Of a stretch of DNA of 56,011 nucleotides, positions 1-56,011 are shown piece by piece; positions within the stretch are counted from its first letter, which is position 1; the number at the start of each line of letters is the position of its first letter. The translations under genes and the position numbers were made by a program. Origin of the DNA: Girardia tigrina (taxonomy: Eukaryota). A model generated the notes under the pieces. That model did not search any database. It was not told the origin of the DNA and saw only the letters and a list, made by a program, of their open reading frames with translations. Location: positions 33,231 through 89,241 of the forward strand of contig MQRK01223771.1 in the NCBI GenBank assembly GCA_001938485.1, written 5' to 3'.

Positions 1-274
1 CCAACAAAATACTGATTTGCTTTAATTCTCATCATCATTTTCTGTAATGCTGTTTAATTAAATATATTTTTGTTCGTGTCCGATTATTTTTGAACTGTGT
101 AAAAAATTAATATGGCTTGGTTTTATAAAAAAATTTTTAAATGATTTCATTTTTTTTATGAAAGATATCAAATTGTTAAGCTACACATTTTGGCAAAATT
201 TCATTAATATATTTAATACCATTCAAGAGATATAGCCAATTTTCACTTCGTCCGGTTATTTTTGAGCGCTACTG
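1..274. mobile_element. End of a Tc1/mariner-type element (TIR)
   Basis: Ends ...GAGCGCTACTG followed by TA. Internal direct repeat GTCCG(A/G)TTATTTTTGA at about 78 and 250, as in IR/DR-type Tc1 ends. Confidence 0.5.
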
Positions 275-639
275 TATAAAGAAGAAGTTAAATGAAAACT
301 CCACGGAATTTTTTGAAAGGAAATTATAAAAATTGTATAGAGAGAATCTAAGTCTACTCGTTGAGAGAAGAATATCGTCTACTGACATGGGGGACATTGA
401 ATGCCCCAGAACTTTATCTAACTACACAATAAAAGTCAAATTATGATACTCGGAATTTCGTAACAAATTAACCATCATTTTGTAGATATTTCGATGTGGA
501 TTAAGAATGTGCAATTTGTTTTGCATCAGGAGAAATATTTTTTTGAGGTATATAGAAATGAAAAAGACAAATGCTTAATGAGTTAAAAAAATAAAATTTT
601 GAAAAAATAGATAATTTTTAGAAAAAATACAACTTTTAT

Positions 640-1200
640 TGAGGAATCACATTTTAACGGCAGAACTAGCCAGTAATATGTTCAAAATGCTGTAGTTCGT
701 TTGCTTTCACATGTCTCCGTCGATTTTCGAAGAAACCTACTGTCTTTTGCAAGATATCTGGGCCAATTTCCTAAATTTCTCATTTGATTTAAAGATTGAG
801 CTCGTCAAGATTTGTTGGTTCGGTGATATACACTTTATTTTTGAGGCACCCCAAAAGAAAAAATGTCACGGGCTGAGATTTGGTGTAGATCATGGACAAT
901 CTTATACTGCACCTGTTTTTCTTGACGAGTCTTACTCAATAATTCGATCGATAAAATATTCTTAAAGAAGATCAAAGACATCCTATGTTCGATAAGGTCT
1001 GCATAATCTTGTATGAACCAATAATCCTCTACTATTACTTGACAGATGAGATTAGGGAAGATTTCCTTCTTGAGCATGTTACAATAAGATATAGAGTAAA
1101 GCTTTTCACGATAAAAGATGGCCAAACAATTTCTTCTACGGAAATTGCACACCAAACCGTAACTTTGACTGGATGAAGTGGTTTGATTACTGAATGATGA
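640..1200 (-). mobile_element. Degenerate IS630-Tc1-mariner transposase remnant
   Basis: Minus-strand PLHPVKVTVWCAIS, WFIQD and a disrupted TPNLSP*HFFFWG (WPxRSPDLxPxDFFLWG-like) motif. Several stops and frameshifts. Confidence 0.75.
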
Positions 1201-1399
1201 GTATTTTTAAATATAATAAAATTTTGTTTCAACAATGTCAATATCTTTAATTTAAATTAATAACGAACATCATAAAGATTTAATACAATTGACAACAATC
1301 CTTGATTCCTGGTAATATATTTTTTATAAACATTTAAAGAAAATCAGGAAGCGAATTTCGTTCAAAGTTTTCAAATTTATACAATCGATTGTTGGTGAA

Positions 1400-2280
1400 A
1401 GGATGTGTTCAGTGTGCATCGATTGACCCTCCGCCTATGCACAATGGCAAGGGTAAAATTAGCGTATGGAATACGTGGCAGGGGCCGATAGTGGATGTTA
1501 CCCATAACGGAAGAAAAAGTTCCTCACAGTGGTAGACTTCGGCCCAGTGTGGTTTATGGTTTGGTTCCAGATAGTATTCAAGAATGAAACAGATGTTTGT
1601 GTAGCTATGTTTAGTATTTTGAATAAATTCGAGCCTCCTGAGGAGGTGCTGCTACATAACTAAAATACTTTTCAGGGTGCTGATGTGACGAATCTACTTA
1701 AAAGAGCAGGAATAACTGTCAAGTTTGATGCGTGAACCGCCAGAGAGGCAATGGCATTGTATCATTTATAAAAAGAATGATACCTCGGAGCGCGTCGGAA
1801 AGTGGATGAAATGGTTGCGACAACGAACACAGACGGTCTTATCCTAGCACTAACAGTATTCACTCAGAAGCCCAAAATGTTGTTGCCCAAAGATTTTGCG
1901 TTGATATGACCAGAAGCGCGTTGTGAGATGAAAAGCCAAGATTCAACAGTCAGGAAAGAGGTAAAGGCCAGGGAGTAGCAAAACGCTAACTACAGTACCA
2001 TTACCGCCTCAAGTGGAAGTAAATGAAGCAGCATTTCACATTAGTCAAAGTCAATGGGCCCCCTGCAACAACGGCCCAAATCCAGCGGTCGCAGGATGAA
2101 AAAGAGATTAGGGATGCATCGAAAGCAGTTAAGGTCGACGGGATAAAATTCAGTCAAACATAAAACAATGAAGCAGAAGAGCGATCTCGTAGAATAATTC
2201 AAAGACCAATGCGATTTAATGATTTCGTATGCGCGACCTCGTCCAGGTACCAAAAAGGTCAATGTGTATTTATGTACCTT
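1400..2280 (+). mobile_element. Possible tyrosine-recombinase (DIRS/Crypton-like) element remnant
   Basis: GC-elevated block. The frame from 1562 reads ...DVCVAMFSIL...DVTNLLKRAGITVKFDA*TAREAMALYHL, resembling the L..AGI....HS.R region of tyrosine recombinases with the His lost. Confidence 0.3.
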
Positions 2281-3003
2281 GAGGCAATTGGGGAATGTGA
2301 ATTGCGTGTTATATTAAAAACTATTGTTGTTTGGATATTGTTGATTACGCGGGTAAATCAAAATTAGAGTGAATTGTATTATATATAATTTTTCCTAACT
2401 TTATAACCTTTCTTAGTGAAATATCAACTATGTCTCTTGAAGAGAGCATGTGAAATTTTCTTTTGTTAACATTTAAATCTATAATTATTATTTTATCTTA
2501 ATAATACGGATACGAATAATATCAAAAAATTTCTTCATGTTGATATCCAAATTAACCTCAGTATCTCTGATATGATTAATAGTTAATGTACAAGATCTAT
2601 TCCATTTCATAACTTCCTGTTAAAGTTTACGTATCTGTAAATATACATATATAAATATAAGATATCTAAGATATCTAAATCTAAATATAAAACCTAAACT
2701 TAATTTTCTTTATAAATAACAAAATAATTATAAAATAGTATAATTTCTAATAAATAATGAATATTTCTAGAATCAGTCTCTGGATCATCTTTGAGGAAAA
2801 TCTTTTATAACTAATAGCAAAACAGAAGAGAATTCATTAACCAATCATTAAATAGGAAATTGTCATAAAAGCAAAAGATACATTAAATAAACTAATAATT
2901 TGTTGATATAATTATATATTATATAAATAAAATAAAACAATTAATATTTCATTTTCGGATATGTGCAATTAGATCTTATTCTTTAGTATAATCAAATCAT
3001 CAA

Positions 3004-3166
3004 ATGCTCAGAAAATCATTTTTTATTGCATTTTTATTTTTACGTTTTCATTCCCAGTCTCTTAATCCTTTGGAAAGGTTTGATCAATCGTCCAGCAGCC
3101 TCAAAAAACCCATCCATGAATCTTCAGTTGTCAATATTAAAATCACTCATTTGTCAGTCGAAATCG
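3004..3166 (+). CDS. Exon 1: signal peptide and Ser-rich N-terminus
   Basis: ATG at 3004 gives MLRKSFFIAFLFLRFHSQSLNPLERFDQSSSSLKKPIHESSVVNIKITHLSVEI (basic N-end plus hydrophobic core). Donor G|GTATTT is phase 1 and joins exon 2 as GGA (Gly). An AG at 3056-3057 could instead make this an internal exon. Confidence 0.65.
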
Positions 3167-6100
3167 GTATTTTATTTAAATAGATTTTATTAATTTACAA
3201 GATACAAATCTTAAAAATAAATTTATTTAATAAATTATTTTAAAATATGTTTTTTTCTATTGAAAAAAATTTTTAAAAAAATCGAAAATAAATTTAATAC
3301 AAAATTATTTTTGTTTATTATTTTAATAATTAAAATTAACTGTTTTTAAACAAAACATACTCTAGAGGTTAATTTTAAAATTTTAAAAATAATAAACCAA
3401 CTTATTTTTTAAATCTAATTATTTTATTAATAATAAATTGATAAAAAAAACAATAAAGTGAAAAATATCTTAGTAAAAAAATTTTAAAAAAATACACAAG
3501 AAATGAAAATTTGGATTTATTTTTTTAATTTAATATTGTTTGTCATAACTTGATTACTCAATGACAATCATTATTAATTATGAAATAATAATGATAAATT
3601 AATTATAAAAAATATAAAAAAAATTAAATTAAAAAAATATGTTGACTTAAAAAGAAAAAATACACAAAAATAATTTAATTTATTTTTTAACTTATAATTT
3701 TTTTGTTATAGTTTGAATACTAATATTACTTCATTACTTTGATGAAAATGTCCTTTCATTTTTCATTCAACCCTTCCTTTTGTTTTGCATATTGATTTAA
3801 AATTCAACGTACCATTTTGATAAAATGGTTCATTTATTTTATATATTTTATTTAAAATTATTGGATTACACAAAGCCTATTTGATAAAATTGTAATTTTT
3901 TTTACAATTGGAAGAAGATTTTATAAATATAATTTCTGGGTTAGAGATAAGAATACAGCCTTTTTTCAAAATAAAAAAAATTATTAAACAATAAAACATT
4001 TAATAAAATCTAAAAATTTTAAAAAAGAATAAAATAAAAAAAGAAGAAAATTTTTGTTATTATTTTTAAATTTTTTAATTCGTACTCGTGATTTATATAA
4101 AGCTTAAAGGACAAAGACAAATAGATGAGCTAGAAGCTATTGAGTTTCTACAAGCGAGAGGCCTACTCAAAAACACAGTTATATGTGAATCGTATTCATA
4201 TCCCTTGAAGCTCCAACAGTACGAAAGGCAGCAGAATGGCTATATCCGGGGTTGTGGTTCATTTATTAATAAGACTTCTAATAGAACAGCAATTTTTCTA
4301 AAGAATTCTAAATTCGGATTGAAAGAACTGTTAAATTTGATGTTCAAATTCAACGAGATTGAATTGGTACACCAGAGCAGACTCAAACATTGCTAGAAAC
4401 ATAGTTTCTAGGTGGTTTAATGTATTCAAGTTTACACTGGAGAAAAGCCTTTAGGCAGACTTTGAGGAAGAAACGGTGCAACTATTTAAATTGATGAATG
4501 GGTGATTGCCAAACAAAAGTGCAATCGTAGATGTGTAATTCTTCAACAATGGCTCTTTGGAGCTGTTGATGGGATTAATAATTATTTTATTTTTGTGAGG
4601 AATATTTTGAATGTTTGATGTTTTGTGTTTGAACGTGCATGTTGATTTGGAAATGTATCTCTCCTACCCAGATGGATGATTAATATTTGAATTCTTTTTA
4701 TCTAAAAATATGTTATGTTTAAATTTATTTTTAATTTCAAATAATTTTACAATTTTAAAAGTTAATTATTTTTTACAATTTTTAATAAATAATTCAAATT
4801 AATCTTTTTTAAACAATTAATAATCATTTTAATTTCTATCCAATAAGTTTTTAATAAATATTTTATTAAAATATTTTTTTCCCCATTTGCTAAAAAATAA
4901 TAAGAATTAATTCATTAATCAATTTAGTTTAGAATGCAATCGTACGAAAGCTTTAACAAAGATTGTCTTCAGGACAATCAAAATTGTTGTTTAAATAAAA
5001 ATATGAAAAGTCAAATTGTTCTTAATAATTTTAAAGTACATTGATAATAGAAGCAGTTACATTGAAAAGTTTAATAATTGATTCACTTACTACATGATTA
5101 ATTCCAACCACTGGAGTTTATATATGACTATTTTTAATAAGGACCTTGGTTTTAATCACGAGAATTTGGCAGATCCTAATTCTGGTGCACATTCTAATAA
5201 CATCGAAAACCTTTGAATGTTATTAAAACAGGCACTAAGAGAAAGTATTTGAGAAAAACATGAGTCATTTGGATCTTTATTTGGTAGACTTCTGTATAAG
5301 GCAGAAATATTAAAAAAATGTAAATTTGAAAAAAGTCTGTATTTTAATCTCTCACCAGTTTTTTTTCTTGAGAGCAAATTAATTATGGTCGTGGACATGA
5401 TATTTATATTGTATATGTAGGAATTTTTATGGCTTGAAAATTGCCTTGTTATTAACTATGAAGTGAAGAGGAACTTTTTTATGCTTAAGTTGTTGGACAA
5501 AGATAGGAATTTCAATCGTGAAAATATTCGAAACTAGGATTGTGTTCTACAATAAATTGTGAACTTAAAAATTGAATTTTTTAGATGCTTAATATATTTA
5601 TTATATCAATTTTAACAATCAATTTCAAATTGTTTTTGTCAATTTTATAGCGCTATAAAATGAAAATAAAGTAATTTTTTTGGGTGGCCCTAATTATCAG
5701 TAATTTTCTAACCTAAAGTCCCAGGATTTTTATTTTCTTTATAGCTGATAATTACATAGTCAAAAAATAGAAATATTTATTATTTCAAGAGAACATTTTC
5801 CAATATTAGAAACGTTTTTTTCATTTTCATGGTGTTTACCATGTTTATATTTTTATAAAATATTTTTTTTATTTTTTATTATTTTTGAAACTTGCAACCT
5901 GGCAAGAAATAATTGTTGCACTTATTAAAAGACTTTATTTTGTTCTTTCCAAACATAATTTAATTAATTTTCCTAAAATTATAAATTACGTACTCAATTA
6001 AATGTGATTATTTGTTTTTTTCAGGAAAGCCTATAAAAATAAAATTCTGGAAGAAAAACGAACACCTTAAAGTCCATGCAGGAATGAGCCTGACGGTTAA

Positions 6101-9100
6101 ATGTCGAGTCACCGGTAAGCCTGAACCCTCTGTTTTTTGGTTCAAAAACTCGGAGCCTGTAAATACAAACGATAGCGAAAAAATATTTTCTAGAAGAAGG
6201 TTTGAGTCAAATGAAATTCAATTATTTTATCGATCATATTACTTCGTATAAATAATATACTTAATAAATAATAAATTACAGTAAGTAAAAATATAAATGA
6301 AATGATAGGTGATTAATATATAAATTTAAAATTTTTGAAAAATCATTGCTCAACATTGTCCTTAAATAGAATAATATAAAATATATTTGACGGATCATTT
6401 GTAGATAAATCATGAAAACAATACTTATTTTCACAAGTTACTGAGTTTATGCGTAAACTTTTAAAATCTTTTTAATTAATGAGAGCGGCTTTAATTTACT
6501 TTTCAAAAGATCATATTGAAGGTCTCACAAGGAATCATAACAGTATTAAGAATGCCAGTTGTTAGGGGTCTCTCAGTATCTTTAATAGTTAGTCTTATAA
6601 TTGATGGAATGGGATATTGTAAAACGATTACTAATTCTACAATAAATGCTGATAAGTTAAGGAATATGTTTTAGGAGCTGTGTAAGTATTAAAGAAATGT
6701 TAGGAAAATTGAAAATGCTTGCTTAATTTTGGATAATTTACGTGTTCGCAGACGGTATGATATTCAAAGAATAACATTACAATGTGGTTTTGCAATAAAA
6801 TTTTTATCACCTTATTCTCACGTATATGCTTAACCTTATTGAAAATTCATTTTATATTGTTATCTTCTGTCGGAACGGCCGAATACTCCATAATAAAAAA
6901 GTAAATAACGTTTCGGTAAAAATTTATTTCTATAAACAATTTTCTACTCTTGAAATTTTTTCACAAACTCTGAATATTAAAACAATTTCTTTATTTTAAT
7001 ATTAGTTACTTTTTGGAGGAACCAATTTATTTAAATTACCAACCATACATAGTACAAATATTTATATACATATAAATAGTTTAATTATTTAACTTAATTA
7101 TTATGATAAAATTTTCTTAAAGAATTTTACATTATTATTATTCATTTAAATTAATTTACTACATCAAAAATTTTAGCTTCCAATTTAATCCCTAACATAT
7201 ATAGTAAAAAATGGTGTTATATCTAAACTTAGGCAAGAAGCAACAGGTACATTGTCTGAAATCAATAATGGCAGAAACAACGAGCATGCCTTCTATTGAC
7301 TAATCAGGCTATTTTAAGCATATTCTTCGAAACATTATCAATCGTGCAGCTGGATTGGCATATATTTATCAATAAATTGATTTTTGGTTTTAATTTTGCT
7401 AAATTCTTAAAAAAATAAAAAAAAATATTTATTGATTATTAAAAAGACTAAATTCACCGAAAAATGGTATATTTTGGTATTACATATTTGCTTCTAGTGA
7501 CCATTTATTTATTGTGGCATTATAAAAAATAGATTTTTTTTGCTTAAATATAAAGCATAGAACTTTTTTACTTAAATATAAAACATAGAATTTTCATTCA
7601 CGTAAATATAACACAGAATTAATATTATAACAGAAATAATATTATTTCAAGATATGGCCAGAACACATCAAATCCTGCATGATCTATGAATTCTGCACTA
7701 AATACATGTCACAAAAGATATTTGCAATTTAATTGTTTCAATCAATAATTACAACATGGAAGTTTTCAGTACCAGAAGAAATAAAGTTCTTAATGTTTAT
7801 ATTTTTGACAATCAATCAAAAAGATTAGAATCAAATATTGCAATATGCCGACTCTATTCTGTTGAACAGTCAAGCAATGATATATTTTTAGTTAAGCGTT
7901 TGTATATTACAGATTTTCATTTGAAGACATGTTCTTGTAAAAGAAATTTTGAGTTTGGCATTCCCTGCAGCCATTTATGCGCGGTGATTCTATTTTTGAG
8001 ACAAGATCTGATGATTTTCACTGAAGAATTTTTTATAGGAAGTAACTTTTCAAGATCTTATGCAGAGCCAATAGTTCCACTATCATAATTTACGTCAACA
8101 AAAATTCTATGCTTTATATTTACTGCTTTATATTCTGTAATATTCTGTTATAATATTAATTCTATTTTATATTTACGCCAATAAAAATTCTATGTTTTAT
8201 ATTTAAGCAAAAAATTCTATGCTTTATAATTAAATATAAAAAATTCTATTTTTTATATATAAGCAAAAAAATTCTATTTATTATATTTTCCCTTATTTAT
8301 TTGATAGAAGATTCAAAGAACAGCAACAATTGGTAAAATTATTTTGTGGTCAATAGTGACCATTTAATTTCACATTTCTTGTTAGGTTGTGCCTTTATCA
8401 CCAATTTCTAAAATAAAATCCATAATGTAAAAATTTGTTTTAAAATTTTTTTTTCTGATTTTTAAAAATTTTAAGAATTTTAAATTTTGAAAATTAAACC
8501 ATAATAACAGTTCATTTTTTTTTTAGAAAATTTCGATATAAACTTTAAATTTTTTAAGAACACCATTTTTGCAACATCGCGTTCTTTAAAATTTAAAACT
8601 TATCAGAGTATCTCTCTAGATTATTATCTATTGGTTTCATAAATGGTAAATTAATAAAAATAATTTAACAAATTCAACAGAAAAAATAGTAAATGGAATA
8701 TGACACTCTTACGGTACACGGTCCAAGAAATGATTCTTTAGATTATTATAACCTAATGAAGTTGGAATGATCCTAACTAGTAATATTTTATGATAATTGA
8801 ATAAATAAATTAATAATTAATAATTGACTTCTAAAATTTTAAGCGCTATTTGTTCCAAAGGTCGTTATATTTATAGTTTTCTTTAATAATATTTACGTTA
8901 AAAACCATTTCATATTTTAGAATTTATTGACGTGTAACTACCTTTACATCACTTTCACCTAAAGTTCTCACATCAATCATCTATGGTCCTTCTCAGAATG
9001 TTTATGTATTTTGGTGGACTTACCAAAAGTACTTGATCCGAGGAAGAAGCAAAACATTTGTCCTATATTTTAAGTAGTTTCATTTACCTATGAGTTCCAA

Positions 9101-12100
9101 GTTTTAAATATCTACATTTAAAAAAATTAAACACATAAAATATTCATATTTGAAAATTAAAATATCCTTGAGGCAAGTAAAATATTATTTGTTAATTAAT
9201 TTCAAAGGTTTAACCGTTATGATCAGAACAAATAATTTTTAAAAAGGGTATTGCTTATATACTTTACGGTTCTTGAATATGTAACCAATACGTATTCAGT
9301 CAATGGAATAATTAATTTAAGATGCTGGATCCTAAAATAATGTGCTAATGGTTCTCATAAAACTTTATTGTGAATTAAATGTAATGATGATGTATTTATT
9401 ATATAATAATACATTGTACTTGTATAAGAAACTTTTTTTAAATCATCTGTTCTGATGATGATTGTTAAACTGTCCAAATTAACCAATTTATGCCTTCATA
9501 TATATTTTCATTTTCAATTTTTTGGTTAATAAATTTGGATTTGAATGTGTAGAGGCTATTACTTCTGGGGAGAATGATCTGGTTTCTCCTTTATATGAAA
9601 AGTGTTTCATTTCTGATTGGACTGAAGGATCGTCGAATGCAATAAACGATGTGATGGTTCCGTTTCCTTGGTCGTTTTCAATAATTTCAACTTTCCCAAT
9701 CTCGAAAAAATCGACACAGAATAATGTGGTTTGTAAATAAAGACCGACAGCGGCCGAAATTTTAACTATTTAGATGTAAAATAAAAAATGAGAATTTTCG
9801 AAATTAATAATTTATTTCATGAAAGTTACTTGAGTATTTCCAATTTAAAAAAAGTGAAAGATGGCATAATAAAAATTGTCAGTGAAAACAACTGATTTTT
9901 TGTAAATAATTAATATAGTAATTTTAAATATATATATACAGAGGTGGCCATAAGTCGCTTTACCCAATTTTAATAATAATAAACACAAAATTCTAAATGA
10001 TTTATAAACAAAAACCAGATAAAATTTTTTGTTTTAATAATTATTTATTTAAAAATTTTTAAAATTATTTCATTTTGTTCATTGTTGTTAGCAATATTGG
10101 CATATCACGACAATTAACACTTCAGCAACGAATTTTTATAGTAAAGCAGTGGATAAAGCATGATAGAAATTCAAGAGCTGTAACTGCAGCATTTACAAAA
10201 GAGTATCCTAATGACGATTCTCCATCACGACAATCAATGCATGTTTTGGCTAAAAAGTTTCACGAGACGGCTCTATAACCGTCAAGAAAAGAAGTGGGCG
10301 CCCTAACAATATGAATACCTATGAAAATAAAGAAAATGTTAGAACCAACAATCTTTCTCCAGGAATTTGTGTGTGGGGAGGAATACGTTCAACTGTTGTG
10401 ATGGGTCCATACTTCTTTGATTGAACGGTCAAATCTCAGCTATATCTCGACATGCTGCGTGATTTTGCAGCTTGACACAGATAACGACGTTTGGATGCAA
10501 GACGGTGCTCCCCCTCATTATGGTAGAAATGTACGCGACTTTTTGGATAACACTTTTGAGATGTGGATCGGCAGGAGAGGAACCACTGAATGGCCTACAC
10601 GATCCCCGGGACCTGACACCTTGTGATTATTCAATGTAGGGTATCCTGAAGGAACGCTTTTACTCACAAAATGTTCTAACCATATTCGAGTTGAAAGAAA
10701 GAACTACTGGAGAATTTGCAGCCTTGAACAACGATAAAGACTTGTGCCGACGAATCTGTCACTTTGTTCAGAGAAGAATCCAGTTGTGTATTAAATCTGA
10801 AGGACGACACTTTGAAGATAAGATTTAATTGTTTTCAAGTTTTTGTTTTGAAATTATTATTGTACGCTGATTAAATAAAAGTTGCATCATTTAGAATTTT
10901 GTGTTTATTATTATTAAAACTGGGTNNNNNNNNNNNNNNNNNNNNNNNNNNNNNNNNNNNNNNNNNNNNNNNNNNNNNNNNNTATATATATATATAATTA
11001 TTAATATTGATTTTAATTATGTTTTTTAAATTATATTAAATCAAATTTTTCATTTAATTTAATAGCTTTTTGTTTTTTTATTATAAATGATAAAAGTGGT
11101 CACTACAGTATGCTCCAAAATAATAAAATATTTATAAAACAATATTTAGATTAGGAATTTTAGAGTTTTGCAGTGGGTCACTAAAAATCTCTTTAGATTA
11201 CTAAGATATACTATATAGAGGGTCGTTAAAGACCCCTTTGACATAAATTAGTTAATAAAAATGTGCATTTGAATCGGCCTGATGAATTATTATTTGATAA
11301 TTTAACAATAATACTTTAGATTATTTACAAATATTTTAAAATTTATGATAACACAACTAATATTATTTACAATAAATAAAATATAAAATATATCAAATTG
11401 AAAGTGGTAAAATTGTTTTTGTCTTCGAGATCTCATTTACTTTTATATCATACACAAACCGCGTGTATGAAAAAGATTGTATATTAAAATAAGTTTAAAC
11501 TGTCAAGCAATATTAAAGACCACAGTCACCTATATGCTTTGAAATCCCTTTATTCAAGGATATATATTTTTAAAATAAATTAATTAACTATTTTAATTAT
11601 TTTTGGACAACTAAAATAACTGTTTGATGATCTTTATAAAAAATCACATCTAATTTGATCTTTAAGAAAAGAATATAAAACTATAAGAAGTAAGTGTCGC
11701 TATAATAGTTCTTTACACATTTATCTGGAAACTTAAAAACAGTACTTTAATTGTTTAAAGGAATAACATCAGAAATGGAAACATTAAACAGAATTAAATA
11801 CCGGCAAAAATATGTTTTGTTGTTAAATCTTTGGGCAATGGATGTGAATTCAAAACTTTGGGATTTGAAAATTATCAAAAATTAAAGTCATTGAAATCTC
11901 GAAATTGAGAGCAGCGGAGTCAAACCCGGTTCTTACTAGTCTTATTTGTATCTGCATAATCTTATACGAATAAAAAATTCTTATTTGAAAACCACATACT
12001 TTTAGAAACGAAGCCATTTTATATTTTCCTTCAATATCTATGGAAGACACGTCAAATTATTCATGTAAAGCAAGTAACTCCAATGGCTATATTAACAAAT

Positions 12101-15100
12101 GGATTGAAATTAAAGGTAATCTTAAATATTAAATAATCATTCTTACAATTTTATTTCTAATTTCTTTATCCTTTTTTGTATAAATTATACTTGTGACATT
12201 AACAGATGTCATAAAATTAATTTAAAAACTTTTTCTACAAAAGATACAGGTTAGACTAATATTTCACAGTGATAGATATAAACGTAGTATTTGTGACGTT
12301 ACTCAAAACACTACCATGTTGAGCCAAAAGTTACTCATCTTTATTATTTTATAAAACTTTTTGTTTTACCAGATCATTTAAGTCTAACATTTATTTGCAA
12401 CATTTGGTATCATTTAAAACCCATAAAAATGGGAATCAAACTACACTTTATAAGTTAAATCTTTAAACTTGATTCCCCTATCTTTTCCATTTTTTATTAG
12501 CTTACTTTCTATATATATATATACAGTAGCCGCTGATTTATTTGAATCCTTGGGGATTTGTAAAAGGTTCAAATAACTCAATTATGAAAATTATGTCATA
12601 ATTTTAAAAATGCCATAAAATCATTTGGAAAAATAATGAAACACTATTTTTACTAAACTTTATTTCAAAACAAAGCCATTATCATTCAATTTTGTTTGTT
12701 TGGAAGCATTTTCTTTTTCAATATGAATAATTTTCTTAATTTTGTTTAAGGATTGAAATAAATCAATATCACTATTTTCAGTACACATAATAAAATTTCT
12801 CAATGTGTTTATCGTCTCATATACAACTTGATATCCTGGTTTTATGAGTGTAGTTTCCTCATATTCTTCTTTGTTGTTAACAACGTCTTCAACCACATTT
12901 ATATGACTGATATTTTCAATAGCTATTACAACAATCTGATCCACTGTAACGGTTTCCTTTATTAAGGAAGGATTAACGTTACAGATTTTATCAAAAGATG
13001 AATCTGTGTTTAAAAGATCCTGTAATTCTTTTACTTCATTTGTTGCATCAGTTTCATAGTAAAGTTCATTGCTTTTAAAAGATTCATGATTCTTAAAGCT
13101 ATAGTTAAAGCAGTCGGTAATTAAGTCCTTTTCAATCATATCCCACGCCTCCGAAGTCAAATAAATTGCTTCACGGAGAGTAACACTTTTAATTAAAACA
13201 TTTTATTGACATTTATCGACAAGCTTTTTCAACAAACTCTTTTTGTAAAATGATTTGAAACTTTTTATTATTCCTTGATCAAGTGGCTGCAATAGAGATG
13301 TTGAATTCGGAAGTAGATATTGCACCTTAACATTTTTTAATATTAAAGTGGGATTAATACTGTGGCACGGCGCATTGTCTAATAGTAAAACGATTTCTCT
13401 CTTTCTTCGTATCATTTGACTATCCACTTTCTGAAGCCAGGAGTTAAATATCTTACTGTCCATCCAGGATGATCTGTTAGATTCATAAATAACTGGGAGA
13501 CTTTTTACATATCTGAAACATCTAGGTTTCTTAGATTTTCCAATAACAAGTGGTGGTAATTTGTCACACCCGGTAAAATTTGCCGCAAACAAAACAGTGA
13601 TTCTGTTTTTAGAATTGTTAAAAATTTACATCTGTCCTCTTTAGTAGTTAATCTGGTAAAAGTTCAAAAAATAATCCTGTTTCATCAGCATTGTAAATTT
13701 GTTCTGGAGAGTATTTAGCCAATAGTTTATGTAGTTCATTTTTTCTCCACTCACCTGTAGTTTTATGATCAATTCTGTCTTTGTTTCCTACAGTTTTCTT
13801 TACTACTAAATCGTGTTTATTTTTAAATCCATTATACCACCCATCACTGGCTTTAAATTTATTGATACTCAAACTTGATGTCACTTCCTTCGCTTTTTTT
13901 AATTACATCAGCATTGGTAGGAATTCTATGATCTCTCAGTAATCTTATAAATTCCAAAATTGTATCTTCCAGCTCTGGATTTTTACCCTTTGCAATTTTC
14001 GACTTACCACTTCTACAATTTGAATCTGTCATTTTAAATATTTCTTTTTTTTCTTTTCCAATAAGAAAGGGTTGTATCACTTATACCATATACGGCAGCA
14101 AGATCTTTCTGTGTCTTCAATTTATCTTCAAGTAGTTAGCGAACTTTCGCTTTCTCCTTAAAAGATAAGCTGATTTTCCGTTTTCTTGAAAGCTTTTCAT
14201 TTTTATTCATCATTTTACGCTTCTAAAAAATAAAATTAATTTATAAAAAATGTGTAAAAAATCAACATTTCCCTATAATAAATACCAAATAAAAATACTT
14301 ACTTATTTAAAATGGTATTTTTAAAATGTATTTTTAAAACAACATTAAATTATTTGAATTTTTAATTATAATATTCAAATAACTAAATAATTTAAATAAC
14401 TCTGCTAAAATTTTAAAATTTTTCTATTTTCTTCAAATAGCTGAGAGTTTAAATAACTGAGCGTTCAAATAACTCAATAACTATATATATATATATATTC
14501 ATGGAATTTAGAAACCTACTTTTGAAGATTTTTTACAAAATCAATTTTCCCAAACTTTGCATACTTAAACATTTATGATGACAACAAATGATTAGGTAAA
14601 ATTTGATCAAACTAGTATATTGAAACATTGTTTTTACAAAAAACGTTTTACGATTATCCACAAATGTTTAAACTGTATTATATAAAAATATTTTGGTTTT
14701 TTTCCTTCCATGCTTTATAATAAATTTATCATATTATTAGCAACTATTTAATTGCAGAAAGGAGTTGTAAAAATTTTTGGTATGACATTTTCCATTCTAA
14801 AAAAGATTTAAATAATTGCTAATAACATAATTAATTTATTAAAAAATGTAATAGTAATTGCCCTTCTACAAAAGATTACAAAAAATTTTGTTGGCCAAGT
14901 AGAGTTCTGCCCACATAAAGAATGGATATTAAAATTTTTTTTTGATTTACTACTTATATTTTAGAATAATTGAAGAAAAAACAATAATTTGCGTCTTATT
15001 ACGACATTATTGGAAAAACTCTTAAAAACAGCAGCTACAACTCGATAAAACTGCAACGTGGAAGGCAAGCGTGTACTATAAGAAAATACAGTTCAAATGG

Positions 15101-18100
15101 TTTCGGCGTTTTAATCAGGGAGATACCAGTCTTGAAGATCAGGAAGGTTCAGGTGTACCATATTCAGAAAGAGAATCAAAATGTGCATCAAACACCTAAT
15201 ATCAATTTTTGACACTTGTTTTCTTTGAAATGTGCGGCATAATGTGCACTATCGATTAGCACTTAAAAAATATCGATTAGCACATCTGGGCACTGTGCAG
15301 TGATCGATTAGCACTTTTTTCTATGGTCCTTAGTGATGGGGTCGTGGTTGTTATGGATACGGGAACCATTACCATGGTTATAACCACCTTGAATCACTGT
15401 ATTCGTTGCCAATAAGAAACGTCCCTTGGCTACCGTTGCTATGGTAACGAAGGCCATGGTTACCGTCACCAAGTGAACTAAAACAGTTGCTATGGTAACC
15501 GGAACCGTTGCTAGGGAACCAAGCAACCAATCAGAAGTGTTTCAAGTAACCTGGGACCAATCGGAACCGTTGCTAAGGTGACTGGAACCAATGAGAAGCG
15601 TTTCCAAGTGAACCGGAACGGTTGCTATGGTAACCGCGACCGTTGCTAGGGAACCGCCGACCAATCAGAAGTGTTTTTGGGTGATCGCGACCGTTGCTAG
15701 GGAATCAAGGAACCAATAAGAAGCGTTGCCAAGTGAACCAGAATCGTTGCCATGGTAACCGTGGCCGTTGCAATGGTGATCGTGACCATTTCCATGGTAA
15801 CCGCGACCGTTGCTATGGCAACGGCCTCCCCCACGGGGGGGGTCATGTGGGGAGAACATACATTTTTCCCCTACTGTGTCATCAAAATTTGTAAAAATAT
15901 AATAGTCGCATAAAAATATAAATAATTTTTGACTCAACCTGGTAAAGTAAGGTTCGACAAATTTAGGTCTGGCGAGTGTTTCAATTAGCTTACTGGAATT
16001 TTAAGATAATCAAGTTTGTATTTTAATAGAAGCATAACATTCGAATTTATTGAACGTATTAAATATTAAAATGAATTCTTATTTGAAACTGTAAATTTAT
16101 AACTTTACCATTTGACTTTTCAATCAATGATGCCTCATATGGTGTACAGATTAATTGATTGAACTAAAAGTTTCTGCTTTGCCTTTTTACTATATTTACT
16201 CTATAATTAATTTAGTTGAATGTTATCAGCTATTGCTACCAATACACTTTTGCAGCCCTTTAAGCTTATGCAAATTGAAAAGTAGCAATGTTGCGTACCA
16301 AATATCACGGTGAAAAGTTATTTTCAAAAGAGCAACTTTGTAAGAGCAAATTGCGTTTTAAGCTTCCATGTGCTCAACTCAGTGATATTTTTCAATTGAG
16401 TCAATCAAAATTAAAACCTGATATAAAATATCTTCCTAAATGTATTACGTAAGTTGTTTGAACGCATTGGTTTGGCAGTTATTTTAAATTTAATATCACC
16501 ATCAAAATGGCTTAGTTTTTTTAATCGATTAATTTTTTTGCCTAGTTGATTATCATAATTTGTGTATGTAGTCTAACTTTTAAATGTACCTATTTCTGAA
16601 CTAAAACATCAAGGAATTAATATTTTAACACAGGGAATTTTGATATTAACTCACTGCTTAGGGAAAAGAAACACATTTATTCATCACATCGATGATTTTT
16701 TATGAATTTGTTCATGATTTTCTTAAATTTAAAATAACTGCCAAACCAATGCGTTCAAACAACTTACGTAATTTAATTGATCAACAATACAATATAACAT
16801 ATTTTAATAAAATCACTTCGTATCAATGCTATTAAATTCCTTTAAAATTCGTTCAATTTTAATTACCCTAAATTACTGTGGATAACCCGTGGGTAATACG
16901 GTGGATAAAGACGATTTTTCGAAAAACCTATGGGTGCGGGTTATACATTACTTATTATTTTCATAATGAACTTAATGATCGAAAATTGAGATGTGGGTTA
17001 TACACGGGTTTGGGTTATCCGCAGTAAATTGGGGTATTTATAGTTTGATAATTATTTTTCTGAGATAAAACATATCAAACCTCATATAACACATTCAACT
17101 CCCAAACACCCTCACACTCACATAAAATTAAAAACAAAGAATGACAGTGATTTAAAATTAAGCTCAAACATTATTAGCAACATCACAATTTGCGTGGAAA
17201 CATTTATTAACAACACAAACAGACTCATTTTCAGTAGCACAATCTGCGAAAAGTATCGTTATTGATTAATATGTTTTGTGTATCTATATTCAAATCTTTG
17301 ATTAAATTAATGAGATAAAAATAATATTAACTTTAATTTCTCAAAATTTTATTGGATAAAAATGCATTAAGTAAATTTTAAAATAAACATTAGTTTTTAA
17401 ATTATTAAATTTAAGAAGTTAAAATCGTTTTACTAAAAAATATTATTAAAATTTCTAATTACAACAATTTTAGCTAATTAGTATGTAAACATTAATTTCA
17501 TTAGATTTAAATAGATAATCAATAAAATATCAATCCTATCTTGGTAGGAGAGTCCGCATTCTAAACAGCATACACACAACAAACTTACAACATTCAGTAT
17601 TTTCCCTCACAAAGATATTTAACAAAATATTTAAAGAAAGTGAAAAATATACGTGGTTGAAGCATTAAGTCCCCGGACTAAGTATACAAGGAAAATCACA
17701 GGCATTTCATATATTCTACAAGTAAACATGTAAAGGTTTACTTCTCAATGTAAGAACCATTATTGGCCACGCACTTCTCCCAACGTACCCACTAATTCCG
17801 AAAAGGCATCTTTGTAGAAGTTTGTCACATTCAGCAAAGAAATTCATAACTGCATCTCTCACTTTTTCATGAGATTTAATGTTTTTACCACGAATCGCCT
17901 TCTTTAGGTGTCGAATAACCAAATGAAGGTCAGAACTGTATGGAGGATGAGGGACAACGTTGAAACCTGCATCATCAATAGCAGCTGTGGAAAGGGCACT
18001 TTTGTGAATTGGTGTGTTGTCTTGCAACAGCCACAGTGGTGAGCCTCTAGGCTTCCTACGCAGTGGTCTGGTCTCAGCAACGAATGAGACATAGTAGGCG

Positions 18101-20213
18101 CTATTCAGTTTCACTGTTTTGTCTGCGAAATCCAATTTTATGACACCATCACCGTCCCAAAATACAGTCAGCATAAGACATTGCCCGCGGCTTGTCCCGG
18201 ACCTCATTTTCAGTGATTTTTTTTATTTGGAAGACACCATTCTGAAGATTCTCTTTTGCTTTCGGGTACATAGAGGCTTAGCGGTGTCTCTTCTACAGTG
18301 ACAATGTTGGATAGATATCGTTGTCCATGTTCTTGCCACAAATCCAGGTTTTGTTCAGAACACTGCAAACGTGCCTCGTACATCTCTCCCGACAGAAATC
18401 GTGGCACAAAGCGAGATGTCAGCTTCCTTCTTTCAAGGGATATCAACACATCACGTACTTTCCCTTCACTAATGTTCAGACTAGCTTCAAGCACCTTTAC
18501 AGTGATTTTTCTCTTTGTTTTGATGATTTCCGCGGAACGTTTTTCTAATTTGTCTTGATCGATTTCCACTGGTCGTCCTGGTCATTGATATAGAATCGAT
18601 AATAGAATCAGGGGAAGTCCTTTAAAATTACAAAAAAACAGTTTAAACATTTGTAGATAATCGTAAAGTAATTAAAATAATTATAAAGATAAAGATAATC
18701 ACAATAATTTCTAAATCTCGCGTCGTGTTTTAAACGAATCACTTTAATCATCGGAACTTCACACAGACAGAAATCATAATTCTATTATAGTATTAATTCT
18801 AATCTCTGACAAATATAGAAAATAATCCATATCAATTCAAAATCTAACGAACAGTTAAAGAAAATCGTACATAACCGCATATAACATCAATCTAAATCAT
18901 CTCGGAATCTAGACCTTATAATCGCATTCTTCGATCTAAAAAAAGCAAGACAACAATCCATACCAAAACGAATCATCTACTAAAAAGTAACTTATCTATT
19001 CAAATCCCTCTCGTATTCTATTTTGTGATAAACAACGGCATATACTTTTTATCACTTCTTTCGTTAAAGTTAATAGTTAACATTAATACATTTATTTCAA
19101 ATTAGTGTTATCATTATTATTTCTTTATTAATTAAAAGCGAGTTCACTGAATCATTTCTTTTTCATTTAGCTCGCTTGTATAATGTATAGCTTGTAAATT
19201 ATGTTTACGAATGTACAAATACATCTAAAAGCAATAGGCTATAATTTATATATAATTTATAATTTTTCAAAAATAATGTAACGATATAATTATGAAATTA
19301 TTATCAACATAGGCTGTCGTAAAAAGGCGTTTTCTCTGAATCATCGTATAGCCTGGTTTTCTCTTATATGGACTGAGGAATTTCTTCGACACCACTTGCC
19401 GACATTTCATGAGGAGAGGTTGAAAGGCGCTGTTGAAAATATATGTATGGACCAGCGATCTATTCTGGAGAAAGGAGGGGATTATCTATAGTGTTTGTAT
19501 TAAAACATGTATTAAAAAAACGCCGTCTTTTACGACTCAGCCTATAATATTTCAAATTTATTAATTTAATTCTCCTTCTTTAAACAATCTTTTTTTCTGG
19601 ATTATTATCTTTTATCCAATATTTAGAAGAAAGAAAAACTATTAAAAGAACTCACGAGTTTTCTCGTGTGTCCATGTAAAACATTGTATATTTTATTTAT
19701 CATCTTAATTATAAAAGATAAAGAAAAATGTATAGCTTGTAAATTATGTTTACGAATGTACAAATACATCTAAAATCAATAGGCTATAATTTATATATAA
19801 TTTATAATTTTTCAAAAATAATGTAACGATTAAAAATAAATTTTTATTGTAGGTCTTTCAATTATAAACGCAAACATTCATTAATTTTAAAGTTTGAAAA
19901 CTACAGACAATTAAATGAAAATTTTCACAAAAGTTCTTTAGAACAAAATTTTCCGAACGGTTTCTGTTCGTATGAACAATTTATACGAAATATGTATTAT
20001 ATTTAAAAAAAGATTTGAAAGAGAAATAGAGAAATATGAGACTGTCGTTCAAGAAACACTGCTGCATATAAGTTTCTTAAGATTAAAGAGAAGATTGTTT
20101 CTATTTTTTTAATATAAAATATTAAATTATTTTATTCATACTATTAATTATATATAAATTAAAATTATATTTTATAACTTTAAGTTAATTTTTTTTAAAA
20201 TAATAGATAACAG

Positions 20214-20250
<37 letters not shown>

Positions 20251-23200
20251 AAATTTTTTTCTACTTTAATCAACATTAATATTTCCCTTTACGATTAAAA
20301 TATTAAATTAAAAATATAATTAACTCGAATTCAAAACGAATTAAAAAAAATCAAACGGAAATAAATCAGTGCTGAATATCCTTCTTCTAAATGATTCGGA
20401 GTTCAATGATCTAGAGCAGTGGTCTTCAAACTGTGTTCCGCGGAACCCTAGGGTTCCATGAAATCCCTCAAGGGTTCCACAAAAAAAATCAGTAATTCAA
20501 AAGAAATTGCTTCATTTCTCATAAAAAAATAAATAAAAATCTCAAGAATTTCATAAAAAAACTTATATAAAATCTATATCTATTATTTATTTAATTACAG
20601 AACAATCATAATTATTACGTAAATATTTTTGNNNNNNNNNNNNNNNNNNNNNNNNNNNNNNNNNNNNNNNNNNNNNNNNNNCTATAGGAATATACAGCTA
20701 GGCATAAGATTTCAAATAATATCTAACACTAATGCATTTAAACTTATATACATGTCAAAGTAGATAAACAAAGTATAAAGCTCAAAAACCGCCATTATTT
20801 GTCGACCAACCTAATATACAATACCTACTGTAAAGATTTGCCTATATGCTAGTTTTTTTTGCGTACCAAGTGACTTGCATAGAGACAATCCCACTGTATT
20901 TAACTTTCAAGACACAAATACATAAAAAACCGAATTTTAAAATTTTAAAAAAATTTAAACAATATATTTTAATTAAAATATTGTACATTTACTTATTTTA
21001 GGATATACCAATTTAAATACTTTTCTTTTTAAAAATAGTTATAATTGATTTTTAATTTTTAATTAAAAAATTCAACCTTATGAAATTATTATTAGTTCAT
21101 TATTATTATGTTAAGTATGTTTGAGTGATGAATTATTACAATTACAAAAAAATGCCCATCTCCATCTGGGTGGGAGAATCACCATTCTAGGTTTAACATA
21201 TTCTACTCAACATACTGCATTTACATACAATTTAAATTATCTCTCACAATGATAATTATCTTTAAATATTACCATGTTGTTTGGTATCAAAACTAGTTTG
21301 CATTTCCAATTTAGAGGTATATTCTTAATGTCTTTTAATTTATCTTATTAATTAATAGTTTTCTATTTTCACCCACAATTTATTTTTATTGATGATGCGC
21401 CAACCATAATTTCATTTTTTCAAAGTTGATCACAAACATTTATCCAGAGTTTGAAGAATTTATGTCAAACGAATAAATTACAAATCTTGAAAAATCTTAA
21501 TTCTTTTTCTTTAGACATTTCATAAGTTGGACGTCATTTTCGGTAACCATTTTGAGTTTGTATTCTGTTTTTAGGTTAAACCAAACAAGAAGAAAACATA
21601 CCCTGCAACCATGGTGTGGTACTTCGGTCAAACGACCGAAAAAAACAATTTTCTTTTGTTTATGTGAACTGAATGAAAATAATTTTGGTGTCACAATTTT
21701 AAATTTTGTAATATTTCAAAAAAAATAAATATCGTTTTGCGTCAATATTCAACAAGGCTATTGCTCTAGCCCAGTGGTCTTCAAACTGTGTTCCGCGGAA
21801 CCCTAGGGTTCCATGAAATCCCTCAAGGGTTCCACAAAAAAAATCAGTAATTCAAAAGAAATTGCTTCATTTCTCATAAAAAACATAAATAAAAATNTCA
21901 AGAATTTCATAAAAAAAACTTATATAAAATCCATATCTATTATTTATTTAATTACAGAACAATCATAATTATTACGTAAATATTTTTGCGTACAGAATAC
22001 TTAACATAATCAAAGTAGTATTAGTTTTTTTAAATTTTTTAAGAATTTTTTTTGAAAAATATTTTCACTAATCATAGTGATCCATAGCATGTAAATAAAA
22101 ACGTAACCATAACAACGAAATAATTAGTTTTCACGTTCTTAGTTTCAGAGTAAACATTTTTTTAATTCCATTTTCCATTTAAACTTCGCAACAACTTAAC
22201 TTCGAGATATAAAAATATCAATATATTGATAAAAAAAGTTATATTGAGTTTTAATTTTAAAGAATTGTTTAATGTTTTTGTGTTTAATTATAGTGAATAT
22301 TTGTTTTGTCTTGCGACATAATTATTACTTTTCTATCAGGCTAGCTAGCTTACTATCTTCTTTTTAAGTGATTAAAAGGTGAGATGCTTTCAATATATTT
22401 TAAATTTTTTTAACACTAAACTTAAATCGACAGGAATATACAATGGAAAATTGGCTTAAAACTGGAAAATTAGTAAATTCTAAAGAAAATTGTTCAAAAG
22501 CACCTGCAGCTTCAAATGAAATAACGACAGAATGGAACAATTTTGAAAACATTACTTCCAAATTAGGAGAAAAAAGTCGCAAAAAAAGAAAATATGATGA
22601 ATATTATTTAAATTATGGTTTTACATGGACCGGTGATGAAAATGAGCCAAATGGGCTTTGTGTAGAAAGCGAGCAAGTGGTATGTAACAGCAGTTTAAAT
22701 CCCGCGAAATTAAAACGCCACTTGGAAACCGTTCATCCGACATTAAAAAGCAAAGGTGTTGATTACTTCAAGAGAAAGTGTAATGAGTTGAAAGAAAAAA
22801 AGACTTCTTTCATAAATTTTGTGCGTGATGATAATAAAAATACTCTGACCGCATCTTACCTAGTCAGCTTGCAAATTGCTCAACAAGGTGAAGCTTTTAC
22901 CATTGCTGAAAAGTTAGTAAAACCTTGTGCAAAACATTTAATAACATGCATGCTTGGCAAGAAATATGCAAACAAAATTGATTCTGTCCCATTATCCGAT
23001 ACCACGGTTTCAAGAAGAATTCCAGAAATGGCAAACTATTGTGAAATGGAACTAGTAAAACGTTTGCAAACTGTTAAACAAGGATTTACTCTCCAATTAG
23101 ACGAATCCACCGATGTCTCTGTCTTAGCTATCTTGTTAGTTTTCGTAAGATATATTCATGAAATGAACTTTTCAGAAGATTTGCTGTTTTGCAAAGCTCT

Positions 23201-26200
23201 TGCTACAAATACAGCAGGAGAAGAAATATTCAACAAGCTTGATGAATATTTTGAANNNNNNNNNNNNNNNNNNNNNNNNNNNNNNNNNNNNNNNNNNNNN
23301 NNNNNNNNNNNNNNNNNNNNNNNNNNNNNNNNNNNNNNNNNNNNNNNNNNNNNNNNNNNNNNNNNNNNNNNNNNNNNNNNNNNNNNNNNNNNNNNNNNNN
23401 NNNNNNNNNNNNNNNNNNNNATGCCAAAGGAACTTAACGAAGTCCTTAAAGAGGTTGTTAAGTTAGTTAATTTTATAAAAGCCAGGCCACTAAATTCCAG
23501 AATATTTACCTTACTATGCGAAGACATGGGAAGCATACATACAAAGCTATTACTTCATACAGAAGTTAGGTGGTTATCTTGAGGAAAGGTTTTAGCAAAA
23601 TTCTGTGAATTACAGGATGAAATTCGAATCTTTTTATCCGAACATCCCAATGAATTGGCTGATAAATTAAATGATATTAGTTGGCTTCAATATCTAGCAN
23701 NNNNNNNNNNNNNNNNNNNNNNNNNNNNNNNNNNNNNNNNNNNNNNNNNNNNNNNNNNNNNNNNNNNNNNNNNNNNNNNNNNNNNNNNNNNNNNNNNNNN
23801 NNNNNNNNNNNNNNNNNNNNNNNNNNNNNNNNNNNNNNNNNNNNNNNNNNNNNNNNNNNNNNNNNNNNNNNNNTTTCCTCCTCAAACAGACAATTTTAGT
23901 TGGGTGCAAAATCCGTTTGTTGAATCTAGTGATGCAAAAACATTATCACTTAAAGAAAGAGAGCAACTGATAGACATATCTACAGATACAACATTAGAAA
24001 CCACATATCGCCAGGTTGAAATTGTTACATTTTGGGTTAAATTATTGAATGAATATCCGGAAATTTCCAAACGAGCCGTAAAAGTATTAATGCCTTTCGT
24101 AACAACATATCTTTGCGAGAGATCATTCTCCCTTTACATTGCTACAAAGACAAAATACAGAAACAAACTTGATGCAGAAAATGTCATGCGCCTACGGTTA
24201 ACACCAATTTCTCCAAATATTGTCAAATTATATGGTGAAAAACAAGCTCACCCAAGTCATTAATTTAATTTTTTTAATTTTATTGTGTAAATAGATGTGA
24301 CATTGATTTTTATTATTTTTGAATAATTTTGAATTTATATTTAAAAAAGCTAACTATGCATAAAGAAATTTATTTCACATGAGGGTTACGCGAGCTTTTG
24401 AAGTTTGAAGACCACTGATCTAGAGGATATTAAAAAAGGAGTCATGAAATTCTTTGAATTAAAACTGCATGAATGGTGTAGTGAAGGTCAACTTGATTTT
24501 ATTTTATCAAAATTTTCATTTCCTTCGAACTATTCGAACGCGGTTTTCTCTGTGATTGACAGGACATAACGTGGAAATATGTACATGCTTTTATAATTGT
24601 TATCGAGAATAAGTGTGCACAGTCTAAATAAAACTGATTGATTAAAAAACCTTCAAAAATAGGTTTCTAAATTACATATACCTATATACCCAGATAGTAT
24701 ACGTAGGTTAAACGTAGGCTTTTCTGGAACATATGAATGGTTCTTCGTCGAGTCACAGGCTGAAATTCGTCGTTCTAGTCTCTTTTTTTATTTTCTGAAA
24801 AATTCGATATCCAGGACCTCATTAATTCCAATCGGGACTTGTACCAAAAAAGGTGATGGTCCATCACAATTATTGATAATGTGAAAATTTGACAAAAAAA
24901 CTTTTTAAGGTCTCAGAAATGGGAAAAAACGGTCCCATCGGAGTTCCTGAACAATATTAATTGAAAAAGATCTACTTATAAATTATAAGTAGGTTATATT
25001 AATTTTTTTGTTTTTTTATGAAATTATTTTTTTAATTAAAACTTTGTTGGTAAAGTAGTGTTCTGTGTGCATAAAGAATGGATATAAAAAATTTAATTTT
25101 TTGATTTACGAGTTTAATGATAATAATTGTTATAATAATTCGAGGATCATTCTTGATCCCAGCTATGTAATTTCTATAAGTGAACAAAATTTACACTATT
25201 AGGAGGTACTGAAAATGATTAAAAAAGTTATAAATAGCAAAATTACAACTAAAAAATTTATTAAAATCCAAATTACTGAAATTCCTAATAACACGATTTC
25301 AGTTATTTTTCATTCTAAATCAAAATTTTAATTGATTTATTTTTATTTTTACTATAAAATGAAACCTGTTAACTAAACTAGATCAGTCTAACTCAATGTA
25401 TATCACGGAATTGAGTTAGGCTAGTTTAACGACAGTGAAAATAAAATAATTAGCCTCAACAAATAACCAAAGAACAAGAAAAAAAACTCTTTAATTCATA
25501 AAAAACCTGCATAAAATACAATCAGCGGTAATTAAGTCCATAGTTAAAATTTTTTATTGTCATTATATTTGTGATCGAATTTTTGTATTGATCCAATTTT
25601 TTTATTATTATTATCACTCAAACGCCTACACAGCCGATTGACGATTCAATACACAAACTAAAGGAAAAACAATTGAATCTCCCATTTTATAACAAATCCG
25701 TTTTACTGTTTTGGATTAACGAAATGATATCGGAAATAACACTCGCTGTGACATATATCGTTTCACCGTTATATTCGAAATCGTCGAGTCGATGATTTTG
25801 CGATGGAATTGAACAATCTTTTGAAAGTGAAAAATAAAACCAAATACATAAATATAAAAAACACTTGAGATCAAAACTTAAATAAAAAGACTGAAATAAA
25901 AAACAAGGTCCAACACACTCACGCTGCAAAAAGAAATGACAAGAGATAAAGGACAAAACACACACACATGCATAAATAACAAACACCATCCGTTTACAAC
26001 GGTGAGGTATCACACTTCATTCTAAATCAATATTTTAATTGATCAAAAAATACAAAGTCATTCTTACTAAGCACCATTCTTGCCAAATAATTTTATAGTT
26101 ACATATCTCAGTTAACACATTCGTTGCTACTGACAAAAATACTTGTCCTTCCCTGTTCAAGCGTTAGCTGCCGGTGACACATAAACGTGTCATAATCACG

Positions 26201-29200
26201 TCTTCCATTGGTTTTTTTATTTATATTGTCTATTAAGAATGAATTTCAAGGTTTTTTTTTAATTCTGAAAAAAAGTTTCCTACCCGAGAAGTAAATTTTA
26301 TGATTTATAGTGCGACCATGATAGTGTTAATACAGTCTCAGTTCGTTAAGACGCCCGTCGTAAAACTGCCACCCTCGCTAACCGTCTAGAAATTCTTGGA
26401 ACTGTTTTAAATACTATTGAAAACCACTTTGAACTGCCATACCATCGAAGTCCGCCAACCGCCACTTCAAAATAAGATCACTAATATATGGATCCCTCTT
26501 TAAACCGCCAAAGTGAGTGTAGGATGAGTTTTTGTAAGATCGCCTTTGAGAAAAAAAATGTGGAGATGAAGGAAGTTAGACTTGGATATTAATGTTGTAA
26601 AAAGAATTACTGATGCCTTGAAAAATGTGAATCAAATTTTAATCGTATTAATTTAAAATATTGAGAAAATTAGGTACAGTTCATGTTTATGGAATTAAGT
26701 TTAACTAGAATTTTTCGTAACTATTTCAGAACTTTAGGGACAATTAATTATTAGGGACTAGTATTATTGAGAATCAGTAAATAACTTTTTGGCTTAATTT
26801 TTAAATGGATTATCATTTATTATTATTATAATTTATTTACATAAATTTGTTTAACACTGAATACAGGATTTTTAGCTGAACTCTTTACATTTTAATTAAA
26901 TCCAAAGTGAAATGCTTATGAAAATATAAACAAATATAAATAATATAAAAAATATAAATAAATAAACTTTTATGATCATTGTAAGTGTTAAGATTGTCTT
27001 TATTGTTTATGTTTTTGGTGTTCCAAAAAAGTATGCTTCAAGATATTAAGAAACGAAATTTTAAATTTAATTTATTGATCTATTACAAACAGTCTTTTAT
27101 TAAAAGAATTAAGCTTTTTACAAGGGTTTTATGTACGTGTATATGTGCGTAAATCACGCTTTAATTTGCAAAGTGAATCATCCAATCAAATTTGAGTATC
27201 TGACACACATTTGTATTTATTTAATTCAATATTAGGAAAGCAATTTAAAATAATAAAAATATGAATAAATAATAATTATGGAAAAATTAAACATACTCAG
27301 AACATAAATTCTTTGAGATTAAAATTAGTGTTATGATAAATAAATAAATAATTTATGAAATAGAATTAACTTATTGTAAAATTATTTTAATTAGGTTTTA
27401 TTAGAAAATTTTTTCTTTCAAAGCCTCATTCTCAGAAAGAATATTAAATTTATAATGCTTCTTTAAACAACAAATTTTCTTTTCTTTTGTCAAATTGTTG
27501 ATTAAATCAATTATTAATTTGATTTATTAAAAAAATTAAACCAATAATTAAAATTATGACTATTACAATTTAAATGATAAATTAGTATAAAATATTATAT
27601 GGAATATTATTTTAGAGAATTTCAATTAATAAAAGTATCAAATAACTAAAATTAATTATTTTTCCGATAAATAGAAAATATTATTTTACAAAAAATGGAT
27701 GACTCTTTTATTTCGTCAGCGATTTTTATGGACAGAAATTCAATAAATGTCAATTTTATCAAAAACATCTAATTTGAACTATAATTACAATAAAATAATT
27801 ATTTTTTATTTTTTTGAAAAATTATCTAATAATTTATATTTTAAGAAACGTTTCAATTTCTTTTTTTCCGTACTTTTTAATGACTGAAAATTGAATTTCT
27901 TTCTGTAATAAAAGAAAAACAACAGAAAAAAAGAATGTCGCAAGAAATATATTTTCATAAAAGAAGAAAATTTTCTTTTGTTTATTTATTATCACATAAC
28001 CAAATATTTTGTTAGTAGATTTACTTAATATTATTTTACATTATTTATTATTTGAAAATAGTTATTAATTCTAATATATTTGAAATAAAAAAATAATGAT
28101 TTTAATTTAGAAATAAAAGTTGTAGTATAATTATTGTTAGGAACTCAAGAGCCACTTTGAAAATTTCTGAATATACAGATTATTTGAATCATTAATTTTT
28201 ATATACTCGGAAATTAAAGATCATTGGTCCACCCGACCCCCAGGTCGCCCCGAGGATCGGACGGAGGCAACAGATTTGCGCAGTGGCTCGACTCGAATTA
28301 GCTGGGCCCATTTTTTGTTAGTAATCTTTAATAGAGTACTTTCTTCGGGCGTTCTCATCACAATCAGCTTAGGATAATTCGCAGATGAATCGATTAATTT
28401 TATCCTCAGATCGAAATTGCTCCCAACTGACAAATCCCACCGGTTTATGAGCGTTCTTATTTTTATTCAAATAAATTCTGTATCGATCTATCGTGTCTCT
28501 ATTGAACAAATTTTTCACCAAAATATCATTGTTGCTTTCACTTTCCTTTTTCGAAAGTCTCTGTCGTCTCATTTTGACAATTTGTTCGAAATTCAATTTC
28601 GCTACATCATTATCTTCGAAATATTTTCGACGGAAATTTAAACCATTAATAAAAGTTGTCATATTTTAGCAGAGAATTTTAAATGATCAATTAAAAAAAA
28701 GAGTTCGATTTAAAGAAATTTATTTTGTCGCCACGTCAATACAAATTTCAATTTTTTAATTCGATAAAACAAATCAAAAAAAATAATCACATTTTATTCA
28801 CATTAATCAATATTTTCCGCTTTCCAAAACAAATCGAATTACAAAACTCTCAATTTTTTTACAAGTGAATATTAAAAATGTTTTTTTCACAAAAAATAAC
28901 AATTAAAATTTTTTTTTAAAAAACAGAGAAAGTTTTTACATTCATAGTTTTCATTTTTGATCGATTTGAAACAATATATTATTATATATACATATAATAA
29001 TGAATATTTAATTTAATTAAAAAAAATATAATAAATTTAAACGTTCGAATTCCGAACAGTCATTTGAAGTTATTATTCAAAGTTATAAGAAAAAAAGTTT
29101 GTGGAACGAAAATTCACAAAATTAATTTGAAATTCAATATTAATATTATAATTTTGTCCAGTTTAGGTCGATAAAAATTTACAAAAATAAGTTCCCAAAT

Positions 29201-32200
29201 AATTTTTTGTGAACAGTGGTATTAGATAAAAAAATAGATTTTGTTTATACAGTGACAAGGATGTGGGACATTTAAACATTTAAAAATGAAATAAAAAAAT
29301 GTAATTCATGTTTAAATAAAATTTCTCTTCAATGACGGAGTTCTATTATCATCCGAGTGATGTGCCAACACATTAGAACAATTATAATTATTGAATTTCT
29401 TTTGGGGATCTCTTTTTAATATTCATGAAATATTTTATATTATGTTAAATGGTGTGGCTTAGTTGTCATGCCCTACAGCTTTACGAGACCTGGACATCGA
29501 TTATGATGGGTATTTGCTGCAATTAACTAGACGATAAGATGAAAAATATTTTGAATAAACAATGGGTTAATCTATCTGTCAACATGTCAAAGCTCCACCT
29601 TGCACCGCATTTATAATTCAGGATTTATCAAGCCGAAGATTTGTTGACCGTAGAAAACTCGACTGTGTAAATTTTAACAAACAAATGCCTTATTGATGAG
29701 GATTAAATTATTTGTGGATAAATTAAGAGACAGTTTTAATCATAAAAAAGCACCAATACATATTCAGAATCTGAAACTTTTTGAAAATTCCAATGTGACA
29801 CATGATTTCTTTACAACTTTTTTTGCAGTAAATATTTTACATTATAAATTTCAGTGTCAATCCTTAAGCAAACCTTTTTCTGAAATAATTATTCCCTTGC
29901 CATTTAAGTCTACTCACAGACGAGCAATTTCTGATACAATTTCCGAATCAATTGAAGTAAAAGTGTACTTAATTTCCAGAGATCAAAACATTTCCCTTGT
30001 GGTTGAAAATTTTGTAATAAATGGTATGAAATTAACTAACAATTTGTTGACCCTCTACTAATAGCAAGTGTGAGGGAAAATTCCGAATGTTATAAGTTTG
30101 CTATTCGTATGTTGTTTAGATTTGTGTCTGTCCTACTCAGATGGGGTTGATATGTTATTGATTAATTATTTAAAATTTTATTACTAAAATTTTTAGTAAA
30201 CGATTTAAATTATTGAATTTATCCAATAAAATTTTGAGAAATTAAAAGTTATTATTCTTATCCCATTAATTAATTTAAAGATTTGAATATAGCTACAAAA
30301 ACATGTTAATCAAGAATGATGCTTCCCGCAGAAATTGCTACTGAAAATGTTTGTGTTGTTAATAAATGTTTACACTCAAATTGTGATGTTGCTAATAGCG
30401 AGTACCACAAATTCTTCTCTAATATTTCAAATCATAAGTGATATATATTATATTTATATCAGATGTTGCTCTCAACATAGTACTTAGTAAAATACCTTAT
30501 AATTGTAATCATGGACTACTCTAAATTCTTTGTCTTTCTCATCTATTGTAAGATTGCAACCTCGAGATAAAAACTAATTTCAAGGAATTCAATGAGAATA
30601 TTGTGAAAGTAACCATAGTCAAAAATACGATACATTAATCAGACTTTGCAGATATTGGAAAACTCCATAAATTCTTAAAAGTTCAGTTTAATTTTACACA
30701 TTTTGATTTAGGATTTAAAAATTAATTATAAAATGCATTATTCTTGTGAGGAATATTTTCGAATGGTGTTTATTGTATGTTGTATTTAGTGTGTTGTTTT
30801 TAGGATTGTGTTACTTCCATCCAGATAAAAGATTCATAGTTGAAATGTTTTGAACTGTCCGATTATTTGGAAAATTTTGAAATATAAATAACAACTTAAA
30901 AATTAAATTAATATATTTTAATTAATAAGTATTTTAATAAAGATATTTTAAATCTATTTGAAAGTCACTGAAAATATTTAATAGTGGATTTTAACTTAAA
31001 GATTTATTTTATCATAAAAGAGATATTTAAAATGAATTAAAATATTTTTGAAAATAATTTAAAAATATTGTAGTTAGGAATTGTAATTTAAATTGGCTCG
31101 AATAATTAGAGATTTAGAAATAGAATGAATATTTATCGATCAAGAATGAAGTCTAACTACGAAAGTTTTGTTGAGAATTGTCTTGTAGGTAATTTGAGTT
31201 GTGATGTCAATAAAAGTAGTGTTCTTAATAACTCTAAAGACATTTTAGACTGAAATTTATATAAATGGATTTTTGTAAGTTAGATTTTTTGTCCATAAAG
31301 ACAACAGTAAAAATGTTTTTGTCAGTGTATTTGTAAGTCGTTTTATGTCATTTTCATTATCATTAAGTTCGCAATTCATATTCTACACAAAAACTTATCA
31401 CTATAACAAACATATATTTTCAAATAAATTTTCGTTAACTAAATTTTCTATTTCACCGAATCTTTAATTAATTTAGTTTAAATTAGTATCCTAGTTTTAA
31501 TTTTTTTAATTTTATTTATTATATTCTAGAACATGTTTTGAAATTTTAATTTAATCAAACTTTTTATTTTGTAAAATTTATTTATAAAATATATTCTAAT
31601 TACAAATAAAATTAAATTATTTAATTTATACAAAACCCTAATTTTCCAAACTATTTAATATAATTTTAATTTATTGACAAATAATTTCTTGGTAGTCTTT
31701 TATTATAAATTTATATAAATATAATCTCGTTTATTATTTATTTAAAATTCTTATTTTAAAAATCCGTTTACTGATTATTTATCTTTAATTCAATATATCA
31801 ACTTTATTTAATGTATGCTTTTGTAAGATTTTAACTCTGTTTTTTTTGTTTTATTTAACTTTTGTTAAAAATTTTAAATGAAAAGAAATTAACAAAAAAT
31901 AATTAAAAAATATTAATATTAACATTTAAATAATTAAACATGTAAAAAATTATATTAATGATTAATAATTAGTATTGAAACCTGAAAATCCCGAAAAGGA
32001 AGCAGAAGATTGGACAAAAAAGTTAAATATCAGTAATGATTTTACATTCTTTTAGCGAGAATTGATCCTTTCCTAACAGAACCGTGTTCCGAGGACAGTC
32101 GATGTCAGTTCCGCGACTGTAAGACTGTAGATAATATGCTGATTTGTCAGTGAGTCAAGGCATTTCTATTATTTTAAATTTATATTCCTTAAATAAATTA

Positions 32201-35200
32201 GATAGGTTTTGCAACAATGAGTCATTATTCTCATTAACAATACCGTTTTTTTATTTCAATATCATTCTCTAATTGCTTTTATAAAGAGACAGCAGATTAG
32301 AGCAAAAATGTAAACGGAAATAAAAATAAACAAATAAAAATTTTAATGAGATTAAGTTTCTGTTTGATTTATAAATGGGGAACCTATGAATACCAGTCGG
32401 ATGTACCTTCAAGTAATTGTGACCTAGTAGTACTATAAATTGTTTGAGATCTTTTTTACGGACAGTGAACTCACAGACTACTAAATTTAGGGCTTGGTTG
32501 AGAAAATTTTTTAGTTTGATCAAACCTATGCATATGAAGCGCAAATAAATTAATCATTTTTAAAATTTTATAAAATTAAATATATAATAAAATTTATAAT
32601 TAAAAGTAACTGCAATAAAAGTAAGAACTGCCAAAAAATCATTTCTCTTTCACATGAATATAAAGAACCAAATCGCATTTGAAAGATGTATGGCTCTGGA
32701 CGCCAGAAATGTGGAGCCCTGTGTTATTTTCTGATGAAAGTTAATTTTGTCAATTTAATAGTTACATTCGATATGTTCATCGTCCAAAAAATACAGGTCA
32801 TAAGCTTAAGTACACATTAGTAACTGTGCGAAATCCCCTTTCCCTCATATTTTGAGCATGTTTCTGTGGAAGTGGAGCAGGAGATTAGTACTTCTTTCTC
32901 AGGAACACAACGATGAAGGCGGAAAATTACCTCTATAATCTTTTACAGCAGCATCTGCAACCATCAATGGAACGCCTTGGTTGCAGTCATTTTCAGCACA
33001 ATGATGTGCCTTGTCATAAGTTCCGAGTTGTGTCAAACTGGTTGACTGCTGAAGGTATTACGGTGTAATCGTGGCCAGGACAAAACCCAGATGTAAATCT
33101 CAGTGAGAATATTTGGATGAAAATGAAATGCGGAACAATCTGATGGAGAACATCCGACAAGTTTGGTCAGTTCAACTCTCTCTTGTCTTTTGTAATGTTC
33201 TGCTTGACTGCATGCCTACTCGAATTCATGAGGTCTGGAAAAATAAGGGACACCATTCAAAATACTGAATTCTGCTTGATATCTATCAATTAATAAGTTG
33301 TACTTCAATTAATTGTTCTGTATCTGTTTTGCATTCCGATGTATCTTGAGAATTTTGACATTTTTCTTAATTTCGCAAAATATGTCAAACTATTGGCGGT
33401 AGCTGTATATATTGATATTCACTGTAATTATAAATGAGTAAAATAATTATCTGATGTTAATAATTGATAATAATATTTTTAATATTATCAATAAAAAAAT
33501 TTTTTTATAAAAACAACCACGTTTTTCAAGCATTACCAATGCACTAAAAAGAGGAAAATAATTTTTTTCTAGACATGTGAGAAATTTTATACCTAACCNN
33601 NNNNNNNNNNNNNNNNNNNNNNNNNNNNNNNNNNNNNNNNNNNNNNNNNNNNNNNNNNNNNNNNNNNNNNNNNNNNNNNNNNNNNNNNNNNNNNNNNNNN
33701 NNNNNNNNNNNNNNNNNNNNNNNNNNNNNNNNNNNNNNNNNNNNNNNNNNNNNNNNNNNNNNNNNNNNNNNNNNNNNNNNNNNNNNNNNNNNNNNNNNNN
33801 NNNNNNNNNNNNNNNNNNNNNNNNNNNNNNNNNNNNNNNNNNNNNNNNNNNNNNNNNNNNNNNNNNNNNNNNNNNNNNNNNNNNNNNNNNNNNNNNNNNN
33901 NNNNNNNNNNNNNNNNNNNNNNNNNNNNNNNNNNNNNNNNNNNNNNNNNNNNNNNNNNNNNNNNNNTAAAAAAATTCAGCTCAATTGGATGACTGAAAGT
34001 GGTCGAAAAATCAATCGCAAGATTTGTTCCAGACAAACAGACAAACAGACAAGAAAGCAAGCTAATAAAAACGTGGTAAAATGATTTATTTCCATTTACA
34101 ATATTTGCTCTATTTAAACAATTATAACACCAAATATCTAATTACTCTCCTCCATTATCTTCAATTTTATTATATTTATTTTATTTAATTTCAAAATTAT
34201 CTCTGAAGATATGATTCTTTCTTTTTATCATAACAAACTGAAGTGTAATCAGTATCCATCTAATGTGTTACCTGATCTACAAATTCGTCATCGCTGTCTG
34301 TGGTCAAATCATCGGAACCAATGATACTAGATTCTTGAATTTTCGTTGCTCATCTGAGATGGGATACATGCTTTGTAGTCCCATTGTCAGAGAGCTCGAC
34401 GCTTACTGCGGTTTTCAGTTACTTAATTATATGCAATTCAGACCATGGCTCATCTCATTTTCAATTAATTTTCAAATAAACACACTCCCAACACTGAAAG
34501 AATTTTTTGCTATGTTGTCATAATTATCCTTCCAGCTACATAATTTCTAAAATATACTATCTAAATGCCAAACTCATTTCTTCAGCCGAAATTTATGCAA
34601 TTTAACCAAATGCAGAAACTTGTTGCTGAGTCTACTATCGTCAAATATGTAACATCACTGAAATAATTCACGTCACTATAGAGTTGATACTTTGTCAGTC
34701 GATAACACAGTGTAACACATTTTTTGCCCGGCTGTTAATTTATTCGTGTCCTATACCATTTTGACACGCTGAAAACGAATCCGATAATCATTTTTTTCCT
34801 CCGTCCTTGGTTTGGCAAAAATTTGAAAAAATAAACATTTTTTGATATTTCATTTTTATTACAGCCATATTTCAAAGTTTTGTCTAAATTCTTTTTCTGC
34901 CGGGCTTCTATTTTTCATTAGCAGATGTATATACCCTCTCTCAATATATGTATAATAATTTGTTCAAACTGATGTTGGAGATAAAATTTTGGTGTCTGTC
35001 TATTATAAATAGCTACCAAAATGGCGACATTTACCGTTCAGCAGTGTCAGGCGAATTGCAATATATCATCTTTTANNNNNNNNNNNNNNNNNNNNNNNNN
35101 NNNNNNNNNNNNNNNNNNNNNNNNNNNNNNNNNNNNNNNNNNNNNNNNNNNNNNNNNNNNNNNNNNNNNNNNNNNNNNNNNNNNNNNNNNNNNNNNNNNN

Positions 35201-38200
35201 NNNNNNNNNNNNNTACTGATTTTAAAAATGAAATCCGTTTTTTCCATCAGGTCTATTTTTCGTGATGAGTTGCAAGTTTCATTTTAATGATCCTGTGAGT
35301 GTGTATGTATAGGTGAGAGAAAGAGAGACAGAGGGATACTTTTATTAGAGGGATTTTTTATTACTTGCGGTGCTGAGCAGATCTTTAAAAAATATTACAT
35401 TGATTTATGAATTTTTTAACTTGATCCAACGTGACTGGGCTGACTCCATATTTCTCTTTTAGTATTTCATTCGTTCTGTAGTCCCCAATGTGACAAATAT
35501 CATGAATGTGTTTTATTTCATCAACGCTCGGATTCAGGTTCATTTCAATAGCATACAGTGACTCTTGTTTCTTCACCGACTGTTTCAGAATCATGGATAA
35601 CGAATTATCTGATAAATTAGACCGGAATTTAACCACTTCTAGTACCACTTACAGTCTTTCCTTCTCCTTCAACTTTTTCCTGATATCGAGCCTTTATTGC
35701 ACTAGATGTTCAGATAAGGTGCAGGTTCTTGGGTAATGTGTGTTCTTGAATACTGACATGAGTCATTGGTATACTGCTGCTGAGTTCGTCAGCAGCTTGA
35801 AGTTATTAAAATCCCAAGTTATCTCCAAATTTATACCTCTAATGCCCCATTCAGTTCGCTCATATTTATGTAGTTAATATCCTCCACTTATCTTATTGAA
35901 GTAACGTTCTCAATAATATCTCTGTTAAGAAGCCCCTACATTGATATACTACTTGTATCTGTCCAAATAATCACACAATCATTACAATTGACCATTCACT
36001 TACTTGTAACAGGATCTCCATCAATTCTCAATCTCTGATTGATTTCATTGGTCTTTTCTAATAACTCTTTGGGCACTATTTCTTCAAAGTCTTTCTTATA
36101 ATTAGCAGTAAGTCCACTCCCCTAAGATTACATGTACATCTCATTGCTTTGTCGAGATCTTTTGTTTCAAGCCATTGGTCTATTTTTACTCTAAATGGCT
36201 TGCCACATTTAGTCCAAGAACCTTTACATCTTTATTAAAGCCAATTTTTTCAATCGGTTTAGACTCTAATCCTGAAAATTTTTTGCCACATCATCTGCAT
36301 TACAATATTCTTTCTTTTTATTGAAAATTTAAAGCTATACCAATATAAAAACATGTTTATTATTTGTATTGATGAAACTGTTGTATGAAGAAAAAACTGT
36401 GGATTTTATTGAAAAAATCGTCAATATAGGAAACATGAACAATTATGGTTCATTGAATAGTTTATCATTAGAAAAAACCGTTCGGACAATGCAACCAAGG
36501 AATTCTCTAAATTTGGACGTTCTCGAAGATCGGAATGATGGTTTTTGAACGATCAATAAATTTATTTTTAAATAAACTGTTTTTTTATAATTTTTTGTTA
36601 TAATTTTTTGTTATAATTTTTATTTTTTTAAATTAAATTAAAATATTTTTATTAAATTAAATTATTTTTTTAAAAAAAATTCATTATAAAACACGCTTTA
36701 TTTTTAAGATTTAATATATGTATTCAAATTTTATAAGCTACTTAAAAATAAATTTGCGTAATTTTTATTATTTTTTTTGGATTTCAAATTTTATTTACAA
36801 GTTCAAGATCAATTAAAACTTTATAAATCTGTTTTTTTGTAAAATGTTTTTAACTCCTGCTCTAAATAATTGAGATTTTAAAATTTAAGTTCATCAACAT
36901 TAACATAAAATTGTGAAAAGTTTTTTATTTATAATTATAATTATATGGTTAATTAAATTGGTTAATTAACTGTTAGGTCCCCATGATAGATATCGTTTTA
37001 GAAACACGATTCACGAAACAATTATTTAAATTTATAAAGATTTTTCAATTTTACGAAAAAAATAAAATTGTATTTCTTTTTTTTGGATTCTTAAAATCGT
37101 TTACAAGCAAATTTTCATTACTAAAACTTTGTTTCGTACTCACTTCGTCTACTTCATCTGTAAATGGAATCGAGGGAGATTAATATATTTTCAGATTTTC
37201 AGACTTTAGCAAATCAAACACGGTTCTCTGAACTAAATAAGCTGAAATTATAAATAAATATTATTATTATTAGTTTATTATATAATTCAGAAAAAATATT
37301 TTCTTAAAATAGACATCTTTCTTTATTGATAAAATTTTATTATATAAAGTTATTTATTTTTTTTTGAAAATAAATAAGGAGAGATGAAGATTGAGAAAAC
37401 GATGATGTCTTGTTTATATTTTCTGAAAAAGGTACTGTAATGCAAACTTTTATTAATTTTAATATTAATATTCAGAGCACGACAATTAAGTTTCGAAAAT
37501 TAAGTCTCAGAAAATTAAATCACGGAAAATTAAATAGTTTCTTTCGATAAAAAATTTAAAAAAAATTAAAAATACAAGTAAAATTTAAGTAAAATGTAGA
37601 AAAAAATTAAAAAAAATTTCAGTAAATTTTAGAAGAAATATAAAATTCAAGTAAATTTAAAAAAAAATGAAAAAATCAATTAAATTGTAGAAAAAAATAA
37701 GAATTCATGTAAAAATTTAGGTACAATTTAGAAAAAAAAGAAAAAATGAAGTCAATTTTAGAAATTGTTCAGTTTTTTTGTTCTAAAATTTCTTGGAGTT
37801 TTTGATTTTTTTTTCAAATTTATTATTTAAAGAAACCATTTAATTTTCTGAGACTTAATTTTCCAGACTTAATTGTCGTGCCTTTTTTATGCAAACATGG
37901 ATAGATCTGAAAAGTAAGAGCATTTAGTGATTAGAAATAATTAGAATACAAGATTTTTCTATACGGTTAATAAAAAAGTTTCTTTCAATAAATCATATTA
38001 TTTTAATAATAAATTATAACTTTTATATGAATATTTAGTGAAAGTGTTTAGGATGCGCTGCGACTCTTCTTCGTTGTTCCCATCTCAGTTACCAAGGAAG
38101 GTTTGTCCTACAGTTGCAACGCACCAGAAATTTTGTAATATATTCTTTAGTTTAATAAATATTTATATATAACTTTGGATCTAGATTGCATTCAGAAATA

Positions 38201-41200
38201 CCAAATAATTTTCGGACTTCTTCTATTTCTATTGATTCTTGTCACCATTTTGAGCATATTTTGGTACAGGTAATCGTAAATAATATTATATATAATTATA
38301 TAATAGAGCTTTTATTTCAGAATAAAAAATAATATTTAAATGAAAGAATATAAGATTTTCATAATGATTTATATTTTATTATTTATTTGTAATAAATATT
38401 TTATCTAAATTGTTATAAGGTGAAAAATTGTATGTATCAAAGATTTACAAAATATGTTAACTGGTTCGATTTTGAAGTTTTGATCTTCCATTTCAAATTA
38501 AAAGCTAAGAATTGCTTTAAAAGATCTTTTATAACTCCTAAATAAAATTATTTAAACAAATTATCAAAAAATAATTTATAATATTGTTTTTATATTTAAT
38601 CTTTTCTCATCGAATTTCGAATATTTTTCTTAGTTTTTCGATATTTCGGTCGATCTGCATGTCATCCTCTTTCTGCAATATGCATATCTTTCTATATCTT
38701 TGATCATATATCTGCTCCACAATTGTATATGGTTTTTCATATCGTTCTTGACCTTTATTTCTTGCTTCCACCTTGTCTAATTACCTATCTCTCTTTTGAA
38801 ACTTTTTCTTTATTAAAATTGTATCATCATTCTTGAATTAGCGGTCTGTATGTCCTTAAGGATATTATTTTTCTCTACAGATCTTTTTACATAACTTCAG
38901 CTGGAATCTTTCCAATTATTTTTTGTATAATTTAATTCAGAGTTTCCGGAAAGATTTCAGCCCAATCAGTTTTTTCAATCAGATAATGTTGAGTTCATCG
39001 TGTTCCTCATAGTTGAGCATATCATAGTTCAGAATTTTCGTTCTATCTATCCATAAGAATTTTGATGGTACGGGTTTGAAAAACATAATACTACCTCTAA
39101 GCTAGTAACAAACTCATTTACCGCTTTCAAATCGAATAACCTACCACAAAAGAAATGAATTTTCTCGTAGTAACCACTTAAATGTTTTGACAATGTACAC
39201 ATCTATAAACGACTTGTTGGATTATCTGTCATATTCTTTGTTGCGCATTTATTTTTCATGTAGGATTAGGCTCCTGTGTGACCCAACATTCGATATATCT
39301 CCTAAACTTTTCTTTCGATTTCATAGTCTGAAAACCAAATTTTTTTTGTGCTGGCTGAGACTTTTCTAACCATGGCAATTTAGCACTCACTTAGCTTTGG
39401 GGCTGTATCATTTCTTTTGTTCCGATTTGTGTTTCCACATGAGTGACATTTATGCTCCCTTGTATATGTGTTTGCTTGGTCCAAAGTTCCATGTGGATGT
39501 ATCAATGGTCCGTTTTGAGAGAAACATCCATGTAACTTTTATTGACATTAACGCTCTGTGTGTTTTTATTTATGTCATCTATCTTAATGATATTTTTTTT
39601 AAATTTACAACATCTTCTAATTCAAGGAATTTTAGCTTCTTTAGCTATGTCGTTCTGGTTCACGCACTGTATCAGCATGCGAGATGTCACGTCCTCTTCC
39701 GCTAAATTGTTGGACAGAACTGTTTCATTAAAGTTTTAACCTTCTGTAAATACATTTGAATATTTTTAAATTCTCGACGAAATTGGAACAAGTCTTTCTA
39801 GTCTGCAATTATATATTTGGGTCTTTCGATGGCTAATCGTAGCTTGTCATCAAAAACCCTGGTTTGCCGTTTTCTTACATTCCTCGATTAGTTCTTCATC
39901 TATCATACAATAGACTAACTTTTCTCCAGTTTTTTTTGGCTTGTTCGTGACATTGAAGTAACGATTAAACTGCCTTAAAAATTTATCAATGTCATCTCCG
40001 CCGAAGAACTTTGTCGGTTAAAGATGATCTGTAATAGAATTTGCCATAGTCACATGTTAACTTGGTGAACTTCCAAATAGTTATTATCTTCCATTTAAAA
40101 TTAAAAGTTCAGATTTGTTTTCAAATATACATTCAAAATCGAAAAATAAAATTATTTATATAAATTATTAAAAAATAATTTGTAATAAATTTTTAATTAT
40201 CTAACTAAATGAATTTTAAAAATAAAAGAAAATCTTTAAAAAATATTATTAAAATATAATATAGTCTTAAAAAAGTCTCAAATGTATTCTGAAATATATA
40301 ATTGTCTTTGAAAGGCAGACTAAGTTTAAATTCATGTATCTATTGAATATATATTTTCATGACTTTTTGAGTTGTAACAATAAATCTCCCAAAGAAATAT
40401 TTTTAGTAATAATTTTTGATAAATAGTTGGTCACACAACAAGTTAAACCATTGAATTCTGAAGAGACTTGTTTAAATGTACAAGTAAAGCGTAAGGCACC
40501 TAGAAAGTTTAAATTATAAATAATTATATTATTTTAACATGAAAAGAGTGGCATAAGAAGGGAAGTTTGTTAAAAGTTGGAATAAAAATTATTTAACATT
40601 TTAGTCTGGAGAAGCGTTTTACAATCCGTGTTCCTATGATTTGTGGTAGTTGGCGAAAATATTTACGTGGGTTGTATAAATATCATAAATTTGCTTCAAG
40701 TTTTAACATATTTTGTAAAAAAAACGTTTCAATTATTGACAAATGTTGGATTGCAAAGCTAGCTTACTTATCAAACATATTTTAATTATTTAATGAACGA
40801 AATTTAAGCTTGCAAGGAAATGTTGATTTTCAAAATAAAATTGAGTCATTCGAGGTAAAGTTAAAACTACGGTGTAAGCGTGAGAAGAAAAAAAGCTATG
40901 ATATATTTTTTAATGCAGTACTATTAATATCATCTCAATATTCCAATTTTAGTTGATTGCTACATTTGGTCAGTAATAATTTTTTTTAATTAGTGATTAT
41001 TGACTTTAAATCTGTTGAGAAACATTGGTCTAGGGGGCCGTCCATAAAAAACGTCACACCAGAGTGGGGAAAGGGTAACAGAATTTTGTGACGAAGTGTA
41101 ACGATGGCAAGGGCCGGTTGGAAATCTGATAAAATCACGTGAGGTCATTTATGATCAGCCACTAGATATGCATAGTTCATGCTGTTTCTGCCAAATAAAT

Positions 41201-44200
41201 TGAGACTAGTCCTTTGGATCATTAAAATTTAGGGTTTAATTTTTTGTCCGATTCTTATCGATTTTGCAAATTTAAATCACTATTGAATATGAGATCAATA
41301 TTCATTTGAATATTTCGATGGATAGGGATGCGTTTAAAATTGAAATCATGAGTATTCCTAATGTTGGGTTCGAGATCATTAATTGAATTCATAACACGTA
41401 AAATATTTATTTTTTATAACAATAACGATTATCAAAACATACACTAAAACCTCGATTTGCATCGTTAATTGGGCCCGAAAATGACGACGCAAATCGAAAT
41501 TCATTTTCCTATATAACTATTTTGTTGATTAGTACTAAATAAAATATTTCCTTGCATTATAAACTATTTTTATTTCAATTATTATGTATGTACATAATAT
41601 ACATAAACCAACATAAATAAAATTTAACACATAAATTCATTAAATATTAAATAAAATAACATAAAATTTCATTAAATAAACAGAATAAAAATCCATTGCA
41701 CAGTAACTTATATGTTGTATTTTTTTGATAATTCTAATTTGATGAACTTGACGATTCTTAATCGATCATTATTTCTGTAGACTGGTTTGGTTCTCGAACT
41801 GATTTGGTTACAAAGTTGTCCAAAGTTTGCTGAACTTTTCCCGCTTTTTTTCTAGATCGAAATGCGAAATCCACTTTATATGTACATATAAAATTTACGC
41901 AACGCAAATCGAAATTGTAACGACGCAACTCTGAAATCACGAAATTTCAAGAACAACGCAACTTCGAAAACGAGGCAAATCGAGGTTTTAGTGTATTTCT
42001 GGGGAACTATTTTTCTATTTTGTATGAATCAGATACAAATAAATATAAATATAAATATGATTTATAATCGTCAAAAATTTATATAAATATTTTTATATTA
42101 AAATTTCATCACAACATTTATTTTAGTATTATTAAATTCTTATTTTTCCATTAAAAACTTATCATAACTTATTAATCTTGATATTATTTGTTTATTTTTT
42201 TAAATTTTCGAGCTAATTCTTTAATTTCTTGTATTAGGAAACCATTTATTATTTTTTTAATTTTCGCTTAAAAATATTTTATTGTAATAATTCCCACCAA
42301 TAAAAATCTCTAAAACCTTTTATTTTCAAAATTTCCAACTTTAAACTTATGAAAAAAATATTTTCTTGTAAAAAACTCTTTTCAATATAATTCTTTTCCA
42401 TTCTTTTCAATACCAGATCTTTAGGTTCTAAGATTAATGTGCAAACGGGTCTATCGAAAACCCTATTGAGCGTGTTTAGATGACATAATAATCCTTTGAT
42501 GACGTAATCACTGCTTGTTCATATTTTTCTTGAGACCTGACAATGACGATTATACCGTCGAAATTAATTGTCTTGAAAAATAAATGTCTATTTAACAAAT
42601 GGCGTATTTTTGTTTTTAAAAATATAAATACTTTTTATTTACTATTTTTAAAGTTCAATTTTAAAATTACTTAGAAAATATTTTAAAGTGTAAAAATTCT
42701 GATTTTAGATGTTTTTTATTTTCACATATTCAAAATTTTTTTACATTTGTCGAATGCTCACACCTTAGAAGAGGCTTCAATCACTGTTTTGTTTTTTTAA
42801 TTAAAATTGATAATTGGAATTGTATTTTTAAAATTACTGTATTATAATGATAATTATTATTAGTATTTATGAATTTAAAAATGTATTTTTAAATTTTAAG
42901 TCATAGGTTATAATAAAAACAATATATCTTGCTGTATATTGACAACTATGTCCAGCAGATCCAAAGAATAGAGTAATTTAATAATATAAAAATCATAATT
43001 TGCAAATCCATGGGTAACATTTAAATTGATTTAATTGCAATATATTTTTGTAGATTTTCCACAATCTTCACATTAAAATATCTATAATTGTAGTTACTTT
43101 TTACATTAAAATATGAAGAAAGACTTTTGTAGACATTTATTGGAGTTTTAAGTGATTTAATCAATATAGCTTCACAAAAATATCTTCCCCATTAATTTTA
43201 AACTTGCTTTTTTAAGAGGGTGGAAAATCTATCGAAATATATTGCAATTAAAACAAAATTTAATTTAATCAATGACGTTGTGACTATGAATATAAAACTT
43301 TGTCATTCTTTTCTAACATTTTTACATATATTATGTAAGAATATGATATATTTTTAAGAATAGTATTAAGAACACCAACATGGCTTTTCAAACTTTTATT
43401 TTCATTACAATCAGAATTGTCTTTTGGACAACTCTCAGCAAAACTCTCATCGTTCGACATCGTTCTAAATTGATAATTTTNNNNNNNNNNNNNNNNNNNN
43501 NNNNNNNNNNNNNNNNNNNNNNNNNNNNNNNNNNNNNNNNNNNNNNNNNNNNNNNNNNNNNNNNNNNNNNNNNNNNNNNNNNNNNNNNNNNNNNNNNNNN
43601 NNNNNNNNNNNNNNNNNNNNNNNNNNNNNNNNNNNNNNNNNNNNNNNNNNNNNNNNNNNNNNNNNNNNNNNNNNNNNNNNNNNNNNNNNNNNNNNNNNNN
43701 NNNNNNNNNNNNNNNNNNNNNNNNNNNNNNNNNNNNNNNNNNNAAATATCAATTTTCCATCTGGGTGGGAGAAACACATTTCCAAATACTAAACTCAACA
43801 TACAAAATTCAACAAACCAATTTCAACATACCAAATTTAAAATATTCCTCACAAATAGGAAAACGTGTACTTTTATTTTTTGAAAAATTTTATTTTACTG
43901 TTTGAAAAAAACATTTTTGAATTTTTATGAATTTTATTAAATTTAGTAATTATAAAATAGTATTTAATCAAGTATTTTAATAGAACATGATACTAAAAAT
44001 CAAAAGAAAAGATTATTTAGAAATCTGAATAAAACAATAATAATTTCTGCAGATATTTTTTCAGAATTTCTCTTTTGGCTTTCGGATAAAAATACGTTTT
44101 AAATTTCTGCTAAGTAGCTGGACAGAAGCAAACAAAACTTACAGTTTTTTGTTTTATTTTTATACCCCATAACAACAGCTTATACCTAGCTTACCTTGTT

Positions 44201-47200
44201 AAATTTATTTAATGAATCATTGGGAATTTGTTGAGGTCGACAAATTTCAATTTATAATTATTAATATAATTCCGTCTGTGAAGCGATCATTTATTATTTT
44301 AGATTATTTATTACTTTTTACTTCAAAGCTTGAAATTTAATTTTGAAAAAAAATTAAGATATTTTTTAGATGATTTTCTCAAAAAAAAGTTTTTTCTATT
44401 TTAGCGTCCAAGTTATGCAGGAACAAGTCATGCTCCTTTTAATGATTGAATATTGTTGTCAATTCCAAATTTTTAAAAAATAAGGCAACAACTAATTAAT
44501 GGGAAAACATTTATTTAAAGATGTAGACGATGAAAGAAAAAACTCTTCAAAAATCGTAACCTATCTGTTTTCTGAATAACCGATTATTTAAACAAAAATT
44601 AAAATGTTGTCGTTTTAGATTACACGTATTTTAGGTGTCTAATTTATTTTGGATCCCAAATTACGAGCATTGATAATACTTGAGACATAAATAATTATAA
44701 ATAAATTAAACTATAAAAATGTGGAAGAAAATTCGAATATCGAATAACCTCATGATAAATTTAAATAAATTAATTTAAATTAAATTTCAATTTTATAAAT
44801 TAGTGGGCACTTCACTCCTTGTACACTAAGAAGGATGTTTTTAAATTTGTATCAAAGATTTGGTCAAAGATCAGTATGTGAGGAATGTTTTGAATTGTGT
44901 GTTGATATTGTGCATGTTGTATGTTGATTCGAATTGTGCCTCTCCTACACAGATGGATGATTGATATTTTCTTTGATTCTTACTAATTAAAAATAATTTA
45001 ATTTAATTTTAAAGTTTTAAGATTTAAAATAATTTTTGAATGTATTATTTATTTTTTAATGTAATTTAAAATTTTAATATATTAATTTAATATGTTCTTT
45101 TTTAAAAATGCTTAGATTTAATTTCAACCAATTATATTCTTTATAATTAATATTTTTTATTAACAGATTTTCATTTATTGAAAATAATTAGTTTGAACTC
45201 AGAAATATATTGATCAAGAGAGATGTCAAATAGTGAATGCGCTTGTGATATTAATAAATGTTACAAAACTCATATTGATGTTGTTAATACAGTATTTCTC
45301 ACTATTTACTTTAAAACCTAAAGACATTTCGGAACATTTGACCAAAAAGCATAAAGTTGACCATAGCGAATTGATTATTTGATACAAAACCTTACAAATA
45401 TAGTTGATTTTGTTCCATTTTTATAAAATAATTTATTTTTTAGTTCATAAAACATTTAATCATTTTTTACTATAGATAAAGGTTTGACAGAGATGTATTT
45501 TTCCAATACTCGTCACTGAAACAACAGCAACAAAATAAGAATATCCTAATAATTTTGGAACACAATGATTTTTTAAAACTAGAAAATGATTTTAAAGATT
45601 TGTTGTTTCGAATAGAAAAAAATATTTTGAATTTTTTCCTGACTCAAAAAGAGAATGTAATTCAAATGAAACCAGAATAATCCTTTACCCATCTCATCCA
45701 TTATTTATTCACTTAAAATTATTTGAGCACATAATACCTTACTTTTCACTACTTCTGATGGTTTTAGCCGGTACCCATAAAGTCCAATGAAGGCAGAATG
45801 TATGTTATATATTGTAACTACAAATGTAATAAGTAGATCAGGAATCTTTTATTTCATTGAATTTATATAAAAAACTGTCTTTTGATGTCACATTAAATGT
45901 CAAAAAAGCTTTTATTTTAACTTCTTGATCTTTTTTGTCTTACAATTTCTTTCATTTGTCATAACATTAAATCTTCTCTATTTCTCTTGAGGAAGGGGAA
46001 TGATGCAGAAGTTCCAATCCAAGTTCCTGTAGGTTTTGTCACAGTCTTAAGTGCAATATGTGATTTTGCATTGTCTTAGAGAAAAATGTAAATCGACCTG
46101 TTTAACAAACGCGGCTGTTTTTCTTTGAGTTTCCGTATCATATCTTCCAATTGGTTGCAATAGATATCTGCTGTGATCGATGAACCAGATTTCATCAAGT
46201 CACAATAAATTAAACCTGTGGGAGATCACCAAACACTCACCATCAACTTCTTTTAATGAATGTTGTGCTTGAGAATATGTTTTGGTTCTTCATTTGTATC
46301 CGTCAAACTTGCTTAACGTTTGCGATTATCATATTTGATCCAATTATCATCCCAAGTGACGATTCGATTCAAAAATTGATCACATTTATAACGAGAAGGC
46401 ATCATCAAAAAACATCCAAGCGTAAGTGTTTCTGCTTTTCATTGAACTAATGTCGAATCTGCTTAGTTAACTTTTTCATTTTACCAATTTGAGCAAAGTA
46501 ATTCAATATTTTTTCATTTCATTCAATATTTTTGCAGCAGACGTTAGCGATAAATAATAAATAATGATACTCATTATTGATGTTAAAATTATCTTTGAAT
46601 TTTCTGAACCAATTTGAGACTAACTGCTGCGTAGTAGCATTGTATCTAAATACACTATTGATATTTTGTTTCTGATGCTGAGGTTTTACGTTGCAATTCA
46701 TACTTCATAATAGTTCAAATTTTTGCCTTTTTCATTTTTCAAGAACAGATTTTTTACAAAAACTTATCCATAATTTTAATAAATTTTTATTGACATGTTC
46801 ATTAGTCAAGATATCTAGCAATCAAACAAAAATCTGAGCAATAAAATGTTAAGTCATTGTCAAATTATAACTTTATGAATTTATTGTAATCATGCCTACA
46901 AGTTTCATACTTGACAAAATAATAAAAGCTTAATATATGAATGATGAGAAGTAATTGTCCTTGTAGAAAGTTTCAAATCATTTTTGCCATCTAATTTGAT
47001 GATGTCAAATTAGTTAAAAAATTATCAAAACTATAATTCCACGGTCAAACTCACCAAGAAATTTCAATAACTGTACTTATTCGTTAATGAATGTTTATGT
47101 TAGTCTCATAAATATTTGGAATACTTTTGGTATTTGGTTTTGATTTTCCTTTGTTTTTCTTGAAGTAAGGAAAAAAGGTTGTATTTTGAAAAAAAGGCTA

Positions 47201-49147
47201 TATTCTATCTCTATCTGATATTTGTTTACTACAACGATTATTTTAAGTAGTCAATCATAAAACTTCATAACCAAGTAAAGAGAGAAGAATATAAATATTA
47301 AACAATAAGATTATTTATCATGCACAATTGCCTGGAATATATTTTTATTTTTTTCTTTTATATATTGATAATTAATTATTTATAGGTTAGTGTAAATTGA
47401 AAATTATATTATATTTTTAAATACCCAAATATTTCAAGTATGACAAAATTATCAATCTTTTTAAAAAATCTATTGTAATTTATTTTTTTATATGAAATTT
47501 TGTTTCTAGAATAAAGATGAATCCGAAGATAAATACTCATATTGACTCAAATAAAAAGGTTTCATTGTTTATTAATAACATTATTTTATTAAGTTATAAT
47601 AAATTATCGAATAATCAAATTAAAAAAAATGAAAAAAATAATCGCAATTATCAGTAATTTGTATTTTATCTCTTGTTCAAATGCAAATGGTGTTTTAAAG
47701 TGTTATGAAATTTTTCATTTTTTTGAACGTATTTTTAATATTTTGCAAACAGAATTTGAAATTTACTAAAAACATTTTAATAAAAATTTTTTCGGGAGGT
47801 TACTCCAGGCCTAAGCCTCAAATTTATACATGTTGATTTCAGCAACAATTGAAATGTTTATGACCTTTGACGTTGAAGAAAAGTAGAGCCAGGGATTTTT
47901 AGGCCCATTTTAGGTGTACAATGTACAACCAACTTTTGTACATGTACACCCAAAAATTTGGCTATATATAGATGAAGCATAACATTAAAACATACACACA
48001 CCGCTATTCCACCCACTTCTCTCCCTCTCGCACATACACTCTCCTAAACAAGGTTATTTATAATTGTATACTTATTTAGCTCTTGTATTAAAAAATACAC
48101 ACACTGCTATGTTATACTGTACACCAAGATTTTCTTAGGTTACACCTGGCTGGAAACCTTAAAAAAAACCCTGGTAGAGCATATCAAATTAATATTTTGT
48201 ATAATCAATTATGTTACTATTTAGTCAATGCTGACGAAGTGTTTCTAATAAACTCATAATTCTTAGTTCAAACATATGTATATATGAATAGATGTGTTTG
48301 ACTTACTCAAGTATGGATCAGAAAGTAACTGTCCATCATGTTTTGTTCCACCTATAGAAGTTACATGTAAATGAATCAAGATATTATTGGTTCATAATGA
48401 CATTTTAAATATTGATTATAAGTATTGAGACGACTTTACTTTTACAACACTCATCCAAATGACTTATTGGGTGTCCAATTATGACCTTTATAGTTATCGA
48501 TAAATAATTTTAAAAATGAAGATGGATATCTAAAATCCAATTTTTACGTCATATAGTTTAAAATCAGTAAGAGTGAAAATGATGATTTTTCGAGAACCTT
48601 TGAATAGGTTCATTTTAAAAAATGAATATTTCGTTTGGTGCTAGTTACACGGATTTGACAGCCTTAAATACGCTTGAAACAGGTCAAGAGCTTTAGTGAA
48701 AATAATGAAACAGAACTATCAAATTTCGAACTGGAAACGTTGCCTGCTGAAATGAAAAATGCTTTTAAAAGAGCCATTATTAAACAACAAGAAAATAAAG
48801 TTTATTTATATGGCAATATTTTCCACACAAAGATCATAATTTTTTAACAAATTACAATTTTAGGTAAAAATAACCTATTAAAAAAATAAAATTAATCAAG
48901 ATAAATGCATTTTTACATCAACCAGTTTTCATGCCCTCTATTTATTTTAAAGTATATATATATATATATATTAAAGTATATATATATATATATTAAAGTA
49001 TATATATATATATNNNNNNNNNNNNNNNNNNNNNNNNNNNNNNNNNNNNNNNNNNNNNNNNNNNNNNNNNNNNNNNNNNNNNNNNNNNNNNNNNNNNNNN
49101 NNNNNNNNNNNNNNNNNNNNNNNNNNNNNNNNNNNNNNNNNNNNNNN

Positions 49148-49197
<50 letters not shown>

Positions 49198-50133
49198 AGT
49201 AATTATTATACAGTATACAGTAATGGAATCCATTACGATTGAGAGATTTAACCTTTTTGCCACAACATAATCGTGGTAATTCTAGAGCTATTATTTAACT
49301 GAGAAACGGCTACCACATCCACAGAATCCAGCAAGTGAGAAAATTATCCAATACCGATTCGGGGAGGTAGTATAAAAAAATAACAATATGGACTCTAATG
49401 GTTTCATAATTGCAATGAGAATATTTTAAATACTTTATCAAGTATGTCTGGGGCTAGCAGTCGCGGTAATTTCAGCTCCAAAACCCTAACGGGTTTTTAT
49501 CTCAAAAATTAGGAACTACATTAACATTTTACAAATGTTGTAAATAACTTCAATAATTAGAACTTCAATTGTTTTCAAAAATGTTGAAACAGTAGAAGCG
49601 AGGAGTTGTATGTTTTACAAGTAAAGTGACAGGAAAAAGAAAATGAATATGTTCAATTTAAGTCTTAATTAAAACAAAAAATGAATAAAATTCGAAAATC
49701 ATTTTAAGGAATCAAAATTATCTTTGAAAGAATTAAATATTTTAATTATTATTGAACAACATAATTCATACTAATAAACTTTCCCTCTTCCTTGGGAAAA
49801 AACTTCATTTCTCACTTCTGTTCTCTCCAAAAATTTATTATATATATATTTATTTAAATAATTATATTATATTTGGTTTGAAAATCCTAATTCATTTTGT
49901 AGATGTCACAGTTTCCGGTAGATAACAATGAGGTTTATACGGATTATCAAAAGGAAATCTTATTTAACTGTTTGTCGAAATCTCAACAAAACCTTTCCGT
50001 GGACAAACACTGTCCCGAAGAAGAATGTAAACAAGACTTAACATGTTTTTATAAAACTTATGATCGAAATAATTTTCCGACCGAGCCTCTCATAGTGAAC
50101 GGTTACTGTTATACGCCGAATAATTTAAAATAA
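3004..50133 (+). CDS. Neuregulin-like type-I membrane protein (signal peptide-Ig-EGF-like-TM-cytoplasmic tail), 8-exon model, 329 aa
   Basis: Exons 3004-3166, 6025-6199, 12006-12115, 32056-32149, 38052-38134, 38185-38269, 47510-47558, 49903-50133 have AG/GT boundaries. Intron phases 1,2,1,2,1,2,0 chain into one open frame of 990 nt including the stop. Ig followed by EGF-like, TM and an intron just after the 4th EGF cysteine is the neuregulin/EGFR-ligand pattern. Extra exons in the large introns or gaps cannot be excluded. Confidence 0.8.
4088..4580 (+). mobile_element. Merlin (IS1016/ISXO2-like) transposase remnant
   Basis: ORF AIEFLQARGLL...F.NSK..L, then at about 4490-4570 IDEWVIAKQKCNRRCVILQQWLFGAVD, matching the Merlin consensus IDESxFxKRKYNRGR....WVFG.V. 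Confidence 0.75.
6025..6199 (+). CDS. Exon 2: N-terminal half of I-set Ig domain
   Basis: Polypyrimidine tract and TTTCAG acceptor. Encodes KPIKIKFWKKNEHLKVHAGMSLTVKCRVTGKPEPSVFWFKN, with the Ig motif C-x-V-x-G-x-P-x-P-x-V-x-W. Donor AG|GTTTGA is phase 2. Confidence 0.9.
7515..8292 (+). mobile_element. Internally deleted MULE/Foldback-like element with SWIM zinc finger
   Basis: ORF 7756-8088 carries the SWIM motif CSC-x7-PCSH. It is flanked by long imperfect inverted repeats (about 7520-7635 and 8100-8290) built from roughly 29-bp subunits (AAAATTCTATGYTTTATATTTAAGC and its reverse complement). Confidence 0.75.
9939..10982 (+). mobile_element. Tc1/mariner-superfamily element, internally deleted
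   Basis: Starts TA|CAGAGGTGGCC. The left TIR (ACCCAATTTTAATAATAATAAACACAAAATTCTAAATGAT) is inverted at about 10886-10925 and runs into the N gap. HTH-like ORF 10075-10278; catalytic motifs WMQDGAPPHY and WIGRRGTTEWPTRSP. Inserted in a (TA)n run. Confidence 0.9.
12006..12115 (+). CDS. Exon 3: C-terminal half of Ig domain
   Basis: TTTAG acceptor. Encodes (R)NEAILYFPSISMEDTSNYSCKASNSNGYINKWIEIK with the Ig F-strand motif D-x-x-x-Y-x-C-x-A-x-N. Donor G|GTAATC is phase 1. Not visible in the ORF track. Confidence 0.9.
12524..14482 (-). mobile_element. pogo/Tigger transposon, frameshifted full-length copy
   Basis: Fragments 13859-14080 (CENP-B-type HTH region), 13648-13884 (FKASDGW...IYNADETGL), 13203-13592 (KLPPLVIGKSKKPRCF, LLDNAPCH, QPLDQGII) and 12660-13160. 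Ends are TA|CAGT-like and flanked by (TA)n. Confidence 0.92.
14889..15175 (+). mobile_element. Mariner 5' fragment (TIR plus HTH)
   Basis: Encodes VQMVSA/KWFRRFNQGDTSLEDQEGSG-like mariner HTH sequence at about 15090-15155. The leader GTTCTG..CATAAAGAATGGATAT recurs at about 25047-25110. Confidence 0.6.
15405..15825. repeat. GC-rich tandem array of GTTGCYATGGTAAC-type palindromes with CCAAT-containing spacers
   Basis: Units start at 15435, 15465, 15486, 15507, 15569, 15600, 15621, 15642, 15693, 15725, 15746, 15767, 15788 and 15809. CCAAT(C/A/G)(A/G)GAA occurs at about 15409, 15527, 15557, 15588, 15661 and 15713. Confidence 0.9.
16444..16772. repeat. Perfect 50-bp inverted repeat pair (MITE-like or fold-back)
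   Basis: 16444-16493 ATTACGTAAGTTGTTTGAACGCATTGGTTTGGCAGTTATTTTAAATTTAA is the exact reverse complement of 16723-16772. Confidence 0.85.
16864..17036. mobile_element. Small MITE with TA-bounded TIRs (pogo-like)
   Basis: TACCCTAAATTACTGTGGATAACCC ... GGGTTATCCGCAGTAAATTGGGGTA, with internal GGGTTATAC repeats. Confidence 0.75.
17652..18585 (-). mobile_element. Mariner (DD34D-type) transposase pseudogene, 5' truncated
   Basis: ORFs 18210-18569 (RFVPRFL, IVTVEETPLSLYVPESKRESSEW) and 17716-18207 (MLTVFWD, LLQDNTPIH, HPPYSSDL). TIR-like end TA|CGTGGTTGAAGCATTAAGTCC. Confidence 0.9.
19182..19830. repeat. 104-bp direct duplication (19182-19285 and 19727-19830)
   Basis: The two copies differ by a single substitution (AAAAGCAAT vs AAAATCAAT). 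Confidence 0.85.
19310..19544. mobile_element. MITE with imperfect TIRs
   Basis: TAGGCTGTCGTAAAAAGGCGTTTT ... AAAACGCCGTCTTTTACGACTCAGCCTA. Confidence 0.65.
20417..24417 (+). mobile_element. hAT (Buster/Charlie-type) transposon with duplicated left end
   Basis: TIR CAGTGGTCTTCAAACT at 20417 and 21772, and inverted AGTTTGAAGACCACTG ending at 24417. 8-bp TSD ATCTAGAG at 20409-20416 and 24418-24425. Transposase 22443-24263 has KRKYDE.YL.YGF, LKRHLET.H, LQLDESTD, HTEVRWLS*GK, YLCERSFS and QAHPSH, with one in-frame stop at 23580-23582 and two gaps. Confidence 0.95.
32056..32149 (+). CDS. Exon 4: EGF-like module, Cys1-Cys4
   Basis: CTTTTAG acceptor. Encodes (A)RIDPFLTEPCSEDSRCQFRDCKTVDNMLIC. Strong donor CA|GTGAGT in phase 2 immediately after the 4th Cys. 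Confidence 0.85.
32630..33405 (+). mobile_element. Tc1 (DD34E) transposase remnant
   Basis: WTPEMWSPVLFSDES, FQHNDVPCH and (S)WPGQNPDVNLSENIW motifs. Right end ...GGCGGTAGCTG|TA. Confidence 0.85.
33516..34077. mobile_element. Non-autonomous element, DINE-1/HINE (Helentron-associated)-like
   Basis: Terminal or subterminal inversion ACCACGTTTTT ... AAAAACGTGGT, with a (CAGACAAA)n microsatellite near the right end. Most of the middle is an N gap. Confidence 0.45.
34200..34670 (+). mobile_element. Penelope-like element GIY-YIG endonuclease remnant
   Basis: CYLIYKFVIAVCGQIIGTNDTRFLNFRCSSE resembles the Penelope motif VIYKxxCxxCxxxYIGxTxRxLxxRxxEH. Downstream LVAESTIVKYVTSL resembles the C-terminal L..ES..I....P.LN. 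Confidence 0.5.
34706..35297. mobile_element. Non-autonomous DNA element with CAC...GTG ends (CMC/Transib-like, uncertain)
   Basis: Begins CACAGTGTAAC and ends ...GATCCTGTG. Internal related motifs GCTGAAAACGAATCCG and CTGATTTTAAAAATGAAATCCG. No clear TSD. Confidence 0.35.
35385..36310 (-). mobile_element. Ty3/Gypsy pol remnant (RNase H end and integrase zinc finger)
   Basis: Minus strand ADELSS (RNase H end) near 35790. ORF 35385-35648 has HIHDICHIG...VKKFINQC, an HHCC-like integrase motif. Confidence 0.7.
37477..37881. mobile_element. MITE (MULE-like) with about 40-bp TIRs and A-rich subrepeats
   Basis: GCACGACAATTAAGTTTCGAAAATTAAGTCTCAGAAAATTAAAT ... ATTTAATTTTCTGAGACTTAATTTTCCAGACTTAATTGTCGTGC. 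Confidence 0.75.
38052..38134 (+). CDS. Exon 5: end of Cys module and juxtamembrane stalk
   Basis: TTTAG|G acceptor. Encodes MRCDSSSLFPSQLPRKVCPTVATHQKF. Donor T|GTAATA is phase 1, followed by a 50-nt intron. Confidence 0.75.
38185..38269 (+). CDS. Exon 6: transmembrane helix
   Basis: CTAG acceptor. Encodes (Y)CIQKYQIIFGLLLFLLILVTILSIFWY(R), a 21-aa hydrophobic span. Donor AG|GTAATC is phase 2. Confidence 0.85.
38450..40200 (-). mobile_element. Rearranged Ty3/Gypsy remnant(s)
   Basis: Minus strand shows gag-like PTKFFGGDDIDKFLRQFNRYF (about 39955-40020), RNase H-end-like GRGRDISHAD (about 39670-39700) and YRMLGHTG (about 39270-39300). A diverged direct repeat lies at about 38452-38590 and 40053-40195. 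Confidence 0.55.
40600..40910 (+). mobile_element. Old hAT (Buster-like) transposase fragment
   Basis: WIAKLAYLSNIF...NERNLSLQGN...KIESFEVKLKL matches the LAYLxDIF...LNLSLQG region of Buster transposases. Confidence 0.65.
41031..41164. mobile_element. PIF/Harbinger-like MITE
   Basis: GGGGGCCGTCCATAAAAAACGTCAC ... GTGAGGTCATTTATGATCAGCCAC form imperfect TIRs, with TAG on both flanks. Confidence 0.55.
41442..41993 (-). mobile_element. Tigger/pogo-derived MITE
   Basis: TA|CACTAAAACCTCGATTTGC ... GCAAATCGAGGTTTTAGTG|TA: perfect 19-bp TIR and TA TSD. Retains a Tigger-like C-terminal QQTLDNF peptide on the minus strand. Confidence 0.88.
45850..46760 (-). mobile_element. Mariner transposase pseudogene
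   Basis: Minus strand VSNWFRKFK (HTH), LMKSGSSITADIYCNQL...KLKEKQPRL and DNAKSH. Heavily disrupted. Confidence 0.8.
47510..47558 (+). CDS. Exon 7: basic cytoplasmic juxtamembrane segment
   Basis: TTTCTAG acceptor. Encodes (R)IKMNPKINTHIDSNKK. Donor AAG|GTTTCA. It converts phase 2 to phase 0, exactly as needed to reach exon 8. Confidence 0.7.
47890..48173. mobile_element. P-element-like MITE with 7-bp TSD
   Basis: CAGGGATTTTTAGG ... CCTTAAAAAAAACCCTG, with direct repeat GTAGAGC at 47883-47889 and 48174-48180. Internal TGTACACC motifs. Superfamily assignment is inferred from the CAGGG ends and TSD length. Confidence 0.65.
48953..49195. repeat. (TA)n microsatellite spanning an N gap
   Basis: Directly visible. 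Includes three TTAAAG(TA)n units. Confidence 0.95.
49235..49481 (+). pseudogene. Degenerate, internally deleted 18S rRNA fragment
   Basis: Conserved 18S blocks appear in the correct order: GTGGTAATTCTAGAGCTA, CTGAGAAACGGCTACCACATCC, CGGGGAGGTAGT, AATAACAATA and GTCTGGGGCTAGCAGTCGCGGTAATTTCAGCTCCAA (canonical GTCTGGTGCCAGCAGCCGCGGTAATTCCAGCTCCAA). Confidence 0.9.
49903..50133 (+). CDS. Exon 8 (terminal): Tyr/Cys-containing cytoplasmic tail
   Basis: TTTTGTAG acceptor directly before the 76-aa ORF MSQFPVDNNEVY...YCYTPNNLK*. Phase 0. AATAAA follows downstream. Confidence 0.75.
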   Translation: MSQFPVDNNEVYTDYQKEILFNCLSKSQQNLSVDKHCPEEECKQDLTCFYKTYDRNNFPTEPLIVNGYCYTPNNLK

Positions 50134-50190
50134 TTACAACATTTGTTTTAATAGTGCTAGATTTAATTATTTGTTTATTTTATTTATTAG

Positions 50191-50196
50191 AATAAA
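50191..50196 (+). terminator. Candidate polyadenylation signal of the neuregulin-like gene
   Basis: AATAAA 57 nt after the stop codon. Weak evidence because the hexamer is common in AT-rich DNA. Confidence 0.35.
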
Positions 50197-51811
50197 ATAT
50201 CACATTTTCATGAAAAAAAAACAAATCGTTAATTTGAATATCTATCTGTAAATATTTTATGACTTATTAATGAAAATGAATGTTTAAGTCAGGTTATATT
50301 AGCTCAAGATGTTTGGAGAGGATATTTTTCCCAAGGGTTAAAAATAATATAGAAATAAAATAAATTACAAGTAGACATTATATTAATTTTTGTTACTCTA
50401 AAAAAATTATGGGCGGTGCCAGTTAAATATCTTTGCTGTTTTTTTCAAGTGAAAAAAAATCCAAAGATATAATTACTCGTTTTCTGTCTTCGAATTGACT
50501 TACATCAAAAATTAATGTAAAAAAATGGATTTGACATTTATTCTTGCAAAATTCCAAACGAAAGTAGTAGTAAAGAAGGAAAAGGTGTAAAAAACATTCA
50601 GTGAATCTTGTCAAACCAGTCGAATTCGGTGGTGATAACATTTAAAAACTGTTGAATTCGATTTGTTCTATTTTGTAAAATTTTCATTTTGGAGAAAAAT
50701 AAAAAGTGATCTGAAACATTTAATAAGTATAAAATAATAATTGACTCCATATTTTATTTATTTATTATATTTCACTTAGCGGGACGAAGTAAGAAATTGT
50801 TTATTATACAAAATTGCTAATAGAAATTTTAATTTTCTTTAGATATTACCAATTTATATTACTATTAAATATTATTTTACGTGATATGTTCAATAAGTAT
50901 TCAACCTGACAAAGAAAACGAAGTCCAAAAAGGTCCAATCTTAATGTAGGTAGGGATATCCATTTCGGTTTCAGACCATTTCACTAGTCAAGAAGTTGAG
51001 TACGAAACTGGATCACAGTTTTCTGATATCCATGGATTTGTGCATAAAAATTCAATTAATTGTAATTGAATTAATACTGAAAGTTTTTATCGAATGTCTC
51101 CAATTATGAGCTCTTTGGATAGTTCATTCATCAGTTATGTAAGGGGTTTTTGTGACTTAAATTTTTGAATAATTAATTTCTAATATCATATTAATAATTA
51201 AATAATTTCAAATGATTTATTTATATAAATTTCTTAAAAAAAACTACGTTGTAAAATAAAAAAAATCATAATGTTTTATTTAAAATTGAAATAGTGTCAA
51301 TTTATATTAAAAGAATAATTATAATTGAATGTTTAACCAATTAACGAAGAATAAAATATTAAGAAATTTAATTTTAACAGTAGATGTACCATTCAAATAT
51401 TATAAAAGATCTAAAATTATATTTAAGTTAACTGGTTGTAGATCAATAATATTGAAATAACAACATTTAAATAATTTTAGATTACTAGAAATTGTTGCAA
51501 AATACTTTTAAAAATGATTTAAAATAGAACAGTTATTATTTAGATTTTTATAATGTATTTTGAAGATTTTTATAAAATAATAAAATCTTAATATATAAAT
51601 TAACGAAATAAAAAAATAAATTCAATTTTAATTAACGTTTTAATAAATAAGTTATTAGTATTATAATCCAGTATTTTTATGTATAATTAATCTGGTCAAA
51701 AAAAAAGAAAACAAAAGAAAAGTTCCCCAAGAAAAATTGTTTAAATAATTGTTATTGTTATAGAAATAAAATTTGGTGTTAATGAATTATAATTTTGATC
51801 AAGAACCCAAC

Positions 51812-54662
51812 ATGTCGACCATCGCCAGTAGCTCTGAACAACTAATTTCGAGGCTCATACCAGACAAATTTAGGTGACAAGATAATGTTGAAACATTCAT
51901 TTCGGCTTGCGCAAGATACTTCAAAGTGGTCAAAGTATCGGAAAGTATGCAAGAGATATTGGTAATTGGTTTACTGTCACACGAGCTCGTACCAATATAC
52001 GAAATCATGGGTCCCGAAGTGAAGGGATATGAAGCCCTTCTACCACAAGCTTTCCAGACGAAAAGCTCGTTAATGGAGGATTCGATAGAGGCGGTAAACT
52101 TCGAGAGATCTAGAGAATCAGTGGAGGAATTCTTTGTTAAAGCAAAAAAGTTGGCGGTAAAATTGATGAAACATGAGTGGACAGAGACGGAGGTAGAGAA
52201 ATGCCTTCTGATTATGGGTCAAAAGATAGTGACGTGCAGAAAGAAATCAGATTTAGAGAAGTGAAAGAATTAACAGAAGTGAAGGACGTCATCAAGAAAA
52301 TAGACGAAGTCCGGAGAATGGAAAAACCGGTACACGCAATACGACAAACATATAGAGATGTGGTCAAAACAAGCACAACAACAGAAATGGCAACAAGAAA
52401 CATGACGAGGAAAGGAGATTCCTTTGGAAGACGATCTTCTATGAAGAACAACATCACATGTTTGAACTGTAAGGAAGTAGGACATAAAAGTTTTGAATGT
52501 AAACGTCAGAGGAAGGTCATGTGTGACGAGAATGCAAAAAGGTAAAATGTGGAAGATTTAACAATCCAGAACATAGAGCTGAAGAATGTTGCACGAATCT
52601 GAATAAACGATATCAAGGAAGAACGGATTATCAAAGGAGAACCCAAAGTGATAGCCGACAATTCTCAGATGCACAAACAAAAAGTTCAGGAAACCGGAAC
52701 TCAGACGATTACAGAAGAGGATTCGAAAGAGGAAAACAGATCGCGATGATGGAGAAGGAAGAATACCGAGAACAGCTAGAACATATAGAAAAAACGAATC
52801 GTTCCAAGACGACGAGGAACCAATCTTGGCATTGGAGTAAGTTTTCTTAAAGATAGACCAGATCATATAAATTATATATATAGTAGTAATAATTTTAATA
52901 ATACGAATAAAATAAATAATAAATTAAATATAAATAAAATGAATTATAAAATTGATAAAAATAAGTCAGAATTCATGAGTGAGCTGAACTTCTATAAGGA
53001 ACCAGAAACAAGTCACAAAGTGGTAAAATTTATAAAAAAAGGACACGTATAATGAAAGAGAATGGCTGATAATAACTAATTATGAAAATGTACCAATTTT
53101 ATACAACTGATTAGAGGGCCGACCAAGTATCAGAGTCATGATTCAGGACACAGAAATTGAATGCCTATTAGATACTGGAGCAGCCTTAAACGTGATGACC
53201 GAAGAAATACTTAAGAAATTAAAGAGCACACAAATGGAAAAAACAAATCAGAAACTGAGAGCAGCAAATGGATTACAAATGGATGTTAGAGGAGAAACAG
53301 AGACACTGATAAAAATTGGGAAGACATCAGAGAAAGTAAGATTTATAATAGTAAAGAATTTAAGACCAGACATGATTGGAGGCATGCCCTTGATGAAAGA
53401 ATTCGGAAAAGAGATACAATGGAAAGAAGATAAACAACAGGATATGAATAAAATTAACATATTCGAAATCGAGGCAAAGTTTGGGAAAGGAATCATTGAA
53501 AATGATCGATACGCGAAACGGTAGAGCACTTGAGGAAATAATTCACCAATATAAAGGCATATTCTTGGCAAAAGACTGGGATATCGGCTGTACAAACTTA
53601 TTACTACTCAGAATAGAAACAACAGGGGGAACTATAAACATAAAACCGAGAAGACAGCCAGTACACTTAGAGGACAAACTCGAGGAAGCAATCAAAAATC
53701 TAGAAGAAAATGGATTAATAAAGCCATGCAATTCACAATGGAACACACCAATAGTATGTGTTTTGAAAAAAAGACTAGGACGAAATCAGGCTGTGTCTAG
53801 ATTTCAAACAGTTAAACCTTATCGCAAAGAGACAGGCATTCCCCATGCCAAATATAGCGGAAATGATGGACAGGCTACATGGAACCAAATATTTCAGCAC
53901 AATAGACTTCGGAAACGCGTACCACCAAGTATAATTAAGCAAGAAATCACAGGAAAAAACGGTGTTTTCCACTAAATCAGGACAATGTTGTTTTAAAAGG
54001 ATAGCAGCAGCACCAGGAACATTTCAGGAACAAATGAACAAAGTATTAAAACCGATAAAGAAGGGAGCATCAGTTTATCTGGACGATATATTAATAGCAA
54101 CAAGTACAAAGGAAGAACATTATAACGTAGTCAAAGAAGTATTTGAAAGAATAAAGGAGACAGGATTAAGAATCAAACCATCGAAATGTAAAATATTACG
54201 ACAAGAAGTAAAATTCTTAGGACACTTTATAAATGACAAATGGATACAGGCAGATCCAGAAAAAATAGCAGCAATAGAGAACTTTCAAAGACCCACATAT
54301 ATCAAAAATTTAAGAAGTTTTCTAGGAATTTGCTATTACTACAGAAGGTTTATAAACGGCTAAGCGAAGAAAGCTAAAATATTAGAAGGAATGTGTATGC
54401 TCGACTAAAGAAAAATTAATTTGAACAGATGCATATGAAATAGCTTTTCAGGACATGAAGAAAGCATTGATAACGGCACCAATATTGAGTTTCCAAAATT
54501 TCAAGAAACAGTTTATTCTAGATACAGACGCTAGTTTTGATAGCATAGGGGCGGTACTGTCGCAGATAGGTGAATCAGGCAAGTAATAGCATATGGATCA
54601 CATTCTATGTCAGTACACGAAAAAGGATATTACATAACAAGGAAAGAACTTTTGGCAATCTG
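51812..54662 (+). mobile_element. Ty3/Gypsy LTR retrotransposon gag-pol, degenerate and 3' truncated
   Basis: Gag with CCHC knuckle CLNCKEVGHKSFEC, protease LLDTGAALNV, RT (WNTPIVCV, STIDF, APGTFQ, YLDDILI, LRSFLG) and RNase H (FILDTDAS..IGAVLSQ, ITRKELLAI). Many stops and frameshifts; no integrase seen. The AT-rich region from about 51138 may be its 5' LTR. Confidence 0.93.
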
Positions 54663-55221
54663 CACTGTATATATTTAGGGAAAAACTATTACATCAGACA
54701 TGTCAAAAATATGCTTTAAAAATATTGATGATTTCTTTTACATATTTAGAAAACATACATTAAAAAAAGAAAGTCATCATCAAATCTTTGGGACCTTCAT
54801 TTAGAAAGAAACCTGACGGAAGAGTTCAATAAAAGGCGAATGGAATTCTTATATTATTTTTATATAAAAGGAAAATCTTTGTTTTGTAAAAGAAAACAAT
54901 CTAATTGAAATGAGAGACTGTTCACTCGTTTTGGAAATAGGCCATAATATGACTTCAAAGAGAGAAAACATTTTTGACTTTCAAACATACATATTTATTA
55001 TATTTATTTTTTTACTAAAATAAATTAAAGAAGTTAATAATTATTTGTTATTTATTTTATAAATCTATGTATAAAACATTTAGATATGAAAAACAAACTT
55101 AAACATATATCGCTTAATTTTGTTTTAATGTTACTATTAATCTTTAAAAAATATAATATTTTATTGAAAGCCTTCTACTAGACGTGCTAACAATAAAGAA
55201 ATACAAAAAAATTATAACAAG

Positions 55222-56011
55222 TGTGGTGATGTCATTCCTCACCACATTCAGTAATATTGAACTCCAATGATGTCAAATCTTATGACATAACTAGAGTTCA
55301 AATTCCAGTGATTTTATATGTCATGATATCACAGGAATGTGCAATTGCAAGGTCAATTTCAATTGCATGAACTGACCCCGGGGCATATTATATAATATTG
55401 CCTTCATATAAAAGGGGGAGATTTCCAAATTTAAATGTTTATTGTACCCAATCTATATTTAATTTAAATATATTTTTATTAGCCGAATTTGTGTTCTTTA
55501 CAATGGTGTCAGAATTCGCCGAAGATTCAGCCAACTCAATCCTACCACAACCTCGGGCATTCTTTGTTGATGATGACGGTACGCCCCTTTCTTGGTTCAC
55601 AATCTTCGAATTCTCATTCAACAAAAATCACAATTCTTCAACAATGGCCAAGTATCTCCTCAGCAATCTCCCTTCTGAACTCCTTCAGAAACTCGGATCC
55701 AGTGCTGTCAAATGTCTCAATTCTTCTCAGCCATATGAAGAGCTGAAAGATGTTATTTTCAGTNATTACAGTCCATCTCAATCAGAAATATTTAAAAAAT
55801 ATTTCCAACCTCAAACACTGGGCAATACCTCAGCATCAAAATTCCTCTCAAGAACCATCGCTGAATTGAATTCCCTTCAACCCGGCAGTCCACCAAATCC
55901 AGCACTCGTCAAAGAATTATTTCTATCCGCGATGCCAGCCCACATCCGTCCAATATTATTAAGCTCCGATAAATCAGACCCTACTGATTTGGCCAAAATT
56001 GCTGATCGAGT
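55222..56011 (+). mobile_element. 5' end of a second, apparently young Gypsy element: LTR (55222-55502), PBS and gag
   Basis: TGT...ACA-bounded block of about 280 bp with TATAAAAGGGG, followed by PBS-like TGGTGTCAGAA at 55504. An uninterrupted ORF runs from ATG 55503 to the window end (WFTIFEFSF...PYEELK...LGNTSASKFL...ELFLSAMP...LAKIAD), typical of Gypsy gag. The LTR start is tentative. Confidence 0.75.

Follow-up and report, generated by a model that had tools for sequence, protein, structure and literature searches.

An array of RFX X-box-like units and CCAAT boxes at the likely end of a Polinton-like mobile element in a host intron

The third intron of a gene for an Ig-domain membrane protein contains an array of 16 RFX X-box-like units and six CCAAT boxes, and the stretch carrying this array is very probably the end of a mobile element. 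The window, i.e., the whole stretch of DNA analysed, is 56,011 bases long. Assignment of the end to the Polinton/Maverick class is fairly probable; it is called Polinton-like here, since the window has neither a second end nor a target duplication, contains no Polinton genes, and forms only a weak terminal hairpin. On balance, the stretch may be read as an orphan Polinton terminal repeat whose RFX-, NF-Y-, and CUT-type sites served the transcription of the element itself. The preliminary description of this DNA had offered the terminal region of a Polinton/Maverick-like element as one of two readings, and this one draws support from the end motif, from a relative whose flank differs, and from the parallel architecture of a repeat end in another genome; the spread of RFX modules through the genome, proposed there along with it, is conjectural.

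Three RFX X-box-like patterns, with the last base of the 13-mer allowed as C or T, gave 11 exact matches (5 + 3 + 3), all within 15435–15822 and none elsewhere in the 56,011 bases. Once degenerate copies are included, 16 units lie in register in the same interval, without assigned strand, with starts at 15435, 15465, 15486, 15507, 15539, 15569, 15600, 15621, 15642, 15673, 15693, 15725, 15746, 15767, 15788, and 15809; repeat families D2 and D4 correspond to this array. The phased array of the preliminary description, put there at about 14 copies, is thereby borne out, and its exact 21-bp runs lie where it had placed them. Scored against GTNRCY(N0-3)RGYAAC, which we take to be the RFX consensus, six units match exactly, three have one mismatch, six have two, and one has three; nine of the 16 fall within one mismatch. 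Exact consensus matches number six in 15340–15830 and none in the other 55,302 bases of the window, while 300 dinucleotide shuffles averaged 0.02 such matches and never gave more than 1. Nothing resembling the array is present elsewhere in the window.

The six CCAAT boxes, all exact matches on the plus strand (15409, 15527, 15557, 15588, 15661, and 15713; overall 15409–15717), are those counted in the preliminary description, and each begins 12 bp ahead of the following X-box-like unit. Four of the six fit RRCCAATSRG, presumably the extended NF-Y consensus, and these four are the only such sites in the window. Inward of the main array, on its left, lie decayed units at 15347, 15368, 15405, and 15421 (15347–15434, no strand assigned), partly out of phase with it. 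The site at 15405, taken earlier as the start of the array, does exist, but it is a half site overlapping a CCAAT box and not a full palindrome. Farther inward, three minus-strand copies of ATCGATTAGCAC (repeat family D5) start at 15251, 15272, and 15303, i.e., at steps of 21 and 31 bp, and all three copies found in the window fall within 15251–15314. ATCGATTAGCAC contains, on the minus strand, TAATCGAT, by name presumably a site of the CUT class (Onecut/Cux). The three copies share a phase of 0.29–0.32 and, although they lie outside the alignment with the relative P0122 described below, probably belong to the same element as the X-box array.

The step from unit to unit is 20–21 bp where no CCAAT box intervenes and 30–32 bp where one does, the only exception being 15435–15465 (30 bp, no CCAAT). 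The best period for the 16 unit starts is 10.40 bp (R 0.957), and since the CCAAT-bearing steps measure 30–32 bp, one helical phase is common to all 16 units. In a null model in which the 21-bp steps were kept and a single ancestral long-step length was drawn from 26–40 bp, 182 of 5000 arrays matched the observed phase. Helical phasing beyond tandem duplication has modest support, suggestive but not overwhelming, because periodicity arises from tandem duplication alone. The array grew by duplication of a higher-order block of 125–135 bp. Conservation over eight units is 0.83 in the motif columns versus 0.71 in the spacers, the motif being only somewhat better kept, and several units have decayed.

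From the shape of the motifs, the array may be expected to bind RFX and NF-Y. The MHC class II S-X-Y module, to which the preliminary description had compared it, occurs once per host promoter, needs CREB and CIITA, and is vertebrate-specific. The parallel stands as far as an X-box beside a CCAAT (Y) box at a fixed, helically sensitive spacing is concerned, as the module is generally described; it is otherwise loose, the window having 16 palindromic units with the CCAAT boxes sandwiched between them in a repeat of invertebrate type.

The candidate end of the element is the minus-strand AGTAGG at 15870–15875, placed there by its sequence, by its agreement with the Maverick/Polinton end motif, and by the boundary of similarity to P0122, and located to within about 1–2 bases. 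An end of the AGTAGG type is expected by chance about 0.027 times per 100 bp of one strand. The first X-box-like unit on the minus strand starts 54 bp inside the end at 15875, and between the two lies a G+C-rich spacer (15824–15869, minus strand) with short G/C inverted repeats, conserved in P0122. The G+C content is 0.60 over 15824–15875 and 0.41–0.60 across 15241–15875, against 0.29 just outside. With a z of −0.99 over the last 50 bases, the terminal hairpin is a weak one and by itself not significant. The inner end of the element lies somewhere between about 15154 and 15250, where it adjoins on the left a broken 5′ piece of a mariner transposase (14882–15160, plus strand; SETMAR DNA-binding domain 7s03_A, E 0.0016). 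The match of this piece to the SETMAR domain fades after the S-G-x-P motif, and its first part, 14882–14943, is repeated at 25038. Another mariner lies at 17.65–18.58 kb on the minus strand; the two were considered as halves of one target and rejected, being on opposite strands and, by eye, apparently of different families.

Self-BLAST of the window revealed no second copy of 14801–16100, a search blind to any partner that lies beyond the window or is hidden in an N gap. The flank hexamer joined to the AGTAG end, tested for this single end, occurs nowhere else in the window, and no target duplication, which in Polintons measures 5–8 bp and usually 6, was found for it there. Among the 115 of 132 ORFs of at least 58 aa that were scanned, none has a Pfam match to a polymerase (pPolB), integrase, ATPase, protease, or capsid protein; such an absence is expected for an orphan end, yet it leaves Polinton membership a matter of probability.

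A full HMMER (phmmer) search of 1.84 billion proteins, with the accidental frame 15668–16000 as a query, returned two hits. One, P0121, is a low-complexity repeat matching the flank and was dropped. The other, P0122, an unnamed database ORF (E 5e-6 among 1.84 billion proteins) with no Pfam family and no Atlas match, is the sole relative and is known as a protein only. The alignment begins at VGEK, whose codons lie over the end motif, takes in the 7-residue (21-bp) units, and reaches a CCAAT unit, with 29 of 56 residues identical and one unit fewer in P0122. Similarity begins at the codon at 15874, with none before it. Between the window and P0122, at least 0.59 base changes are needed per codon inside the boundary (51 codons) and at least 1.83 outside it (42 codons), the null value being 1.66; a low rate inside and a null-like rate outside point to a related copy elsewhere with a different flank. 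The base identity of P0122 to the window is at most 80%. A word-seeded protein search with the array frame yielded 12 candidates, none of them significant.

Maverick ends are described as (AGT)2 and (AG)3, with 6-bp target duplications and terminal inverted repeats (TIRs) of 46–1447 bp, a range which the length of the present end fits (PMC8097293, available part); TIR and target duplication sizes are also given in PMC10748475. The supplement of the former lists AGTAGT 713 times and AGTAGG, the rarer motif, 37 times. In each of the 29 Maverick rows listed for AGTAGG, which cover 30 of its 37 occurrences, this motif stands at the 5′ end (25 tuatara, three axolotl, and one gharial), and 21 of the rows have CCTACT at the other end; all of them are vertebrate, a point that, like the rarity of the motif, weighs against the Polinton assignment (PMC8097293). 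Gene-less, TIR-only Polinton remnants have been reported in Caenorhabditis elegans (PMC11414722). The present end resembles Polinton/Maverick TIRs in its AGTAG(T/G) terminus, in its length, and in its survival as a gene-less remnant (PMC8097293, PMC10748475, PMC11414722), and it differs from them in having one end, no target duplication, and no genes in the window. Neither RFX/NF-Y arrays nor helical phasing are described in the available parts of the published accounts of Polinton TIRs that were examined.

A comparable architecture occurs in another genome. A scan of bacterial genome contigs (GTDB) with a pattern of two X-boxes 21 bp apart, containing no end motif, gave eight loci, six of which are isolated chance matches lacking an end motif; only in two, L004 (WPAE01000165.1) and L006 (WPAE01000113.1), does an end motif pointing outward lie no more than 200 bp away. 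These are two copies of one repeat starting from AGTAGT, with different flanks (L004, 1382–1793; L006, 1225–1648), on short contigs of one bacterial bin, which are probably animal DNA contaminating that bin. AGTAGT is followed by a strong and long hairpin with CACGTG boxes (z −8.5), then by X-boxes at steps of 21, 21, and 27 bp, the first step being imposed by the scan pattern, and finally by a YY1-like array of four units at 15-bp steps, out of helical phase. The repeat shares with the window an AGTAG-type end, a G+C-rich tip, and X-boxes 21 bp apart followed by a second site array; it differs in the strong terminal hairpin, in having a YY1-like array in place of CCAAT boxes, and in the distance from the tip to the first X-box, about 115 bp versus 54 bp. 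Beyond these motifs the two have no sequence relationship, and no gene that would prove the Polinton class is present on the two contigs. The repeat is probably a second end of the Polinton type.

The following course of events is proposed. The DNA from 15875 inward to about 15250 would be one stranded end, most likely a Polinton/Maverick TIR, separated from the genes of its element and from its other end. Its tip would be a dense promoter/enhancer in which two units, one of 21 bp with an X-box and one of 31 bp with an X-box and a CCAAT box, were duplicated in tandem, a process that would space the sites by two or three turns of the helix and so align them along a single face. On the intact parent, host RFX dimers could occupy the palindromic units, NF-Y the CCAAT boxes between them, and a CUT-class factor the sites further in, side by side; the loaded factors would hold the end in an open state and activate the genes of the element, which point inward. 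This predicted promoter would be active in cells rich in the factors, such as ciliated cells and male germ cells, and expression in the latter could lead to heritable insertions. In the present copy, the array has probably been silenced and survives as a relic.

The literature on planarian Polintons and transcription factors would fit this proposal if the host is a planarian, for which a G+C content of 0.276 and a CpG o/e of 0.94 are loose indications. The Polintons of S. mediterranea are repressed by piRNAs and gain activity during differentiation (PMC8532177), acquiring H3K4me3 and RNA (PMC8532177, PMC10558129). A planarian Rfx factor tracks the cilia modules (PMC12660999), and both NF-YB (PMC11802806) and onecut (PMC7817839) are required in planarian spermatogonial cells; these statements rest on the available parts of the papers.

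Several other explanations were weighed. According to the first, rather unlikely, the end belongs to another DNA transposon (Mutator/foldback, P/Galileo, hAT, or unclassified) terminating in CAGTAG, whose repeats bind RFX/NF-Y or the element's own protein. The base preceding AGTAG in the window is C, and the codons of P0122 are compatible with C there; since C fits both copies, the end may be CAGTAG and belong to a different superfamily. Moreover, no Polinton gene lies nearby, and elements with subterminal repeats do exist in the window (the 28-bp units around a SWIM ORF at 7.5–8.3 kb). Against this stand two points. A transposase site would not be expected to match two host consensus motifs at a fixed spacing, and no TA, TWA, or TTAA target site is present at the junction, either in the window copy or in P0122. 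By their target-site rules, Tc1/mariner/pogo elements, Harbinger, and Kolobok are thereby excluded. Among further classes, Transib, with its CAC end, was rejected as incompatible with the codons of P0122, and Helitron/Helentron elements were dismissed by eye, there being no TC...CTRR ends or pair of subterminal repeats.

The main rival, itself unlikely, is the U3 enhancer of an LTR retrotransposon, with a minus-strand LTR running from 15862 (TGTA) to 15154 (TACA) and a polypurine tract at 15863–15875. The right end fits both boundary models at about equal prior chance, AGTAGG at 15875 (0.027 per 100 bp) and TGTA at 15862 (0.019 per 100 bp, the approximate chance of the 12 purines in 13 bases that abut TG). 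The TGTA...TACA ends lie 709 bp apart, and gypsy elements are present in the window; each end consists of four bases only, the left one being near the fading mariner match. LTRs bearing NF-Y sites are already known from LTR12/ERV-9, which resembles the array as a mobile element with CCAAT/NF-Y sites and partner factors, open in male germ cells (PMC11802806, PMC10968565, available parts). Unlike the window array, which is X-box-dominated and has a boundary not of the LTR type, LTR12/ERV-9 is a retroviral LTR with GATA-2 and MZF1 as partners. Against the LTR explanation stands the lack of a target duplication, 4–6 bp long in a solo LTR (CAGG versus TTTT, and an alternative start at 15210 yields only a T-run), and of any pol remnant alongside. 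A solo LTR would not include a polypurine tract, while a 3′ LTR should share internal sequence past the tract, and in P0122 the similarity outside TG is confined to 13 bases (15863–15875), including a T inside the purine run. With base identity of at most 80%, however, an internal region could have diverged.

A Polinton end may also have used its phased host-factor sites mainly to aid the protein-primed start of replication at the tip rather than transcription, a proposal drawn by analogy and judged improbable. In adenovirus, NFI and Oct-1 sites in the inverted terminal repeat help to start protein-primed replication. The likeness lies in host-factor sites just inside a protein-primed end, and the differences, as the adenoviral repeat is generally described, in its use of NFI/Oct-1, in single sites over about 50 bp, and in its replication role. 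The position of the first site (54 bp from the tip in the window and about 115 bp in L004/L006) and phasing on one face, which suits DNA bending, would agree with a role in replication, whereas the extension of the array about 390 bp inward and the presence of CCAAT boxes, a promoter element, speak against it.

The other reading of the preliminary description was an enhancer of an EGFR-ligand-like gene in ciliated cells. The location in intron 3 holds: under a model with GT-AG introns and an open frame, the host gene on the plus strand has six exons (3004–3166, 6025–6199, 12006–12115, 32056–32149, 38052–38134, and 38185 onward), with intron 3 at 12116–32055. Its product has a signal-peptide-like start, one I-set Ig domain (Pfam), a Cys-rich stretch, and a hydrophobic segment. 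The Cys-rich stretch begins in an EGF-like manner, but its Cys spacing is non-canonical and it has no Pfam match, EGF included; two N gaps could hide an exon. An NRG-type EGFR ligand would combine an I-set Ig domain with a six-cysteine EGF domain and a transmembrane segment. No homolog of the Ig exon was found, Atlas giving generic Ig clusters only. Comparison by eye with the NRG of S. mediterranea in the supplement of PMC4914847 (available part) showed the gene to be different, which leaves an EGFR ligand unproven, so this part of the claim is not established; peptides looked up in that supplement are absent from it. An open frame at 49903–50130, following an AG acceptor and having several cysteines but no Pfam match, may be a further, downstream exon of this gene.

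That the array is a native or co-opted intronic enhancer of this gene in ciliated cells is very improbable. A strong motif cluster within intron 3, CpG that is not depleted in the array, and the possibility of co-option of transposon ends would favour it. On the other side, the relative elsewhere has a different flank, several units have decayed, the array is a repeat wedged among transposon debris, and nothing was found that ties it to the host gene. The CpG richness is uninformative, since CpG o/e is 0.94 genome-wide (G+C content 0.276). Most likely, the array is left over from a transposon and does not act as an enhancer of the host; its later co-option by the host is conceivable. A coding heptad repeat or a chance minisatellite of no regulatory meaning is hardly credible: a 111-codon minus-strand frame does span half of the array and has one database match, but the 31-, 32-, and 20-bp steps break every frame, there is no Pfam match, the reading frame in either copy continues past the end of the element into flanking DNA that is unrelated, and chance does not explain NF-Y-type flanks with a fixed 12-bp spacing. 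Contamination (no phage match, just a 35-bp chance match in three plasmids) and an RNA gene (a single weak Rfam match of 25.3 bits against a cut-off of 110 bits, and no tRNA) were rejected.

No description of RFX or NF-Y arrays in Polinton ends was found in the literature, most subscription papers and Repbase reports lying outside the search; the available parts of PMC10748475, PMC6431247, PMC9522251, PMC8502044, and bioRxiv 2026.01.28.702291 contain nothing on them, and the term 'rfx' in the available part of PMC11464507, on protist giant viruses, does not describe such arrays. The repeat family itself may well be catalogued already. Published accounts of Polintons, as far as available, cover genes, end motifs, and silencing, and not promoters. 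A phased RFX/NF-Y array in a terminal repeat would offer a concrete and cheaply testable answer to how Polintons are switched on and reach the germline. If true, it would explain the reactivation of planarian Polintons on differentiation (PMC8532177, available part), to which cilia would be the presumed link. A broader and rather speculative extension is that the terminal repeats of Polintons from several animal lineages contain helically phased RFX arrays whose partner sites can be exchanged (NF-Y/CUT in the window, YY1/E-box in L004/L006), tying expression or replication to the cilia/flagella programme and hence to sperm-forming cells, and that orphan ends seed RFX enhancers in host introns. 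Enrichment of RFX or NF-Y motifs in such genomes may stem from repeats. As a single locus, the array is an ordinary transposon relic in an intron.

The window is rich in other repeats. Within intron 3, a Tigger/pogo element lies at 12.5–14.3 kb (minus strand), the named matches of its ORF reaching 61% or less, and a hAT element (main copy at 21.77–24.42 kb) has its left end present twice (20407–20631 and 21762–21988), the extra one 1.36 kb upstream; an N gap separates the two left-end copies, so an assembly error is possible. Intron 2 carries a Mutator-like element (7521–8288), in which a SWIM zinc-finger ORF is enclosed by long inverted ends composed of tandem 28-bp units, and a short match to the N-terminus of Hsp70 (9491–9769, minus strand; E 0.00035), probably a pseudogene fragment. 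Three MITE-like inverted-repeat elements occupy 16444–16772, 16855–17045, and 37477–37881. By eye, 49270–49470 resembles what we take to be a decayed 18S rRNA fragment. On the plus strand, a decayed gypsy element with a zinc knuckle, protease, and RT is found at 51.8–54.7 kb, and a second gypsy-like element starts at 55.2 kb.
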